DNA of 64,000 bases from an uncultured Coriobacteriales bacterium (GTDB taxonomy: Bacteria; Actinomycetota; Coriobacteriia; Coriobacteriales; Eggerthellaceae), in contig CAMPNZ010000001.1 of the NCBI GenBank assembly GCA_946892075.1, positions 1,257-65,256 of the forward strand, in the 5' to 3' direction. Shown piece by piece: positions 1-64,000 of the stretch. The position numbers and the translations under genes were made by a program. Numbering within the stretch: position 1 is the stretch's first letter; each line of letters starts with the position of its first letter. The notes under the pieces were generated by a model. That model searched no databases. It saw nothing but the letters and a program-made list of their open reading frames with translations, and had not been told where the DNA came from.

Positions 1-177
1 CGCTCCTTTATGGGTTGGCCGCGTGTATACGATCCAAAACCAGGTGATATTGCAGTAAATAGCCATCACTGCGGTGTGTATATTGGTGGTGGACGTATGA
101 TTCATGCTGCTACTGAGCGTGTTGGTGTTATAGAGGGGCCTGTTCAAGCGGGTATGATATTTGTACGCCCGAACTAA
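1..177 (+). CDS. NlpC/P60-family peptidoglycan endopeptidase, C-terminal fragment (gene begins upstream of window)
   Basis: Open frame from window edge to TAA 175-177; tail ...HHCGVYIGGGRMIHAATERVGVIEGPVQ resembles the conserved His-containing C-terminus of NlpC/P60 peptidases. Confidence 0.5.
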   Translation, partial: RSFMGWPRVYDPKPGDIAVNSHHCGVYIGGGRMIHAATERVGVIEGPVQAGMIFVRPN

Positions 178-267
178 GACACAATGTGACGTACGCACAA
201 ACTCATATGTCGTACGCAACAAGCAGTAACTAACAAGCAGTAACTAACAAGCAGTAAGGGGCACATT

Positions 268-753
268 GTGTTGCAAGTGTGTATATATGCTGATGGAGCT
301 TCACGCGGCAACCCTGGCCCTGGTGGCTATGGCACCATCGTTCGTGTGCGCAATCAGGACATGTCCATCTCCCATCAGGAGTTTTCGCAAGGGTTTACCT
401 GCACAACGAACAATCGCATGGAACTTTTGGGCGTTATTGTGGGGCTTGAGAGCCTTGCGCAGCCTTGCAGCATTATGATACTCAGCGATTCAAAGTATGT
501 TGTGGACGCGTTTCAGCAGCACTGGGTGCAGTCGTGGATTGCGCATAATTGGAAAACAGCTGGTAAAAAGCCGGTAAAGAACGTTGATTTGTGGAAGCGC
601 TTGTTAAGCGCCTTGGAAGGTCATACCGTAGAATTTCGCTGGGTGAAAGGCCACAACGGTCACGAATTTAACGAGCGTTGCGACGAACTTGCAACAAGCG
701 CTGCCGACGACACGCAGCATCACATTCACGATGAAGGATTTTGCGGCGCTTAA
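268..753 (+). CDS. rnhA: ribonuclease HI
   Basis: GTG start 6 nt after AAGGGG; CIYADGASRGNPGPGGYG...ELLGVIVGLESL...ILSDSKYVV...WVKGHNGHEFNERCDELA is the RNase H catalytic-core pattern. Confidence 0.85.
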   Translation: MLQVCIYADGASRGNPGPGGYGTIVRVRNQDMSISHQEFSQGFTCTTNNRMELLGVIVGLESLAQPCSIMILSDSKYVVDAFQQHWVQSWIAHNWKTAGKKPVKNVDLWKRLLSALEGHTVEFRWVKGHNGHEFNERCDELATSAADDTQHHIHDEGFCGA

Positions 754-759
754 TTACCA

Positions 760-1341
760 CTACGCGCGCGCGGCCGCCAGCACCTGTTTCAGCGCATCGA
801 TGCCAGCGCCTGTTGCCGCTGACGTTGGCACAATCTGCTGCTCATCAGCTATATCAAGAAGCGCCCGCATACGCGCAATCCGCTGCGCCGCCGCCGCGCG
901 CGACAGCTTGTCGGCTTTCGTAAGCACAAGGCAAAACGGAATGCGCGCCTCTTGCAAAAAGCGTATCATGTGTTCGTCAAGAGGGCTTATGTCGTGGCGA
1001 ATGTCGCTTAACACGCACACAAGCGCAAAATTGCGTTCCTGGTTGAAATAGCCTTCAATAAGCTCGCTCCAGCGCAGCTTTTCCTGTTTCGATACACGCG
1101 CATATCCGTAGCCCGGCAAATCGACAAAGCGCACACCGTCGCAAGAAAAAAAGTTAATGGTGGCTGTTTTTCCCGGCGTACTTGATACTTTCGCCAAATT
1201 TTTTCGATTGAATAGTTTGTTAAGAAGCGACGATTTTCCCACGTTCGATCGGCCCGCGAAGGAAATTTCGGCGCAGGTGGAAGGGGGAAGTTGCGATGAT
1301 ACACCAAACGCTTTCTCGAATGTTACGCGGTTAAAATTCAC
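760..1341 (-). CDS. engB: ribosome-biogenesis GTP-binding protein EngB/YihA
   Basis: EISFAGRSNVGKSSLLN (G1), DLPGYGYA (G3), LTKADK (G4) motifs; GTG start preceded by AAAGGGGAA. Confidence 0.85.
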   Translation of the reverse strand: MNFNRVTFEKAFGVSSQLPPSTCAEISFAGRSNVGKSSLLNKLFNRKNLAKVSSTPGKTATINFFSCDGVRFVDLPGYGYARVSKQEKLRWSELIEGYFNQERNFALVCVLSDIRHDISPLDEHMIRFLQEARIPFCLVLTKADKLSRAAAAQRIARMRALLDIADEQQIVPTSAATGAGIDALKQVLAAARA

Positions 1342-1351
1342 AAGTTCCCCT

Positions 1352-1387
1352 TTGTATTGCTTGTATTGCTTGTATTGCTTGTTACTT
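1352..1387. repeat. tandem 9-mer (ttgtattgc x3 plus a partial copy) between engB start and a small upstream ORF
   Basis: direct reading of sequence. Confidence 0.6.
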
Positions 1388-1396
1388 GAACAGGTA

Positions 1397-1489
1397 TTAT
1401 TGGCCGTGTTTGTGTGACTCTTGGTATCCTGTTACAAACGACATAACGAAGCATATCATACCGATAACAGCCCATGTTTTGTGTTTCAT
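1397..1489 (-). CDS. candidate 30-aa single-TM small protein or leader peptide (MKHKTWAVIGMICFVMSFVTGYQESHKHGQ)
   Basis: ATG 6 nt downstream of a strong SD (GAGAGGAG) on the minus strand, directly upstream of engB; below the ORF-track length cutoff. Confidence 0.3.
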   Translation of the reverse strand: MKHKTWAVIGMICFVMSFVTGYQESHKHGQ

Positions 1490-1751
1490 AGAAGCTCCTC
1501 TCTTCACAGAATCAACCTTACTGTAACTATACACTACTTTTGCGCAAAACGCGCGGCGTCAACGTTTTGTAACTAGTTTACTGGGGTTTATAAAATACTC
1601 TCTGAACTGGGAAAAAGTTGCCCCATGCTTACGCTTCAAGTTACCCTAGACTTTGCAAAATTGAACGGTTATGCTTAGTTACACAACATCGAAGGCATGC
1701 GGGAAAGGGATGCCTACGATGCAACAAAAAACACAGAGGAAAGGACTCATC

Positions 1752-2054
1752 ATGAAGGATTGTACAAAAAGCACGCTTTTAGTAGGCGCAGGTATTTTGG
1801 CAGGTGTTGTAGGTGCGAAGGTTCTCACATCGCCTTGCGCAAAATCGGCTTATGTTCGCGCGATTGCAGGCGGCATGAAGGTTCGCAATTCGTATGAAAC
1901 CATGGTTGAACAGGCTAAAGTTGAGTACGACGACCTTGTAGCAAAAGCAAGCTACCTCAACGCAGAAGGTGCACACACCGATTCTTGCGGATGCGGCTGC
2001 GAAAGCACTCAGCACAAGCAAGACGATGCTGCTTCAAAAGACGCCAGCAAATAA
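1752..2054 (+). CDS. membrane-anchored small protein with C-terminal DSCGCGCES cysteine motif (possible metal-binding partner of the downstream ATPase)
   Basis: ATG 6 nt after AGAGGAAAGGA; one N-terminal TM helix; CGCGC motif near C-terminus; sits immediately upstream of a P1B-type ATPase. Confidence 0.5.
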   Translation: MKDCTKSTLLVGAGILAGVVGAKVLTSPCAKSAYVRAIAGGMKVRNSYETMVEQAKVEYDDLVAKASYLNAEGAHTDSCGCGCESTQHKQDDAASKDASK

Positions 2055-2120
2055 GCGCCTGCAGTAAGCGCATCACATCTCCACATTAGTAAGTATCCAT
2101 TATCGTAAGAGTGAGAACGA

Positions 2121-4352
2121 GTGAAATATTCAGTTATAACATCTCTCCCTGGGTATGTACGCATTGCACTTGCAGGGCGCGTGCCGCTTGACGACGTCAG
2201 CGTATTGTGCGCCCTGGTCAAGGAATGCAGCTGCGTGACGCATTGCGATATTTATCCTCATTCAGGCATTATGGTGCTGCGCTACACGCCTAGCGATACC
2301 GCGCACCATGTGCTTGCTGGGGAAGTGGCTGCTGACAGCGCTCGTCGCCATGCCAGCGCCATCGTCGCACGTGCCGATGCCAGCCGCGCGTTCCGCAGAC
2401 GCCTTGTGAAAAAGGCCGATGCTATATGCGAACTACCTGCGTCGTTGCGCGCAACGCTTGACGCTATTACGCTTGAAGGCATTCAGCACATGCGCGCGAA
2501 GCATCCGTACCACACCACCATTCAAACAACGCAGCTGGTGGCAGACCTTAGCTGGCTAACACTTATGTATTGGCTTCGCCGTTTGTTCTTGCCCAAGCCG
2601 CTTGCGCTGATCAGCGCGCTGTGGACGTATCGCCAGTTCTTCTTTGAAGGCGTGAAAAGCATCATGCATCTGCGTATGGATGTGCCTTTACTTGACGCCT
2701 CCGCCATTGGCGTGTCGTTTTTGCAAGGCAAGCCGCGCTGTGCGTCCGAAACCATGTTCCTGCTGCAAACAGGGGAAACGCTGGAAGACTACACGCGCAA
2801 CCGCTCCGAAGGTGCGCTTATTGACGCGCTGCTTGATGTTCCGCAAACCGCGCTGCGCGTGATTGACGACACCGAGCAGGAAGTTTCCCTCTCCGAGCTG
2901 CACGTAGGCGACGTGATTGCCATTCGCATTGGCATGGCTATTCCGGTGGACGCAGAAGTGGTCAGCGGATGCGCCATGGTAAATCAGGCGTCATTCACCG
3001 GCGAACCTCTTGCTATTAAGCGTGTGGCGGGCGACCGCGTTTTCGCAGGTACAACGGTTGAAGATGGCGAAATTCTTGCCAAGCTGGTATCGGAGCCTGC
3101 AAACACGCGTCTGCGCAGTGTGGTTGACTTGGTGAAGAATTCCGAAGCGCATAAATCGAAGCAGCAATCGCGCTTCGAGCAGTTTGCCTCGCAAATGGTT
3201 CCGTGGAACTTTGCGCTTGCAGGCGGTGTTGGCGCGCTTACGGGCAATGTGTCGAAAGCTTCCGCCGCGCTGATGGTTGACTATTCGTGCGGAATGCGTT
3301 TAACCTCGTCAATCGCCGTTTTAAGCGCCATGCGCGCCTGTGCATCCATGGGCTTTACGGTACGCGGCTCGCGCTATTTCGACGCGCTTGCTCACGCCGA
3401 CACCATCGTGTTCGACAAAACGGGCACCATCACGGAAGCTTCGCCAACGGTTACGCGCGTGCTTGCGTTTGGATCGTGGAACGAAACCGAGGTGCTGCGT
3501 TTTGCAGCGTGCCTTGAGGAACATTTCCCGCATCCTGTTGCGCGTGCTGTGGTTAACGCCGCAGCTGAGAAGCACCTGAACCACCGCGAGCGCCATGCCG
3601 ACGTTGAGTACATTGTGGCGCACGGCATTGTGTCGTCGCTTGACGGAAAGCGCGTTGTTATTGGCTCCGAGCATTTCGTGGTAGAAGACGAAGGCGTGGA
3701 AATTTCTGCAAAGCAGCGTGCGCGCATTGACGAGGAAACAAAGGGCTCGTCGCCGTTGTTCCTGGCAGTTGACGGAAAACTGGTTGGCGTACTGGGCATT
3801 ACCGATCCGCTGAAGCCGGGCGTTAAGCTTGCGCTTGATAAGCTGCGCCGCATAGGCGTGAAGCGCATTATTATGCTGACGGGCGACAATCATCGTGCTG
3901 CAGCGCATATCGCAAGTCAGGCGGGCGTTACCGAGTGGCGCGCGAACTTGTTGCCGCAAGACAAGCACAGTTTCGTGCAAAGCTTGAAAGAGCAAGGTGC
4001 GCGCGTGGTGATGGTTGGCGATGGCGTAAACGATGCTCCAGCGCTTGCATGCGCCGATTGCGGCGTTGCGATGGGCTCGGGAAGTGCGGTTGCGCGTGAA
4101 GCGGCCGACATTACGCTTACGAACGGCAACATCGACGCGCTGTGCAACATCATTTTGCTTTCGCGCGAGTTGATGAAGCGCATGAACACCTCATTTGCGC
4201 AGGTTATGGGCTTGAACACGCTGTTTATGGCACTGGGCATTTTGGGGATTGTGACGCCGCAAACGTCGTCGTTGCTGCATAATTCGACCACCATTGGACT
4301 GTCGATTTTGTCGGGACGTCGCTACAAGACGCAAAAGCGCGCGATGCAGTAG
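2121..4352 (+). CDS. heavy-metal-translocating P-type ATPase (P1B family, atypical TM6 motif)
   Basis: TGEP actuator motif, DKTGTIT phosphorylation site, HP motif (EHFPHPVA), GDGVNDAPALA hinge; no N-terminal CxxC; TM6 carries YSCG where CPC is expected. Confidence 0.8.
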   Translation: MKYSVITSLPGYVRIALAGRVPLDDVSVLCALVKECSCVTHCDIYPHSGIMVLRYTPSDTAHHVLAGEVAADSARRHASAIVARADASRAFRRRLVKKADAICELPASLRATLDAITLEGIQHMRAKHPYHTTIQTTQLVADLSWLTLMYWLRRLFLPKPLALISALWTYRQFFFEGVKSIMHLRMDVPLLDASAIGVSFLQGKPRCASETMFLLQTGETLEDYTRNRSEGALIDALLDVPQTALRVIDDTEQEVSLSELHVGDVIAIRIGMAIPVDAEVVSGCAMVNQASFTGEPLAIKRVAGDRVFAGTTVEDGEILAKLVSEPANTRLRSVVDLVKNSEAHKSKQQSRFEQFASQMVPWNFALAGGVGALTGNVSKASAALMVDYSCGMRLTSSIAVLSAMRACASMGFTVRGSRYFDALAHADTIVFDKTGTITEASPTVTRVLAFGSWNETEVLRFAACLEEHFPHPVARAVVNAAAEKHLNHRERHADVEYIVAHGIVSSLDGKRVVIGSEHFVVEDEGVEISAKQRARIDEETKGSSPLFLAVDGKLVGVLGITDPLKPGVKLALDKLRRIGVKRIIMLTGDNHRAAAHIASQAGVTEWRANLLPQDKHSFVQSLKEQGARVVMVGDGVNDAPALACADCGVAMGSGSAVAREAADITLTNGNIDALCNIILLSRELMKRMNTSFAQVMGLNTLFMALGILGIVTPQTSSLLHNSTTIGLSILSGRRYKTQKRAMQ

Positions 4353-4417
4353 TACGTGCGCTGCTTGCGCGAAGGCGCGGGCCTGTTACGCACACAACTG
4401 ATGAACAGTATAAAAGA

Positions 4418-4451
4418 GGTACGGTATGCAGAAATGCGCTGTACCTTTTTT
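4418..4451 (+). terminator. candidate rho-independent terminator after the ATPase gene
   Basis: imperfect hairpin GGTAC...GTACC followed by TTTTTTG. Confidence 0.4.
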
Positions 4452-4672
4452 GTGCGCGCTCGCACCCGTTCCCCATGCTTTACCTGCGTATATGCATCGT
4501 TGTGGAAAACTCGCGTAAACGCAAAAACACGCACTTTTTTGTTTCATTTTGCGGTAAAATTCAAAGGCTGTTTTTATTACACATGCTGGTGTTACTAAGC
4601 GCTGCCCGTGGCTTGAAAAAGTTGCAGCGTAAGGGTTTGACCACCGGCAGAGGACTAACGAATGGAGTAACA

Positions 4673-5458
4673 ATGGAAAAAATCAGTATTCAAACCCTGC
4701 TTGAAGCAGGCGCGCACTTCGGCCATCAGGCACGTCGCTGGAACCCAAAAATGAAACCTTACATTTTTGGCAAGCGCGGCGACATCTATATTTTCGACCT
4801 TAAGAAAACGCTCATTGGCCTTGATAACGTATACACATTTGTGTCGCAGCTGGCTAAAAAAGGCGGCACGGTGCTGTTCGTAGGCACGAAAAAACAAGCT
4901 CAGGAAGCTGTTGCCGATGCTGCTAATCGTTGCGGCATGCCGTATGTGAATTCTCGCTGGTTAGGCGGTATGCTTACCAACTTCGTTACTATTCGCTCAC
5001 GCGTGAAGCGCATGGAAGAGCTTGAAGCGATGGACGCTGACGGTCGCATGGCTGTTCTTCCTAAAAAAGAGCAAATTTTGCTGCATAAAGAGCTTGCGAA
5101 ATTGCAAACAAACTTAAACGGTATTCGCTCGATGACACGCACTCCTGACGCGGTGTTTGTTGTTGATACTAATCGTGAAAGCTTGGCTGTTCACGAGGCT
5201 CGTCGCCTGGGCTTAAGCGTTGTTGGTACCCTTGATACCAACTGCGACCCTGATGATGTCGATTACGGCATTCCTGCAAATGACGATGCTATTCGTGCGG
5301 TTTCGCTGTTCACGAATTTTGTTGCCGAGGCTGTTATTGCTGGTACCGGCACACAAGTAACCGCTGAAGAAATGGAAGCGGCAACTCAGGAAGCCGCCGC
5401 TGCTGCTGACGCTGCGGAAGCTGACGCCGCTGCTGAACAGGCAACTCCTGAGGCATAA
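4673..5458 (+). CDS. rpsB: 30S ribosomal protein S2
   Basis: MEKISIQTLLEAGAHFGHQARRWNPKM...; GGAG SD; Ala/Glu-rich C-terminal extension. Confidence 0.92.
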   Translation: MEKISIQTLLEAGAHFGHQARRWNPKMKPYIFGKRGDIYIFDLKKTLIGLDNVYTFVSQLAKKGGTVLFVGTKKQAQEAVADAANRCGMPYVNSRWLGGMLTNFVTIRSRVKRMEELEAMDADGRMAVLPKKEQILLHKELAKLQTNLNGIRSMTRTPDAVFVVDTNRESLAVHEARRLGLSVVGTLDTNCDPDDVDYGIPANDDAIRAVSLFTNFVAEAVIAGTGTQVTAEEMEAATQEAAAAADAAEADAAAEQATPEA

Positions 5459-5491
5459 GCGCTCTATAAGGTTTTAACGAAAGGATATAAG

Positions 5492-6352
5492 ATGGCTGCT
5501 ATTACTGCTGCTATGGTAAAAGAACTTCGCGAGATGACAGGCGCTGGCATGATGGAATGCAAGAAAGCCTTAAGCGAAGTTGACGGCAATATGGAAGCTG
5601 CGGTAGATGTTTTGCGCACACGTGGTTTGGCTGCAGCTGCTAAAAAGGCTGGTCGCGCAACCGACGAGGGCACCATTTGCGCGCTTGTTGCCGATGACGG
5701 CAAAAGCGGTGTTGTGCTTGAGCTGAATTGCGAAACCGACTTCGTTGGCATGAACGAAAAGTTCAAGGCGTATGCTTCTCGCATTGCTGCTATCGCGCTT
5801 GCTCACAACTGCTCCGACGTTGAACAGCTGAAAGGTTTAAGCGATGGCACCGATACGGTAAACGACATTATCACCGACGCAGTTCACGTGTTGGGCGAGA
5901 ATGTAAATTTGTCGCGCGTACAGGTACTTTCGGGTGCTGCATGCACATCCTACATTCACATGGGTGGCAAAATTGGCGTATTGACGCTGTTCGACGTAGA
6001 AGGCATCGATCCTACGAATGCCGATTTCGTAGCCTATGGCCGCAACGTATGTATGCAGGTAGCTGCGGTAAACCCTGTGTCTGCGAATCGCGAGTCGGTA
6101 GACAGCGCAACCGTTGAGCATGAGCGATCCATTTATGTTGCTCAAGCTGCTGAATCGGGTAAACCGGAAGCTATTCAGCACAAAATTGCTGAAGGCCGCC
6201 TTGAGAAGTTCTTCAAAGAGAATTGCTTAAGCGAGCAAGATTACGTGAAGAACCCCGATCAAACGATTTCCGAGTACACGCAGGAAGTTGCTAAACAGCT
6301 GGGCGGCAAAATTGCCATTAACAGCTTTGTTCGTTTCTCATTAGGCGAATAA
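5492..6352 (+). CDS. tsf: elongation factor Ts
   Basis: MAAITAAMVKELREMTGAGMMECKKAL... UBA-like N-terminus plus EF-Ts core; AAAGGA SD; immediately downstream of rpsB. Confidence 0.92.
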   Translation: MAAITAAMVKELREMTGAGMMECKKALSEVDGNMEAAVDVLRTRGLAAAAKKAGRATDEGTICALVADDGKSGVVLELNCETDFVGMNEKFKAYASRIAAIALAHNCSDVEQLKGLSDGTDTVNDIITDAVHVLGENVNLSRVQVLSGAACTSYIHMGGKIGVLTLFDVEGIDPTNADFVAYGRNVCMQVAAVNPVSANRESVDSATVEHERSIYVAQAAESGKPEAIQHKIAEGRLEKFFKENCLSEQDYVKNPDQTISEYTQEVAKQLGGKIAINSFVRFSLGE

Positions 6353-6380
6353 CTGCTTTTTGCTGTTACGTTTCGAGAGA

Positions 6381-6417
6381 GGCTGGTTTGCATCGTGCAA
6401 GCCAGCCTTTTCTTTTT
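6381..6417 (+). terminator. rho-independent terminator after tsf
   Basis: GGCTGGTTTGCA-tcg-TGCAAGCCAGCC stem followed by TTTTCTTTTT. Confidence 0.6.
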
Positions 6418-6501
6418 ATATTCCTACAAGGCGTACGCTGCTGTGCGCGGTGTGCGCGTTTGCTGGTATACTAGCAAGTATCAAAAAAGATAGGTGCTAC
6501 T

Positions 6502-7779
6502 ATGTCAAGCAATGAAGTTATTGTTGTTACAGGAAATAATACGCTTACGGGCAGTGTTCAGGTATCAGGTGCAAAGAATTCTGCGCTCAAACTGATTGCC
6601 GCTTCTATTTTAGGGAACGGGAAAAGCGTTATCCGCAATGTTCCCGATATTTCAGATATTTCGGTAATGGTGCAGGTGTTAGCCGCCTTAGGCGCAAACG
6701 TTACGCGAAACGATCACTACTTAACTATCGACACGCACGCGGTTGATAAGTACGATACGCCCTACGAGCTGGTAAGTAAGATGCGCGCCAGCATTTCTAT
6801 TTTGGGCCCGTTGATTGCGCGTTTCGGGCGTGCTCACGTTGCCATGCCGGGCGGTTGTCAAATTGGTGCGCGTAAAATTGACATGCACCTCAAAGGCCTT
6901 GAAGCGCTTGGCGTGCATTTTAACGTTGAACACGGCTTTTTGAAAGCAACAACGCCCGATGGCTTGCATGGTGCCGAAATCATCCTTGATTTCCCCAGCG
7001 TGGGCGCAACCGAAAATCTGCTGATGGCAGCCGTGTGCGCCGATGGTATCACGCGCATCGAGAACGCCGCGCGCGAGCCTGAAATTGAAGATTTGGCGTC
7101 GATGCTGTGCAGTATGGGCGCGCACGTAAGCGGTGCGGGCACGTCAACTATCGAAGTGGAAGGCGTGCCGTTTGCGCGTTTGCACCCGTGCGAGCACACC
7201 ACCTGCGGCGATCGTATTGAAGCGGGCACGTTTTTGGCGGGCGGGGCGCTTACGGGCGGCCCTGTTACCGTTCACGGCGTAAACCCCAACTTTTTGCGCA
7301 TGGCGCTGATGAAGCTTGAAGCGATGGGTTGCACCATTGAAACCACGCTCGATTCAATTACCGTTTCTCGCAAAACGCCACTTCAGGCGCTTGATATTCA
7401 AACGCTGCCGCATCCAGGTTTTCCGACCGACTTGCAAGCGCAGTTCATGTTGTTGTGTGCGTGCGCGCAAGGTTCGTCGGTCATTACCGAAAATGTGTTT
7501 GAGAACAGGTTTATGTTTGGCGCTGAGCTGCGGCGCATGGGCGCGCGTATCACAATTGAAGACCATCACGCGCTGGTTGAGGGTAATTGCGTGTTGCAAG
7601 GCGCGCCGGTTACGTCCACCGATTTGCGTGCGGGCGCAGCTTTAGTGCTTGCGGGTATTGTTGCCGAAGGTCAAACGGTTGTGCACAAAATTGAGCATAT
7701 CGATCGCGGCTACGAGCATTTTACGGAAAAGTTGAACAGCTTGGGTGCGTGCGTGAAGCGCGTTCAGGTGTGCGACTAG
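6502..7779 (+). CDS. murA: UDP-N-acetylglucosamine 1-carboxyvinyltransferase
   Basis: full-length MurA/EPSP-fold pattern (GNNTLTGSVQVSGAKNSALKLIAAS...). Confidence 0.9.
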   Translation: MSSNEVIVVTGNNTLTGSVQVSGAKNSALKLIAASILGNGKSVIRNVPDISDISVMVQVLAALGANVTRNDHYLTIDTHAVDKYDTPYELVSKMRASISILGPLIARFGRAHVAMPGGCQIGARKIDMHLKGLEALGVHFNVEHGFLKATTPDGLHGAEIILDFPSVGATENLLMAAVCADGITRIENAAREPEIEDLASMLCSMGAHVSGAGTSTIEVEGVPFARLHPCEHTTCGDRIEAGTFLAGGALTGGPVTVHGVNPNFLRMALMKLEAMGCTIETTLDSITVSRKTPLQALDIQTLPHPGFPTDLQAQFMLLCACAQGSSVITENVFENRFMFGAELRRMGARITIEDHHALVEGNCVLQGAPVTSTDLRAGAALVLAGIVAEGQTVVHKIEHIDRGYEHFTEKLNSLGACVKRVQVCD

Positions 7780-7785
7780 CAAGGG

Positions 7786-9297
7786 GTGAGAGGTGCTGTG
7801 TTTCAAAAAAAGGTTAATCTGCGTTTAGGAAAGCGAGCTACCAAAGCGGAGTCTGAAACGCTTGGTTCGCGTAATCCTTTATCGCATGGAAAACATGCAG
7901 CGCCATCTTCCCGTTCTCCTTTTCGGAGACACTTTTCAAAACGAAAGCAACAGAGCACAAGCGATACCTGTGACATAGGAAACTTGGTAAGTTTTGATGC
8001 GCGTTCACGTGCTGAACAGCGTGCGTCCCTGCGCGTAAAAAACCACGCAAGCCGCCGCGTGCGCAAGCCACGGACGTGGGCGCTGCCTATCGTTGTTGTG
8101 TTGCTGGTTGTTATTGTTGGCGCAGGTATTGGCGCAGGTTACGGCTTCTACGCCATTTCGGTTCGCTCGAACGAATCCATTCAAAGTGGCAACATCAAGC
8201 AAGCGCTTACACCGCCAAAAAACAAAAATGCCAGCATTGTGCTGCTGAACGTGACGCTTCCGCAAGAAACCTACACCGGCTTGCCCGATCATACCTCGCT
8301 GCTTGCGCTGCTGCGCGTCGATGCCAAGCAGCAGACGTTTCGCATTCTTAGCTTGCCGTATTTTGCGTACCTGAAAGGGCGCCAGGATAATTCGCTTGCG
8401 CATGCAGCTCAGCGCGGCGACGATGCGCTTATTCGTGCCGTAACCATTATGACAGGCGTTCCCGTGAATCACTATATGGCCATTTCAGGCCCGCAATTTG
8501 CGGAACTTGTTGACACGCTGGGTGGCATTTCCGCTACCTTGCCGAAAGACGTTGACGACCCCTTTGCCGGCTGGCGTTTTCTTCATGCTGGCGCCCAGAC
8601 CTTAGACGGCTACGACACCTTGGTGTGGGCGCGCGCGACCAATTTCCCGAAGGCGCTGCAAACGCAGGCGGAAAATCAGGCTATGCTGGTGAAAGCGCTG
8701 TTCAAGCGCTTGTGCGACCAAACGAACGGGCGCAGCATTGGGCAGTCGGTTGATGCGTTGCAGAAATATGTGCGCTCGGATATGCCCAGTAACGATATTC
8801 GCACGATGATTGAAGCGGCTGCGAGTATTGATGCTTCGGGCTGGGAAGCACATTCGCTACCTGGGGAAACGGTAGGTGAGTTGAATCCGCAGGCGCCTCA
8901 GAGTGCCTTTGTGGTGTACGAGAAACAAACAAACCAGCTTGTGAATTGCTTTTTGGCCGATGCACCTGCGGATCGATCTGCTGAAGTACACAGCGACGTT
9001 GACGTGTCAAGCTTTTCGATAGAGGTACAAAACGGCACGTCAAAGGCAGGGATAGGAAAGGAAGTTGGCGACTATCTGGTGTCGCGCAACTGTTCGGTGG
9101 CGGCAGTTGGCAATGCTGAGCAGCCCATTTTTAAGGAAACGCTGGTGGTGTATCAGCCTGGATTCCAGGATGAGGCGAATGCTGTTGTTTCGCTACTTGG
9201 TTTTGGGCGCAGTGTGAAAAACGTTGGCTATTACACGATGAACAGTTCCGTGCTGGTAATTGTGGGAAGCGACAATGAGCGGCTGCCTCGCACGTAA
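7786..9297 (+). CDS. LytR-CpsA-Psr (LCP) family cell-wall glycopolymer transferase
   Basis: basic cytoplasmic N-terminus, one TM helix (WALPIVVVLLVVIVGAGIG), LCP-domain pattern (ILSLP...VNHYMAISGPQFAELVDTLGGISATLPKDVDD) and a LytR_C-like tail. Confidence 0.75.
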   Translation: MRGAVFQKKVNLRLGKRATKAESETLGSRNPLSHGKHAAPSSRSPFRRHFSKRKQQSTSDTCDIGNLVSFDARSRAEQRASLRVKNHASRRVRKPRTWALPIVVVLLVVIVGAGIGAGYGFYAISVRSNESIQSGNIKQALTPPKNKNASIVLLNVTLPQETYTGLPDHTSLLALLRVDAKQQTFRILSLPYFAYLKGRQDNSLAHAAQRGDDALIRAVTIMTGVPVNHYMAISGPQFAELVDTLGGISATLPKDVDDPFAGWRFLHAGAQTLDGYDTLVWARATNFPKALQTQAENQAMLVKALFKRLCDQTNGRSIGQSVDALQKYVRSDMPSNDIRTMIEAAASIDASGWEAHSLPGETVGELNPQAPQSAFVVYEKQTNQLVNCFLADAPADRSAEVHSDVDVSSFSIEVQNGTSKAGIGKEVGDYLVSRNCSVAAVGNAEQPIFKETLVVYQPGFQDEANAVVSLLGFGRSVKNVGYYTMNSSVLVIVGSDNERLPRT

Positions 9298-9300
9298 GTG

Positions 9301-9360
9301 GCGCGGGTGCGCGGCGTGTGAGGCGTGAGGCGCGCGGGTGCGCGGCGTGTGCGAGGCGTG
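9301..9360. repeat. GC-rich tandem direct repeat (about 28-bp unit, 2 copies)
   Basis: gcgcgggtgcgcggcgtgtg(c)gaggcgtg repeated. Confidence 0.6.
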
Positions 9361-9536
9361 CGTGGCGCGTGTGAGGCGCTTGCGCGTGAACGGATCTGTT
9401 GCGCCGCGTTCGTAACCCGAACCTGCCATGTAAGCGCAGGTAAGGCGCGTGTTGGGCGCAGGTAAAGCAGCCGTTTGCAGCATAAGTATCTAAATGGTAG
9501 CACTTTGCAGGCGCGCACCGTAAAGCCTGTGCGCTG

Positions 9537-9545
9537 TGGTACAAT
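9537..9545 (+). promoter_or_regulatory. candidate extended -10 element (TGgTACAAT) upstream of the nifU-like gene
   Basis: sequence match only. Confidence 0.25.
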
Positions 9546-9662
9546 TTTTCCGATTTCAAGAATGCGCTGGTAGCGCGTGCAATTCCGCACAGCGTATCCG
9601 TTGCGTGCGCGTTCTAAGACGAGTGAGAGCAGCGCCCCAGGTGCGCTGGCGAGAGGAATAGT

Positions 9663-9893
9663 ATGGTAGATAAAAATGAAGTTCAAACAGTGCTCGATTT
9701 AATTCGTCCCAGCCTGATTGCCGATGGCGGCGACGCCACCTTGCTTGATATTTCGGAAGACGGCGTTGTAACTGTGCAGCTTACGGGCGCGTGCAATGGT
9801 TGCCCGCTGTCTGCGATGACGCTTGCACATGGTATCGAGCGTATTTTGAAGGAACGCGTCGAAGGCGTCACGCGCGTTGTTGCTGCTGAATAA
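9663..9893 (+). CDS. NifU-like Fe-S cluster assembly domain protein (Nfu type)
   Basis: 76 aa with GACNGCP motif; GAGAGGAA SD. Confidence 0.8.
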   Translation: MVDKNEVQTVLDLIRPSLIADGGDATLLDISEDGVVTVQLTGACNGCPLSAMTLAHGIERILKERVEGVTRVVAAE

Positions 9894-10273
9894 ACGCTTG
9901 TTTAGCTGGAGAAATGCGGCGCGCTGCTGGGTGTGCCGCTTGTTGCTTTGCGCCTGTCGTGTGTGCCCGTCGTGCGCGCCTTGCGTGTTGCGCCTGTCGT
10001 GCGTGCCGCATACGATTACCTGCACATAGTTTTGCTCTTGGTTCATAAAAACCGCTTTTTGATTACCTATTACCGTTTCATGTGCGCATCTTTCGCGCGT
10101 TCATTGGTTCCATTCATTCCGCTTTGTAATATTTCTAACTACCTTGCTTCGTTCTGTTTCCGTTTCGCCTACCTTCCTTGCTGCGTTTTGTTTTCGCTTC
10201 CGTTCACTAAAGATAATCAACACAATGTTTAATATTTTTTCATGCTCCGTGTATCTTTTTCAGAAAAGAGCGG

Positions 10274-10279
10274 TAGAAT
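10274..10279 (+). promoter_or_regulatory. candidate -10 hexamer (TAGAAT) in the long AT-rich leader upstream of the TetR gene; nearby inverted motifs CTGCGCACAG (10311-10320) and TGTGCGCAG (10390-10398), plus GCATATGC palindrome
   Basis: sequence inspection only. Confidence 0.2.
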
Positions 10280-10431
10280 TATAGCTGTACAGCCGCGCAT
10301 ACGCATGCTTCTGCGCACAGCATACCTGCGCGTTCTACCGTTTCGTAAAACGCAAAAATCGTACATTGTAGTGCGCATATGCAAGAATGTGTGCGCAGCA
10401 ACTTTTCCTGACATAAGGAGCGTGCTTAATA

Positions 10432-11283
10432 ATGCCACACAACGCAAGCCCCGCCAGCAACACCAACGGCGCTGCAACCGAATCTTCCAACTCCTTTCCA
10501 GAAAACGACACTGTGTACAGGAGCGCGTCCGATCCTGTGAATGGCACCGCACCCGCAAGTAGCGACACAGCTGCGTCCGTGTCCGAGCCCACACCCGCTC
10601 CCACACCCGAACCCGGCACCGCGTCCGAGCCTGCGAACCACTCCCAGTACGCACTCGAAAGTGAGTTCCTTGCGGAAAGCGATGTTCCTCTTGATAGGCG
10701 CATCGCGAAATCGCGCGAGGCGCTGCGCTGCGCGTTCATCAGCCTTTTGCAAGAGCAGGGTTTTGACGCCATTACCATCAACGATTTATGCGCCACCGCT
10801 GGCATCAATCGAACGACGTTTTACAACCATTTCAAAGACAAAGATCAGCTGCTTTCGTATTTTGAGCAGGACGTTTTGAAGCGCCTTGAGGCGTTTCAGC
10901 CGCGCATTGCAAGCCTTGGCGTGGCCGAACTGTTCGCGTGTTCGTTAACCAAGCGTCCGCCCCGCGCGCTTATCGACCTGTTTGCCCTGTTGGGAAGCGA
11001 GGGCGATCTGCTGTATGCGCTGCTTGGCGACGGGGGCGACCCGGCATTTGCGCGCGCGTTAAACGAGGTGGTGTGCGTGAACATTGTGCGTTCCGTTCTG
11101 CACAAAAAATACCGCGAACACCCCAGCGTTTTCGTAGAGTATTACATTTCTTTTTATGCAACGGCGTATTTGGGCGTCATTACGCGCTGGATTTTAACGG
11201 GGCGGCGCGAAAGTGCCGAAGAAATGGCGCGCATCTGCATGCGACTTTTGTTCATTCGACCTGGTGAATCGATACGATTGTAA
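10432..11283 (+). CDS. TetR/AcrR-family transcriptional regulator with about 85-aa low-complexity N-terminal extension
   Basis: TetR HTH pattern (EQGFDAITINDLCATAGINRTTFYNHFKDKDQLL); start is uncertain, as the ATG at 10432 gives a Pro/Ala/Ser/Thr-rich N-terminus. Confidence 0.7.
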   Translation: MPHNASPASNTNGAATESSNSFPENDTVYRSASDPVNGTAPASSDTAASVSEPTPAPTPEPGTASEPANHSQYALESEFLAESDVPLDRRIAKSREALRCAFISLLQEQGFDAITINDLCATAGINRTTFYNHFKDKDQLLSYFEQDVLKRLEAFQPRIASLGVAELFACSLTKRPPRALIDLFALLGSEGDLLYALLGDGGDPAFARALNEVVCVNIVRSVLHKKYREHPSVFVEYYISFYATAYLGVITRWILTGRRESAEEMARICMRLLFIRPGESIRL

Positions 11284-11325
11284 GCGTTTCATTCACACGA
11301 GATGAAATCAGACGAGATGAATTGA

Positions 11326-14300
11326 ATGTACTACCTTGGAATTGACATAGGCTCCACGACGGTAAAGCTTGCGGTGTTAAACGAGCAGCATAAGCTGCTG
11401 TACGCAACCTACGAGCGCCACCATAGCGACGTGCGCGCCACGTTGACGCAGGTCATCGAAACGGCCGCCGCGCGTTTCCCCGGCAAAACCATGACCATTG
11501 CCATTACGGGCTCGGGTGGATTGCTGCTGGCAAACTGGCTGCACGTGACCTTTGTTCAGGAGGTTATTGCGTCCAAAGAAGCAGTTGAAGCGTTCATTCC
11601 GCAAACTGACGCCTGCATCGAGCTGGGCGGCGAAGACGCGAAGATTATCTTTTTCGACCAGAGCATCGAGCAGCGCATGAACGGACAATGCGCAGGTGGA
11701 ACGGGTGCGTTCATCGATCAAATGGCAAGTTTGCTTGACACTGACGCCACGGGCCTCAATGAGCTGGCGAAATCGTGCGAAACGCTGTATCCCATTGCGT
11801 CGCGCTGCGGCGTGTTCGCGAAAACCGACGTGCAGCCGCTGCTTAACGAAGGCGCACGTAAAGAAGACATTGCGGCGTCTATTTTTCAGGCGGTGGTAAC
11901 GCAAACCATCGCCGGTCTTGCGTGCGGCCGACCCATCAAAGGCTATGTGGCGTTTTTAGGCGGGCCTCTTCAATACTTGTCTGAACTGCGGAAACGCTTC
12001 ATTGTGACGCTGCAACTTAACGACGAACACACGCTTGTTCCCCCCAATGCGCATCTGTTTGTGGCGCAGGGTTGTGCGGTTGCGGGTTATACGTGCGACC
12101 AGCCGCATTTAGAGACGCTTGAAAGTTTGCTTGCGCGCTTGAAAACCTTGGGCGCGCAGCAGGGAAGTGAAGTGCAGCGCTTGCCTGCTTTGTTTGAAAC
12201 GCCTGATGATTATGCACGTTTCAAGCGTCGCCACGATGCGCAGTGCGTTCCGCGTGGCGATATTGCGCATGCGAAAGGTGCGCTGTTTTTGGGGCTTGAT
12301 GCTGGCTCAACCACGTTCAAGGTGGCGCTGATTGACGGCGACGCGCGCGTGTTGTGGTCGTTTTATAAAAGCAACAAAGGCGAAGTAATCGGCTCGGCGA
12401 AAGAGGCGTTGCACCAGTTGTATGCCGCAATTCCGCAAGGTTCGTTCATCGGGCACGCCACGGTAACAGGCTATGGCGAAGCGCTGTTGCTGCAAGCCTT
12501 GCGCGTCGATTCGGGCGAAATTGAAACCGTTGCGCATTTGCGCGGCGCACAAGAGCTGTTGCCGCAGGTAGATTTCATTTTGGACATCGGCGGGCAAGAC
12601 ATGAAGTGCCTGCGTATTCGCAACGGCGCGATTGACTCCATTATGTTGAACGAGGCCTGCTCATCGGGCTGTGGAAGCTTTATCGAAAGTTTTGCGGCCG
12701 GTTTGGGCATTCCGATTGCCAATTTTGCGCAGACTGCTATTCAGGCACGTCAGCCTGTGGATTTGGGCTCGCGTTGCACCGTGTTTATGAATTCGCGCGT
12801 GAAGCAAGCGCAAAAAGAAGGCGCAACCGTGGGCGATATTGCTGCCGGTTTAGCGCTTGCCGTTATTAAGAACGCCCTGTTCAAGGTCATAAAAATTCGC
12901 GATGCTCACGATGTGGGAACCTGCGGTATTGTGCAAGGCGGCACCTTTTTGAATGATGCGGTGCTGCGCGCGTTTGAACAGTTAGCGCAGGTAGATGCGT
13001 TTCGTCCCGACATGGCAGGCAATATGGGCGCCTATGGCGCGGCGCTTTTGGCGCGCGATAGGTACCGCAAGCAGTGCGAACGCGTTTCCGCGGGTGGTGG
13101 CGCGGAAGCGGGAACGGGCACGGGAGTGGTTGCGGTTGGCGCGCAACCAGCATCGCAACCAGCTGAAACGCAGCCCACCGCTGCGCCATTTTCTGCTCCT
13201 TCACCTGTACAAACGCCTGCAACCGCCACGGCGGCCTCCGCGGGTGGTGGCGTCCGTTCAACCATTGTAAGCGCCAAGGAAATTGACAGCATCAATCCAA
13301 CACATAAAACAACACGGTGTGGATTATGTTCCAATAACTGCCTTCTTACCATTAACTCGTTTGGACGCGATCCGCTTACCGGCAAAACGCGCCGCTTCAT
13401 TACGGGCAACCGATGCGAGCGCGGAGCTGGGCATTCAGGCAAAAATCATCGCAGCATTCCCAACGTGTTCGCGTACAAAAACAAGCGCCTGTTTTCCTAC
13501 AAACCGCTTGACGACGCCGATGCGCCCCGCGGCACCGTTGGCATTCCGCGTGCACTGAACATGTACGAAAACTACCCATTTTGGTTCACATTTTTTACGT
13601 CGTTGAAGTTTCGCGTAGAGCTTTCGGATAATTCGTCGAAGGAGCTATTTTCATCGGGAATTGAATCGATGCCTTCAGAATCGGTGTGTTATCCTGCGAA
13701 AATGGCGCATGGGCACGTGATGAATTTGCTGGCGCGCCACCCCGATTTCATTTGGATGCCGTGCTCGAAGTGGGAGCGCCAAGAAGATGCGGGCGCGGGC
13801 AATCACTATAATTGCCCCATTGTTGCCAGCTATTCCGAGGCCTTGCGCTTGAACATCGATCAGCTTAACAGCGCTGATACCGCGTTTTTGAACCCGTGGA
13901 TTCCCTACGACAAGAAAGACTATCTGAAAGAACGCCTGTTCATTGAGCTGTGCCAGCATAACGCCCAGGTGGTAGGCCGCCATGCTGCCCTGCCAACGCG
14001 CTCCGAGATAGATGCTGCCGTTGAGCGCGCCTGGGACGAGGATGAAGCGTTTAAGCGCGACATTCGCACGAAAGGCCAAGAAACGCTTATGTGGATGCAG
14101 CAAACGGGAACGCATGGCATTGTTTTGGCTGGTCGTCCGTATCATAACGACCCGGAAATCAACCACAGCATTCCCGAATTGCTCACATCGTTTGGCTTGG
14201 CGGTGCTGACGGAAGATTCAGTGGCTCATCTGGGCGTATTGGAGCGTCCCATCCGCCTTGTTGATCAGTGGATGTATCATACGCGTCTGTATGCGGCAGC

Positions 14301-15513
14301 AAAAGTGGTAACGCAGCGCAACGACCTAGACCTTATTCAGCTGAACAGTTTTGGATGCGGGCTTGATGCGCTTACCTGCGATCAAGTGCAAGAAATTTTG
14401 GAAGCTGCGGGGAAAGTGTACACGGTGCTGAAAATCGACGAAGTGTCGAATTTGGGTGCAGCGCGTATTCGTGTGCGCTCGCTACTGGCGGCTTTGCGCG
14501 ATAAACGGGAACGTGAGCAGGAGAAACATCACCGTGATCCGCGGGCACAAGAACGGCAAGGGGAACAGCGTGCGCAGGAAGGCGGCAGCCAGGAACGCGG
14601 CCCGCAGGAAGCCCGCCCACAGGAACTCAGCAGCCAGGAACTGCAAGGCTTACGGCACCAGCATGGCCAGCTTCGCACGCCAAGCGAAGCACGTTTGCAG
14701 ATTGTCGATTCGTTCATTCTTGTGCCTCCCAATGACATTGATGAGAACGTTCCCGCGCCAGGTGCAAGCTCCGCGCACGCTGTTTCTGCACGTGTAAACG
14801 CCGCATCAGCCGCCGCGGCGCCAGCCGTATCAGCCGCCTCGACATCATCCGCTCCCAACGCCGCATCAGCAGCCTCGACACCAGCCGCTCCCAACGCCGC
14901 ATCGGTGCTATCTTCCCAGGTGTCATGCTGCAAAGCTCCAGTTCACGCAAGCGAAAAAGCCGATCTGTACGTGCAAGACTTCTTCACTCAGCGCGCCTCG
15001 TCCTCAACCGCTTTCCAGCGCGTCCAATTCACGCAGCGCATGCGCGAGGAAGGCTGGACCATCCTTGCACCGCAGATGGCGCCCATCCATTTTGAAATTC
15101 TTGCCGAAGCGTTCCACCGTTTTGGTTACAACGTCGAGCTTTTGCCCAGCGTCGATCCGAAAGCAACCGAAATTGGCTTGAAATACGTAAACAACGACAT
15201 TTGCTACCCGTCAATTTTGGTAACGGGCCAGATTATGGAGGCCGTGCTGTCGGGGCGCTACGACACCAACAAACTTGCCGTGGTTATTTCGCAAACGGGC
15301 GGCGGATGCCGCGCCACGAACTACATTTCGCTTATTCGTAAAGCGCTTAAAGCCGCAGGTCTGGCGCACATCCCCGTGATTTCGCTGTCAACGGCGAAGC
15401 TGGGCGAAAGCAACCCCGGCTTCAAGCTAAGCGCTGCCATGCTTATGCAGGCCGTGTATGCGTTTTTGTATGGTGACCTTCTGATGCAGTGCCTGTACCG
15501 CACGCGCCCGTAG
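11326..15513 (+). CDS. CoA-substrate-specific enzyme activase (tandem BadF/BadG/BcrA/BcrD-type ATPase domains) fused to a 2-hydroxyacyl-CoA-dehydratase-like domain; N-terminal 1,395 codons, ending at an in-frame TAG
   Basis: two acetate/sugar-kinase-fold ATPase cores (MYYLGIDIGSTTVKLAV... and ALFLGLDAGSTTFKVALIDG...) followed by Cys-rich dehydratase-like region (CGLCSNNCLL...); same frame continues after TAG 15511-15513. Confidence 0.8.
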   Translation: MYYLGIDIGSTTVKLAVLNEQHKLLYATYERHHSDVRATLTQVIETAAARFPGKTMTIAITGSGGLLLANWLHVTFVQEVIASKEAVEAFIPQTDACIELGGEDAKIIFFDQSIEQRMNGQCAGGTGAFIDQMASLLDTDATGLNELAKSCETLYPIASRCGVFAKTDVQPLLNEGARKEDIAASIFQAVVTQTIAGLACGRPIKGYVAFLGGPLQYLSELRKRFIVTLQLNDEHTLVPPNAHLFVAQGCAVAGYTCDQPHLETLESLLARLKTLGAQQGSEVQRLPALFETPDDYARFKRRHDAQCVPRGDIAHAKGALFLGLDAGSTTFKVALIDGDARVLWSFYKSNKGEVIGSAKEALHQLYAAIPQGSFIGHATVTGYGEALLLQALRVDSGEIETVAHLRGAQELLPQVDFILDIGGQDMKCLRIRNGAIDSIMLNEACSSGCGSFIESFAAGLGIPIANFAQTAIQARQPVDLGSRCTVFMNSRVKQAQKEGATVGDIAAGLALAVIKNALFKVIKIRDAHDVGTCGIVQGGTFLNDAVLRAFEQLAQVDAFRPDMAGNMGAYGAALLARDRYRKQCERVSAGGGAEAGTGTGVVAVGAQPASQPAETQPTAAPFSAPSPVQTPATATAASAGGGVRSTIVSAKEIDSINPTHKTTRCGLCSNNCLLTINSFGRDPLTGKTRRFITGNRCERGAGHSGKNHRSIPNVFAYKNKRLFSYKPLDDADAPRGTVGIPRALNMYENYPFWFTFFTSLKFRVELSDNSSKELFSSGIESMPSESVCYPAKMAHGHVMNLLARHPDFIWMPCSKWERQEDAGAGNHYNCPIVASYSEALRLNIDQLNSADTAFLNPWIPYDKKDYLKERLFIELCQHNAQVVGRHAALPTRSEIDAAVERAWDEDEAFKRDIRTKGQETLMWMQQTGTHGIVLAGRPYHNDPEINHSIPELLTSFGLAVLTEDSVAHLGVLERPIRLVDQWMYHTRLYAAAKVVTQRNDLDLIQLNSFGCGLDALTCDQVQEILEAAGKVYTVLKIDEVSNLGAARIRVRSLLAALRDKREREQEKHHRDPRAQERQGEQRAQEGGSQERGPQEARPQELSSQELQGLRHQHGQLRTPSEARLQIVDSFILVPPNDIDENVPAPGASSAHAVSARVNAASAAAAPAVSAASTSSAPNAASAASTPAAPNAASVLSSQVSCCKAPVHASEKADLYVQDFFTQRASSSTAFQRVQFTQRMREEGWTILAPQMAPIHFEILAEAFHRFGYNVELLPSVDPKATEIGLKYVNNDICYPSILVTGQIMEAVLSGRYDTNKLAVVISQTGGGCRATNYISLIRKALKAAGLAHIPVISLSTAKLGESNPGFKLSAAMLMQAVYAFLYGDLLMQCLYRTRP

Positions 15514-15555
15514 GAAGCTGAAAAAGGGGCTTCCTACCAGCTGTTTCGTCGTTAC

Positions 15556-16272
15556 ATGGAAAGGTGCAAATCGCAGATGCGCGAAGGCTTGCGCTATGCG
15601 CATTTCGTGCGAACCTGCCGTTGCATCGTACGCGATTTTGATGCGCTGCCCCTGGTAAACGACCAGTCGAAGCCGCGCGTTGGCGTGGTTGGAGAAATTC
15701 TTGTGAAGTTTCACCCAACAGCAAACAACAATGTTGTGGATGTTATCGAAGCACAAGGCTGCGAGGCGCGCGTGCCAGGAATTGTTGAGTTTTTCCTGTT
15801 CGGAATTGCGGGCGCCATTTTCCAGCGCAAGCCACTTGGGCGTTCCCGCAAAGGCGAGCTGGGCTCTCGCGTGGCACTTGCGGTGTTGCAAGCTCTGCGT
15901 GCGCCTGTGAACAGGGCGCTTCACAAATCGCAGCGCTTCGAGCCGCCCGCTACCATTTACACGATGGGCTCGTATGCGTCCAACATTCTTAGCTTGTGCA
16001 ATTCGATGGGTGAGGGCTGGCTTTTAACTGCTGAAATGGTGGAACTTATCAAAAACGGCACGCCGAACATTATTTGCGCGCAGCCTTTCGCATGCTTGCC
16101 GAACCACGTTGTGGGCAAGGCGGTCATCAAACAGTTGCGCACAATGTATCCGCTGAGCAACATCGTTGCCATCGACTACGACCCCGGTTCCTCGGAAGTA
16201 AACCAGCTGAACCGCATAAAACTGATGATTTCGGTGGCAAAATCGAACGCGCGCAAAAAATCGCACCGCTAA
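15556..16272 (+). CDS. C-terminal continuation (238 codons) of the activase/dehydratase-like fusion, same frame as 11326..15513
   Basis: reading frame identical to the upstream part (both frame 1) and only a single TAG separates them. Confidence 0.7.
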   Translation: MERCKSQMREGLRYAHFVRTCRCIVRDFDALPLVNDQSKPRVGVVGEILVKFHPTANNNVVDVIEAQGCEARVPGIVEFFLFGIAGAIFQRKPLGRSRKGELGSRVALAVLQALRAPVNRALHKSQRFEPPATIYTMGSYASNILSLCNSMGEGWLLTAEMVELIKNGTPNIICAQPFACLPNHVVGKAVIKQLRTMYPLSNIVAIDYDPGSSEVNQLNRIKLMISVAKSNARKKSHR

Positions 16273-16396
16273 GCATGCGTTTTGCGTGGGCAAATGATGA
16301 TACAATACGTTTCGTTCACGTGGTTCAATGTTGTTCAGCGGCGCGTGCTTGCGGGGAACGCTGAACGGATAGTGAACGAATATCGAAAGGAATGGT

Positions 16397-16891
16397 ATGC
16401 ACTCCCTTGAACTTTTGCCTCGTAGCGGCGATATTATGCTGGCGCTCGGAATTGTCGTTGTTCTTGTTGCATTTATTGCGCTGCTGGTAATTTCGCGCAT
16501 TCGTAAGCGTTCAGCCGATCGCCTTAACGATAAATTCAGCCGCGAGGAGTTATTAAACGCGGCACATTATAAATCGCAAGCCTCGTATCAAGCCAGTTCA
16601 GAAGCTAGAAAAGTCTCTGGAATTGCCGACGGTCCGTCGCGTGACGACACGTCTTTATTGGGCGACGAATTGGGATTGAACGCTCGCCAGCCCGCTGCCC
16701 GCACGGTGCGACCGAACGCTCCGCGTACGGCGCCCGACCAGCTGCGTCGCGCATCGCAAAACGCACCGCGCACGGCACCGCAAGCACCTGCGCATCGGAC
16801 ATATGGAGCCGCTCATCAGGAACAACAGCAGCCGCCCGCAGCGCCGCGCAAGGGCGACTCCAAGCATCGAGGCCGCCATGCTCGACCCTAA
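16397..16891 (+). CDS. hypothetical membrane-anchored protein with Pro/Ala-rich tail
   Basis: GAAAGGAA SD 4 nt before the ATG; one TM helix (LALGIVVVLVAFIALLVI); no recognisable domain. Confidence 0.4.
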   Translation: MHSLELLPRSGDIMLALGIVVVLVAFIALLVISRIRKRSADRLNDKFSREELLNAAHYKSQASYQASSEARKVSGIADGPSRDDTSLLGDELGLNARQPAARTVRPNAPRTAPDQLRRASQNAPRTAPQAPAHRTYGAAHQEQQQPPAAPRKGDSKHRGRHARP

Positions 16892-17807
16892 CAGCGCATG
16901 TCATAACAGCGCAGGTCAGCAGGAAGATCATGGACGGCTTGTTATATGCCCAACGCCTATTGGAAACTTGCGTGATATAACGCTCCGTACGCTTGATGCT
17001 CTTGCAAACTGCGATTATGTATGTGCTGAAGACACACGTGTTACTGCTAAGTTACTGAACGCATATAATATCTCAAAGCCTCTTATTCGTATGGACGAAA
17101 ATACTATCAAGCGTAAGGCGTCAGGTGTTATTGCTGATATACAAGCTGGTAAACAGGTATGTTATTGTTCGGATGCGGGTATGCCAGGCGTTTCTGACCC
17201 TGGTATTGCGCTGCTTGCGCTTGCGTATGAACAGCATGTTTCAGTATGTGTGCTACCGGGAGCAAGCGCGTCCATTACGGCGTTCGTTGCCAGCGCAAGC
17301 TCGTTTTCAAACTTCTATTTTGTAGGCTTTCCTCCACGTAAAAAAAGCGCCTTTCGAGAACTTCTTAATGCGTTGACCAATTTACCTGCGGCTATTATCT
17401 TTTATGAAAGTCCGCATCGTTTGATTGCTACGTTAGAACTGCTGGCTGAGGTATTTCCGCAGCGTAAGCTGTGTGTTTTACGAGAGCTTACCAAAGTGCA
17501 TGAAGAAGTGTATCGCGATTCAACTACAAGCGCTCTGGAGTATTTTTCGGCGCGTGCCCAGCAGGGTGGTATTCGTGGCGAGCTGGTGGTTGTTCTTGAC
17601 GGTGCACGGCACGAGGTATCACAAGAAGAAGCACAACGTTCACGTGAAGATGTGCGTACCTATTTAGAACAGTTAGCTCATGAGGGAATGTCGATGCGTG
17701 ACGCGCGCAAAAAGGCCGCTGAGAGCACGGATTTGCCGAAAAATGAAATCTACAATCTTGCGCTTGAAGTGTACGGAAAAAAATCGTGTCAAACTGCAAA
17801 ATCATAG
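16878..17807 (+). CDS. rsmI: 16S rRNA (cytidine1402-2'-O)-methyltransferase
   Basis: GRLVICPTPIGNLRDITLRTLDAL...CAEDTRVTAKLL tetrapyrrole-methylase-fold signature; start chosen as the ATG 14 codons before this motif; 14-nt overlap with upstream ORF. Confidence 0.8.
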   Translation: MLDPNSACHNSAGQQEDHGRLVICPTPIGNLRDITLRTLDALANCDYVCAEDTRVTAKLLNAYNISKPLIRMDENTIKRKASGVIADIQAGKQVCYCSDAGMPGVSDPGIALLALAYEQHVSVCVLPGASASITAFVASASSFSNFYFVGFPPRKKSAFRELLNALTNLPAAIIFYESPHRLIATLELLAEVFPQRKLCVLRELTKVHEEVYRDSTTSALEYFSARAQQGGIRGELVVVLDGARHEVSQEEAQRSREDVRTYLEQLAHEGMSMRDARKKAAESTDLPKNEIYNLALEVYGKKSCQTAKS

Positions 17808-17992
17808 ACGGCTGCGGGTATACGCGTGCACTGCTCCTTGCGTTTGTATCTGTGTTCGTGGCACGCGCGGGAAAACGGTGCATGCGGGGAACGTGGCAAC
17901 GTTTTAAGGTGTGCGTTTCGGTTTGCGCAAGGCACGCTTCGCACACGGCACGGTTCGCACAATGCTCCGCGCACTGGTTCGCTTAACGTTCG

Positions 17993-19321
17993 CTAAATGC
18001 GATTGATTTGATTTGATACTTTGTTATACCAATCTTCCCATGTGGGAGGGCAATATTTCTTTGCGGCGCGCAAGGTAAGCGTGTATCCGTAGCCGCGCGC
18101 TAAGCCAGCCACGTGCGCGTTAATCGCTTCATCCCACGACGACCAGCTACTATTTCCCCAGCCCCACGCGTTATGAGGGCGGAAACAGTGACGCCCTTGC
18201 GTGCTTTCAACCATCGATATGGCAGGCGAAAAACGCGGGTCAATGCCGTGACGCCACGCTGCACGGGCGAATGTTTCCCCATGTCCGCCAAGGGGCGACG
18301 AACCCAGGTACGCATTGATGCGCGCTCCCCATTGCTTTACGAACGCTTCTTCATCGCTGTTCCAATTTGCATGATCAGCCTTCACGCTTCCCGTAATGGC
18401 TGGCTTTGGCGCCGGCGCGGGAGCGGGCGCTGCTTGCGTTTGCGCAGGTGCTGGCTCTGGCTTCGCTTGCGGGTGGTTCGCCGAAATATTGGGCGTTCCT
18501 GGCAGCGCTTGAACCGTTTTCGCTACGTCTTGCCCAGACGAGTTTTGCTGCGCTTTCGCAAGCTCCTGAGCTTGGCGTTCCAGTTCTTCTTGCGCGCGTC
18601 GTTGTGCTTCCTTGCGCGCGTTTTGCGCTTCCCGAAGTGCGCTTTCAGCCTGTTGGGCGCCCAGCGTTGCCTCTTTTTCGTGCGTGTTAAGTTCCATGCG
18701 CGCGTTCGTAATGCGCTCACGCATCGTTTTAAGCGTGTTCAGCTCGGTAAAATTTTTCTTCGTTATTTTTATAATGTAGGTAAATTGGAAAATAAATTGC
18801 GAGAAATTGTGCGAATCAAGCAGCATCGAAAGAATCGACGAACTGTCGCTTTGAATTTTATACAGCGAATGAGCGGCGTGTTGTCCGCGTTTTTCCTGCA
18901 AGGGAAGTGCGTCGTTGATGCGCTGAATTTCCTGCTCGTTTTCGCGAATTTCCTGCTTAATACGCGCAAGTTTACCTTTGGCAGCTTCGTAGGTTTGCGA
19001 GCTTTCCTCGATTTTCTTTTGCAGCTCGTCAAGCATGTTATCGGTGGACGGCGTGTCGGCGTACGCATAGGAAACCGCAGGTAGAAGGCTTGTTTGGTGA
19101 ACACCGCCCGCAAGGTTTACGCTGCGGGCGCCACCCGCAAGGTTCGCACACGACAAACTAAGCGCCAGCGCGCAACATAAGCCTGCTCGCGCGCACCATC
19201 GAGACAGCGATGTATGCCGCACCCGTTCCTTCGACTTGCAAGCACGTTTCATAGCGCTTTGGCAACAGTCGATTGTTATGCCTGTCTGTTTACGAAATAG
19301 TCCCATAAATGAGCGCTTCAT
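17993..19321 (-). CDS. secreted coiled-coil protein with C-terminal lysozyme-like/glucosaminidase-like peptidoglycan hydrolase domain (putative)
   Basis: AAGAGGTG SD before the ATG at 19321 (alternative start 19252); hydrophobic signal-like segment; long Ala/Glu/Gln coiled coil; C-terminus ISMVESTQGRHCFRPHNAWGWG...W resembles the glucosaminidase fold. Confidence 0.45.
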   Translation of the reverse strand: MKRSFMGLFRKQTGITIDCCQSAMKRACKSKERVRHTSLSRWCARAGLCCALALSLSCANLAGGARSVNLAGGVHQTSLLPAVSYAYADTPSTDNMLDELQKKIEESSQTYEAAKGKLARIKQEIRENEQEIQRINDALPLQEKRGQHAAHSLYKIQSDSSSILSMLLDSHNFSQFIFQFTYIIKITKKNFTELNTLKTMRERITNARMELNTHEKEATLGAQQAESALREAQNARKEAQRRAQEELERQAQELAKAQQNSSGQDVAKTVQALPGTPNISANHPQAKPEPAPAQTQAAPAPAPAPKPAITGSVKADHANWNSDEEAFVKQWGARINAYLGSSPLGGHGETFARAAWRHGIDPRFSPAISMVESTQGRHCFRPHNAWGWGNSSWSSWDEAINAHVAGLARGYGYTLTLRAAKKYCPPTWEDWYNKVSNQINRI

Positions 19322-19669
19322 ACACCTCTTTTCAACCCCCCGCGTGTGTTGTGTTTCAATCACTCTATTATATCGAGAAACGCCTCAAGCTCCAAAACCA
19401 CGCCCCGCCGCGCCCTGCGCTCTACAAAACGCCTGTTCAGAAAATTGCTAATGTGTAGATTTTGTTTACACGTTCCTGCGCAAAAACCCGCGCCACCCGT
19501 TCCCGCTCACCAAAAACGCAAGATGAAATGCGCGATTTCTGCCTCAATTACGTGCACAAATTGCGAAGATGCGGCCGTGCGCCCGCGCGTGTACGTGTAT
19601 ACTTGACACTACATAAACAAATACCCAAACGCGGAAATTATCAAACGCGGCATATCAAAGGATTTTCAA

Positions 19670-21373
19670 ATGTCACACGATGCATTTTCACTTACCACGC
19701 CCATCTATTATGTAAACGCGGCGCCCCATTTGGGAACGGCGTATACGACGATTGCGGCCGATGTCATTACGCGTTACGAACGCATGAAAGGACGTGCGGT
19801 TTCGTTTGTGACAGGCCTCGACGAGCACGGCCAAAAAGTTGCAAGCACGGCAGAAAGCAAGCACATGACGCCTCAAGCGTGGTGCGATTCCATGGTTCCC
19901 GCGTTCAAAAACGCCTGGGACATGCTTGATATTCGCTACACCGATTTCGTGCGTACCACCGAGCCGCGCCACACAAAAACGGTGCAGCAGTTTTGGAACG
20001 ACCTGTTTGACAAGGGCTTTCTGTACAAAAGTTGCTACGAGGGCTGGTATTGCGTTCACGAGGAAACCTACTACACGCAAAGCGACATCGAATTTGACGA
20101 AAACGACGTTGAAGTGTGTCCCGAGTGCCACCGTCCCTTGCAGCATTCGGCTGGCGAAGAGAACTGGTTTTTCAAGCTGTCGGAGTTTCAGGATAAGCTG
20201 CTTGCGTTTTACGATGAGCACCCCGACTTTATTCGCCCTGTTACCAGGCGAAACGAGGTTGTGTCGTTCGTGAAAAGCGGGCTGCGCGATTTGTCGATTT
20301 CGCGTTCAACATTTAGCTGGGGCGTTCCACTTACCTTTGACGAAGGCCACGTTGCGTATGTGTGGGCCGACGCGCTGCTTTCGTATGTTACGGGGAACGG
20401 TTTTGCGGACCCCTCGCGACCTGGCGATTTCGAGCGTTTTTGGCCGCCGGCGTACCATATTGTGGGCAAGGACATTTTGCGTTTCCATTGCGTGATTTGG
20501 CCTGCCATGCTGATGGCGGCGGGATATCCGATTGCGCATTGCGTGTTTGGCCACGGCTTTTTGCTTACCAAGGGCGAAAAAATGTCGAAGTCGCGCGGAA
20601 ACGCCATGCAGCCAGCCGATTTGGTGCGCGTGTTCGGCTCGGATGCGTATCGCTACTATTTTATGAGCGACATCCAGTTTGGCCATGACGGCTCGATTTC
20701 GCTTGAGCGCATGACGCAGGTTTATAACGCCGATTTGGCAAATACGTGGGGAAACTTGTGCAGCCGCGTGTTCAACATGACGCAGAAATATTTCGACGGG
20801 CGCGTGCCGTGCGTTGACGGTGACGGTGCGGGTGCTGGTGCTGGCGACGGCGCTGGTGACGGTGCTGGTGCTGGGGAACGCAACAACGCGAACGCTGCGG
20901 CAGAAAGCGCTGATGCAGCGTTTGTTCCTTCGCCCGAACAAGACGCGTTGTTGCACGAAAATCCGCTTCGCGATTTAGCTGACAAGCTGTTGGAAAAATA
21001 CGATCCTGCTATGGAGGCACTCGATTACATGGGCGCCGCGCTGGCTGTTCAAGAGCTTGCGTCGCGCGTGAATTTGTACGTTGAGCAGTCGGCTCCGTGG
21101 ACGCTTGCGAAACATGCCGCCACGCAGCCCCATTTGAAGCAGGTAATTTACAACTCGCTGGAGGCAATTCGCCTGATAGCGCTGTATTTAAGCCCCTTCA
21201 TGCCGCGCACGTCGGCCGAGGTGTATCGCCGTTTGGAACTTGACATCAACGAGGTGCACAATTTTGCGCACGAGAGCCAGTGGGGTATGCTTTCATCAGG
21301 CAATAAGGTAGAAGTTGGGGAAGCGCTGTTCCCTCGCTTGGATATTTCGTCGCTGAATTTGGACGATGAATAA
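19670..21373 (+). CDS. metG: methionyl-tRNA synthetase
   Basis: class I HIGH-like (NAAPHLGTAYT) and KMSKS motifs plus anticodon-binding domain; contains a Gly/Ala/Asp low-complexity insertion (GDGAGAGAGDGAGDGAGAG). Confidence 0.9.
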   Translation: MSHDAFSLTTPIYYVNAAPHLGTAYTTIAADVITRYERMKGRAVSFVTGLDEHGQKVASTAESKHMTPQAWCDSMVPAFKNAWDMLDIRYTDFVRTTEPRHTKTVQQFWNDLFDKGFLYKSCYEGWYCVHEETYYTQSDIEFDENDVEVCPECHRPLQHSAGEENWFFKLSEFQDKLLAFYDEHPDFIRPVTRRNEVVSFVKSGLRDLSISRSTFSWGVPLTFDEGHVAYVWADALLSYVTGNGFADPSRPGDFERFWPPAYHIVGKDILRFHCVIWPAMLMAAGYPIAHCVFGHGFLLTKGEKMSKSRGNAMQPADLVRVFGSDAYRYYFMSDIQFGHDGSISLERMTQVYNADLANTWGNLCSRVFNMTQKYFDGRVPCVDGDGAGAGAGDGAGDGAGAGERNNANAAAESADAAFVPSPEQDALLHENPLRDLADKLLEKYDPAMEALDYMGAALAVQELASRVNLYVEQSAPWTLAKHAATQPHLKQVIYNSLEAIRLIALYLSPFMPRTSAEVYRRLELDINEVHNFAHESQWGMLSSGNKVEVGEALFPRLDISSLNLDDE

Positions 21374-22425
21374 TGGACGCGCAAGACGAGGAGCAGTGGG
21401 CGGCAAGCACCGATTTTTTCTTCTACAAAAAGAAGAAAAAAGGTAAGTTTGCGCAGGTAGAGTACCCGCGCCTTCCGATGAGTGTTGTCGACACTCACAC
21501 GCATTTTCATATGTTGCCCAATCCGGCGTTTGAGCTGGCGCGTTGCGCGTTTCATCACGTCGATTTTTTGGGAATGATTACCGACCCCTCCGAAACGGGA
21601 ACCTCAAAAGCCGATGCGCTTGATATGTGGTTGCAGCGTTGTAACGAGGAAATTGCCGAGCGCTTGGATGGGGCGTTTCAGGCTCCTGAAGTGGGGATAA
21701 TTGCGGGCGTTCATCCGCATAACGCGCGCTTGCTTACGCCTGCGGTGCGCGAGCAACTGTGCGAGCTGCTTGCGCGGGCGGGCTGTCGTGCGGTTGGCGA
21801 AGTGGGGCTTGATTACTATTACGACTTGTCGCCGCGCGATGTGCAGCAGCAGGTGTTTCGCGAGCACATCCGCTTGGCGCATCGCTTTAAGCTGCCCATC
21901 ATGTTGCATTTGCGCGACGCCGAGCTTGCTACAGATGACGGCGCAGGCGCCGCTGCTGGCGAAGGTGTTGCTGGCGAAGGTGTTGCTGGCGAAGCTGCTG
22001 CGAACGACGCTTCACCAGCCATAAGCGCCAACGCGCACGCTGATGCGCTGCGTATTCTGCACCAGGAAGGTTTTCCTGAAGCGGGTACTATCGTTCATTG
22101 TTGCACGCTTGCTGCCGACGAGCTGCGGCCGTTCGTAGAGGCCGATTGCTATATTGCCTACGGTGGCGCGTTTACGTTCAAAAAGAACGAAGCGGTGCGG
22201 CATGCCATGGAAATTGTGCCGTTGAACAGGCTTTTAACAGAAACCGATTCGCCGTATATGGCACCTGAGCCCATGCGCGGAACCACGTGCACGCCCGCTC
22301 ATGTTATTTTCAACGCGCATGCGCTTGCTGCGTGGCGAGCCGAGGCCTTGGGCGAAAGTGAAATGCAGGTTTATCAGGCATTATGGGATAACGCACACCG
22401 TATTTTGCGAAGGAGACCTTCTTGA
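21373..22425 (+). CDS. tatD: TatD-family metal-dependent hydrolase
   Basis: SVVDTHTHFHML...GEVGLDYYY...LPIMLHLRDA motifs; ATG overlaps the metG TAA (TAATG); low-complexity insertion (AGEGVAGEGVAGEAAA). Confidence 0.85.
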   Translation: MDAQDEEQWAASTDFFFYKKKKKGKFAQVEYPRLPMSVVDTHTHFHMLPNPAFELARCAFHHVDFLGMITDPSETGTSKADALDMWLQRCNEEIAERLDGAFQAPEVGIIAGVHPHNARLLTPAVREQLCELLARAGCRAVGEVGLDYYYDLSPRDVQQQVFREHIRLAHRFKLPIMLHLRDAELATDDGAGAAAGEGVAGEGVAGEAAANDASPAISANAHADALRILHQEGFPEAGTIVHCCTLAADELRPFVEADCYIAYGGAFTFKKNEAVRHAMEIVPLNRLLTETDSPYMAPEPMRGTTCTPAHVIFNAHALAAWRAEALGESEMQVYQALWDNAHRILRRRPS

Positions 22426-23621
22426 ACCGTTTGATTATTATGGGCTCGCCGCGCTCGCATGGACGCTGCGCCGCCTTGGCAGAAGTGTTGTTTGATACCT
22501 ACATCGAACAGTATCCGCATGATGCCATTTTTTTGGCTCCTATCTCGGAATTGACGCTTGATTTCTTGCACAAGCAGCTTCCGAACGCAAGTGCGCCGCT
22601 GCCGCTTGCTGAACCAAGTGCGCCCACGCAAACGCCGCTTGCTGAAGCTGAAGCAAACGTTCCCGCGCAAACAAGCGTGCTACCAGCCCAAATACAAGAT
22701 GCAAGCGCGCAGCCCGGTGCAACGCAGCCTGTGCAGCCCGGTTCCACGCATCAAGCGCAGTGCGTTCCCGATGCGTGCGCTGCCAAGCAGCTTGATGAGT
22801 ATGCGTACCTTTTTGAGTGTTCCGATGACATGAAAGAACTGTACGCGCAGCTTAATTCCGCAGATGAGCTGATTATTGTGTCGCCTGTTTATTTTTCGGG
22901 CGCGCCGGCCGAGTTCAAGGTGTTGCTTGATCGCATGCAGCCCTACTATCTGCGCAATCGTGCGCTTGGCGTTGAAAAAGCCGCCTATAAGCCGGCAATT
23001 TTGCACATCGTTGGCGAGGGCGGCGATCCGCACGGGTTTAAGGCGCTTGCTTCGGAAGTGAAAAGTGCCTTTTCACAGGCGGGTTTTGCCGTGTCGCGCG
23101 TTCTGAATTGGGTGGGGTGCATAAGCGAAGACGGCTCCATTTTGCACGATCCGTGCGATATTGAGGACGCGGTGTTCGGTGACGAACGCACGCACCAATC
23201 TCAAAGCGAGCAAGGTTGCGATAGCAAGAACAAACGCGGTTTAGAACAAGCGCGCGAATGCGAACGAGCAGGCAAACGCGCAGGTGAACCCGCAGGTGAG
23301 TATCCAAATGAACCCACACACGAGTTTGCAGATGAGCTTGCGCCTGCACCGAAGCATGCGCCCGCGTCCGCACCTGCGCATACGCGCCCTAAGCTGTCGC
23401 TATCAGGCGATACGTCCGCGCACGCATCGCAGAGTGCTAAGCGGAAAGCACCATCGTCACGTTCTGCGAGCAATGCGCGCCCATCTTCTGGAACAAAGGG
23501 AACAACTCGCACAAAAAATGCCCATCAACCTGCGAAAAAGTCACATGCTTTAAGCGCATCAAACACATCCGCTGCCTCCCGCACTCCGCGCGCATCGAAA
23601 AAGGGCAAGAACCGTGGATAG
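22422..23621 (+). CDS. flavodoxin-like / NADPH-dependent FMN reductase family protein fused to about 140-aa basic disordered C-terminal tail
   Basis: TTG start 5 nt after AAGGAGA, overlapping the tatD stop; LIIMGSPRSHGRC...IIVSPVYFSGAPAEFKVLLDR flavodoxin-fold pattern; tail rich in K/R/S/A/T. Confidence 0.55.
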   Translation: MNRLIIMGSPRSHGRCAALAEVLFDTYIEQYPHDAIFLAPISELTLDFLHKQLPNASAPLPLAEPSAPTQTPLAEAEANVPAQTSVLPAQIQDASAQPGATQPVQPGSTHQAQCVPDACAAKQLDEYAYLFECSDDMKELYAQLNSADELIIVSPVYFSGAPAEFKVLLDRMQPYYLRNRALGVEKAAYKPAILHIVGEGGDPHGFKALASEVKSAFSQAGFAVSRVLNWVGCISEDGSILHDPCDIEDAVFGDERTHQSQSEQGCDSKNKRGLEQARECERAGKRAGEPAGEYPNEPTHEFADELAPAPKHAPASAPAHTRPKLSLSGDTSAHASQSAKRKAPSSRSASNARPSSGTKGTTRTKNAHQPAKKSHALSASNTSAASRTPRASKKGKNRG

Positions 23622-24783
23622 CGCGGGCGGAACCGTGGACGCCACCAGCAGAAACGCCGATAGCGCGGGCGTAACCGTGGGAGCCACCAGCAGAAACGCC
23701 GCTAGCGCCTGCACCCCAGCGCTCTCCTTCGAGCCCTTACACGCTTCCGACCAGCGCTTATCGTGGCTCTTGCCAAGCGACACGCTGGCGAACGCCTCTC
23801 GCACGCGCGCCGTTCTTGATGCGTTTGATTTGCGTGCAAAGTATCGCTTTGGGCAAAATTTTCTTGTTAATCAGGCGATTATCGATAAAATAATTCAGTT
23901 GTCGCAGCTTACGGATGACGATTATGTACTGGAAGTTGGTCCTGGCATTGGCACGCTTACGCGCGCGTTGTTGCAGCATGCGCACCAGGTGTGTTCCATT
24001 GAGTGTGACGCTCAGCTGCCGCGCGTGTTGCACGAAACGCTTGCGCCGTGGCTTGATCATTGGACGCTTATCCAGGCTGATGCGCTTGATGTGAACGCGC
24101 TTCCGCCCGCGCCCGACGTGCTTCCCACCAAGCTCATCAGCAACTTGCCCTACGCGGTGGCCGCCACGATTGTGCTTGATTATTTCACGCGCTTTCCGTC
24201 GTTGCGCAGCGCTACCGTTATGGTGCAAAAAGAGGTTGCGCAGCGTATGTGCGCGCAGCCGGGCACCAAGGCCTATGGAGCGTACACTGTCAAGTTATCC
24301 CTGCTTGCGCGGCCTGTCGGCATGTTTTCTGTGGCGCCGTCGAACTTTTTCCCCGCACCTCATGTGGAAAGCACGGTCATTCGCCTTGATCGGTTGAGCG
24401 CCGCTGACGCGCCCTATCAGCCCTGCGAATTGCCTGCTATCACGCGTGCGATTGAAGCGGCGTTTGCTAACCGCCGCAAAACGATTCTGAACTCGATGCG
24501 CACCTTTTTTGCGGGCTCGTGTGTAGGAACGGGAACGCGTGGCGCAGCAACGGGAACGCGCGGCACGGAAAGTGGTATGGGTACAGCAACGGAAACGCCA
24601 GCGCGGGGAATGGGTGCAGGTAGCGTAGCTGTAAGCGGCAACGACACGCGCGCTACGCTGACGGATAGGCTGGTAGACGCGCTGCATGTTGCGGGCATTG
24701 CACCTGATGTTCGCGGGGAAACGCTCTCTCGCGAGCAATTCATTACGCTGGGAAAAGCCTTGTTAAGCTGCGGCATTGTTTAG
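23614..24783 (+). CDS. rsmA: 16S rRNA (adenine1518/1519-N6)-dimethyltransferase
   Basis: RFGQNFLVNQAIIDKII...LEVGPGIGTLTRAL...NLPYAVAATI KsgA motifs; true start uncertain (GTG 23614 gives a 70-aa repeat-containing extension; TTG near 23770 is an alternative); Gly/Thr low-complexity insertion near the C-terminus. Confidence 0.8.
   Translation: MDSAGGTVDATSRNADSAGVTVGATSRNAASACTPALSFEPLHASDQRLSWLLPSDTLANASRTRAVLDAFDLRAKYRFGQNFLVNQAIIDKIIQLSQLTDDDYVLEVGPGIGTLTRALLQHAHQVCSIECDAQLPRVLHETLAPWLDHWTLIQADALDVNALPPAPDVLPTKLISNLPYAVAATIVLDYFTRFPSLRSATVMVQKEVAQRMCAQPGTKAYGAYTVKLSLLARPVGMFSVAPSNFFPAPHVESTVIRLDRLSAADAPYQPCELPAITRAIEAAFANRRKTILNSMRTFFAGSCVGTGTRGAATGTRGTESGMGTATETPARGMGAGSVAVSGNDTRATLTDRLVDALHVAGIAPDVRGETLSREQFITLGKALLSCGIV
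23617..23709. repeat. 42-bp tandem duplication (2.1 copies) at the flavodoxin/rsmA junction
   Basis: gatagcgcgggcggaaccgtggacgccaccagcagaaacgcc followed by a near-identical copy. Confidence 0.7.
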
Positions 24784-24908
24784 TAGGAAAGACGCCTCGT
24801 ACGCCAACGCTCCACGCACAATCACCCTGTACGCTACCGCCTCGTACGCTACCACTCCATGCACAATCGCACCGCACCCCGCGCGCCGCATCCACATCCG
24901 CTCCCACT

Positions 24909-24985
24909 ACCGCACCTCGCATCTGCGCATTCCCATCCAAGTGAAAACTTACACAAAAAATGACCCAAGTTTTCACTTGAACCCA
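24909..24985. repeat. about 75-bp repeat unit copy 1, containing a perfect 13-bp-stem hairpin (CAAGTGAAAACTT / AAGTTTTCACTTG, loop acacaaaaaatgaccc)
   Basis: direct reading; copy 2 at 25127-25200 is about 90% identical. Confidence 0.7.
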
Positions 24986-25126
24986 TTCACACGTCCACGC
25001 TTGCGTCCGTGTCTCGCACCCAGCGTCCACCTTTTCGCACCGTACAGGAACTATTTTCATGCTCTTACCTGGTCAAATACCTGCGTGTTGTGCACGAATC
25101 CTCACATCCATGTTCCGGTATGCACC

Positions 25127-25200
25127 ACCGCACCTCGCATCTGCGCATTCCTCCCAAGTGAAAACTTCCGCAAAAAATGACCCAAGTTTTCACTTCATTG
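25127..25200. repeat. about 75-bp repeat unit copy 2 with a 12-bp-stem hairpin (AAGTGAAAACTT / AAGTTTTCACTT, loop ccgcaaaaaatgaccc)
   Basis: direct reading. Confidence 0.7.
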
Positions 25201-25230
25201 ATAGATATAGGGATATTACGTGGTATCATT

Positions 25231-25268
25231 AAGTAGAAACTTATGCAAAAAATGACCCAAGTTTTCAC
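25231..25268. repeat. third, degenerate copy of the hairpin module (aagtagaaactt-atgcaaaaaatgaccc-aagttttcac)
   Basis: direct reading. Confidence 0.55.
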
Positions 25269-25489
25269 AAGGGGGTTACGCTTCTGCGTTCGCGTCCGCC
25301 GCGACACGCAAGCCGCGACACGCAGGCCGCGCACCCCGCAAGCCGCTGCCGCCCGTGCCCAGCACCGCACCCCGCGCCAGCACCAGCACCCGCTCCCGCA
25401 CCGCGCGCCCGGCACCGCGCGAGCGCTGCCATCTGACCAGCGGCACCATCCGTTCCCGCACAAGACCTTACGTGATGAAAGGGGTACTT

Positions 25490-26794
25490 ATGATAAACTT
25501 CATACAGCGCGATCGGTATTTAACCAGGTTAATCGACAAAAAAGAAAACGGCCTCATCAAGGTTATTACGGGCATAAGGCGCTGCGGGAAAAGTTTTCTT
25601 TTGTTTCATTTGTTTCGAGCATACCTTCTTTCGCACGGAATTTCTGAAGAACAAATTATCGCTGTTACACTTGACGATGATCGCTTTGTGCGATACCGCA
25701 ATCCAAGTGAATTATCGCGCTTCATACGTTCGCAAATTACCAGTTCAAAGATGTATTATGTCTTTATCGATGAAGTTCAATACGCAATTAGCAAAAATGA
25801 GCTTCAGCACCCCGATGAAATAAAGCTTTATAACGTGTTAAATGGACTGATGCGGCTTCATAATGTTGATATTTATGTTACGGGAAGCAATTCTAAGCTG
25901 CTTTCCACCGATGTAATGACAGCATTTAGAGGAAGGGGCGATTCTGTAGAACTGTATCCGTTGTCGTTTAAGGAGTATTTTGAGTTCTCGAAACAGGCCG
26001 CTCATCTGGACAAAACGCAAGCGTTTGAAGACTATGCGCTGTATGGCGGTATGCCTCAACTGCTAACATATACGCGCGATGAAGAAAAAGAGCTGTACCT
26101 TAAAAAGCTATTTTCAGAAGTGTATTTTAAGGATATCTGCGATCGTTATACCGTAAAATTGCCCGAGGTATTAGAAAGCCTTGCTGATGATTTATGTTCG
26201 TCGGTGGGTTCACTTACCAATGCAAAAAAAATTGCCAACACACTAGCAACGGTAAAGAATAATAAGGTGTCTGTAAGCACAATCGCAAAATATCTCACGT
26301 ATTTAACCGATTCATTTCTGTTTTCCGAGGCAAAGCGATACGACGTGAAAGGAAAGAAATATTTTGAGTATCCTGTAAAATATTATTGCACTGATATCGG
26401 CCTTCGCAATGCTCGGTTAAATTTTAGGCAGCAAGAAGAGCCGCACATTACAGAAAATATCCTCTATAACGAATTGATTGCGCGCGGATATTCTGTTGAC
26501 GTTGGTATTGTAGAATTGAACGAATCTGTGGGGGGTAATCCGCGAAAAAAGCAGTGCGAAATTGACTTCGTTGTTAATAGGGGCTCACGACGCTACTACA
26601 TTCAGTCTGCGTTATACCTTGATACCCCCGAAAAACTTGCTACCGAGTTACGTCCGCTAAAGCATACGAACGATTTTTTCAAGAAAATTATCGTATCAAA
26701 AACCCTTGCGCGACCCTGGTTTGACGAAGATGGCATTGTGCACATGGGTTTGTATGATTTTTTGCTGGATGAGAACTCACTTAACTGGTCGTGA
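25490..26794 (+). CDS. AAA+ ATPase of the AAA_14 + DUF4143 family (COG1373-type), low-GC
   Basis: AAAGGGG SD 5 nt before the ATG; Walker A GIRRCGKSFLL, Walker B YVFIDEVQY; about 435 aa typical of the family; GC about 42% against a ~57% background. Confidence 0.75.
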   Translation: MINFIQRDRYLTRLIDKKENGLIKVITGIRRCGKSFLLFHLFRAYLLSHGISEEQIIAVTLDDDRFVRYRNPSELSRFIRSQITSSKMYYVFIDEVQYAISKNELQHPDEIKLYNVLNGLMRLHNVDIYVTGSNSKLLSTDVMTAFRGRGDSVELYPLSFKEYFEFSKQAAHLDKTQAFEDYALYGGMPQLLTYTRDEEKELYLKKLFSEVYFKDICDRYTVKLPEVLESLADDLCSSVGSLTNAKKIANTLATVKNNKVSVSTIAKYLTYLTDSFLFSEAKRYDVKGKKYFEYPVKYYCTDIGLRNARLNFRQQEEPHITENILYNELIARGYSVDVGIVELNESVGGNPRKKQCEIDFVVNRGSRRYYIQSALYLDTPEKLATELRPLKHTNDFFKKIIVSKTLARPWFDEDGIVHMGLYDFLLDENSLNWS

Positions 26795-26807
26795 TGCCTT
26801 TTGCGCA

Positions 26808-26890
26808 CGTTCTCGGCCACGTTCCCACGTGCCGCCGCGTTCTCGGCCACGTTCTCACGTGCCGCCGCGTTCTCGGTCACGTTCACGTTC
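26808..26890. repeat. 30-bp tandem repeat (2.3 copies; cgttctcggccacgttc(c/t)cacgtgccgccg) with CACGTG palindromes and CACGTTCCC cores, directly after the ATPase stop
   Basis: direct reading. Confidence 0.7.
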
Positions 26891-27069
26891 CAGCACCTGT
26901 TCCCGTTCTTGGCCACGTTCCCAAACACCGCCGCGCTCGCGCATTTCTTGCGCCTCGCCATCGCTTGCATTATGTGGTAAAATGGTTCGGTTATTTTTGT
27001 AAGGTGGCTTATAGCGCGCACGTATGGCGCCTTGATAAGCATGTATCTTCACGAAAGAAAGTTTTACCT

Positions 27070-27597
27070 ATGAATTTGGAAGAACAAGCGAAAATTGTCG
27101 ACACAATTCACGATACCTTGGCTGAGCATCTTGGAGAAAAACTGCAGGTGCGAGCTAATATGGGGCGTTCTAAAATTATGGAGCTCGAAGGAACGCTTGC
27201 ACAAATTCATCCGCGTTTGTTCATTATTGACATCGAACGCAAACGCGGACGCATTGCGCGCCAGTCGTATCAGTATGTAGACATTTTGACGGGTGTTGTG
27301 GAGTTGTACCAGGATGACAAGCCCTTATTCGAACCGTTTGTGGATGACCAGGGCGACATGGGTTCGCATTTGGTGCAGTCGCTGCTTGAGGCCGATTTAG
27401 CTGACGATGGTTCTGATTTGGATGATGAGCCTGATGAGGCTGATATGATGAGCGATGCCGATGCACTTGATGTTGATGATAGCATTGATGACGATGCCGA
27501 CGTTGACGTTGATGGCGACGAAGGCTTGGATGACAATTCCGACGACGCCAACTTTCATGATGATGCGTCGGCTCATGTTCGCGCCAGGAAAAAATAG
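27070..27597 (+). CDS. veg: Veg-family protein (DUF1021) with about 85-aa highly acidic C-terminal extension
   Basis: N-terminal 90 aa (LGEKLQVRANMGRSKIMELEGTLAQIHPRLFIIDIERKRG...QSYQYVDILTGVVEL) match the Veg fold; tail is more than 45% Asp/Glu. Confidence 0.7.
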   Translation: MNLEEQAKIVDTIHDTLAEHLGEKLQVRANMGRSKIMELEGTLAQIHPRLFIIDIERKRGRIARQSYQYVDILTGVVELYQDDKPLFEPFVDDQGDMGSHLVQSLLEADLADDGSDLDDEPDEADMMSDADALDVDDSIDDDADVDVDGDEGLDDNSDDANFHDDASAHVRARKK

Positions 27598-27761
27598 AAA
27601 AATAAGGCTATTTTGCATACTTGCGCAAAAGGTAATTGACAAATTGCGCTGTAATGCAGAAAATACTAGTTACGCATTCGAGCACGCGCGCGTTTAATCG
27701 TCTGAATGTTTATTAGTTTGGGTGTTTGAGCGTTGTTTTTGTAAGCTTGAATGTAGTTTGT

Positions 27762-27837
27762 GGGGATGTAGCTCAGTTGGGAGAGCATCACGTTCGCAAC
27801 GTGGGGGTCGTGGGTTCGAATCCCATCATCTCCACCA
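27762..27837 (+). tRNA. tRNA-Ala (anticodon CGC)
   Basis: cloverleaf with G3:U70 pair in the acceptor stem, anticodon loop TTCGCAA, T-loop TTCGAAT, encoded CCA. Confidence 0.9.
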
Positions 27838-28142
27838 CAACTTCTTTAATCTTTTATGCGCTTGAAGTGCGCAAACATTCTTTATAACCATACTTTCTAT
27901 CGTTGGATAACACTCATCGTAACTAATTCGGGAAGTAATGCTTAACGGACGTGCTCAAAGGCTGTACGTGCGTGCCTCTGCCTGACTTTTTAGCAAAACG
28001 CAATTATGACAACGCAAGCCTACGCACCCGCCGCATGTGTTGTAATTCGTTTCACCAGGTAAAATGCTATTTTGGCGATGTGTTTAATGCCAAAAATATA
28101 AAAGGTAAAAATCCATTTTTTGAATCTCAGAAATCAATTTTT

Positions 28143-28171
28143 TTGAATCTTAGGTTGGCAGAGCGTATAAT
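28143..28171 (+). promoter_or_regulatory. canonical sigma-70-type promoter (TTGAAT - 17 nt - TATAAT) in the low-GC islet downstream of tRNA-Ala
   Basis: perfect -10 hexamer and 5/6 -35 hexamer at 17-nt spacing, about 110 nt upstream of the small-protein gene pair. Confidence 0.45.
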
Positions 28172-28280
28172 CCAAGCAAAGTTGTACGTGGTGTCAGATA
28201 CGATTCAGTCAGGACTATAAAGACCTCTCATCTAAGAATTAGTGATAGAGCTAAAAATTCGTATGGAAGATAGGATAGCC

Positions 28281-28541
28281 ATGATTTCTTTTGAACAAGC
28301 CAAGAAAAAAGCACAGAATGACGTAAGCAATTTTCAAGAATTTGATTTGTGTGTAGAGCACGATAACGCTTTCGTGTTTTACAGTGGCTGCGATTGCGAA
28401 GATGAAGAACCTGTTATTGGTGGTTATACCTCGCCTTTTATTATTTGGAAGAAGGATGGGTCTATCGATTTCGGTTTTGCAGCTGCAATGTTTGATGATA
28501 CGTTAGGGAACGAATTAAAAAAGACGAAGCTTAACCATTAA
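28281..28541 (+). CDS. small hypothetical protein (86 aa), paralog of the next gene; immunity-protein-like
   Basis: AGGA SD 5 nt before the ATG; low GC; shares the pattern hydrophobic-YVF-Y...G...P.I..KK.G with the downstream ORF. Confidence 0.5.
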   Translation: MISFEQAKKKAQNDVSNFQEFDLCVEHDNAFVFYSGCDCEDEEPVIGGYTSPFIIWKKDGSIDFGFAAAMFDDTLGNELKKTKLNH

Positions 28542-28591
28542 CCTTTGAAGGCACTTAGCCGAGAATGTGTTTTAAGGTTTAGGAGGTAACA

Positions 28592-28816
28592 ATGGTTGAT
28601 TACGAGCAAGCGCTATCTATTGCAAAAGACCTTTTAGGGAAAGTCGATACATATTGCGAGTATAAAGACTATTATGTGTTTTCCTATCACACTCCCGTAG
28701 AACAGATATCAGACGCGAATGTTGTTGCTATAGAGAAAAAAACTGGGGAAGCCTATAGCTTTATTGGAGTAATTACAAAGCTTGGGAAAATACTTCGCCA
28801 AGGCAAAGTAAAATAA
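28592..28816 (+). CDS. small hypothetical protein (74 aa), paralog of the previous gene; immunity-protein-like
   Basis: perfect AGGAGG SD 6 nt before the ATG; low GC. Confidence 0.55.
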   Translation: MVDYEQALSIAKDLLGKVDTYCEYKDYYVFSYHTPVEQISDANVVAIEKKTGEAYSFIGVITKLGKILRQGKVK

Positions 28817-29090
28817 GCAACCGTTTCTAGATGTTGACACCACCCGAGTCGTCTGCACCCGAAGCCGCTATGGCAAGTAAAAATCAACAAGTCTTGAAAA
28901 GCCTGAGAACATAAATACAGACGCATGTCTTCACTATGCACCACCACGTACATTTCTTAGAACTCTATACCCGTTCCCCGTAACCACAAAATGCCAAATC
29001 GGCACCAATTCCGCGGTCGTGACCGTATTCCGCAGTTCAATATGGCACAATATAGCGCATAGAACCAAAAACCAGGGAGGGGGTTTGACA

Positions 29091-30929
29091 TTGGCTCAGC
29101 TTTCTATTGCGCCACAATCGCCTGATGATGCGCAGATTGCGCAATTTTTAGAAGACTTCGAGCGCCGCGTTCAAACAACTCCTCCAGGTATGTGCCCTGT
29201 TCAGCTGCAACTTAACCAGGTGCAAGCCGGTGCCGCGCAAACGTGCGGCAAATGTATTCCGTGTCGCGATGGATTGCCCCAGCTAGCAGCCTTGTTGCAC
29301 GATATTGTTGCGTGCACGGCTAGCCCCGAAACGCTTGATCAGGCGCGCGAACTGGCGCAGCTTATCAGCGAAACGTCCGATTGCGCTATTGGGTATCACA
29401 CAGCCGATGTGTTTCTGCAAAGCCTTCAAGCGCACGAAGCGGAGTTCAGTGCGCACGTTCAACAGCACGCTTGCCAGCCTACTATCGAGCAGAAAGTTCC
29501 GTGTGAGGCACTTTGTCCTGCTCATGTTGATGTTCCAGCATATATTGCGCTGGTGGCGCAGGGCGATAACGCCGCTGCGGTAAACATGGTTCGCAAAGAC
29601 AATCCGTTCCCGACAGCATGTGCGCTGGTCTGCGAGCATCCGTGCGAAATTCGCTGCAGAAGGCGGCTGATTGATGCGCCTCTTAATATCCGTGGCATAA
29701 AAAAGTACGCGTGCGATAATGCCCGCTGCGATACGGTGCCTACCCCCGTGCGCAATGTTGAAACGGGGCGAAAAATTGCCGTCATTGGTGGAGGTCCTAG
29801 TGGGATGACCTGCGCTTATTTTGCTTCGTTGATGGGGCATCGCGTAAGCGTGTTCGAAGCGCGCAAATCGCTGGGCGGCATGATGCGCTACGGCATTCCG
29901 GCATATCGCTTTCCGCGGGAACGTCTTGACGAGGATATTCGCGGAATCTTGAAGGTTGGCGGTATTGACGTTCACTATGAAACGCCTGTTGATACGCAAC
30001 TTTTGCATGAATTGGCGCGCGATTATGACGCGTTGTACGTTGCCATTGGCGCGCAAGCAGGAAAAACGCTTGATTTGCCTGGTGCGGATGCGCAGGGTGT
30101 ATTCTCGGCGGTGCAGGTGCTGGAACGCATTGGCGATGGAGATTATCCAAACTACCAGGGTAAACGTGTTGTTGTTATCGGTGGCGGTAATGTTGCGATG
30201 GACTGCGCGCGTACGGCGCTTCGTGCGAACGCGTCCGCGGTAACCGTGGTGTATCGTCGCAGGCGAGAAGACATGACCGCACTTCCTGAAGAAATTGACG
30301 CTGCTGCAGCGGAAGGTGTTGAGCTGTTGATGCTGGCGGCGCCTGTTGAAATTTCCGTTGATGAGCAGGGCGCATGCAAGGCGCTTATTGCGCAACCGCA
30401 GATGATTGGCCCTGTGAAGCGCGGCCGTCCGGCGCCCGTTACTGCGCTGCGTCCGCCGCTTACCATTCCAGCTGACGTTATTTTAATTGCTGTTGGGCAA
30501 GATATTGTAAGCGCGCCGTTTGAAGCGTTCGGCATGGCTGCAACGCGCGGTCGTTTTGCGGCAGACGAACATCTTTTGGCGCCAGGGCTTCGTAATGTGT
30601 TTGTGGGCGGCGACTGTCAAACGGGGCCTGCAACCATTATTCGCGCTATTGGTGCAGGTAAAGTGGCTGCTCGCAACATCGATCATGCGCTTGGGTACAG
30701 TCACACGCTGCCGTGCGACATTGTGGTGCCAACGCCCGCGCGCAACAATCGTACGGCAACGGGGCGCGTGAATGTGCCCGAGCGTTTGGTGCGCGACCGC
30801 AAGCACGATTTTCTTGAAGTTGAGCTTGAGAACACGCAGCAGGAAATTTTGCAGGAATGTTCGCGCTGTTTGCGCTGCGATTATTTTGGTTGTGGAACGC
30901 AAAAAGGGGGGAGGATTCGCTATGAATAA
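29091..30929 (+). CDS. fdhB: formate dehydrogenase beta-like subunit: NuoF-type 4Fe-4S/soluble-ligand domain fused to GltD-like NAD(P)H-dependent flavoprotein
   Basis: Cys clusters (CGKCIPCRDG; CEALCPAHVDVPAYI...CEHPCEIRC) then FAD/NAD(P) dinucleotide-binding motifs (IAVIGGGPSGMTCAY; VVVIGGGNVAMDCA); start ambiguous between GTG 29019 and TTG 29091 (AGGGAGG SD). Confidence 0.7.
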   Translation: MAQLSIAPQSPDDAQIAQFLEDFERRVQTTPPGMCPVQLQLNQVQAGAAQTCGKCIPCRDGLPQLAALLHDIVACTASPETLDQARELAQLISETSDCAIGYHTADVFLQSLQAHEAEFSAHVQQHACQPTIEQKVPCEALCPAHVDVPAYIALVAQGDNAAAVNMVRKDNPFPTACALVCEHPCEIRCRRRLIDAPLNIRGIKKYACDNARCDTVPTPVRNVETGRKIAVIGGGPSGMTCAYFASLMGHRVSVFEARKSLGGMMRYGIPAYRFPRERLDEDIRGILKVGGIDVHYETPVDTQLLHELARDYDALYVAIGAQAGKTLDLPGADAQGVFSAVQVLERIGDGDYPNYQGKRVVVIGGGNVAMDCARTALRANASAVTVVYRRRREDMTALPEEIDAAAAEGVELLMLAAPVEISVDEQGACKALIAQPQMIGPVKRGRPAPVTALRPPLTIPADVILIAVGQDIVSAPFEAFGMAATRGRFAADEHLLAPGLRNVFVGGDCQTGPATIIRAIGAGKVAARNIDHALGYSHTLPCDIVVPTPARNNRTATGRVNVPERLVRDRKHDFLEVELENTQQEILQECSRCLRCDYFGCGTQKGGRIRYE

Positions 30930-33900
30930 CACGTCCTCAAAGGCGAACGAGTTGCGTGCACGCATCTCGAGTGCGCTGTGCGATGGCGCTGGCGCTGGCG
31001 TTGATGCGTCTGGTGCGGATGGCATTTCCGCAGTTCAGGCGCAATGTGTGCGCGTAACAATTGACGGGCACGTGCTGGACGTTCCCTCTACAAGCACCAT
31101 TGTAGACGCCGCTGAACGCGCGGGAATTTCTATCCCCACCTTGTGTTATTTGAAGAAGTTGAATGCGATAGGCTCGTGTCGCATTTGTAGTGTTGAAGTT
31201 GCGTTTGTGCGCGACGATACTTCCACGAATGCGCAGCGTGAAGGCGCGCTCGCATCTGTTCCCCAGCCCGACGAGCTGTTTGCGCACGCGCAGCTTATGC
31301 CAGCGTGCAACACCAAAGTGCAAAACGGGATGCATATCCGCACGCAATCGGCGCGTTTACAGAGGTATCGCCAGCAGCTGTTGCGCTTGCTGTTGTGCAC
31401 GTATCGTCCGAACCCGCAGCGTTTTGCCCACGATTTTGTGCCGAATGAGTTTGAGCAACTGTGCATGCGCGAAGGCATCGACATTTCGTATTTGCTTCCT
31501 GAGCAGGCGGAACGTGGCGGCGCCAGTGCCAGCGGCCAGCCCGAACTTACCACCGAGCAGGCACAAAGCGCTCACGTGCTAAGAGGCCAGCCCGAACTTA
31601 CCACCAAGCAGGCTAAACCCGCCTCTGAACAGGAAGAACCCGCGAAACCGTTCCACGAACCCGCTTGCGTTCTTCCCTTTGAGCAGGACACACATCCCCA
31701 CGTGCACCACCAAGCTTCCGCAAAACGTCAGCCGTGCATTGACACATCACCGTTTCTGTCGTTCGACCCCAACATTTGTATTCGCTGTCAGCGCTGCGTT
31801 GCCGCATGTAACGAAGGCGCGGGCAATCACATTTTAGGAACGCAGCATCACGGCACACGCACGTCAATTTTGGCGCCGTTCGGAAGCGATTGGAACACAA
31901 ATACCTGCGAGAGCTGCGGTTGCTGTTCCGCGGCGTGCCCCACGGGCGCCATTTCTGAAAAAGCAACGCTGTCGTACGCGCACACAGAGCTCAAAAAAGT
32001 GCGTACTACCTGCCCACATTGTGGCGTTGGCTGCCAGTTCAATTTGATTGTGAAAAATGGTCGCATCGTCGATACCGAAGTGGTGTCAGGGCCTTCCAAC
32101 CAGGGCTTTTTATGCATTAAGGGCCGCTCGGCGTCGTTTAATTTTGTGCATTCTGCCGATCGTCTTTCGACGCCACTCATCAAAGACAAGGCCACCAACA
32201 CGTTTCGCAGTGCCACGTGGGATGAAGCTTTAAATTATGTAGCGGCGCGCCTTGGCAGTATTCGCGATGAGTACGGCGGCGATGCGATTGCGTCTTTTGC
32301 CTGTTCACGTTCCACAAACGAAGACGTGTATATGATGCAGAAAATGACGCGAACGGTGTTTCACACGAACAATGTCGACAGTTGCGCGCGCGTTTGACAC
32401 GCACCAACCGTTGCCGGTCTGGCAGCTACTCTTGGGTCGGGCGCAATGACAAATTCCATTCCCGATGTAACTGAACAAGCAGACGTCATTATGATGGTGG
32501 GAACGAATGCCGAGGAAGCGCACCCTGTACTGGGCATGCACATCCGCCGCGCCGTTGAGCGCGGTGCGCGTCTGATTGTTGTTGATCCGCGTACCATTCG
32601 CTTATCCGCGCGCGCCGACATTCATTTGAAGCTGCGACCTGGGACAAACGTTGCACTGTTCAATGGAATGACGAACATTCTTATTCAGCATAATTTGATT
32701 GACGAAGAATTTATTGCCCAGCGCACCGAAAATTTTGACGAACTGAAGCGTGTAGTTGCTGCGTATACGCCTGAACGCGTTGCCAAAATTTGTGGCATTG
32801 ACCAGCGCATGCTTGTTGAAGCTGCGCTGATGTATGGACGCGCGAACACCGCTGCCATTTTGTATTGCTTGGGCGTCACCGAGCACACTACGGGAACCGC
32901 TGGCGTGCTTTCGCTGTCGAATTTGGCCATGGCAGCAGGCAAAATTGGGCGTCCCGGCTGCGGCGTGAACCCCCTGCGCGGGCAAAATAACGTGCAGGGC
33001 GCATGCGATATGGGCGCCAACCCCGACAACTTCCCCGGCTATCAAAAGTTTACAACGCTGGGCGTGTTCGAGAAGTTCGAGAATGCGTGGGGCATGTCGC
33101 TGAATCGTACGGTGGGCCATTACGCAACCGACCAGTTCAACCGCGCACTTGATGGTTCGCTGAAGGCGATGTACATCATGGGAGAAGACCCAATGCGCAC
33201 CGACCCCGACATTGCGCACGTGATGAAAGCCCTGAAAGCGCTTGATTTTTTGGTTGTGCAAGAGCTGTTCATGACAGAAACGGCGAAGATGGCCGACGTG
33301 GTGCTGCCGGGCTGCAGTTACGCCGAAAAAGAGGGCACGTTTACGAACACCGAGCGCCGCATTCAGCGCGTGCGAGCTGCGGTTCCTGTGCATGAAGGCG
33401 CGCGGCTTGACACTGACATTTTCATTGACGTGATGAACCGCATGGGGTATCCGCAGCCGCATCTAACGGCAGCGGAAATTATGGATGAAGTGGCGCGCCT
33501 TGACCCTGCGTATGGGGGAGTTTCGCATGCGCGTCTTGACAGTTCTGAGTGTTATAACGATGGATTACAGTGGCCTGTTCCTACGGAAACTTCACCCTCA
33601 ACAGCAATTTTGCACGTTGGCGCCTTTACGCGTGGGCGTGGTTTGTTTAAGCCCGAGGAATATCGCGCACCTGCTGAAACGGCCGATGCGCGCTATCCGA
33701 TTATTATGATGACAGGGCGCGTGTTGCACCAATACAATGCGTGTGCGATGACGGCGCGCACGAAAGGCATCAATGAGCTGGGCGATTCGTCGTTTATCGA
33801 AATCAATACCAGCGATGCCAGCCAGTTGGGCATTGAAGATGGCGACCGTGTGCGCGTGTGTTCGCGACGTGGCTGCATTACGTCAAGCGCGCGTGTGTCC

Positions 33901-34086
33901 GACAAAACAACGCCCGGACATGCGTGGATGCCGTTTCACTATGAAGATGGCAACAGTAACTGGATTACGAACGGCGCTTTGGACGATCATGCGCGTGTGC
34001 CGGAATACAAGGTGTGCGCCATCAATGTTTCGCGCGTGCAGCGTTCGACGGCGCATGCTGGTGCTGGCGCTGGTGCGGGGTCGTAA
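30922..34086 (+). CDS. fdhA: selenocysteine-containing formate dehydrogenase alpha subunit (molybdopterin oxidoreductase); TGA at 32395-32397 read as Sec
   Basis: GGGGGAGG SD; N-terminal 2Fe-2S and 4Fe-4S ferredoxin motifs, MopB CPHCGVGCQF, then ...NNVDSCARV-TGA-HAPTVAGLAATLGSGAMTNS, which matches the FdhF Sec-site consensus (CARVUHGPSVAGL); both ORF-track pieces are in frame 1. Confidence 0.85.
32404..32435 (+). promoter_or_regulatory. SECIS-like hairpin starting 7 nt (outer stem) to 13 nt (6-bp inner stem) after the UGA
   Basis: GUUGCC-GGUCU-GGCAGC 6-bp stem with apical loop GGUCU, enclosed by CCAA/UUGG; position and loop resemble the E. coli fdhF SECIS. Confidence 0.6.
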
Positions 34087-34151
34087 GCTGGCTCGATTCG
34101 TTTCCGTTCCCGTTCCATCCGTTCCCGCGCAATAAAAATTTTTCCCTCAAC

Positions 34152-34283
34152 ACTTTGAAGAAATGTCGATTTTCGGCAAAAATAACTTTGAAGAAATGTA
34201 GGTTTTTGCCAAATTCTACTTTGAAGAAATGTCGATTTTCGTATAAAATAACTTTGAAGAAATGTAGGTTTTTACTGAGTACT
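34152..34283. repeat. two tandem 66-bp units, each containing two ACTTTGAAGAAATGT(C/A)G(A/G)TTTT sub-repeats, directly upstream of the second DUF4143 ATPase gene
   Basis: direct reading. Confidence 0.75.
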
Positions 34284-34366
34284 AACTCTATAGTGCCTGG
34301 ATAAACGTATATTATACAATTGTTTTTCAAGGGATCTATTTTGCGTTAACTAAGAGGTGTATTGAC

Positions 34367-35707
34367 ATGTATATGCGCAGAAAAGCATACGATCAACTGC
34401 TTCACTGGAAACAGCACTTTGCAGATCAGTACGCCATAATGCTTGAAGGCGCACGTCGCGTTGGTAAATCAACCATCGCACGGGAATTTGCGCGCCGTAA
34501 CTATAAGTCGTATATTTTGATAGATTTTTCCTGCGCATCGCCTGATATTCGCGAATGCTTTAACGATGTATCAAACATGGATAGGTTTTTTCTGAATTTA
34601 CAAGCAGCAACGAATACCACGCTCCATAAAGGTAACTCCGTCATTATCTTTGATGAAGTGCAGTTATTTCCACAAGCACGACAAGCCATTAAGCATTTGG
34701 TGAAAGACGGGCGCTACCACTATATTGAAACGGGTTCTTTAATTTCAATCAAGAAAAACGTGAAAGACATCCTTATTCCATCAGAGGAAATGAAACTGCG
34801 CGTGCATCCTATGGATTATGAGGAATTTTTGTGGGCAACACAGCAAAATTACGACGTAATTAAGCAGCTGTATACTCAAAAGAAAGCTGTTGGAGGTGCA
34901 CTCACGCAAAAACTCATGCGTGATTTGCGAGTTTATATAGCGGTTGGCGGCATGCCTCAAGCAGTACAAGCGTATGTTCAAGGTAGTAATTTTGCAAAGA
35001 TCGACCAGGTAAAACGTCAAATTATTAAGCTTTACGAAGAAGATTTCAAAAAAATTGATATGTCTGGAAAATTATCGGCACTGTATCATGCGATTCCTGC
35101 GCAACTGGCAAAAAATACTCGCAAGTATTCCATTGCGTCTGCCATCAAAAAAAGAAAAAGCGCGCGCGATGATGAGTTGCTCTACGATCTTATTGACTCA
35201 TGTTGCGTTGTGCCTTGTTATAATTCCTGCGATCCGCGTGTGTCGCTGTCTCAAACCAAAGACCTTGCTACGTATAAGTTGTATCTTGCTGATACCGGGC
35301 TTTTTGTAACGCTGCTTTTTTGTGATAGGCCAGTTGCCGATAATGTTCTGTATACGAAGCTACTTTCCGATAAACTACCTGCTAATTTAGGGTATTTGTA
35401 CGAGAATCTTGTTGCACAAATGATAACTGCAAGCAATCGCGAACTGTTTTATCACACGTGGAATAAGCCAGGTAGCACGCACTATTACGAAATTGATTTC
35501 TTACTTTCTTGCGGTGCAAAGCTTGATGCTCTTGAAGTTAAATCGTCGGGGCTTGGTAAGCATGAATCTCTCACTCTGTTTCAAACAAAATACAGCCAGG
35601 TAATACATAGGGCGTACCTTCTTTCGCAGAAAGATTTTGCGTGTGTCAATACCGTTCACATGGTGCCACTGTATGCAGCACCAGCGCTCATAGGTTCGGA
35701 AACGTAA
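34367..35707 (+). CDS. AAA+ ATPase of the AAA_14 + DUF4143 family (second, divergent paralog), low-GC
   Basis: AAGAGGTG SD; Walker A GARRVGKSTIA, Walker B VIIFDEVQLF; 446 aa; GC about 43%. Confidence 0.75.
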   Translation: MYMRRKAYDQLLHWKQHFADQYAIMLEGARRVGKSTIAREFARRNYKSYILIDFSCASPDIRECFNDVSNMDRFFLNLQAATNTTLHKGNSVIIFDEVQLFPQARQAIKHLVKDGRYHYIETGSLISIKKNVKDILIPSEEMKLRVHPMDYEEFLWATQQNYDVIKQLYTQKKAVGGALTQKLMRDLRVYIAVGGMPQAVQAYVQGSNFAKIDQVKRQIIKLYEEDFKKIDMSGKLSALYHAIPAQLAKNTRKYSIASAIKKRKSARDDELLYDLIDSCCVVPCYNSCDPRVSLSQTKDLATYKLYLADTGLFVTLLFCDRPVADNVLYTKLLSDKLPANLGYLYENLVAQMITASNRELFYHTWNKPGSTHYYEIDFLLSCGAKLDALEVKSSGLGKHESLTLFQTKYSQVIHRAYLLSQKDFACVNTVHMVPLYAAPALIGSET

Positions 35708-35868
35708 AGTATGTTCCATTGATGTATTGCGTATTTCTCGCGCATGAGCGTCGGAATTTATGTTACAAAACGTTAAACGCTGTATGTAAGCTGTACTGAC
35801 CGCCGCTACTAACAAGAACGAAGTGACCTAAAACGCCAGATGAAACACAACATATCGACCGCGGTTGC

Positions 35869-36759
35869 ATGAGTAAGCAAGGTCTTATTGCCGGGTTTGC
35901 GTGCTACTTTGTATGGGGCATTCTGTCGATTTACTGGAAAAGCCTCGACGAAGTGAACTCCTACGAAATCATCGCGCACCGCATTTTGTGGTGCTGCGTG
36001 GTTACGTTCGTGGTGTGCAAGCTGCTTCACATTGATGTTTTAAGTCTTTTCAAGCAGAAACGCGCGTGGTGCATTTTAGTGCCAGCAGGCTTTCTTTGCG
36101 CGCTGAACTGGGGTTTGTATATTGCGGCCGTCAACGCTAACCACATCATCGAGTGCTCGATGGGCTCGTACCTCAATCCGTTGGTTAATATGCTGTTTGG
36201 CGTGCTGTTTTTCCGAGAACGGTTGAGCGTGGTGGAGATCATCGCCATCGCGCTGTGTGGCATTGGTATTTTATATTTCACGGTTGATTACGGCTCATTT
36301 CCGCTGATTGCCATTGTGCTGGCGGTGACGTTTGGCCTGTACGGCGCGCTCAAGAAAAAAGGAGCGTATCCGCCGGTAAGCGCCATTGCGTTTGAGTCGT
36401 TTTCGGTTACGCCAATTGCCCTGTTCATTCTTGTGTTCATGGCCCAGCAGGGAACATTGACGTTTTTGTCGAGCTTTTCTACTCCGCACGACATACTGGT
36501 GAACGTTATGCTGCTTGGAGCGGGCGCTGTTACGGCGTTCCCGCTGATTTTGTTTGCGCGTGCAGCAAATTCTATTCCACTTACCACCTTGGGTTTCTTG
36601 CAATACATAAGCCCTACCATTCAGCTAGGTATTGGCGTGTTTTTGTTTGGGGAACAATTTAGCACCGCGCACGCGGTGTGCATGACCTGCATTTGGATTG
36701 GTTTGCTGCTTGTTGCGCTTCACTCGCTGCGCAGAAGTAGAACGCGTTCGGTGGTGTAG
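35869..36759 (+). CDS. rarD: EamA/RarD-family transporter
   Basis: MSKQGLIAGFACYFVWGILSIYWKSL... 10-TM EamA pattern typical of RarD. Confidence 0.75.
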   Translation: MSKQGLIAGFACYFVWGILSIYWKSLDEVNSYEIIAHRILWCCVVTFVVCKLLHIDVLSLFKQKRAWCILVPAGFLCALNWGLYIAAVNANHIIECSMGSYLNPLVNMLFGVLFFRERLSVVEIIAIALCGIGILYFTVDYGSFPLIAIVLAVTFGLYGALKKKGAYPPVSAIAFESFSVTPIALFILVFMAQQGTLTFLSSFSTPHDILVNVMLLGAGAVTAFPLILFARAANSIPLTTLGFLQYISPTIQLGIGVFLFGEQFSTAHAVCMTCIWIGLLLVALHSLRRSRTRSVV

Positions 36760-36777
36760 CTGGCGTTTGTTGAACGT

Positions 36778-36817
36778 GGGAACGTGACTGCGCGGGAACG
36801 TGGCGCGTGGGAACGTG
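36778..36817. repeat. three tandem 15-16-bp units sharing the core GGGAACGTG, in the convergent spacer between rarD and the PAP2 gene; further gtttccg-rich direct repeats lie at 36900-37070
   Basis: direct reading. Confidence 0.6.
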
Positions 36818-37098
36818 CCGCATGGCGTGATGGGCGTACGTGCGTGCTGGTAGTTTTGATGCGTTTCCGCTGGTGATAAGCAAGTTGCTGGTGTATTGGT
36901 GGCATTCCCGTGATGGGCGCCTGTGTTTCTGTTCCCGTTTCCGCACCCGTTTCCGTTTTTACTGGCATCCGTTTCCGTGACGCTCGCTTGCGTTCCCGTT
37001 ACCGTTCCTGGTCCCGCAGCGCTTCTGCACTCGCTTTCGTTTCCGTGGCGCTCGCTTGCGTTCCTGTTTCCGCTGATCACACGCACGGCTCGATGCCG

Positions 37099-37767
37099 TT
37101 AGAAAAGTGTGAGCCACAGCGCGCACAGAACAGCCTCCAGGCCAAGCGCCAGCGCAAATCCAGCAATCACATCTTGTATCATGTGCACAATTCCAAGCAC
37201 GCGAACCGCGCAAATTACCAGGGCAATTACGCTTTCTACCAGCGCAAACACCAGCATAATATGGGTGTGTTGCGCATTCGTGAACAACGCTATGCACACG
37301 CTGATGCCCGCAATCGACCACGCACTGAACGCGTGCTTTCCAGGAAACGATTTCCCGCGCTTTATGCGCGCATGGGTGAAGTTGGTGGTAGCGCCGCCAG
37401 AAAGCAGCGGCGTTACGTCGAGTGTTTCTGCAGGTCGGGGAGCATTTATGACAGCACGCACTGCCGTTCCAACACAAAAACTGATTGCCGGAATAATGAT
37501 ATAGGCCGCCAACAATGCCGGTTGTTCGTACAAAACAAGCCCTCCACCTGCGTAAAGGAGCGCTTGCGCGGCAGTGATACCCTTATCGAATATGCGCAGG
37601 GCACGCTGCTTGGCATGCGTGTTGAAAACGGAGCGTGCAAAGCGAAAAATTGTGCAATTTACATGGGGAAATGCTCGCCCACGCGCCGCCCCATGCGCGC
37701 AGTTCGCACCTTTTTCGTGGAGCGCATCGTGTTCGTGGAGCGCATCGTGTTCGTGTTGTTCATTCAT
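37099..37767 (-). CDS. PAP2-family phosphatase (undecaprenyl-diphosphatase/PgpB-like)
   Basis: PAP2 motifs NAPRP, SFPGKH (SFPSGH-like) and RVLGIVHMIQDVIAG (SRxxxGxHxxxDV); AGGAAA SD; N-terminus contains the HEHDALHEHDALHE repeat. Confidence 0.6.
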   Translation of the reverse strand: MNEQHEHDALHEHDALHEKGANCAHGAARGRAFPHVNCTIFRFARSVFNTHAKQRALRIFDKGITAAQALLYAGGGLVLYEQPALLAAYIIIPAISFCVGTAVRAVINAPRPAETLDVTPLLSGGATTNFTHARIKRGKSFPGKHAFSAWSIAGISVCIALFTNAQHTHIMLVFALVESVIALVICAVRVLGIVHMIQDVIAGFALALGLEAVLCALWLTLF

Positions 37768-38086
37768 GATGAGTTTCCTAAAATTGCTCCGTGCCGCTTG
37801 CTTGTGTTCCCGATGAAAACGCTGTATACCAGCGCCTACGTGCATCATCGCATTCGCACCCGACCTCACGCAGCTCGCTTGCGTTCCCCATCTGGCGGCA
37901 CGATCGCACGCGTAACCGTCGCCAAGCCTGCATCGCTCCCACGCGTTTCCGACGCGCGTTCGACCCCGTGCCGCTTGCTTGTGTTCCCCTTGCGCAATTT
38001 TTTTGACGCGCAAAATATTTCGCCCATTGTGCGCTGTTAAGAGTACAATAATGCGTAATTATACAAGCTCAACCAAAGGAACTGTC

Positions 38087-40771
38087 ATGCCCATGAAACC
38101 TTACAATCCTCATGAAATTGAACCTCGCTGGCAACAGAAATGGGCAGACGAGCAGCTCTATTCTACCAAAACACCCGCGTCGGTAACCTCGAAAAAGTAC
38201 ATTCTGGAAATGTTCCCGTATCCATCAGGCGATATTCACATGGGACACGTGCGCAACTACACCATTGGCGACGTTGCGGCTCGTTTCGCGCGCATGCAGG
38301 GCTACACGGTGCTGCACCCCATGGGCTGGGACGCGTTCGGCTTGCCTGCGGAAAACGCCGCCATCAAGCGCAAAAGTCACCCTGCTAACTGGACTTACGC
38401 AAATATCGAAACGCAAAAAGCTTCCTTCAAACGCATGGGATTTTCCTACGACTGGGATAGGAGTGTTGTTGCGTGTGACCCCGAGTATTATCGGTGGGGT
38501 CAGTGGATGTTTTTGAAGTTTTGGGAACGCGGTTTAGTTGAGCGTCGCAAATCGCCGGTGAACTGGTGCCCGCAATGCAATACGGTTCTTGCAAACGAGC
38601 AGGTCACCGAGGGAAAATGCTGGCGTTGTTCCTCGGAGGTTGAAAAGCGAGACCTTACGCAGTGGTACTTCAAAATCACGAACTACGCGCAAGAATTGCT
38701 TGACGATTTAGACAAGCTTACGGGCTGGCCCGAGCGCGTAAAGCAGCAGCAAGCAAACTGGATTGGGCGCTCGGAAGGTGCGGAAATCGATTTCGTATTG
38801 TGCGATGAACAGGGCGAAGCTCCTGAAAATCCCACGGAGGACGACTTCATTACCGTATTTACCACCCGCGCCGATACGCTGTTTGGGTGCTCGTTTTTTG
38901 TGCTGGCGCCCGAGTATGAAGGCTTGGCGCAGCTGGTTGAAAATTCGCCCTACAAGCAGGACGTTTTAGCGCTTGTTGAGCAGTCGAAAAAGGTGTCGGC
39001 GCTTGAACGTGCGCAGGGAAATCACGAAAAGCACGGCGTATTTACCGGGCGTTACGTGGTAAATCCGATTAACGGCGACAAAGTTCCCGTGTGGGTGGCC
39101 GACTATATCGTGGCAGATTACGGTACGGGCGCTGTTATGGCTGTTCCGTGCGGCGATAAGCGCGATTTCGAGTTTGCGCGCAAGTATAACTTGCCTATTA
39201 TTCCTATTATTTTGCAAGAGGACGACCCCTTGTATCCGCAGCTCAAAGACGAGCAGCGTCGTGTTGTGTGCAGTGTCGATTGGCAAGACGCTAACGAAGC
39301 AGAGGGCGTTTTGGTGCAGTCGGGGCCGTATACCGGTTTGCGCGGCGGTAAACATTCACGCGCTGAACAGGTAATGGTTGCCGCGCTTCAAAGCATCGGG
39401 CGCGGACGTCGCAAAGTGGAGTATCGTTTGCGCGACTGGCTTATTAGCAGGCAGCGCTATTGGGGCAATCCGATTCCGGCAATTCACTGTAAGAAGTGCG
39501 GTGTTGTACCTGTTCCTGAGGCCGATTTGCCAGTTATGCTTCCGAAAGACATCAATTTGGCACAAGGCGAAACGCTTGCCACGCATGAAAGTTTTGCTGC
39601 GTGCACCTGCCCGAAATGTGGTGCGCTTGCGCGTCGCGAAACCGATACGATGGATACATTTACCTGTTCAAGCTGGTATTATTTGCGCTATACCGACCCG
39701 CATAATACTCACGCGCCGTTTAATGCGCTTGATGCGAACCGCTGGATGCCAGTTGACCAGTACATCGGTGGCATCGAGCATGCCATTTTGCATTTGCTGT
39801 ATAGTCGTTTCTACACAAAAGTGCTGCGTGATATGGGCTTAGTGTCGTTCGACGAGCCGTTTTTGAATTTGCTGACGCAAGGCATGGTTCTTGACGAACA
39901 CGGCGATGTAATGTCGAAGTCGAAAGGCAATGTTATTGCTCCTGAAGACATGATTGCTTCGTATGGTGCTGATGCTGTGCGCGCATATATCCTGTTCATG
40001 GCGCCGCCCGACAAAGAGTTGTTGTGGAACGAAGACGGTTTGGCTGGTTTGTACAAGTTCTTGAATCGTGTGTGGCGTATTTGTTTCGATTTGTTGCATC
40101 AGGCGGGCGAAAGTTCGCTGTTTAATGTTGCGCAAGCGGGAAAAGCGCCTGATAAGAAGCATGTTCAGGCCTTGGTTGACGAGCTTACACGCAAGCGTCA
40201 CGAGGTTGTTCAAAAAGTAGCAACCGATTTCGAGCGCAACAGTTTTAATACCGCTATTGCAAGTATCATGGAGCTTTTGAACACCGCGTCGGATTATTTG
40301 CACGATGTGCCCGCTGACCAGCGCAATGAGGCTTACGATCGCGAGATTGCATCGTGCATTATTCGCATTCTTGCACCTGTTGCGCCTCATATGTGTGAAG
40401 AGCTGTGGGCGTGCGGTGGCTTTAGTGAGCAAGCGAGTGCGGGTGCTGGTGTTGGTGTGGCTGGTGCTGGTTCTGGTGACGCTGGTGACGCAGGTGCGGC
40501 TGGCAGTGCTGGTGCTGGTGCGCAAGGTGAACAGTGGTCGGTGCATGTGCAGCCATGGCCCAATTTCGATGCAAAGCTTGCCAAGCGTCAACAGCTTGAA
40601 TTAGCTGTTCAAGTAAATGGGAAAGTGCGCGGACGCATAACGGTTGATGCTGATAGCGCAGACGACCTTGTGAAAGAGGCAGCGCTTCGTGAAGTGGCTG
40701 CGTGCATTGACGGACGTCAGCCAAAGAAAGTGATTGTTATCAAAGGCCGCTTAGTGAGCATTGTGCTGTAA
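38087..40771 (+). CDS. leuS: leucyl-tRNA synthetase
   Basis: [16 protein letters not shown] (HIGH), KMSKS-type loop (MSKSKGN), CP1 editing domain; AAAGGA SD; Gly/Ala-rich insertion ([28 protein letters not shown]). Confidence 0.9.
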
Positions 40772-40794
40772 CGTTGCGTTTTTGCTGGTGACGC

Positions 40795-40913
40795 GCGCGG
40801 TACGTTTCTGCTCCTTACCAGGTGCGGTGCCGCGTGCTTGATGCGTCTGCGTTGGCGCGTTTGCGCTGGTGGTGGGGCTGTACGCGGTGCGTTTCCGCTC
40901 CTCACAAGGTGCA
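40795..40913. repeat. two about 32-bp direct repeats (about 85% identical) 55 bp apart downstream of leuS
   Basis: gcgcggtacgtttctgctccttaccaggtgcg versus acgcggtgcgtttccgctcctcacaaggtgca. Confidence 0.55.
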
Positions 40914-40998
40914 TTTTACTTTACTGATATTTGGAGTTATAATATATCAGTTATATATTTAAGTAATGAATTTAGCAAAATGTAAGGTGGGGTTTATA

Positions 40999-43900
40999 GT
41001 GAGCAAAAAGCACATAGCACGTAACGTAGTTTCTGCTGGTTTGTGCGCCGTTTTAGTTGGTAGTGGCGTCGCAGTATCGAGCGTTTCATACGTGGCGGGG
41101 GGGGGTATGCCCTCTGCGCTTGCGAGCACACCAGATGAAAACACCCCCATTACCTTTAAGGACAAAAACTTACAAAAAGCCCTGTTAAAGTCATTAATAA
41201 AACAACATTTTATTCAGTCTAGCGCTACTGAGATTACCTATGCGGATGCGAAGAAAGTAACTGAAATGACGGGAGCTTATAATTTATCACCATCAAGATC
41301 AGAGGACATAATAACTGATCTTTCAGGGCTTGAAGAATTCACAAATCTAAAAAAACTTGAGTTTCCGTGCAATCAGATTACCGATTTAACACCCCTTGCA
41401 AAGCTTACTAATCTTGACAGGCTTGTAATGAACATGATTAATAAAAATGGAACAAAGCCGCTTGACTTAACGCCCCTTGCAAACCTTACCAATCTGAAAC
41501 ATCTGGACATAGCAAGTAATCATATTAACGATTTAACACCCCTTGCAAAGCTTACTAATCTTACGTATTTAACTTTTTATAACAACGACATTACATCTAT
41601 TGAACCTCTTAAAAACTTAACATCGTTAAAGGAGCTATATCCAGCTAAAAATAATATTCCTGATATTTCTCCGCTTCAGGGTTTGAACGATGTGAAAGTT
41701 TTCCCGGGCTTTACAGATATGAATATAGAAGTTAGCGTATCTGGTTCGTCTATCGATTTATCGGAACATATTAAACCGTGGGATGGTACTACGATTACTG
41801 AAGTTGATGGTACATATGATCAAAGCACACACACTGGAAAACCTTCGGGGACTAAAAACATCGCAACATTTAAGTTTGCAAATGATGGTAATGTTAAATT
41901 TAATGGTACGATTACCGTAAAATTTACTGGCGAAAAGGAACTTACCTTTCATGATGTAAATTTGAAAAATGCACTCTTTAAGCTCCTTAAATCACAGCAT
42001 ATTATTAAAGATGATGCTACTAAAATTACCGATGCAGATGCACTTAAAGTAACGGATTTATCAGGCCTTGCAGGTTCAGATGCCACCCCAGATAATGAAA
42101 AAATCAAAGATTTAACGGGGCTTGAATACTTTAAGAATGTAACCAAGCTTTCTCTTAGCAATCAAAATATTAACTCGCTTGAAAAAATTGCATCGTTAAC
42201 AAAGCTTGAGGATCTTAATGTAAGCGACAATAAGATTAGTTCCGTTGAGCCCTTGAAAGATCTTTCAGCGTTAAAAAACCTTAATGTAAGTAACAATAAG
42301 ATTAGTTCCGTTGAGCCCTTGAAGGGTCTTTCAAAGTTGGAGAAACTTGACGTAAGTAACAATGCAATAGCTGATGCAACTGAGTTTTCCCAGTTTACGC
42401 TTCCTGATGGCGCAGTTACTTTAACGGGCAATAAAATTGCTGTTCCGTTGCCAGATGCTGTTGCTTCTAAAGTTAACGACGCAACAAAGCAAAGTGTGTC
42501 GGTAGAGGCAAAAGAACTTACTGCTACGCTTGAAGGAAACTTGGTTGGCATTAATCCTGATCCTGATGTTGCTGATATTGCGTGGACTACTGCTCAGCAA
42601 GCAGGCTCCGATATTGTTCCTGCAAAAGCGACACTTACCAAGATACCTGCTAAGCCGAGCGATGTTGCGTTTACTCTTAAAAAGTATAAGTGGGAAGCAA
42701 CCTATCATGTGAATTTCCAAGCTGCTATTGACAAGCTGCATGCAAGAGTGGCTGCTGCCGGTGGTACGCCAGAGCAAAAAGTTCAAGTAGATGGTATGAT
42801 CAATAAAGCCGGCACGAATTTATATAGCATTGAAGTTGCCATTGCTTTGCTTGGGCATGTTCACTCAGGTGATACCCAAACTGACCCTACCATAGAACAG
42901 GGTTCCACCCAGTTAGAAAAGTTGCTTAATGGTGCTGATGGCATAAAAGCGACCGAAAATTATAAGCAGGCTGATGATAACTTAAAATCTGCTTATGACA
43001 AGGCGATTGAAGACGGTCAAAAAGTTTTTGATAAGCTTTCGTCAACTCCTGAACAGGTAAAAGCAGCTGCTGAGGCGATAAAAACTGCACTCAGTGCCCT
43101 TAATGGCGATGCAAATGTTAAGAAAGCAAAAGATGATTTGCAAAGCAAGTTTACCGCAGCTCAGCAGTCGGTTTCTGACTTGCAAGGAAAGCTACAAACA
43201 GCACAACGGCAAGCTGCCGCAGCACAGGCTAAAATTAACGAGTTGAACCAGAAGATTGGTACCCTCAACGGTCAGATCACCACGCTTAATCAGCAGGCAG
43301 AAGCGCTTAAAACAAGCAATACGCAAAAACAAGCAAAAATTGGTGAACTAAGTGCACAAGTGACTCAATTAACGGAACAGGTTGCTCAGCTTACTACCGA
43401 TAAACAGGGATTACAAAATCAGCTTACCGCTGCACAAGCGAGCGTTCGCGACCTTACAACAAAGCTTGATACCGCTAACGGGAAAGTTCAAACGCTTACT
43501 AATGATCTGAATACAGCTCAGCAACAGGCACGCGTTGACCAAGCAACTATTGCTCAAACTCAGCAGAAAGTTACTGAACTAACACAGCAGCTCAGCGCAG
43601 CCACAACCGAAAAACAGCAACTTGTTGCTGATAATACCCAAAAGCAAGCAAAAATCACCGAGCTTACGGGAAACATAACTTCGCTGAACCAGAAAATCGC
43701 CGAACTCCAAGCGCAAATTGAGCAGCTGAAGAAGTCGCAATCGCCGTCCGTTCCCCAGCTGACGCCTCCTTCGGGTATTCCGTCGGTAAGTTCTGAATCG
43801 GGCACGTCAGGTGGAGCATCTTCAGGCTCGCAATCAGGCACTGCGGGCACCGACACAAACAATAACAAAGCCAAAAAAGACAACGGCGACACGCAGCAAG

Positions 43901-44826
43901 CAGATTCGCACGCGATTGACAACTTGCGCCGTTTATGGGGCACTACCGCGTATGACACCATGGAAACCATCAACAAAATGGCGTTCCCGGAAGGTTCGCA
44001 CTACGCGGTGCTTACCACGGGCGAAGGCTACTGGGACGCGCTGTCTGCCAGCGGACTTGCTGGTAAGCTGCAAGCGCCGGTGCTGCTAACGCAAGCGGGC
44101 ACGCTGTCTAAGCAAACGCGCAGCGAGCTTCAGCGCTTGGGCGTTCAAAAGGTATACATTTGCGGCGGTGTTCAGGCGCTTAGTGCAAACGTTGAGCATG
44201 AACTGGAGTCGCTTGGGATTAGCGTCCAGCGCATTGCGGGGCGCAGCGCAAGTGATACCGCAAACGACATCGCGCAGCAGCTTGAGCCAACCGATGAGGC
44301 GTTTTTGGCAACTAGCTGGGGATACGAGGACGCGCTTTCGGTTGCGCCTTACAACTACGCCAACAAAAAGCCGCTGTTCTTAACCGACTACACAACGGGT
44401 TTGCTTGACGAAAACACGCTTGCAACAATGAAAGCGAAGGGCGTTAAGCGTATTCACATTGTGGGTGGAACGGCTGTGGTGCCGAAAGCGGTTGAGGATC
44501 AGTTGCGTGAACAGGGAATTCAGCTTGATCGTATTGCCGGCGAAACCGCTTACGACACGTCGATTGCGCTTGCCGATTTCCTGATGAAGCGCGGCATGAA
44601 GGCAAACGATGTGGGCGTGGCAACAGGCTGGGGCTTTGCCGATGCGCTTTCGGGAGCTACGCTGTGCGGCAAGAATAATGCGATTATGCTGCTGGCCGAT
44701 GCCTCGAATATGCGCGCGGTACACGACGTGATTGCGCCCAACAAATCCGACATCACTAACGCCTATATCTTTGGTGGCGAGAAGGTTGTGGCGTCAACGG
44801 TGTATGAGGCGATTAGCGAGCTGTAG
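40999..44826 (+). CDS. cell-surface protein: signal peptide, leucine-rich repeats (internalin-like), long coiled-coil region, three C-terminal CWB2 (cell-wall-binding repeat 2) domains
   Basis: GTG start after AAGGTGG (ATG 40966 is an alternative); LRR units (e.g. NQNINSLEKIASLTKLEDLNVSDNKISSVEPL); Gln/Ala heptad repeats; three RIAG(x)xxxDT modules typical of CWB2. Confidence 0.75.
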   Translation: MSKKHIARNVVSAGLCAVLVGSGVAVSSVSYVAGGGMPSALASTPDENTPITFKDKNLQKALLKSLIKQHFIQSSATEITYADAKKVTEMTGAYNLSPSRSEDIITDLSGLEEFTNLKKLEFPCNQITDLTPLAKLTNLDRLVMNMINKNGTKPLDLTPLANLTNLKHLDIASNHINDLTPLAKLTNLTYLTFYNNDITSIEPLKNLTSLKELYPAKNNIPDISPLQGLNDVKVFPGFTDMNIEVSVSGSSIDLSEHIKPWDGTTITEVDGTYDQSTHTGKPSGTKNIATFKFANDGNVKFNGTITVKFTGEKELTFHDVNLKNALFKLLKSQHIIKDDATKITDADALKVTDLSGLAGSDATPDNEKIKDLTGLEYFKNVTKLSLSNQNINSLEKIASLTKLEDLNVSDNKISSVEPLKDLSALKNLNVSNNKISSVEPLKGLSKLEKLDVSNNAIADATEFSQFTLPDGAVTLTGNKIAVPLPDAVASKVNDATKQSVSVEAKELTATLEGNLVGINPDPDVADIAWTTAQQAGSDIVPAKATLTKIPAKPSDVAFTLKKYKWEATYHVNFQAAIDKLHARVAAAGGTPEQKVQVDGMINKAGTNLYSIEVAIALLGHVHSGDTQTDPTIEQGSTQLEKLLNGADGIKATENYKQADDNLKSAYDKAIEDGQKVFDKLSSTPEQVKAAAEAIKTALSALNGDANVKKAKDDLQSKFTAAQQSVSDLQGKLQTAQRQAAAAQAKINELNQKIGTLNGQITTLNQQAEALKTSNTQKQAKIGELSAQVTQLTEQVAQLTTDKQGLQNQLTAAQASVRDLTTKLDTANGKVQTLTNDLNTAQQQARVDQATIAQTQQKVTELTQQLSAATTEKQQLVADNTQKQAKITELTGNITSLNQKIAELQAQIEQLKKSQSPSVPQLTPPSGIPSVSSESGTSGGASSGSQSGTAGTDTNNNKAKKDNGDTQQADSHAIDNLRRLWGTTAYDTMETINKMAFPEGSHYAVLTTGEGYWDALSASGLAGKLQAPVLLTQAGTLSKQTRSELQRLGVQKVYICGGVQALSANVEHELESLGISVQRIAGRSASDTANDIAQQLEPTDEAFLATSWGYEDALSVAPYNYANKKPLFLTDYTTGLLDENTLATMKAKGVKRIHIVGGTAVVPKAVEDQLREQGIQLDRIAGETAYDTSIALADFLMKRGMKANDVGVATGWGFADALSGATLCGKNNAIMLLADASNMRAVHDVIAPNKSDITNAYIFGGEKVVASTVYEAISEL

Positions 44827-44939
44827 TGCCTGCTTGTTGGGCTTGCTTGTAGTGCCTGCTTGTAGGGGCGCGTGATGGTTGCTTCGGCGCGCAGAGCGAA
44901 AACGCGTTCCCGTTCGTAAAAGGCGACGAATACATAAGA

Positions 44940-44978
44940 AAGCTTGCAGTTCGTTAAGAGCTGCAAGCTTTTTTAATT
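44940..44978 (+). terminator. rho-independent terminator after the surface-protein gene
   Basis: perfect 10-bp stem AAGCTTGCAG/CTGCAAGCTT, 11-nt loop, then TTTTAATT. Confidence 0.7.
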
Positions 44979-45006
44979 GCACCAAATCCCGTTGATGCTG
45001 CTATAT

Positions 45007-45117
45007 CACGAAGCGCTGCGACTTTAAACTGGTGTTGCTACTTCAAATTGGTGTTGATGCTTCACAAGGCGCTGCGACTTCACGAAGTGTTGCGACTTCA
45101 CGAAGTGTTGCGACTTC
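45007..45117. repeat. complex tandem repeats of 18-19-bp units (cacgaagtgttgcgactt and relatives)
   Basis: direct reading. Confidence 0.6.
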
Positions 45118-45168
45118 GCGTTGATGGCACGACTGCACGAAGCGCCGCACCAAAGCCCGTTGGCGCCG

Positions 45169-45882
45169 CTACTTCTTCACGCGAACAAGCGCTTGGAAGA
45201 TGTCTTTCGTTCGCGCTGGGATTTCGCGCATCTCGTACAGCTGGGCTTTATCGTAGGCGCCCGTATCGGCGCTTAGACCAACACACGACACGCCAAGCAG
45301 CGTTCCCGTGCTTATCGCGCGCGCAAGGTGGAACTTTTGGCTTACGATGATGCATTGCTTAACGTGGTAGCGATGCGCCAGATGGTACATGCTTGCATAG
45401 GTGGTGTAGCCGCGCTCGTCGGCAAGAATGTGCTGGTCAGGAATGCCATGCTGCAACAAATACTGCCTCATCGCAGCCGGTTCATTATAGTGCGCTTCTC
45501 GTCCGTCGCCGCTGACGATAATCGTTGCATCGGGCTGCGCGCGGTACAGCGCAACGGCACTGTCAAGGCGATCGCGCAAAATGGGCGAGGGTGTTTTGTC
45601 GGGATGAACAGATGCTCCCAGCACAAGAATAGCGCGCGAAGGCGAAGGAGCGGCTGCTTGTGCGTTGTTCCGCTGCATGAGGCTGTCGTTTTGGATGTCG
45701 TTTATCGAGTTCAGCGTGTACATATGCGGCAAGCTATAACAAACGGCCGCAAGGTTGGTAACTGCTATGAGGGCGCACATAAGCGCCAGCAGGATAATTG
45801 CCGCGAACGCAATACGCCGTATGCCTTGTTTAACAGGGGGAACGGTAGCATTTTGTGATGTGTGAGATTTCTGCGTACTCAT
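45169..45882 (-). CDS. SanA/YdcF (DUF218) family membrane protein
   Basis: N-terminal TM anchor then DUF218 pattern (ILVLGASVHPDKTPSPILRDRLDSAVALYR...IIVSGDG...). Confidence 0.65.
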   Translation of the reverse strand: MSTQKSHTSQNATVPPVKQGIRRIAFAAIILLALMCALIAVTNLAAVCYSLPHMYTLNSINDIQNDSLMQRNNAQAAAPSPSRAILVLGASVHPDKTPSPILRDRLDSAVALYRAQPDATIIVSGDGREAHYNEPAAMRQYLLQHGIPDQHILADERGYTTYASMYHLAHRYHVKQCIIVSQKFHLARAISTGTLLGVSCVGLSADTGAYDKAQLYEMREIPARTKDIFQALVRVKK

Positions 45883-45963
45883 TGCGAAACTCTTGCACCT
45901 CGATGCTTATAACGCGATACCCATAATACGCTGCCCATAACGCGATGCCCATAACGCATATGG

Positions 45964-45991
45964 CTAATAAAAAAGGCCACCAAAGGCGGCC
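45964..45991 (-). terminator. rho-independent terminator downstream of tRNA-Val
   Basis: minus-strand reading GGCCGCC-ttt-GGTGGCC followed by TTTTTTATT. Confidence 0.55.
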
Positions 45992-46001
45992 TGAAGTTTC
46001 A

Positions 46002-46076
46002 TGGTGGTCGATGCAGGATTTGAACCTGCGACCTTGTGCTTGTAAGGCACCTGCGCTCCCGCTGCGCCAATCGACC
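46002..46076 (-). tRNA. tRNA-Val (anticodon TAC)
   Basis: reverse complement GGTCGATTGGCGCAGCGGGAGCGCAGGTGCCTTACAAGCACAAGGTCGCAGGTTCAAATCCTGCATCGACCACCA folds as a cloverleaf; anticodon loop CTTACAA; encoded CCA. Confidence 0.85.
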
Positions 46077-46314
46077 ATGCGTCTTTCGACGGGTAGTTAT
46101 TTTCTCATAAGCGCGCTTGAAGTGCAAGCATAAATTCCAATTTTTGTAGCATAAGGCGCTGTTTCGCGATTGTGGAGCAGCAAAATAGCGCATTGCGTGG
46201 CTGAATATGGGTGCGGGTTTCTAGAGTTTCTGCAGGTGAAAGCTATATAGCGCTAGAACATTCCGCGCGTGCTGGGTTAGTTTGTTTTTCGCGTGAACGT
46301 GCCGCCGTGTTATT

Positions 46315-46378
46315 ACAGCCCAAGCACAGCCGCGTACCGGCTTTTTACAGCCCAAACACAACCGCGTACCGGCTTTTC
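46315..46378. repeat. 32-bp tandem repeat x2 (acagcccaa(g/a)cacа(g/a)ccgcgtaccggctttt) upstream of the tad locus
   Basis: direct reading. Confidence 0.6.
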
Positions 46379-46384
46379 ACCGCT

Positions 46385-46477
46385 CAACCACAGCCCCGTG
46401 CCGTGTTTCTGCATCCCACACACAGCCCCGTGCCGTGTTTCTGCATCCCACACACAGCCCCGTGCCGTGTTTTCGCC
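46385..46477. repeat. 32-bp tandem repeat x3 (cacacacagccccgtgccgtgtttctgcatcc) upstream of cpaB
   Basis: direct reading. Confidence 0.7.
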
Positions 46478-46580
46478 GTATTTTTGCAGCAAAATGGCGT
46501 GTTATTCGCGTGTTTTTGGCGTCTTTTTCGCGTATTTTGCCTGCCATACTTTCGCCAAGCACTTAAGGAAAGGACGCATC

Positions 46581-47417
46581 GTGCTTAAACGAAAACCATT
46601 ACTTCTTGCGTTGTTGCTCGCAGTACTTGCTGGTGGATGCGCGTTTCTGTTTTTTCAAAATGCGCGTCAATCGGCCGATGCTGCTCATCAGCAGCTTCTA
46701 AGCAAATACGGTGGCGAGCAAGTTGCAATTTGCATGGCGCGTCGGAATTTGGAGCCTGGTGAAACTGTGCGTGCGCGCGACGTGGAGGTAAAACACACGC
46801 TTGCATCGTTGGTTCCTGAGGGATGTTTTACCACGCCAGACGACATAGTCGACAAAACGCTTACCGCTTGCGTTGTAAAAGGCGAAGCATTCGTTAAGCG
46901 CCGTTTTGTTGCTGACGATACGGCAATGCGCGTGCCGCTTGGTTTTGTTGCGATAAGCGTGCCGCTGCGTTCAAGCTCTGTGGCACTTGAGCTAGTAAAA
47001 CCTGGATCTCGCGTGAATGTGTATGCCACGGGCGAGCAATCGAGTGCCCTGTTAGCTCAGCGCGTGTTGGTGCTTGCTTCCGCAAGCGCCAATCAGAAAA
47101 GCGAAAGCGCAGGTGCGCTTGCCTCGTGGGTGGTAGTTGCCGTTCCACAAAGTAAGGCGCAAGAGTTCGTGTCGGCAAGCAAGAAAACGCAGCTAACAGT
47201 TGTATTGCCAAGCTCTGATGAAGGTACGAACGCACCTGAAAATGCTTCGACAAAGGCGCCAGAAAATGCACGTGAACATGCTTCGACTACGGCGCCAGAA
47301 AATGCGCGCGTCAACGAAAATGCACCTGCGCGCGCAAATGCACCAGCGTCCGTTCCCACACGCACACCCGTGCCTGCCCACGCCTTCGCACCTTTGCGTG
47401 CAATCTACCAGCAATAA
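46581..47417 (+). CDS. cpaB: Flp pilus assembly protein CpaB/RcpC
   Basis: GTG start 6 nt after GGAAAGGA; N-terminal TM anchor, SAF-domain-like region (RRNLEPGETVRARDVEV), Pro/Ala/Asn repeat tail. Confidence 0.7.
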   Translation: MLKRKPLLLALLLAVLAGGCAFLFFQNARQSADAAHQQLLSKYGGEQVAICMARRNLEPGETVRARDVEVKHTLASLVPEGCFTTPDDIVDKTLTACVVKGEAFVKRRFVADDTAMRVPLGFVAISVPLRSSSVALELVKPGSRVNVYATGEQSSALLAQRVLVLASASANQKSESAGALASWVVVAVPQSKAQEFVSASKKTQLTVVLPSSDEGTNAPENASTKAPENAREHASTTAPENARVNENAPARANAPASVPTRTPVPAHAFAPLRAIYQQ

Positions 47418-47450
47418 GTACGTTTGTGGTTCTTGATGAAAGGAACGTTT

Positions 47451-49544
47451 ATGAATGCATTAGCTCCGTTACTTTGTGCGTCACCTTGTACCGTTGCTCA
47501 TTTGCAACACCGCTATGAGGGGCGTTTGTGCACGCAACCTGGGGGCGTGCGTGTGTGTCATTCTTCGCAGGAGCTTTTTGCGTTGCTGCGCGATTTTCCC
47601 TGTTCAAATGTGTGGATTCTCGATCCAGTAGATATTGAGCCTATTAATGTAGCAGCGCGCGTTAAGCAGGAGTATCACGACGTGCGCGTTAGTTTAGTAG
47701 CGCAGCAGCTGGGTGGTTCGTTAAGGTCGCGCGCATACGCGGCTAATATCGATGCGTTGTGGGATTATACCTTACTGTTCAAGCACCTTGATGCGCTTGT
47801 GACGGGCGATAGCGCTTCCGAATCAAGGGCGCCTTACCAATCGGCACGTTCAGCGCTGCATAACGAAAATGCCTGCCAACAGCACTCGTTTGTTTGCGGC
47901 AATGTTCAGGAACATGCTATGGAGAAAACGCCTCAAACGATAGCGTCTACCAGCACCAGTGTTCAGGAATATCCCATGGATAGCGCTTTTCAAGCACCAG
48001 CGTTTGATGGCTGTCCTGTTTATGAAGACAGCATGGAAAGTGCCTGGAGCAGCTATCAAAACAGCAATGATTCTGACGCGTATGATTGTAACGATGCTTC
48101 GCTGGTGCACGCGATGCCAAGTTTTCCGGAACACTTTTATTGTCCTGATGAAGAAAGTGTGGCAGAACGATTCAGTGCTCCGCTGCGTGCGCAGCGTGAT
48201 GCGGCGCAGTACGTACCAGTAGCAAACATGCCGCCTGAGCTGAACATGCTGATGCATGAAGCGCCGCAGTTCACACCTGCAAGCGCGCAGCCAACAAGCC
48301 CGCAGCCTGCGAGCGCACAGCCAGCAAACATGCAGCCAGCGAGTGTGCATCCCACGAGTGCGCCGTCAGCAAGCACACAGCCAGCAAGCGTGCAGCCAGC
48401 AAACATGCAGCAAGCAAAGGAGTCGTCGCCACGTGTTTCGCATGCAAGCGCGCTGCCTGCGTCGAGCGTTCCCATGCAACAGGCGTCGCACTCTATGCCT
48501 GCATGTTCGCAAACAGACGCACACGATGTTCATTTTTCGGGAAATGTAATAGCCCTGCTCAGCGGCACTGGAGGCGCAGGAAAAAGCACACTGGCAGCAC
48601 TTTTGGCTTTGCAAGCAGCGCGTAGCGGAAAGCGTTGTGTGTTGCTGGATGCGTCATTGCAATTCGCCGATTGCGCGCCGCTTTTAGGCATCGAACATCC
48701 AACCACATATGCTTCGATGCTTCAGGTGCTTGGCATTCCCGATCCAGTTCAAAATAGCGGATCTGCGCAGTGCACGGACGTTTCTTCGTCATTACCTGCA
48801 CGTGCGTCTGTGCAGCATTTTCCGTTTATGTTTGCGGCAGCACATGACATGTCACTTGCGTCATCAGGCGCTGCGTTGACTTCTTGCACCAGCACTGCAT
48901 CACCTGCAACTACCGCCGCGCACGTCACCAACGCCGCCGACGCCACCGACGCAACCCGTACTGCTAACGCATTTGCCCAGCATATGCAGCATCTCGTACG
49001 CTCGCGTTTGCCCTTATGCGTTTCTCTGGGGGCGTCGCTTGAGTATGCCGAGCGCTATGAACCCGTTCTTCCTGTGTTAATCGAAGCGCTGTCTGAGGCT
49101 TTTGATGTGGTAGTTGTGAACACATCAAGCTATTGGAGCGATTTACACGCCTTGCTGTTAGAGAAAGCTGCGCAGCCGCTTATGCTTATCGACCAGCGCG
49201 TACAGTCGCTTAATGCCGCATGTCAGGTGGTTGATTTATGCACGCGGTGCGGCATTCCCACGCATTCAATTCGCTACGTGCTCAATAAGTACACGCGCAA
49301 AGGGCCGGTGTCGCTTGAGCGTGCGCGACACGCCTTAGGCGATGTTACGCTGCATAGTGTTAAGTATGGCGGCGCTGATGTTGAAACAAAATTGCTTGCA
49401 AGTTCAGGCGCGGCGGCGTTGGAGAACAAAAACCCATTGTGGTATGGGCTTAAGGAACTGGCTTGTGACATTATGCCCTCGCAACCGCAGCGCTGCGCGT
49501 CATTAGGTGCAGGTGGGTTTAACGCTTTAGAAGGACGTGGCTGA
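47451..49544 (+). CDS. tadZ: pilus assembly ATPase TadZ/CpaE (receiver-like N-domain, long disordered PAS-repeat linker, ParA/MinD-type ATPase)
   Basis: GAAAGGAA SD; C-terminal deviant Walker A (LLSGTGGAGKSTLAALLA); repeated QPASAQPANMQPASV linker. Confidence 0.75.
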   Translation: MNALAPLLCASPCTVAHLQHRYEGRLCTQPGGVRVCHSSQELFALLRDFPCSNVWILDPVDIEPINVAARVKQEYHDVRVSLVAQQLGGSLRSRAYAANIDALWDYTLLFKHLDALVTGDSASESRAPYQSARSALHNENACQQHSFVCGNVQEHAMEKTPQTIASTSTSVQEYPMDSAFQAPAFDGCPVYEDSMESAWSSYQNSNDSDAYDCNDASLVHAMPSFPEHFYCPDEESVAERFSAPLRAQRDAAQYVPVANMPPELNMLMHEAPQFTPASAQPTSPQPASAQPANMQPASVHPTSAPSASTQPASVQPANMQQAKESSPRVSHASALPASSVPMQQASHSMPACSQTDAHDVHFSGNVIALLSGTGGAGKSTLAALLALQAARSGKRCVLLDASLQFADCAPLLGIEHPTTYASMLQVLGIPDPVQNSGSAQCTDVSSSLPARASVQHFPFMFAAAHDMSLASSGAALTSCTSTASPATTAAHVTNAADATDATRTANAFAQHMQHLVRSRLPLCVSLGASLEYAERYEPVLPVLIEALSEAFDVVVVNTSSYWSDLHALLLEKAAQPLMLIDQRVQSLNAACQVVDLCTRCGIPTHSIRYVLNKYTRKGPVSLERARHALGDVTLHSVKYGGADVETKLLASSGAAALENKNPLWYGLKELACDIMPSQPQRCASLGAGGFNALEGRG

Positions 49545-49545
49545 T

Positions 49546-50889
49546 ATGGGGTTTTACGAGCGCGCGCAGGCGTATAAGCGCCTGCAAACTCCATTGATTG
49601 CGCACTCAGGCAGCGATGCGTCGCTTTACTATGCGCTGCGCAACGATCTTGAAGAGCAGCTTTCGGTTGACTATGTTATTGATTTAGCAAAGCGCAACAA
49701 AATGCAAGCTGAAGCCGAGGTGAAAAAAGCCTGTGAACAGCTGTTATTGCGTCCAGATTACAAGGCGCTTTCGGCGGCGCAAGCTCAGGCGCTTATTCAG
49801 GAGCTTGTATATTCTATCTTTGGACTAGGAATTATCGAGCCACTTATTGACGAGCCGGCGGTTACTGAAATTATGATTAACGGCACACAGGCAATTTTCT
49901 ATGAAGAAGCAGGTGTTTTGAAGCGCTATCCGCAAACATTTCGAACGAAAGAAGAAATTCGCGCGGTAATCGATAAAATTCTTGGACCGCTGGGACGTCG
50001 CGTTGACGAGCTTTCGCCTTTGGTTGATGCGCGTCTTCAGCAGGGGTATCGCGTGAATGTTGCACTTAATCCTATTGCGATGAACGGGCCCGTTGTTACC
50101 ATCAGGAAGTTTCCTGAGCACGTTATAACGCTGGATGATATGTGCGCTGCTGGCAGTGCCGAGTGGAGCGTTGCGCGCTGCTTGCAGTGGGCTGTTGAAA
50201 GCAAGAAAAGCCTTGCTGTGTGCGGTTCAACTGGCGCCGGTAAAACAACGCTTCTCAATGCGCTTTCTTGTTGCATTCCCAAAAGCGAACGCATCATTAC
50301 CATCGAAGATTCAGCTGAGCTGCGCTTTTTCGAGCATCCGCACGTAATTAGTCTTGAGGCGCGCCCACTAAATGCTGAAGGAAATGGGCTTATAACTATT
50401 CGCGATTTAGTTGCCAACGCGCTGCGCATGCGTCCCGATAGGATTGTTGTGGGCGAGTGCCGTGGCTCTGAAGCGCTTGATATGCTTCAAGCCATGAATA
50501 CAGGCCATGAGGGATCGCTTACCACGCTGCACGCCAATTCTCCTCACGATTCCATTTCTCGACTCATTATGATGGTGCGCTTTGGTATCGATTTGCCTAC
50601 CGATGTTATTAAAACGAGCATTTCTACGGCTTTAAAGCTCATTGTGCAGGTAAAACGGTCGGTTTCAGGTGGGCGCTACATCTCAGATATTGTGGAAGTG
50701 TTGCCTGCAATCCCGCAACAAGCGTGTCCGCTGCGTGAATTATACGTGCGAAATACCATGGATGAACAGGGAAGATGGCTTGCTGCACCCTCATGGCTTA
50801 GCGATGCGCGCGCGTGCGTAGGCGCCAAGAAGGAGGTGGAGGAATGGTACCAGAGAACGGGTTTGTCTTGTGCTTGCTTGAAGGCGTAA
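49546..50889 (+). CDS. tadA: Tad/Flp pilus secretion ATPase TadA/CpaF
   Basis: T2SS/T4P ATPase motifs (CGSTGAGKTTLLNAL, ITIEDSAELRF, His box HANSP). Confidence 0.9.
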   Translation: MGFYERAQAYKRLQTPLIAHSGSDASLYYALRNDLEEQLSVDYVIDLAKRNKMQAEAEVKKACEQLLLRPDYKALSAAQAQALIQELVYSIFGLGIIEPLIDEPAVTEIMINGTQAIFYEEAGVLKRYPQTFRTKEEIRAVIDKILGPLGRRVDELSPLVDARLQQGYRVNVALNPIAMNGPVVTIRKFPEHVITLDDMCAAGSAEWSVARCLQWAVESKKSLAVCGSTGAGKTTLLNALSCCIPKSERIITIEDSAELRFFEHPHVISLEARPLNAEGNGLITIRDLVANALRMRPDRIVVGECRGSEALDMLQAMNTGHEGSLTTLHANSPHDSISRLIMMVRFGIDLPTDVIKTSISTALKLIVQVKRSVSGGRYISDIVEVLPAIPQQACPLRELYVRNTMDEQGRWLAAPSWLSDARACVGAKKEVEEWYQRTGLSCACLKA

Positions 50890-51950
50890 GCATAATTGCT
50901 GTAAGCATTGCCGCGTTTTTGCTTGCTCGACATGTGTTTTTGTACGTGCAAGCAAGCGCACATGTGCAGCGTTATGTGGTTGGTAGCGCGGGGAGTATGG
51001 TGCAGGCGGGTGCTTGCGCGTTGCAATCAGCGCAAGGTAGCACCGCGCAGTCAGGCGCTTTCGCCGCGCAATCAGCGCAAGATAGTGTTGTGTACCAAAA
51101 CTCGCTTATAGCGCAGATTATGAGCGCCCTTGCACCGCTTCGCCCTGTTCCTTTTTCATATGTGGCATCGGCGCTTATCAAGAGCAAATCGTGCGGTGAC
51201 GTGTGTCGCTTCGTGTATCGCTTGCATCCAGCGCTTCACTGTTTTACGTGCGCAGAAACGATGCTTACGTGGTTGTGCGCGGCGCCGTTTGCTGCTGGGG
51301 TAATTGCGCTTGCCCTCAGCGGTCAATGGTCAAGCGCCGTTATCAGTGTTTGTGCTGCTAGTGCGGGAATTTATTTCGCTTTGAAACACGCATACGACAG
51401 CGCTCTTCGCCGCCAACGTGAAGCTATTCCTCAAGTGCTCGAACTGATGTCAGATAGTTTTTCGTGCGGATTTACGCTGCTGCAAACCTTTGAAAGCGTG
51501 TGCGCAAGCGATAACTGCCTGGTAAAAGACGTGTTCAAGCGTGCATTAAATGTGCTGCGCTTAAGTGGCGATACATCGCGCGCGCTTGACGTGCTGAAAA
51601 GCTCGCGGCTTGGAAATCACATGGCGTTTGTTGCGGTTGCGCTTCAAATTCAGCACATGTGCGGCGGTTCTTCGCATGGCGTTGTTCAAGCAGCCATGAA
51701 AAGCGCCCAAAACGAGCTGGCACTTGCGCGCAAACTAAGCACACAAACAGCGCAAGCACATTTGTCGGCGCGCATTGTGTGCGCGTTGCCGCTGGTGCTG
51801 CTAGCCTTATTTTCAGTAATTTCACCAGGCTTTCTTGACGCATATTTCAAAAGCATAACGGGAATTTTGATCTTTTGTACAGCACTTGGCATGCAAGCGC
51901 TTGGAATGTTTCTTGTGCATCGTATTTTGCAAATTCCCGAGTTGCGCTAG
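50844..51950 (+). CDS. tadB: Tad pilus inner-membrane platform protein TadB
   Basis: strong SD AGGAGGTGGAGGA before ATG 50844 (46-nt overlap with tadA; start uncertain); T2SS-F-family pattern. Confidence 0.7.
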   Translation: MVPENGFVLCLLEGVSIIAVSIAAFLLARHVFLYVQASAHVQRYVVGSAGSMVQAGACALQSAQGSTAQSGAFAAQSAQDSVVYQNSLIAQIMSALAPLRPVPFSYVASALIKSKSCGDVCRFVYRLHPALHCFTCAETMLTWLCAAPFAAGVIALALSGQWSSAVISVCAASAGIYFALKHAYDSALRRQREAIPQVLELMSDSFSCGFTLLQTFESVCASDNCLVKDVFKRALNVLRLSGDTSRALDVLKSSRLGNHMAFVAVALQIQHMCGGSSHGVVQAAMKSAQNELALARKLSTQTAQAHLSARIVCALPLVLLALFSVISPGFLDAYFKSITGILIFCTALGMQALGMFLVHRILQIPELR

Positions 51951-51963
51951 GGGGGAATGGAAG

Positions 51964-52971
51964 ATGGTTCAGGGCATTGTATCGGGGAAGACACATTTCG
52001 CGAACGAGCAGGCTGCATCCGTGGTGTCGGCGGCTGGTGCGTCGGCAACTGGCTCAAGGGCGGCTGGTGCGTCAGCAACTGGTGCGTCGGCAACTGGCCC
52101 ACGCTTTGCTGGCACAAGGTCAGCGAACGATACAGTGCGCGCAACTGGTGGTACGTGCTTTGGCACAGTGGACGCAGAAAAGCTGTATCGGCCTTATCTT
52201 CCCGCTGTGTTGAGGTACGTGCAAAAGCTTGCAAACACGCATCAAGAAAGCGTATGCATGCACGCCGCGCAACGTGTTCTGCCTGCCATGTTCAGCACGC
52301 AACGCAATCACTATCTGCATGAACAGCTGTCACGAACCTACCTTCGCGGCAAGCATATCGTTTCTGCATATTGGGAGGCCTACCTGCGTTGCGCCGTAGC
52401 AAGCGTACTTTCGGGCTTGTGCGTGGGGCTTATCGATTCGCCTCAAAGTGCTGCTATCGGAGCATGTAGCGGCCTTGTTCTTCATGTGTTGTTGTGGAAA
52501 AACGCGCTGAAAAAAGCCCAGCATCAGAAGGCGCAACACGCTGAAAAGCACTTATCCGAAATGCTTGAAGTGTTATCGCTGGGCTTAAAAAGCGGTCTTA
52601 CCTTTGACGTCAGCTTCAAGTTGTATGCCAGCAATTTTAGCGTTCCGTTTGCGCGCGATTGTTTGCGTGCGTACGACAGCTGGGCGTATGGCATGCAAAG
52701 TAGATCGCAGGCGCTTCAGGCACTTAGTGCTGCGTATGGTTCGCGCGAGCTACAGCGTGTTGTTACAAGCATTATTCGGTCGCTGCATTTGGGAAATGCG
52801 CTGGCTGCTACATTGCACTACGAGTCGAGCGTTTGTCGGGAAAAGCGCTGTTCGCAACTTGAGAAGCAGGTGCTGAAGGCGCCCATAAAAATGATGATTC
52901 CAACAGGCGCATTTATTTTGCCGGCCATGCTTATTTTGATTATGGCGCCGATGATTTTGAGCATGACGTAA
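51964..52971 (+). CDS. tadC: Tad pilus inner-membrane platform protein TadC
   Basis: second T2SS-F-family paralog immediately after tadB. Confidence 0.7.
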   Translation: MVQGIVSGKTHFANEQAASVVSAAGASATGSRAAGASATGASATGPRFAGTRSANDTVRATGGTCFGTVDAEKLYRPYLPAVLRYVQKLANTHQESVCMHAAQRVLPAMFSTQRNHYLHEQLSRTYLRGKHIVSAYWEAYLRCAVASVLSGLCVGLIDSPQSAAIGACSGLVLHVLLWKNALKKAQHQKAQHAEKHLSEMLEVLSLGLKSGLTFDVSFKLYASNFSVPFARDCLRAYDSWAYGMQSRSQALQALSAAYGSRELQRVVTSIIRSLHLGNALAATLHYESSVCREKRCSQLEKQVLKAPIKMMIPTGAFILPAMLILIMAPMILSMT

Positions 52972-53042
52972 GCGCTTGGTATAACAGCTTCACTGAAGCT
53001 TGTATGCAATAGAAATGGTCGTACTGATGAAAGGAGACAGAT

Positions 53043-53363
53043 ATGGTACAGCATCGGATAGAAAACACATGGGGCAGTAAAAATAACGCTCGAAGGAGTA
53101 CGCGAAGTATCTTATGCGCGCGTAACAGCGCTTTTCTTAGGCGCCCGATTCACGCGTGCTATGCGGCAGCCAACGAACGTTTACGCAGGTGGTATGCGCG
53201 TTTAAGCACGCAAGCTCGCATGCGCTCATGCGGGCAAGGCACTACTGAATACGCCATTATTGTGGGCGTTATCGTTGTTATTGCCATTGTTGCAATCGTT
53301 GGTTTTAAGCCAAAAATTCAAGCGCTGTGGGACGCTATTTCCAACGGACTTGGGTCGCTGTAA
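53043..53363 (+). CDS. flp: Flp-family type IVb pilin (first copy); annotated from the SD-supported ATG, with possible internal start at 53220
   Basis: Flp motif G-QGTTEYAIIVGVIVVIAIVAIVGF; AAGGAG SD 6 nt before ATG 53043 (59-codon leader) versus ATG 53220 (7-aa leader, no SD). Confidence 0.55.
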   Translation: MVQHRIENTWGSKNNARRSTRSILCARNSAFLRRPIHACYAAANERLRRWYARLSTQARMRSCGQGTTEYAIIVGVIVVIAIVAIVGFKPKIQALWDAISNGLGSL

Positions 53364-53575
53364 TGCCGCACCACGCCCGCGCGCACAAAACAAATTCCGG
53401 ACAAGCAACACTTGAGTATGCGCTGGTCACAGGAGCTCTCTTAGCGGTGTTGCTTGCACTTGGCGCTTTGTTTCACGCCTGCAATGAAGGCGTATTGGTG
53501 CAATATGCGCTTGATCACGCGTCGCACCGTATGCACCTGGAAGACGACGGCACCTTAAGCGTGTTGTGCTATTAA
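53363..53575 (+). CDS. flp: Flp-family type IVb pilin (second copy)
   Basis: TAATG overlap with previous gene; 13-aa leader MPHHARAHKTNSG then QATLEYALVTGALLAVLLALGAL (classic Flp prepilin). Confidence 0.65.
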   Translation: MPHHARAHKTNSGQATLEYALVTGALLAVLLALGALFHACNEGVLVQYALDHASHRMHLEDDGTLSVLCY

Positions 53576-53594
53576 CAAGGAAAGGAACAGCTCA

Positions 53595-54152
53595 ATGCAG
53601 TTTGCGTCTTTACATTCTGCACCTTTGCAACCTGCACCCTTGCAACCTGCACCTTTGCGGCGCGGCTATCGCTGCTTGCGCACGCGCGGCCAAAGCTGCG
53701 TTGAAGCTGCTTTTCTTCTTCCTGTGCTGTTAGTTTTTCTTCTAGTGCTGTTGCAACCTGCACTTATGCTGTATCATGCGCTCATTTTGGAAAACACGTG
53801 CCAAGAAGCGTGTCGTGTGTTGGCAACGTGCTCAAACGATCAAGACATGCGCGCGCTTGATAGTTTCATCACGCATCGCCTCCAGGCGCTTCCGGCGTTT
53901 TTTGCTGCTAGTGACGATGCTGATGAGCACCCCGATTGGAGCATCACCACGCAAGGCAATGCTGCCTCGCGCGAAGTGGGCGTAACGATTGAAGGCCAGG
54001 TGCGCGCGCTTCCCCTGGTTGGTGGCTTGTTTGCGGGTAGTTTTGGGGCAAGCAGCATTCCCATTAAAATTTCGCGCACGCTGGTTGCACATGCGAACTG
54101 GGAAACCAAACAGGGCATTGACGCTTCAAGCAGTGCAGGAGCGTGGTATTGA
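53595..54152 (+). CDS. tadE: TadE-like pilus assembly protein (pseudopilin)
   Basis: AAGGAAAGGA SD; RGQSCVEAAFLLPVLLVFLLVLL matches the TadE-like N-terminal motif. Confidence 0.65.
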   Translation: MQFASLHSAPLQPAPLQPAPLRRGYRCLRTRGQSCVEAAFLLPVLLVFLLVLLQPALMLYHALILENTCQEACRVLATCSNDQDMRALDSFITHRLQALPAFFAASDDADEHPDWSITTQGNAASREVGVTIEGQVRALPLVGGLFAGSFGASSIPIKISRTLVAHANWETKQGIDASSSAGAWY

Positions 54153-56410
54153 TGAGCGTTGTGAACATGGTATGTAAGCGCCTTTTCGCGTCGCATTTCC
54201 GCAGGCAACTTTCTGTGTTACATCTTTGCTTGCAACCTTTTGCCTTGCGTCGCACCCAGCGCCCTTCTGCATCGACATTGCCTCACAAGCATCAGTTTCA
54301 GCCTTGCCCACGCCCACGCGTCTTTGCTTTGCATCTTCACAAGCGCGATGGTGGTTTTACAACTTTTGGATGTGCGCTTGCCATCCTTATTAGCCTTACG
54401 CTTATTTTTTCGCAGCTTGAAATTTATCACGTGAACACGGCGTGTGCTGTTACGCAAGAGGTGGCCGATGTTGCTGCTTTAGGCGCAGCTCACGAAGTTG
54501 CGCGCTTCGTAAAAGTGGCACGCATATGCGATTCGGTTGTTCTAACACTTTCGGTATGCGGCGCGGCGTGCGCTGTTGTGGGGCTTATTTGTTTGTGTAT
54601 TCCGCCCGTATCTGCTGTTGGCACTACCTTGCTTAAAGCTGCTCACAAGTGCATCAGCATAAGCGACACGTTCTCGAAAAAAGCGTGCAAAGCGCTTGAT
54701 TCGTATCAAGATGCGCTTCCTTTTTTGTGTACGCTTAAAGTGTTGCAAACGGCGTACGCTAACAAGGGCGGCATGCATCGTAATGCGTATGCTGGCCTGG
54801 CGTTTTTGCTGCCATCTGATGGCAAAATGCTCTCACGCGAAGAATCTTCATTGGGCACACAGCAGATAGAAAAGCTCGACGAGTACAAAAAGCCGCTGAA
54901 AGAAATGGGCGAAGCGATGTCAAAGAAGCGTCGCGCGTGTGACCAGGCAAAATTGCGTGCGTTTCAGGCTGATTGCGGAGGCTCTGAGCATCCATCAAGC
55001 ATGTATGAACGTGCGCGCGCGTTGGGAGATGTTCCTGCGTATCGAAATCCGCAGTACACAAGCGTTGATGCGTGGAATTTTTCGTGTGCGTTGCAGCGTA
55101 CACAAGCGTATTACGAAGCCCGCGAACGCATGGAATACTCTCGTTCGAGCAATCCAGATGAGCAGGCTCAATCGTATGCGCGTTTGTGCTTTTATCGCTA
55201 TATGGTGCAACAGCTTCAGCAGTCCTACATCCATGAAACAGACGATAGTTTTAGCGCGTCACTTCCTTTTATCCCCCGTAATACGCATCAAATGCGAACG
55301 ACGTCGCTGTATACCGACGCCTTGTTTCCTGTGTTCAAAGACGAAGACGGCTTCGATGTGTTTTGCGCGTATCCAGGGGCTCCTGGCTCAAACGAAGCGT
55401 ATCGCTATGGTTCGCTTGAAGAATTTGAAGCAACGCGCGCGCCAAGTTCGCCAGCAGGGGTGTTACGCGTATCTGACATGGGGAAAGTGGCTGCTGCGTC
55501 AAGTGCTATCAACAACGGCTTCGAGTTCTATTTTACGCAATTTATCAATGCAACGCGCGATTATGAAAAGCATGCACGCGACCTTAAGCCCTTGCAACAA
55601 AAAACGAAACACAAGCTTGATGGTGCATTTGGTGAAGTAGTAAAGCTTGTTAAAAGCATCAAAGACCGAAGAATTTATCCCTATCCGCCGGGGCGCGATG
55701 GAGTGTGTTGCGCGCTTATTAACACGTCAAGCGTGTCGCTGCACTCGTTATTTAGCAGCCCTTTTATCAAAAAAGACACTGTTATCAAGCAACGCTTTGC
55801 GCTTTCGGCAGCTACCTTGGTGCGCGATGAAGATGCTACGCCGTCGTTTTCATCGGCTATGCAGGGTTTTAGCAATCGAGCTTCAAGTTTGTTTGCGGGC
55901 GTGCCGCTGGTGCTGAATTGCTGGCTTAGCCTGGTGAATTTATACGGAACAGGGCAAGACATGCTTATATCTGGCATTGAGCACATGTTTGATGGTGTTC
56001 CTTTGCTGAACACGACGGGCATCGGACGCTGGGCAGCGCAGCGTTTTAAGAGCCTCATCTGCGATTTAGGGTTCGACAAAATAGACATGGCTCCCTGGCG
56101 TGCCGTAAGCGTGAATTCGCGCATCGTGCTGCAAAGCGCTACTGATGGCGTGCCGCTGGTGTTGCGTCGTATAAAAGAAACGATGTTTATCAACGAGCAC
56201 GACAAAATACGCATCTTGCTTGACATGTTTGGTAAGAGTTCAGACCTATTTGATGGCAGTGCGGCCGACAGTGCGCATGGGGGAGGCGATGCTTCTTTGC
56301 CTGGTAGCGTTGGTGGCGAAACGTTTGATGCTTTGCGTGAGCGCGTAAAAGATGTTATCCCTGATGGCGATGCGCTTATTGCGCTGTTGTCTGACGGCTT
56401 AAGAGAGTGA
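54152..56410 (+). CDS. large TadG-like pilus-associated protein (752 aa)
   Basis: ATG overlaps tadE stop (TGATG); N-terminal RDGGFTTFGCALAILISLTLIF resembles the Tad/TadG N-terminal domain; rest has no recognisable domain. Confidence 0.5.
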   Translation: MSVVNMVCKRLFASHFRRQLSVLHLCLQPFALRRTQRPSASTLPHKHQFQPCPRPRVFALHLHKRDGGFTTFGCALAILISLTLIFSQLEIYHVNTACAVTQEVADVAALGAAHEVARFVKVARICDSVVLTLSVCGAACAVVGLICLCIPPVSAVGTTLLKAAHKCISISDTFSKKACKALDSYQDALPFLCTLKVLQTAYANKGGMHRNAYAGLAFLLPSDGKMLSREESSLGTQQIEKLDEYKKPLKEMGEAMSKKRRACDQAKLRAFQADCGGSEHPSSMYERARALGDVPAYRNPQYTSVDAWNFSCALQRTQAYYEARERMEYSRSSNPDEQAQSYARLCFYRYMVQQLQQSYIHETDDSFSASLPFIPRNTHQMRTTSLYTDALFPVFKDEDGFDVFCAYPGAPGSNEAYRYGSLEEFEATRAPSSPAGVLRVSDMGKVAAASSAINNGFEFYFTQFINATRDYEKHARDLKPLQQKTKHKLDGAFGEVVKLVKSIKDRRIYPYPPGRDGVCCALINTSSVSLHSLFSSPFIKKDTVIKQRFALSAATLVRDEDATPSFSSAMQGFSNRASSLFAGVPLVLNCWLSLVNLYGTGQDMLISGIEHMFDGVPLLNTTGIGRWAAQRFKSLICDLGFDKIDMAPWRAVSVNSRIVLQSATDGVPLVLRRIKETMFINEHDKIRILLDMFGKSSDLFDGSAADSAHGGGDASLPGSVGGETFDALRERVKDVIPDGDALIALLSDGLRE

Positions 56411-56416
56411 TGTGCG

Positions 56417-56998
56417 ATGGTAGAACAACGTTTGCACAGAACATTTTTCGCGCGCATGGTGGCGGCGTTTGGGCTGAAAATGGTGGTGGAGATGGCGGTG
56501 TTAGCGGTACGCATGGTGGTTCGCATGGTGGCGGGCTGGTGGAGAAAGAAGCGCGGACATGGGCTTTTATGCACCCAACCACGAAGGAGCACATGCGGGC
56601 AAATGACTATCGAGTGCGCCATCTGCTTTCCGGTTCTTATTGCACTTGCGCTGGTGAGCTATAACGCAATGAGTTTCATATGTGCATGCAGTGAATTTGA
56701 TCGGCAATTTTGCGAAGAAGTGCGCATTCACGCAAGCTCGCTTGATGCGTACAGCACGGTTACGAGCGTGTGCGATGACATTAATGAAGCTATGAACACG
56801 CATTACGTGCCGCCTGAAAACCGCATCATAACAGCACGTGAACAGGGGCTTGGCATAGTGCGGTTCACCGGGGAGATGATTTTCGAGCCAACGCTTTTTG
56901 GCAATCGCGTGTTGCAAGGTATGGGTTTCGCACAGTTGCCATCATTGCATCACACCATTTCATTAGCGTGTTCATGCATGAAGCTTGACGCATTGTAG
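56417..56998 (+). CDS. second TadE/TadF-like pseudopilin (start uncertain)
   Basis: contains GQMTIECAICFPVLIALALV prepilin-like motif preceded by a basic leader. Confidence 0.45.
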   Translation: MVEQRLHRTFFARMVAAFGLKMVVEMAVLAVRMVVRMVAGWWRKKRGHGLLCTQPRRSTCGQMTIECAICFPVLIALALVSYNAMSFICACSEFDRQFCEEVRIHASSLDAYSTVTSVCDDINEAMNTHYVPPENRIITAREQGLGIVRFTGEMIFEPTLFGNRVLQGMGFAQLPSLHHTISLACSCMKLDAL

Positions 56999-57020
56999 CG
57001 TACGGAAAAAGGAGAGAAAC

Positions 57021-57677
57021 GTGATTGCGAAACCATTCAAAGACGTCGCTGGCGTACTAAAGGCGCATGCGCGTGGCATAGTGGGAGCATTTGTGTGCAT
57101 TTGCGCAGGTGGATGCCTTATAGCGTACGCGTGTTCAAACGCATGGCCTTGGCGCTTTATGCAAGAGCCTGAAGCAAACTCATCGAACGCATTGGCACTT
57201 GTTTCTGAACGTACGCAAGCATCAATGCAGGCGTATCAGGCATACACGTCCACGAAAGAAGCTTGTGAACAGGCACTTTATAAGGCAATTTCACTGCCAC
57301 CAAGCGCGTATGGATATCTGTGCTACAACCGCGTTATTTCCTTCAGTATGCCCTGTTCAGCTGAGAAAGCGCAACAGCAGTTGCGCGCGTGTGTTGCGCA
57401 TGCGGCTGGCGAAATAAACGAGCTTGCGCTTGACGGCGCTGCGTCAAATGTGTTGATTGCTCGTGTTCCTGTTTTGCGTGAAGATGCGCCGCCAGGCACA
57501 AGATCGCAGCAAAAACGCGCGGGTATAACGCAGCAGCAATCGGGTTCGAGCGTGCAGCGCAATCAAGACAACATAAGCGCAGGTAAGCATTTGGTTTTAA
57601 CAATGTCGTTTACAACAAACGGCGATCATTGTGTTGTTGTAATACAAAGTCGTACGTCAGGAGGAAAGCATGGTTAA
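57021..57677 (+). CDS. hypothetical membrane-anchored protein in tad locus
   Basis: GTG after AAAGGAGAG; single TM (GIVGAFVCICAGGCLIAYA); no known domain. Confidence 0.4.
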   Translation: MIAKPFKDVAGVLKAHARGIVGAFVCICAGGCLIAYACSNAWPWRFMQEPEANSSNALALVSERTQASMQAYQAYTSTKEACEQALYKAISLPPSAYGYLCYNRVISFSMPCSAEKAQQQLRACVAHAAGEINELALDGAASNVLIARVPVLREDAPPGTRSQQKRAGITQQQSGSSVQRNQDNISAGKHLVLTMSFTTNGDHCVVVIQSRTSGGKHG

Positions 57678-58122
57678 TACAGCTTTACGAGAAGCGCATG
57701 TGCGCTGGTCATTGTTAACATTATGCTTCGGGAAAGCACACAAACGCGCATGCGCATTGCGCGCTCAGCAACGAAGCGTATTGATGCGCTACGGCACGGT
57801 CCACGAAACAAAATCGCTTGTGATTGCTTCATCGTTTAGAAGTCGTTTACGCGGACTGTTAGCTACACAGCCGCATCGCAACATCGTGATGCTTCTTCCG
57901 TGTAAGGCGGTTCACACGCTTGGTATGAAGCACGCTATCGACATTGCGTTTGTGTCTGATACCGGCAAGGTGCTCAAAAGCAGGAGAGGTGTTTTACCTG
58001 GTGAAATATCTCTTTCTGCCAAGCACAGCGCCTATGTGCTCGAGCAGTTTTTCGATCCATCATCGTGGTGGTTTAGCGAAAACGACTACGTAATAGTTAG
58101 CAGCGCGTATGCAGATACATAG
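57670..58122 (+). CDS. DUF192-domain protein
   Basis: AGGAGGAAAG SD; RLRGLL...IVMLLP...VHTLGMKHAIDIAFVSDTGKVL matches the DUF192 motifs (RGLM, GMLF, WMKNT.IPLDI.F.D.G.V). Confidence 0.55.
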   Translation: MVNTALREAHVRWSLLTLCFGKAHKRACALRAQQRSVLMRYGTVHETKSLVIASSFRSRLRGLLATQPHRNIVMLLPCKAVHTLGMKHAIDIAFVSDTGKVLKSRRGVLPGEISLSAKHSAYVLEQFFDPSSWWFSENDYVIVSSAYADT

Positions 58123-58172
58123 TGCGCTTGTTTCTTCATATACGCAGTTGAACGTGTAAGAAAGGAATAGAT

Positions 58173-58361
58173 ATGACTAAGGCTTTACGTGTTGATGAAC
58201 GCAAGAAGAAATGCCCAGTTTGCGGGGCTGTTACCTTTGAAAATGCGCGCTTGTGCTATGGGTGTATGCACAGGTTTATCGACGATACCTATGCGGATGT
58301 GTGTTCGGCACAACAGCCCCGTCACCTGCGCAAATCTGTTGCCAACTACGCAGCTTTGTGA
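58173..58361 (+). CDS. small zinc-ribbon protein (62 aa)
   Basis: GAAAGGAA SD; CPVCG...CYGC motif. Confidence 0.45.
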   Translation: MTKALRVDERKKKCPVCGAVTFENARLCYGCMHRFIDDTYADVCSAQQPRHLRKSVANYAAL

Positions 58362-58371
58362 TGGAGGCGCG

Positions 58372-58884
58372 ATGCTTGCAATCGGGTATGCGCTCTACGG
58401 CATCTGCTTGCTGTTGCTTGTTGTGTGTTGCGTGGTTGATGTGAAATGTTTTTGCATTCCTATGGGGGCATGCTATGGCATTGCTGTGTGCGGATCGCTT
58501 GCGTATGTGCTGCTGTATTCGTTTGATACGTACTGGTATGGCGTTGCTTATGGTGCGGCGTGTGTATGCGCGCTGCTTGCGCTGCGTTTTGTGTTACAGC
58601 TGCTGTATGCGTTGCGGCATAAAAGCTCTCTGCGCGTGGTGCAGCAGTCGTATATTCCCTTTGGAACAGGAGATATACGTCTCATTTTTGCGCTCAGTGC
58701 ATCAAGTGGGATGTTTGTGCTTGTTGGATTATGTGCAATGTGTTGCGCGGGAGTGCTGTTTGCGGGTGGCTGCATCGTAAAAGCCCACGTCACAAAGCAA
58801 GCGCTGTGCACTGTGTTTCCTTTTGCGCCTTGTATAAGCGCATGGCTTCCGTGTGTGCTTTTAGCGATGTACGCGTTTCCGTAA
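58372..58884 (+). CDS. tadV: prepilin peptidase TadV/CpaA (A24 family)
   Basis: GGAGG SD; polytopic membrane protein with two candidate catalytic Asp (VVDVKCFCIP; GTGDIRLIFAL). Confidence 0.65.
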   Translation: MLAIGYALYGICLLLLVVCCVVDVKCFCIPMGACYGIAVCGSLAYVLLYSFDTYWYGVAYGAACVCALLALRFVLQLLYALRHKSSLRVVQQSYIPFGTGDIRLIFALSASSGMFVLVGLCAMCCAGVLFAGGCIVKAHVTKQALCTVFPFAPCISAWLPCVLLAMYAFP

Positions 58885-58894
58885 TGCAAACGCC

Positions 58895-59245
58895 CTAATG
58901 GGAGCCGTAATACATTTTCTCGAAGGTTTTATTGGCGTAGGCGGTTACCTTGCGATTTATGTCGTTCCACGTTTTTAGCAGCTGCTGTCCCTCTACGGTA
59001 AGGGTAGAGCCGTGCGCTCCATCGCGGTCGATGAGCGTCACATTCAGGCGCTGTTCGGTGTTTTTCATGATGCGCCACGCTTTGCTATATGCCATATGCA
59101 TGTTCTTAGCTGCGGCGTTAAGTGAGCCATAGGTAAGAACGCCCTGGCACAGCTCCGCGACGCCTCTACCATACATTGAACCGTGGTTTTCTCCTTCAAG
59201 AGAAATAGCAATGCGCACTACCGGCTTAAGGTGTTGTTCGCTCAT
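58895..59245 (-). CDS. ModE-N-terminal-like winged-helix regulator (no TOBE domains)
   Basis: GSLNAAAKNMHMAYSKAWRIMKNTEQRL aligns with the ModE HTH (GSISQGAKDAGISYKSAWDAINEMNQL); start chosen at the internal ATG (M16) by length fit. Confidence 0.5.
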   Translation of the reverse strand: MSEQHLKPVVRIAISLEGENHGSMYGRGVAELCQGVLTYGSLNAAAKNMHMAYSKAWRIMKNTEQRLNVTLIDRDGAHGSTLTVEGQQLLKTWNDINRKVTAYANKTFEKMYYGSH

Positions 59246-59537
59246 ATCATTCTCGTTTCCTGTAAGGGGGTCGTAAAAACCCAGGTACATACGTGGTAAC
59301 TTCTTGTGTTAAGCGACGTTTACCTTGTCCCCTCACATGTTAGGGTAAACTATCTCTTAGGATTATTCTTAATCAAAAAGCATAGTGAGTAAAGAGGCGA
59401 ACTATTATTCATTGCCTTATTTACCGTTTTATCACGTTTCGTTATGAATGGTACTAAGCCAAGCTTTGAACAGGAACAACACTCGCGCGAGCCGTGCGAA
59501 AATATGAAGTTTTATGCGTTTTGTATTATTCACGTGG

Positions 59538-61235
59538 CTATTTTCCACACGCAAGTTCGTGCTGGAACTGCTCAAGCGCTGCCTGAATATCGTCGGTGTT
59601 GCTCTCAACCTGAACAGCACTATGCGCTGTTGCAAGACGATTTTTTGAAAGCGCAGGCGGAATGCGCAACCCGAACTTCTTTGCAAGCAGATCGTTCAGC
59701 TGAAAACTGCTGCATTGCGCAATGGCGCTGGGAAGTTCCTGGTCATGTGCTATATTGTGCAAAGCTTTATACATGCTGGCAGAAAATTTCGCCCACGATG
59801 CTGTGGACACAATAAGCATCGGCGTGCTGCTGTCGCCCAGGCGCTGCGCAACTTCAAACGCAACGGCGCTGTGCGGATCCATCGCGTAGTGATACATTTC
59901 AAAAACGCGCTTCATCGTGCGCAAACAGTCGTCGTTGTTTACCCAGTCGCCCGCAAACGTGTCGCGCAAAGCGTCAAACGTTGTGCGATCAACCTTGAAC
60001 GCACGCTTCGTTTTCAGCGCGTCCATCCACTCCCGCACCAGCTTGCTGTTGCGATGCGTAAGCTCAAACAGCGCACGTTCCAAATTTGACGACACTAAAA
60101 TGTCCATGGACGGCGAAGGCGTGCTTACCAACTGGCGATTTTCAAGCGTATACGAGCCACTTGCCATAAACTGTGCCAGCACGTTGTTTTCGTTGCTTGC
60201 GCATATCAGCAAACGAATGGGAACACCTATCTGTTTGGCGTAATAACCTGCAAGAATGTCCCCAAAATTTCCCGTTGGAACGCATACATCGAAGCAGCCG
60301 TGATCACGCAACGCGCCCCGCGCGCGAAGCTGATGGTACGCCGACACATAGTACACAATTTGCGGCAGCAAACGCCCCCAGTTAATGGAATTTGCACTTG
60401 AAAGAAATGTGTTATAGCGGCTCTGAAGTGCGCTATTCCATTCCTGATTGCCAAAAAGCTCCTTCACGGCACGCTGGCAATCGTCAAAATCGCCCTTGAC
60501 GGCAAAAATACGCGCCTGGTTGCTTGCGTGCGCTTGCATTTGCGCGTGTTGCATTTCGCTTACGTGCTGATGAGGATACAAAACCGCCATCGACGTGTTG
60601 CGCGCATGCGAGAATCCGCACAGTGCAGCGCTTCCGGTGTCGCCTGATGTTGCAACAAGGATAAGGCGTTTTGCTCCTGCTTGTGCTGCTAATCGGGAAC
60701 GTGTCTGCGCGTTTGCCGCGCTGCCACCCGCGCCACCTGCATTGCCAGCTTCCGCGTTGCTAGCTGTAACCCATGCGCCACCAGCTTCAGTACCTGATCC
60801 GTTTCCTGCACTACCTGTTCCTGTGCAGCCATCAGCGCCGTTCGCTTTGATGCCTTCATCAAAAAACAGCGGCAGCGCTTGTAGGGCAATATCCTTAAAC
60901 GCGCTGGTTGGCCCATGCCACAGCTCAAGGACGTGCGTGTGCTCGTCAAGCGTGTGAACAGGCGCGATGCGTTCGTCATCAAATTGCTCACCGTACGCTT
61001 GCGCACACAAAGCGTCAATTGCCTCATCAGCAATATTCGGCTGAAACGCCTTAAAAACCTGCGCTGCAACTGCATGATAGGGAAGCGTTTGCATCGCATT
61101 CAAATTTTCAAGCGAAAAATGGGGAAGGCGCTCGGGAACAAACAGCCCGCCATCAGGCGCAAGTCCTGTCAAGACGGCGTCGGTAAACGAGTAGGAACGC
61201 GAGGACAATCCGCGTGTATCTGTGTATTGAATCAT
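59538..61235 (-). CDS. thrC: threonine synthase
   Basis: PLP-enzyme pattern (SAFKD lysine motif; GNFGDILAGY); GAGGTG SD; internal Gly/Ala/Asn low-complexity insertion. Confidence 0.85.
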   Translation of the reverse strand: MIQYTDTRGLSSRSYSFTDAVLTGLAPDGGLFVPERLPHFSLENLNAMQTLPYHAVAAQVFKAFQPNIADEAIDALCAQAYGEQFDDERIAPVHTLDEHTHVLELWHGPTSAFKDIALQALPLFFDEGIKANGADGCTGTGSAGNGSGTEAGGAWVTASNAEAGNAGGAGGSAANAQTRSRLAAQAGAKRLILVATSGDTGSAALCGFSHARNTSMAVLYPHQHVSEMQHAQMQAHASNQARIFAVKGDFDDCQRAVKELFGNQEWNSALQSRYNTFLSSANSINWGRLLPQIVYYVSAYHQLRARGALRDHGCFDVCVPTGNFGDILAGYYAKQIGVPIRLLICASNENNVLAQFMASGSYTLENRQLVSTPSPSMDILVSSNLERALFELTHRNSKLVREWMDALKTKRAFKVDRTTFDALRDTFAGDWVNNDDCLRTMKRVFEMYHYAMDPHSAVAFEVAQRLGDSSTPMLIVSTASWAKFSASMYKALHNIAHDQELPSAIAQCSSFQLNDLLAKKFGLRIPPALSKNRLATAHSAVQVESNTDDIQAALEQFQHELACGK

Positions 61236-61357
61236 GAAGCACCTCAAACGTGGTTGTGGGCGGTTGCGCGGGCGCGTGAGCACAGTGCGAACAGGGCGTT
61301 TGCGCGCTGTTACGTGCGCCGCGGAGTTGCCGAGTATTGCTCATGTACTGCTGGTAC

Positions 61358-61470
61358 GCGTGTTGCGCGCTTTGCATTTCGCTTACGCGCTGATGAGGGT
61401 ACAGAACCACCATCGACGTGTTGTGTGCGTGCACCGTGGCATTAACGCGTGTTGCTCCTGCGCTGGTACG
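61358..61470. repeat. degenerate duplicate of an internal thrC segment (copy of about 60541-60690) located upstream of thrC; gene-fragment remnant
   Basis: ttgcatttcgcttacgYgctgatgaggRtacaRaaccRccatcgacgtgttg shared with the coding copy; the minus-frame ORF here encodes VLYPHQRVSEMQ versus thrC VLYPHQHVSEMQ. Confidence 0.55.
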
Positions 61471-61824
61471 CGCGTCGTGGAGTTGACGCGTGTTGCGCGC
61501 GTGTGGTGCAATAATACACTGTTTTGGCGCTGCTGCCCATCTGGGCGGCAATATTTTTCGGTGCGCTGCGGTAGTGCGCCTTAAACTGAGCCTTTGAATT
61601 GCGGAAATGATAGGAAGCGTTGCCGTAGCACCCTCACCGCTTAACTGCACGCATCAAGCACGCGGCACCGCAGCTACGGATGCCGCCGTCGCAAACCTAG
61701 CCAATGCCATTTACCGTCGCATTCCGCACCCGTTCCCACACCCGTTCCTGCGACCGCACCTGCGCAGCCTCATGTTCCCGTGCGCGCTCGCGTTCCCGAG
61801 CACTCCTATTGCTGCACCGATGCG

Positions 61825-63282
61825 CTACAAGTGCTCCATGCGAAGCACGTCATCGCAGCAACACTCAATAAATTCGCTGTCGTGCGTGACGGTAATAATC
61901 GTTCGTCCTTGGCCTTTGAGCTGGTTCAACACGCGCGCTACCATCTGCATGTGCAGCACATCCAAGCCGCTTGTTGGCTCGTCAAGCAGCAGAATGGGCG
62001 CCTGCGAGGCACTCGCGCACGCCAGCGCCAGCCGTTGTTTTTGCCCGCCGGAAAGCGACATGGGGTGCCTGTCGCACAATTCGTCCAGGTGAACCGCGGC
62101 AAGCGCGCGTTTCGCAGCGGCTTCGTCTGCGTGCGGCTGACTGATGAGCACTTCGTCAAGCACCGATTCCGTAAAAAGTTGATGATTCACATCTTGCATG
62201 ACCATAAATATCGTGCCATCTGGCCTTTTGCACGTATGCGCCACACCGTCTACAACCACAAGGCCCCTGTTTTTTCGTATGCCGCAAACGGCTTCCAAAA
62301 AGGTGGTTTTGCCAGCACCATTGCCGCCAACGATGGCGGTTACGTGGGCTTTTTTGATTTTCATGCTGTTGATAGCGAACAGCGTATGGTTTTTGTGGTA
62401 CGCGTAGCTAAGGTTTTTCAGGAAGATGAAATTGGTGCCGCTCTCCGTGCTGCTCGCTGTGCCGCTTTCAGCGCCATCCGCATTCGCACCCGCGTCCGAA
62501 CTCGCGCCCGACCTGGCCAAACTCAGCGGCGACACCTGCGCAAGCGAGCGCAAGCCGCAGCGTTTCGCGTCTTCGTTCGTAAAACGCTCTATGGCGCCTT
62601 TCACAATTTCCCGCACCACCGCGCCCCGTTCCAAAATAAGCGCTCTATCAGCCAAATCCCACACGTAATTGATGCGATGCTCGGCAATCACAATGGTTTT
62701 CCTGGCCCGCTTCCAAAACGCAATCAGCGCGCGCAGCCGCTCCGTTGCTTCATAATCCAAGTTCGCCGACGGCTCGTCAAGCAGGATTATTTCGGGCGCC
62801 ATCACATCAACCGACGCGCACGCAATTTGCTGCTTTTCGCCGCCCGACAGCTTGAACATGCTGCGATCCATCAGCGCTTCAATGTGAAAATTGCGGACCG
62901 TCGTACAAACGCGCTGCAAAATTTCTTCCTTATGAACACCAAGATTTTCCAGCCCAAACGCCAGCTCACTGGTGGTATCGACGTTGAAAAACTGCGCCCG
63001 CGGATTTTGAAACACGCTTCCGACAACGCCCGCTTTCTCCTCAATTCTGACGCCGAGCGCATCCTTGCCCTGCACCAGCACGCTGCCTTCGATGCGCGCG
63101 CGGTAAAATTCCGGAATTAAGCCATTCAAAAGGCGAAGCACGGTTGACTTTCCGCTTCCCGAAGCTCCTGTTAAAAGCACACATTCGCCGGCGTTCACGC
63201 GCAGCGACACGCCCCGCAGGCTTTCTACGTTCGGCGTTGCGTCATACGCCACGCTCACCGTGCGAAATTCAACCAAGCACAT
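61825..63282 (-). CDS. ecfA: energy-coupling-factor transporter ATPase, duplicated (two ABC domains fused, EcfA1-EcfA2/CbiO-like)
   Basis: two Walker A (GASGSGKST; GGNGAGKTT), two LSGG signatures and two Walker B motifs in one 486-aa protein. Confidence 0.8.
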   Translation of the reverse strand: MCLVEFRTVSVAYDATPNVESLRGVSLRVNAGECVLLTGASGSGKSTVLRLLNGLIPEFYRARIEGSVLVQGKDALGVRIEEKAGVVGSVFQNPRAQFFNVDTTSELAFGLENLGVHKEEILQRVCTTVRNFHIEALMDRSMFKLSGGEKQQIACASVDVMAPEIILLDEPSANLDYEATERLRALIAFWKRARKTIVIAEHRINYVWDLADRALILERGAVVREIVKGAIERFTNEDAKRCGLRSLAQVSPLSLARSGASSDAGANADGAESGTASSTESGTNFIFLKNLSYAYHKNHTLFAINSMKIKKAHVTAIVGGNGAGKTTFLEAVCGIRKNRGLVVVDGVAHTCKRPDGTIFMVMQDVNHQLFTESVLDEVLISQPHADEAAAKRALAAVHLDELCDRHPMSLSGGQKQRLALACASASQAPILLLDEPTSGLDVLHMQMVARVLNQLKGQGRTIITVTHDSEFIECCCDDVLRMEHL

Positions 63283-63443
63283 AGCACCACACCCGCAGTC
63301 GCGCCGCACCAGCTTGCACGTGCTTTGGCGCTGCCTTTTGCATTTGAACGTATGTTCCTGCTGGTACCTGCGTTTCGGGAACCATCGCGCTCCTTTCCAC
63401 AGATACGACACTTTCCACGGTCGCAGCATTTTTCACAGCCGCG

Positions 63444-64000
63444 TCAACCAAGCACATAGCACCACACCCCATACATCGCCGCAGCCAGCGTCAGCAAAAA
63501 CACAGCGCAATCGGCCCACCCGAACCCAATGCGGCAGATGTTCGTGCGTGTTTTGCACCGCCCCAGCCCGCGCGTGAGCGCCGCCGCCGACAGCTCCTCG
63601 CCAATTTTCGCAACGCAGGTAATCAGCGGCACAATGCGATACTCCAGCATCTTCGCAAGCTGGCCATTCCGAAGGCCAATACCGCGCATTTTCATGGCCG
63701 CGCGAATTGCCGCGTTTTCTTCGCGAATGGTGGGGAACAGCCGAAACATCACGCACATTGGAATGGTAAGCGCGTCGGGCATGCGCAGGCGGCTCATCGC
63801 GGCTTTGAACTGGCTTACCGTTGTGGTATTGATGACGTACGAGCTCATCATATACGCAGGTAGAAAGCGATTTACAACCACAATCATGAACAGAAGCGCA
63901 TTTGCCACCAGGCCTTTCGCGCTGGGGAACACGCAGCACTCGCACGCGTGCATGATGCCCACCAGCACCGCACCAACTATGCAGGGCGCGTATCGTTTTG
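63444..64000 (-). CDS. ecfT: ECF transporter transmembrane (T) component EcfT/CbiQ, C-terminal part (N-terminus lies beyond window end)
   Basis: frame stays open to the window edge; polytopic CbiQ-like sequence; stop TGA at 63444-63446. Confidence 0.65.
   Translation of the reverse strand, partial: KRYAPCIVGAVLVGIMHACECCVFPSAKGLVANALLFMIVVVNRFLPAYMMSSYVINTTTVSQFKAAMSRLRMPDALTIPMCVMFRLFPTIREENAAIRAAMKMRGIGLRNGQLAKMLEYRIVPLITCVAKIGEELSAAALTRGLGRCKTRTNICRIGFGWADCAVFLLTLAAAMYGVWCYVLG

Follow-up and report, generated by a model that had tools for sequence, protein, structure and literature searches.

A gene of about 1,650 codons in the window (the whole 64-kb stretch of DNA analysed here) is interrupted by one in-frame TAG, beyond which the same reading frame stays open. 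The locus raises the question of whether this codon marks a broken gene, a mistaken base, a site of read-through or recoding, or the border between two pieces of a functional enzyme. The case is one of an ordinary broken gene or a base-call error rather than of programmed read-through, and a recent loss-of-function nonsense allele, in which a C-to-G change turned TAC into TAG, is the probable explanation.

The open reading frame at 11326..15513 comprises 1,395 codons, with the ATG at 11326 in frame with the TAG at 15511-15513. Past the TAG, the same frame is open at 15514..16269 (252 codons), up to a TAA at 16270-16272. The locus is composed of the following features:

10432..11283, forward strand: TetR-family regulator gene directly upstream (longest ORF taken)
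11326..15510, forward strand: 5' part of the plsA-type gene, codons 1-1395, collinear end to end with full-length orthologs
about aa 3-260, forward strand: activase ATPase domain 1 (Pfam/TIGR00241 matches)
12289..13053 (aa 322-576), forward strand: activase domain 2
13534..14223 (aa 737-966), forward strand: DUF2229 ('Red1'), full profile of PF09989
14512..14895 (about aa 1063-1190), forward strand: species-specific low-complexity linker with tandem repeats inside
14908..16245 (about aa 1195-1640), forward strand: C-terminal 'Red2' (PlsR-equivalent) domain, a single HAD/BCR/DCCP-type subunit fold with the TAG in mid-domain
15510..15537, no strand assigned: perfect 9-bp inverted repeat (arms 15510-15518 and 15529-15537, 10-nt spacer) containing the TAG
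15511..15513, forward strand: in-frame TAG, codon 1396, replacing the invariant Tyr of the motif LYR[TC]RPYE
15514..16272, forward strand: in-frame remainder of 252 codons plus TAA, second half of the C-terminal HAD/DCCP-type domain
15556..15558, forward strand: ATG, the earliest codon at which translation could restart (42 nt past the TAG) and the first ATG/GTG/TTG in frame, opening 238 codons

Pfam places BcrAD_BadFG (PF01869, 1.9e-51) on two stretches of the activase region, as does TIGR00241 (2.3e-66), and DUF2229 (PF09989, 1.9e-82) follows the activases; a weak HGD-D match (PF06050) was found at aa 1311-1361. These domains agree with the preliminary description, made from the letters of the sequence, which had seen a double BadF/BcrA-type activase fused to a dehydratase-like domain, split by the TAG and reopening in the same frame for 238 codons from the ATG at 15556. 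Its placement of the gene directly downstream of a TetR regulator was likewise borne out by matches of the upstream gene to TetR_N (3.7e-11) and TetR_C_8 (6.3e-12). The true start of this regulator gene probably lies further downstream than 10432, because the HTH occupies aa 104-142 of the longest ORF. Of 80 related genome loci, 57 have a TetR ortholog as the next gene upstream in the same orientation. Predicted promoters and terminators were no more frequent at 9800-17000 than expected by chance.

The C-terminal domain, modelled with AlphaFold2 from the P0001 sequence (pLDDT 83.2, pTM 0.85), was matched by Foldseek over its whole length to DCCP (7yyl/6eno), 2-hydroxyisocaproyl-CoA dehydratase (3o3m_B), and BzdNO (8s02), with E-values of 6e-7 to 1e-4 over about 440 columns. 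Searches of PDB sequences, with the single sequence and with a profile, returned no meaningful match. The odd-looking linker at aa 1063-1190 is simply variable and repeat-rich; compensated frameshifts were considered there and rejected, the other frames holding stops and resembling the orthologs no better. The locus is predicted to be a tetR-plsA unit whose enzyme, made as one polypeptide, belongs with PlsA/PlsR (anaerobic plasmalogen synthase) and Ger, a family whose architecture has been described (PMC12838417; PMC9702350; PMC13159169; bioRxiv 10.64898/2026.06.23.733905). Such an enzyme would couple two activase domains driven by ATP to DUF2229, a reduction domain, and to an HAD/DCCP-type domain for reduction/dehydration at the C-terminus, and its substrate is presumably a membrane lipid ester.

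The ancestral state of codon 1396 is documented by its relatives. The nearest one, contig L001 (98.07% DNA identity), has TAC at the site, this same-species comparison consisting of one 1.5-kb contig. The 159 other orthologous loci, from genomes and metagenomes of Eggerthellaceae and Collinsella, all have a Tyr codon (TAC in 134, TAT in 25; 79/79 and 80/80 in the two sets), and the residue (Y198 in alignment A1) is nearly invariant. A stop at this position occurs in none of the 160 relatives, i.e. L001 and the 159 loci. Orthologs consist of one open frame, about 1,520-1,770 codons long, and all 159 loci are continuous through the site, with none split there. The expectation that orthologs would carry Tyr (TAC/TAT) was thus confirmed, natural splitting at this point, named in advance as an observation that would speak otherwise, was not encountered, and the preliminary reading, with nonsense mutation, sequencing error, and read-through as its options, is supported. 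Sporadic disruption is also seen elsewhere, in the locus L144, where an independent TGA interrupts the frame 26 codons past the TAG site. Searches for further copies of the window sequence found no counterpart: the protein collection, from which the window's genome is absent, contained no exact match to MurA or to either product of the split gene (1,395 and 238 aa), nor did a 45-nt exact pattern around the site (N at 15513) match in the metagenome contigs. When contigs of genomes and metagenomes were scanned with the protein as guide, the best loci reached 71-73% aa identity, and none came from the same species.

In the proposed course of events, one C-to-G transversion would have converted the invariant Tyr codon 1396 from TAC to TAG. 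The stop lies in the middle of the C-terminal domain, and four of the six cysteines conserved there (positions 281, 360, 386, and 392 of P0001) come after it. Translation would end inside this domain, yielding a 1,395-aa product without its second half. Because half of the C-terminal domain and four of the six conserved cysteines would be lost, the enzyme is most likely dead and the strain without its product. Judged from the 252 codons past the stop, which are free of decay, the mutation is recent. These codons differ from L001 by seven synonymous codon changes and one replacement (Ala/Ser), and their product is 99% identical to P0001. At the Ala/Ser codon, P0002 (94% identical) has Ala like the window, and the replacement maps to the L001 lineage.

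The position of the change within the DNA is conspicuous as well. The preliminary description had noted a 6-bp stem-loop immediately 3' of the TAG; a stem-loop does exist, but it contains the TAG instead of following it, and its stem is a perfect 9-bp inverted repeat. The bare 6-bp stem with a loop of 3-12 nt was rejected as a signal, being too common in the window (180 positions, about one per 356 nt); the real feature is the 9-bp repeat. Its arms, GTAGGAAGC / GCTTCCTAC, are paired in nine of nine positions, while the L001 allele, GTACGAAGC / GCTTCCTAC, which carries the ancestral C at position 15513, is an 8/9 quasi-palindrome. What perfects the palindrome is the G of the TAG, an aspect previously missed. 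In RNA, the repeat gains one extra G.U pair and reaches a dG of -18.8 kcal/mol (z = -2.0; 6 of 200 shuffles as stable), compared with -12.2 kcal/mol for the TAC allele. The repeat is not conserved: it is absent from the 159 orthologs, 158 of which have an inverted repeat of at most 5 bp here. With thresholds set post hoc, after the case had been seen (at least 9 bp, spacer 3-20), 41 of 14,841 possible substitutions in the gene (0.28%) create an inverted repeat of at least 9 bp; among the 545 nonsense substitutions, the observed one alone does so. The other 26 differences between the window and L001 are associated with repeats of 2-6 bp.

That the C-to-G change exactly perfects an 8/9 quasi-palindrome suggests a template-switch origin, and quasi-palindrome mutagenesis of this type is the probable cause. 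The G at 15513 is complementary to the base facing it in the pre-existing repeat, which thereby becomes perfect. Quasi-palindrome template-switch mutagenesis is established in E. coli (PMC7202029). As in the lacZ QP reporters and at the thyA hotspot (Ripley model, PMC7202029), an imperfect repeat was perfected in the window by a base complementing the opposite arm; unlike in these systems, the mechanism is read here from a single natural allele. The C-to-G change may serve as a tidy natural example of this type of mutagenesis. It is improbable that the 8/9 quasi-palindrome (encoding P-Y-E-A-E-K-G-A-S-Y) acts as a hotspot that repeatedly gives rise to plasmalogen-null TAC-to-TAG variants in gut populations of this Eggerthellaceae-like species; if it did, it would represent a sequence-encoded one-way off switch for ether-lipid synthesis, open to selection. 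A weaker variant of the hotspot reading would have the truncated product (two activases, DUF2229, and half of Red2) keep partial Ger-like activity.

Whether the mutation is present in the organism has to be weighed against an unlikely, though by no means negligible, alternative: the codon in the organism is TAC, the G at 15513 having arisen as a consensus error or as an in-vitro template-switch/end-repair artefact at the repeat. Only a single base is concerned, it rests on one assembly of this genome, and the undecayed downstream codons would fit an age of zero. Polymerases are known to switch templates in vitro at inverted repeats. That the change perfects a palindrome makes a templated event, whether it took place in vivo or in vitro, more plausible than a random base-call error. 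On the other hand, the assembly does not appear error-rich, because the other approximately 40 genes of the 64-kb window look intact, without premature stop or frameshift, and the one other in-frame stop in the window is a bona fide Sec codon. Moreover, C-to-G transversions are an uncommon class of consensus error, and the site shows neither Ns nor a long homopolymer. A systematic methylation-motif miscall of GTAC as GTAG was ruled out, GTAC not being depleted in the window (162 observed, 143 expected). A nonsense mutation carried by the organism is preferred over a wrong base. It is very unlikely that leaky or programmed read-through, by a near-cognate tRNA-Tyr, tRNA-Gln, or a suppressor and aided by the hairpin, gives enough full-length enzyme to matter. 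The amino acids inserted at UAG by near-cognate decoding include Tyr, with which the wild-type protein would be regained; the RNA hairpin is stable, and the downstream sequence is undecayed. Against this stand the absence of the stop from all 160 relatives and of the hairpin from the 159 orthologs, together with its lower stability in the TAC allele. Known read-through stimulators sit downstream of the stop, whereas the 5' arm of this hairpin contains it, and ribosome geometry suggests that the stem would be melted with the TAG in the A site. Bacteria usually read through UAG at a basal level of no more than 1%. In the window, TAG serves as an ordinary stop at the end of 16 of 37 genes, and within these 64 kb neither a suppressor or Pyl tRNA nor pyl genes were found; Rfam returned only two tRNAs, for Ala and Val, and no other element. 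Read-through, also among the candidates of the preliminary description, is hence the least supported of them, as neither stop nor hairpin is conserved and TAG is a normal terminator. That the TAG encodes pyrrolysine or is reassigned in the organism is extremely improbable: the sole point in favour is the identity of the codon, whereas the orthologs encode Tyr, not Lys or Pyl, the window lacks pyl genes and a Pyl tRNA, and the 16 gene ends formed by TAG are backed by Pfam matches. An instructive counterpart is the formate dehydrogenase gene of the same window, which likewise combines an in-frame stop in a long conserved redox-enzyme gene (TGA, 32395-32397) with a hairpin. This TGA coincides with the Sec codon position of the family, and an fdhF-like SECIS hairpin with the loop GGUCU starts 13 nt downstream; at the plsA TAG, in contrast to this Sec site, neither the stop nor any element is conserved.

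A functional two-piece enzyme is also highly improbable, a shade more so than read-through. Translation would stop at the TAG and reinitiate at the ATG at 15556, and the 1,395-aa and 238-aa products would assemble like PlsA and PlsR of C. perfringens, which carries the family as two genes (PMC12838417). The short distance of just 42 nt to the restart ATG and the undecayed downstream part would be in line with such an arrangement. However, according to secondary sources, the natural plsA/plsR split lies between DUF2229 and the second reduction domain (bioRxiv 10.64898/2026.06.23.733905; PMC12838417), and the model places the TAG about 200 residues past it, inside one subunit-type fold. Fifteen residues would be lost, the invariant Tyr among them, and none of the 159 orthologs is split here. 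No Shine-Dalgarno-like sequence was found upstream of the ATG at 15556 (TTCCTACCAGCTGTTTCGTCGTTAC), unlike at tsf, murA, metG, and other starts in the window, which are preceded by AAAGGA, GATAGGTG, or AAGAGGTG.

With the nonsense allele as the preferred reading, both ORFs should be annotated as one disrupted plsA-type gene (pseudogene or candidate base error), neither as separate genes nor as a case of recoding. Beyond correct annotation, the case matters little. If the mutation is real, the strain is predicted to lack the plasmalogen/ether lipids of its relatives and would represent a natural knockout for their role in gut Coriobacteriia.

Among characterized systems, the locus most closely recalls PlsA-PlsR, encoded by CPE1194/CPE1195 in C. 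perfringens (UniProt Q8XL48/Q8XL47) and by single genes in E. faecalis (EF1327/Q835P9) and B. longum subsp. suis (plsA, 4,920 bp). Orthology to the validated proteins (Q8XL48/Q8XL47, Q835P9) is suggested by architecture, synteny, and a review reporting orthologs in Eggerthellales and Coriobacteriales (PMC9702350). PlsA/PlsR and the window gene have in common two BcrAD_BadFG domains, DUF2229, and a second HAD-type domain; as in Bifidobacterium plsA (PMC12838417), these would be encoded by one ORF of about 1,650 codons. Uninterrupted coding for all four modules was not found in the window copy, where, unlike in PlsA/PlsR, codon 1396 is a TAG inside the PlsR-equivalent domain. E. faecalis likewise has a TetR gene directly upstream (EF1326-EF1327; PMC9702350). 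With tetR next to plsA in strict anaerobes too (57/80 loci), the published restriction of this regulator to facultative anaerobes needs qualification. Ger (glycerol ester reductase, 'modified PlsA'), represented by Tmari_0479 of Thermotoga maritima and SHJ90043 of Desulfatibacillum alkenivorans, belongs to the same superfamily and shares the B-B-D core of two PF01869 domains and PF09989 (PMC13159169). It forms saturated alkyl ethers, and its C-terminus is described as small alternating D/H segments (PMC13159169). In the window gene, the B-B-D core is followed by a C-terminal part with one weak HGD-D match, and on this basis Pfam does not separate PlsA from Ger. Taxonomy points to PlsA rather than Ger; neither NCBIfam nor Pfam has a PlsA-specific model, and the product would be a vinyl ether (PlsA) or an alkyl ether (Ger). 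More distantly, the fold of the C-terminal domain matches HadBC (3o3m), BzdNO (8s02), and DCCP (6eno/7yyl) at 10-15% sequence identity. 2-Hydroxyacyl-CoA dehydratases, class I benzoyl-CoA reductases, and DCCPs come with ATP-dependent activators, and the window activases match TIGR00241; unlike in these enzymes, activator and catalytic modules are combined in one chain in the window gene.

The frame opening at ATG 11326 runs for 1,395 codons to a TAG at 15511-15513 (codon 1396); the next in-frame stop, TAA 16270-16272, follows 252 codons on, and the earliest ATG, GTG or TTG past the TAG is ATG 15556, leaving 238 codons. ORF analysis of the window reproduces the ORF, the TAG and the reopened frame of the preliminary description, whose coordinates are correct. 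The locus should be annotated as one disrupted plsA-type gene, with the following features (aa, residues of the read-through product, i.e. the whole frame translated across the TAG):

10432-11283, upstream ORF, TetR regulator (Pfam)
11326-16272, plsA-type ORF interrupted by the TAG
Two stretches, BcrAD_BadFG (Pfam, 1.9e-51)
Found twice, TIGR00241, acyl-CoA dehydratase activase domain (NCBIfam)
aa 737-966, DUF2229 (Pfam, 1.9e-82)
14575-14641, in-frame tandem repeat, 15-nt period, 4.5 copies, Q-E-rich peptide, in the linker that joins the DUF2229 region to the C-terminal domain
14824-14903, in-frame tandem repeat, 36-nt period, 2.2 copies, A/S/P-rich peptide, same linker
aa 1311-1361, HGD-D, weak match (Pfam)
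15510-15518 and 15529-15537, arms GTAGGAAGC and GCTTCCTAC of a perfect 9-bp inverted repeat (RNA fold)

The paired BcrAD_BadFG stretches and the HGD-D match bear out the activase / dehydratase-like content proposed earlier. Pfam assigns no family of its own to the final ~420 residues. A model of this C-terminal domain, built from a 99%-identical relative (P0001) and 53 homologs, reaches a pLDDT of 83.2 and a pTM of 0.85, and in Foldseek matches over its whole length (E 6e-7 to 1e-4) the double-cubane cluster protein (7yyl, 6eno), the beta subunit of 2-hydroxyisocaproyl-CoA dehydratase (3o3m_B), and benzoyl-CoA reductase BzdNO (8s02). Together, these domains and structural matches give the order activase, activase, DUF2229, and HAD-type domain. 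In a full-length alignment, collinearity with single-ORF orthologs (Gordonibacter, Adlercreutzia, Senegalimassilia, Slackia, Parvibacter, Anaerotardibacter, and Collinsella) extends over the whole read-through product, and only low-complexity linkers set it apart from them; owing to its species-specific tandem repeats, the window linker exceeds the ortholog linkers in length and does not resemble them.

The codon replaced by the TAG encodes tyrosine, exactly as had been predicted. The nearest relative, a 1.5-kb ENA contig (L001, ERZ27230972 k141_14304, which encodes the database protein P0001; 98.07% identical over 1,400 bp), carries TAC, and Tyr is found in 79/79 GTDB species-representative loci in which the LYR[TC]RPYE motif could be located (TAC 66, TAT 13) and in all 80 metagenome-contig loci (TAC 68, TAT 12), each time within this motif. 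None of these relatives has a stop at the Tyr codon. Natural splitting of orthologs at this position, considered in the preliminary description, is not seen: where complete, orthologs consist of one open frame each, ~1,520-1,770 codons long. At the 5' end of L001 (1-82), a poly-T run is followed by an Illumina/Nextera adapter (CAAGCAGAAGACGGCATACGAGAT...CTGTCTCTTATACACATCT type), and the N-terminal 'MYKRQ' of P0001 is therefore adapter-derived. A 20-nt segment just past the gene's stop (TCAGCGGCGCGTGCTTGCGG, 16335-16354) is present in the window and missing from L001.

The replaced Tyr (model residue 198) lies at the end of helix 172-198, where pLDDT is above 94, mid-way through one subunit-type fold. 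Natural splitting into plsA and plsR takes place ahead of the C-terminal domain; in the window protein, this boundary corresponds to the linker at ~aa 1063-1190, which precedes the TAG by some 200 residues. Six cysteines of the domain are invariant or nearly so in the alignment, two before the stop (C95 of NNDIC, C130 of GGGCR) and four after it (C281, C360, C386, C392). In the HAD/BCR/DCCP family such cysteines bind clusters; since four of the six are lost, activity of the truncated product is very unlikely.

The 6-bp stem noted earlier 3' of the TAG is present, but it is part of the 9-bp inverted repeat, whose 5' arm includes the TAG. As RNA, the repeat gains one extra G.U pair and folds at -18.8 kcal/mol; the ancestral C allele pairs at 8/9 positions with a C.C mismatch (RNA, -12.2 kcal/mol). 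DNA parameters give -8.4 kcal/mol for the TAG allele and -3.9 kcal/mol for the ancestral C. The new G is the exact complement of the opposite arm. Among all 14,841 single substitutions of the reconstructed ancestral gene, 41 (0.28%) give rise to inverted repeats with arms of >=9 bp and 3-20 nt between them, and TAC-to-TAG here is the only one of 545 possible nonsense substitutions to do so; at the remaining 26 window/L001 differences, repeats are 2-6 bp in either allele. Quasi-palindrome template-switch mutagenesis is an established mechanism in E. coli (PMC7202029), and the palindrome-perfecting C-to-G is, in a post hoc test, suggestive of its signature. A template switch at the pre-existing 8/9 quasi-palindrome would copy the complement of the opposite arm, placing a G and converting TAC to TAG. 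3' of the TAG, window and L001 differ in seven synonymous codons and one Ala/Ser codon. The Ala is also present in the 94%-identical P0002, so all 252 orphaned codons have kept their amino acid in the window lineage. The event is either very recent or not biological.

The TAG is either a real mutation in the organism or an artefact (base error). For a real change speak the ~40 other window genes, which look intact, the only other in-frame stop being an apparent selenocysteine codon (TGA 32395-32397). The lack of GTAC depletion makes a systematic miscall tied to that motif unlikely, and a palindrome-templated C-to-G is unlike a random base-call error. In-vitro polymerases can, however, also switch templates at inverted repeats, and the apparent age of zero likewise fits an artefact. 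Sporadic disruptions of this 5-kb gene occur in other assemblies too: a Coriobacteriia plsA-type gene (L144, R07__coassemble_143) has an independent in-frame TGA at ~6597-6599 (...ENICK*SYREC...), 26 codons downstream of the conserved Tyr, and three further loci (L019, L117, L134) show frame changes; these are either real or assembly errors.

Programmed recoding, the read-through option raised earlier, and a functional two-piece split at the TAG are both poorly supported. TAG is a normal stop here, ending 16 of the 37 window ORFs taken as genes (TAA 16, TGA 5), with ends backed by Pfam matches; within the 64-kb window, the tRNAs are tRNA-Ala and tRNA-Val only, and neither pyl genes nor an Rfam element are found. 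The hairpin that might have favored recoding is not conserved (in 159 orthologs, inverted repeats that span the third base of the Tyr codon reach at most 5 bp, except for one of 7 bp), and, from ribosome geometry, its 5' arm, which contains the stop, would be unwound with the TAG in the A site. The reopened frame offers ATG 15556, which, as stated before, lacks a purine-rich Shine-Dalgarno sequence, contrary to other window genes. Within a known gene family, the TAG marks either an ordinary nonsense allele or a base error.

Further features of the window are:

25355-26794 and 34367-35707, paralogous AAA_14 + DUF4143 ATPase genes
27762-27837, tRNA-Ala
29019-30929, NADH_4Fe-4S + Pyr_redox_2
30772-34086 (+), two ORFs joined by TGA 32395-32397
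40966-44826, 1,286-aa surface protein (LRR repeats, FIVAR, long coiled coil, three CWB2 cell-wall-binding domains)
46293-58900, Tad/Flp-type pilus locus (RcpC/CpaB, ParA-like TadZ, T2SSE ATPase, two T2SSF genes, TadE)

The ORF before TGA 32395-32397 holds Fer2_4, Fer4, Molybdop_Fe4S4, and profile positions 1-80 of Molybdopterin, the one after it the rest of that profile (106-352) and Molydop_binding; the TGA has the appearance of a selenocysteine codon in a formate dehydrogenase alpha-subunit gene, and the upstream ORF 29019-30929 that of a partner-subunit gene. A hairpin (GUUGCC-GGUCU-GGCAGC, arms 32410-32415/32421-32426) begins 13 nt past this TGA and resembles the E. coli fdhF SECIS. Both ATPase genes lie in or beside lower-GC patches (0.43-0.47 vs ~0.53), one just 5' of the tRNA-Ala, and may represent mobile or accessory DNA. 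The stretch around the surface protein has low GC (0.445) and strong AT skew, and the pilus locus includes several ORFs without family match, one of 755 aa.

The TetR gene placed directly upstream by the preliminary description is confirmed by Pfam, and in 57/80 Eggerthellaceae and Collinsella genome loci a same-strand TetR ortholog immediately precedes the plsA-type gene. A direct repeat, TCACACGAGATGAAA then TCAGACGAGATGAAT (11293-11321), fills the 42 nt that separate the TetR stop from the plsA start and may be a regulatory or ribosome-binding feature; a TGA stands immediately 5' of ATG 11326. In E. faecalis, the TetR gene EF1326 lies directly upstream of pls EF1327, and pls orthologs are present in Eggerthellales and Coriobacteriales according to a review (PMC9702350). 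On architecture, synteny, and literature, the window gene probably belongs to PlsA/PlsR. The sole unusual detail is the palindrome-perfecting origin. In the anaerobic plasmalogen synthase, PlsA consists of two PF01869 domains and PF09989, the second reduction domain being PlsR; they are encoded by two genes in C. perfringens and by one in E. faecalis, Lactococcus, and Bifidobacterium longum subsp. suis (4,920 bp in the latter) (PMC12838417; bioRxiv 10.64898/2026.06.23.733905). This is the same activase-activase-DUF2229-HAD-type order as in the window gene. The glycerol ester reductase Ger, the alkyl-ether-forming homolog, has a related architecture (PMC13159169), and the window gene's product would be either a vinyl or an alkyl ether.

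Follow-up and report, generated by a model that had tools for sequence, protein, structure and literature searches.

Results

On the forward strand of the window (the whole 64-kb stretch of DNA analysed here), the open reading frames 30772..32397 and 32446..34086 lie in the common frame 1 with the TGA at 32395-32397 as their sole separator, exactly where the earlier note had placed them. Read-through from the ATG at 30922 yields 1054 codons interrupted by one internal stop; the sequence at the junction is ...NNVDSCARV*HAPTVAGLAATLGSGAM..., the selenocysteine (Sec)-type motif that had been claimed for it. A Shine-Dalgarno-like GGAGG (30910..30914, + strand, read from the sequence) stands 7 nt 5’ of this ATG. 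Based on translation, Pfam domains and PDB phmmer matches, positions 30922..34086 (+ strand) are very probably a single complete gene, fdhA, which in its Eggerthellaceae host would encode the Sec-containing alpha subunit of a Mo/W-bis-pyranopterin formate dehydrogenase (1054 aa including the predicted Sec492).

The Pfam domains of FdhA are, in order, an N-terminal 2Fe-2S domain, a 4Fe-4S dicluster module, Molybdop_Fe4S4, Molybdopterin and Molydop_binding, and its phmmer matches in the PDB include 6tg9 (2e-195) and 1aa6 (5.7e-169). The product has the domains, the Sec/Cys-His pair, the catalytic Arg and the proximal 4Fe-4S Cys4/Lys residues of a Mo/W-bisPGD formate dehydrogenase of the FdhF/FdhA/FdsA type. 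Its N-terminal part does not fully qualify as a NuoG-like module, as Pfam finds no match to PF10588, the His-x3-Cys-x2-Cys-x5-Cys [4Fe-4S] motif expected between the 2Fe-2S and dicluster domains. This motif is absent from the window and from the related loci L082, L086 and L083, and present in the Eggerthella locus L006 and in 119 of 120 full-length homologues.

Directly upstream, at 29019..30929 (+ strand), lies a gene for an NfnB/GltD-type NAD(P)H-binding FAD/Fe-S subunit, identified by its Pfam, NCBIfam and PDB matches. Its product combines a NuoF-type 4Fe-4S region with Fer4_20 and Pyr_redox_2 (Pfam), matches NCBIfam PRK12771 at 580 bits, and resembles PDB entries 9bov, 9n5u, 8oh5, 5jca and 4ylf. 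Where exactly this gene starts is uncertain, the products called in relatives being 612-629 aa long. Its stop and the fdhA start share 8 nt (ATGAATAA), an overlap found likewise in L082, L083 and L086.

The TGA codon lies inside one Pfam Molybdopterin domain (PF00384), the match covering profile positions 1-80 ahead of the codon and 97-352 behind it, so that there is no domain boundary at this point; the alignment to PDB formate dehydrogenases is also continuous across it. Alignment bore out the expectation that Sec or Cys of homologues would stand at this position: the TGA falls opposite Cys386 in the CARVCH of FdsA from R. capsulatus (6tg9) and opposite X (Sec) of 9t1s, and it aligns codon for codon with the Sec140 codon of E. 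coli fdhF (GTC TGA CAC GGC CCA TCG GTT GCA GGT CTG in E. coli, GTT TGA CAC GCA CCA ACC GTT GCC GGT CTG at the identical register in the window). The catalytic core is 41.6% identical to FdhH, and the active-site residues U140, H141 and R333 correspond to U492, H493 and R686 of the window, while C8, C11, C15 and C42, the 4Fe-4S Cys ligands, and K44 correspond to C364, C367, C371, C398 and K400. Cys stands at the position equivalent to Sec492 in each of the 120 top full-length homologues, and among 80 orthologous loci the Sec492 codon is TGA in at least 53 (47 and 7 counted) and TGT or TGC in 25. The aligned position is thus a Sec/Cys pair, formed by the Cys homologues and the Sec-bearing E. coli FdhH, and the other features of a bacterial selenoprotein are found here too, namely an in-frame UGA within a single conserved ORF, a putative SECIS on its 3’ side and purifying selection downstream. 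No selA, selB, selD or tRNA-Sec gene is present within the 64-kb window; most Eggerthellaceae have tRNA-Sec and selB (PMC13462651).

The hairpin that had been proposed downstream of the UGA exists. This candidate SECIS apical hairpin (32410..32426, + strand) consists of a 5’ arm GUUGCC (32410-32415), a GGUCU loop (32416-32420) and a 3’ arm GGCAGC (32421-32426), which make a 6-bp stem whose first base is the 13th nucleotide past the TGA, with 12 nt between. Within the loop, the G and U at 32417-32418 are the counterparts of G23 and U24 in the fdhF SECIS of E. coli, at an equal distance from the UGA. The enclosing stem fared less well: the letters CCAA (32404-32407) and TTGG (32432-32435) are there, but comparison gives little support to their pairing, with 76% of cells paired across orthologues and one of the four pairs mostly unpaired, and in the single-sequence MFE fold this lower region pairs otherwise. 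The folding energy of the hairpin region, compared with shuffled sequences, gave z = -0.36, with 72 of 200 shuffles equal or better; folding energy alone is therefore no better than chance, and the above-chance signal is comparative.

That signal is strong. Stems average 6.3 bp at TGA loci vs 1.1 bp at Cys loci, with hairpin MFEs of -10.6 vs -3.1 kcal/mol, and the GGUCU loop occurs at 42 of 49 TGA loci vs 2 of 25 Cys loci; the association of hairpin with TGA has a Mann-Whitney p of about 1e-11, with loci counted without phylogenetic correction. RNAalifold run on the orthologues independently recovers the exact 6-bp stem, which is 99.6% paired across TGA orthologues vs 18-48% when the partner is slid. 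Three of the six stem pairs show compensatory double changes at synonymous third-codon positions, for example GC/UA/AU/CG at columns 21-33 and CG/AU at columns 24-30. These comparisons support the assignment of the hairpin as a conserved, covarying bacterial SECIS of the fdhF/fdhA type.

Covariance models place the hairpin in an extended SECIS context at 32392..32451 (+ strand). SECIS_3 (RF01989), the sole Rfam family in the region, aligns with 32392-32450 from end to end (model positions 1-59 of 59), with the strand correct and the UGA in register. In a local search this match scored 43.5 bits (E = 3.7e-9), short of the curated gathering score of 63 bits, and it goes unreported at default thresholds. 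Three TGA orthologues (L034, L006 and L001) scored 36.8-49.8 bits and also fall below the threshold, which therefore appears to shut out this hairpin subtype. Four model pairs are non-canonical in the window because SECIS_3 expects the bulged, E. coli-like register, and the alignment with these pairs flagged indicates that this register does not form here. A covariance model that we built with the window sequence left out of training (R1) matched 32392-32451 at 68.4 bits (E = 2e-13) as its only hit in the 64 kb, the next-best score being 10.6 bits. With the same model, held-out TGA loci scored 66-71 bits, Cys loci 22-57 bits and E. coli fdhF 32.5 bits. As a separate observation, in L001 a tRNA-Sec gene adjoins fdhA.

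Discussion

Several other readings of the in-frame TGA deserve consideration. A nonsense mutation of TGC or TGT to TGA could have killed a Cys-type fdhA, leaving the two ORFs as decaying remnants. Cys-type orthologues are indeed frequent (25 of the 80 loci, as well as Raoultibacter P0001 of the same family), a single base change turns a Cys codon into TGA, and the 64-kb window holds no sel genes. However, the TGA is kept in lineages whose amino-acid identity ranges from 96% to as low as about 49-64%, and TGA and hairpin together are kept in independent assemblies, namely L082 (96-99% amino-acid identity), L086 (90-96%), L083 (64-71%) and Eggerthella sp. L006. The 562 codons past the TGA contain no further stop or frameshift, and dN/dS on the 3’ side is 0.044 (L082), 0.074 (L086) and 0.068 (L083), below the upstream values. 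The hairpin, moreover, co-occurs specifically with TGA and covaries. Since relatives retain the TGA and dN/dS downstream is 0.04-0.07, a pseudogene is highly improbable. The same low probability attaches to two separate genes, for a 491-aa Fe-S and a 546-aa catalytic subunit, or to a TGA created by sequencing or assembly error. Automatic callers give exactly these two products in every relative, and an ATG (32446) sits 16 codons past the TGA, but the break would fall inside the Molybdopterin domain, the 16 codons between TGA and ATG encode the conserved HAPTVAGLAATLGSGA segment, and no ribosome-binding site precedes ATG 32446 as read from the sequence. A sequencing error is ruled out because assemblies made independently from different samples show the identical TGA.

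The codon might instead encode Trp under genetic code 4, a reassignment described in 34 Eggerthellaceae MAGs (PMC13462651), and the host of the window also belongs to this family. The reassigned lineages, however, have 31-40% GC and no UGA stops, whereas the window has 52% GC and uses TGA to end 6 of its 39 confident genes, several in ATGA or GTGA overlaps with the next gene. The TGA at 32395-32397 is alone in interrupting a conserved gene in the window, and homologues have Cys or Sec at the aligned position and in no case Trp. With the host on the standard code, the recoding of some Eggerthellaceae does not apply here, and we regard a Trp codon as vanishingly unlikely. Parks et al. proposed that, in a sister clade of Eggerthellaceae, recoding of UGA as Sec prepared the way for its reassignment. 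There is a slim chance that this host represents an intermediate in such a change of genetic code, in which the UGA and hairpin would be retained without a working Sec pathway and a near-cognate or suppressor tRNA would insert Cys or Trp. We favor the reading of this UGA as a Sec codon.

Under Sec decoding, and by analogy with the E. coli and Moorella paradigm, the SECIS hairpin 12 nt past the UGA would offer the GGUCU loop at its apex to SelB, the elongation factor specific for Sec, which would supply the UGA with Sec-tRNA(Sec) while competing against release factor 2. The minimal SECIS of E. coli, an upper stem-loop of 17 nt, lies 11 nt past the UGA, and its bulged U17 is required for SelB binding in E. 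coli (PMC8659212). In contrast to the E. coli fdhF element, the window hairpin has a continuous 6-bp stem and a GGUCU loop of 5 nt and lacks the bulged U17; in the predicted stem this U pairs with G31. The 47 TGA-type orthologues of our alignment A1 also form the unbulged stem, and an unbulged stem of 6-8 bp with a GGUCU loop is common to Moorella mulderi (L051) and to 46 + 6 other loci. The RNA in the Moorella thermoacetica SelB-SECIS crystal structure is reportedly of this unbulged GGUCU hairpin type.

The Sec-FdhA proteins known from Firmicutes and Deltaproteobacteria, among them the NADP-dependent formate dehydrogenase of Moorella, resemble the window protein in their combination of a NuoG-like N-terminus with a Mo/W-bisPGD core and in having TGA at the same codon, followed by a SECIS of the form GUNGCC-GGUCU-GGCNNC. 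They are 39-64% identical to it in amino-acid sequence; unlike them, the clade of the window has no His/Cys3 [4Fe-4S] motif (PF10588) and carries lineage-specific insertions. The best overall matches are Cys-type FdhA/FdsA proteins (6tg9, the R. capsulatus FdsA mentioned above, and Raoultibacter timonensis P0001 at 65% identity), which have the same architecture and CARV-C-H motif but Cys in place of Sec and no downstream hairpin.

E. coli FdhH works with hydrogenase 3 and has no N-terminal 2Fe-2S/ferredoxin module, whereas the window FdhA has such a module and is paired with an NfnB/GltD-type flavoprotein. By the same analogy with E. coli and Moorella, Sec492 would be a Mo/W ligand beside His493 and Arg686. 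Domain content and the translational coupling of the two genes suggest that formate-derived electrons could travel via the FdhA [4Fe-4S] clusters to the upstream FAD/NAD(P)-binding subunit, a route that would make the enzyme probably an NAD(P)-linked formate dehydrogenase/CO2 reductase. The finding points to an organism that would need selenium, together with Mo or W, for its NAD(P)H-linked formate/CO2 metabolism.

This is an ordinary case of a known textbook mechanism and adds nothing new on how Sec is inserted; the main value of the finding is the annotation correction. As had been predicted, stop-based callers split fdhA into fragments of 491 and 546 aa, as called in relatives, which conceals a functional formate dehydrogenase and underrates the selenium dependence of gut and oral Eggerthellaceae. 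Public protein collections hold such fdhA fragments for close relatives, along with many more candidates of about 355 aa.

The fdhA reading frame and its start

The ORFs 30772..32397 and 32446..34086 share a common frame and, as the earlier note had claimed, are split only by the TGA at 32395-32397, the coordinates and the junction matching exactly. With the ATG at 30922 as its start and the TAA at 34084-34086 as its end, the read-through frame comprises 1054 codons, interrupted by a single internal stop, and its junction is NNVDSCARV*HAPTVAGLAATLGSGAM. The TGA observation is confirmed, and the interpretation of fdhA as a selenoprotein gene is supported. A GGAGG at 30910-30914 lies 5' of the ATG, and the start of fdhA and the stop of the gene before it overlap by 8 nt (ATGAATAA), an arrangement common to relatives; together these support a start at 30922, not 30772. 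A promoter and terminator scan of 27600-35900 gave nothing better than shuffles.

The upstream gene (29019-30929) is translationally coupled to fdhA and is of the NfnB/GltD type, with a NuoF-type 4Fe-4S region, a Fer4_20 domain and a FAD/NAD(P) domain. This domain content suggests that the enzyme may be an NAD(P)-linked formate dehydrogenase / CO2 reductase.

The TGA occupies the Sec/Cys position of the catalytic site

The TGA falls within the Pfam Molybdopterin domain (PF00384), the fragment ahead of the stop matching profile positions 1-80 and the one behind it positions 97-352, and not at a genuine domain boundary, the alternative that the earlier note had raised against its own reading. 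When the read-through FdhA was compared with solved structures, the alignment ran unbroken across the TGA site: R. capsulatus FdsA (6tg9, 2e-195) has at this position the Cys of CARVCH, the F420-dependent FDH (9t1s) has X (Sec), and E. coli FdhH (1aa6, 5.7e-169; 41.6% identity) has U140. The FdhH residues C8, C11, C15, C42, K44, U140, H141 and R333 correspond to C364, C367, C371, C398, K400, U492, H493 and R686 of the window protein. The register also holds codon for codon, with GTC TGA CAC GGC CCA TCG GTT GCA GGT CTG in E. coli fdhF (DNA taken from NC_000913.3 for direct comparison) and GTT TGA CAC GCA CCA ACC GTT GCC GGT CTG in the window.

In the protein collection, all 120 of the 120 best full-length homologues carry Cys at the TGA position (CARVCH[SGA]), so that the alignment to orthologues proposed earlier bears out a Sec/Cys site. 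At the DNA level, a scan of the GTDB species set with the pattern NVQGACDM (closest among the matches listed, 64% identity) gave 80 listed loci, with TGA as the orthologous codon in 47 and TGT or TGC in 25; seven of the remaining 8 also have TGA (CART*H or a variant).

Against a pseudogene, an assembly error or a different genetic code

An interrupted frame of this kind could also reflect a pseudogene or a sequencing error. With the N-terminal fragment as query, many matches of ~355 aa and a few of 463-505 aa came up, lengths as expected for fragments ending at the TGA, among them relatives of the window FdhA at 96%, 91%, 90%, 87% and 81%. The same split gene calls, TGA and hairpin recur in independent assemblies of relatives (L082 from ENA, L086 from Logan, L083-L085 from ENA/NCBI) and in Eggerthella sp. 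AM16-19 (L006). Downstream of the TGA, dN/dS (Nei-Gojobori) is 0.044 against L082, 0.074 against L086 and 0.068 against L083, with higher values for the upstream part (0.15, 0.16 and 0.12, respectively); the low downstream values indicate that this half is translated. Both the constraint (0.044-0.074) and the presence of the same TGA in independent assemblies argue strongly against a pseudogene or an error.

Reassignment of UGA to Trp has a precedent close to this host. The LeuRS of the window is 97% identical to a metagenomic protein and ~71% identical to those of Berryella wangjianweii and Eggerthellaceae MAGs, and the named best FdhA matches include Raoultibacter and Eggerthella, which together place the host in the Eggerthellaceae. 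UGA-to-Trp reassignment has been described in some Eggerthellaceae MAGs of 31-40% GC, which lack prfB, tRNA-Sec and selB, and tRNA-Sec and selB are stated to occur in most of the remaining members of the family (Parks et al., 2026; PMC13462651). At 52% GC, the window has 39 confident genes, of which 6 terminate in TGA, and no TGA in it but that of fdhA breaks a recognisably conserved gene; these features rule out UGA-to-Trp recoding, and the genetic code of the window is standard. Within the 64-kb window, selA, selB, selD and tRNA-Sec were not found among the sizeable ORFs (NCBIfam/Pfam) or by ARAGORN and Rfam. Support for Sec decoding by this host is thus indirect and comes from the selection 3' of the TGA, from the hairpin and from the published distribution of tRNA-Sec and selB.

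A conserved hairpin follows the TGA

Folding of the single sequence recovered the hairpin described in the earlier note, a 6-bp stem (GUUGCC/GGCAGC) closed by a GGUCU loop, at 32410-32426; numbered from the U of UGA, the loop G and U are bases 23 and 24. Its folding energy is not unusual for its composition (z = -0.36, single sequence); thermodynamics alone proves nothing here, and the comparative evidence is decisive. At the exact hairpin position, TGA loci have a mean stem of 6.3 bp and a hairpin MFE of -10.6 kcal/mol, and Cys-codon loci a mean stem of 1.1 bp and an MFE of -3.1 kcal/mol, with the GGUCU loop in 42/49 of the former and 2/25 of the latter (Mann-Whitney p ~1e-11 for the association of hairpin and TGA, with loci treated without correction for phylogeny). 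The encoded peptide is nearly identical in the two groups (V-A-G-L-A).

RNAalifold, applied to a gap-free alignment of 48 TGA-type sequences, returned exactly the 6-bp stem and nothing else. Pairing in the stem is 99.6%, compared with 18-48% for a shifted 3' partner, and three of the six pairs show double compensatory changes: columns 21-33 (GC/UA/AU/CG), 24-30 (CG/AU) and 22-32 (GC/AU). In 21-33 and 24-30 the bases on both strands fall at third positions of codons, so constraint on the protein does not account for their covariation. The hairpin proposed earlier thus covaries in orthologues. The CCAA/UUGG enclosing stem proposed along with it is present in the window; in the orthologues it is 76% paired, with one pair mostly unpaired, and because of this weak comparative support we do not claim it as part of the element.

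At gathering thresholds, Rfam reported only two tRNAs in the window. A sensitive local scan matched SECIS_3 (RF01989) over its full length at 32392-32450 with 43.5 bits (E = 3.7e-9), below the gathering score of 63. The other TGA orthologues tested score similarly (L034, 49.8 bits; L006, 38.0; L001, 36.8), so the threshold appears to be set for another (bulged) subtype; in the loci L001 and L024 a tRNA-Sec gene lies less than 10 kb from fdhA. A covariance model, R1, built from 47 non-window TGA loci and run on the window with filters off, gave a single match, at 32392-32451 (68.4 bits, E = 2e-13; runner-up 10.6 bits). R1 scores lie at 66-71 bits for held-out TGA loci, at 22-57 for Cys-type orthologues and at 32.5 for E. 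coli fdhF, which puts the window element in the TGA class.

The same model touched on L013, a locus from a Lachnospiraceae MAG, whose main fdhA is of the Cys type (43.4 bits); a second, TGA-type match (70.2 bits) lies at 19588-19647 on the minus strand, ~8 kb away and on the strand opposite to the main gene. Sec and Cys fdhA paralogues appear to stand side by side there.

Proposed decoding of the UGA

The window gene thus has a UGA at the Sec/Cys position and, 3' of it, an fdhA-type hairpin that is conserved and covaries. The minimal E. coli SECIS, an upper stem-loop of 17 nt, lies 11 nt after the UGA and is contacted by SelB at U17 and G23 (PMC8659212). Compared with the E. coli fdhF element, the window hairpin lacks the bulged U17 and has a loop of 5 nt, whereas its form is identical to that of the 47 TGA-type orthologues, drawn from Firmicutes, Deltaproteobacteria and other groups, in the alignment A1. 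By analogy, SelB-GTP-Sec-tRNA(Sec) would bind the hairpin loop and decode the UGA in competition with RF2, and Sec492 would probably ligate Mo/W. This is another example of a very well-known kind, and its value lies in a corrected annotation and not in new biology.

Lineage-specific features of FdhA

The window FdhA (aa ~145-275; 31350-31750), like its relatives L082, L086 and L083, lacks the His-x3-Cys-x2-Cys-x5-Cys [4Fe-4S] motif (PF10588) usually placed between the 2Fe-2S domain and the ferredoxin dicluster domain; the region reads LLLCTYRPNPQR--FAHDFVPNEFEQLC in the window and SNHGLDSTDYCFSCVKNGACELQ in Eggerthella L006. The motif occurs in 119/120 full-length homologues and in none of the proteins closely related to the window FdhA. 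As purifying selection persists, the lineage seems to do without one of the clusters that normally make up the electron-transfer chain.

Compared with other FdhA proteins, the window protein also has lineage-specific additions at 30922-31070, 31200-31290 and 31500-31720: an N-terminal extension of ~50 aa with Gly-Ala repeats, a 26-aa insert within the 2Fe-2S domain, and a low-complexity insert of ~60 aa with a duplicated GQPELTT(E/K)QA segment. They are common to the window, L082 and L086 and missing from L083 and L006. The C-terminus of the window protein ends in HAGAGAGAGS.

Neighbouring loci

A second same-frame TGA junction, at 56408-56410, separates ORFs 54143..56410 (755 aa) and 56417..56998 (193 aa). 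Neither has Pfam or NCBIfam homology, the junction does not fold like a SECIS (z = -0.30), and an ATG stands 6 nt after the stop; we judged these to be two ordinary adjacent genes and rejected the junction as a Sec site. They lie downstream of a Tad/Flp-type pilus locus (46293-52971; CpaB, a CpaE-like ATPase, TadA and further genes), which itself lies downstream of tRNA-Val and is followed by several ORFs without a family match.

Between tRNA-Ala(CGC) (27762-27837) and the fdh operon, an AT-rich stretch (27840-29018; 38-40% GC) holds only small ORFs, of 99 aa (28242-28541) and 74 aa (28592-28816); the equivalent position in L082 is taken up by a pair of short genes (86 and 74 aa). Two paralogous AAA_14/DUF4143 ATPase genes (25355-26794 and 34367-35707) have ~40% GC, compared with 52-57% in their neighbours. 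The copy 3' of fdhA is missing at that position in the 96%-identical L082, which has the upstream copy only, and this suggests that the downstream gene was recently inserted or is mobile.
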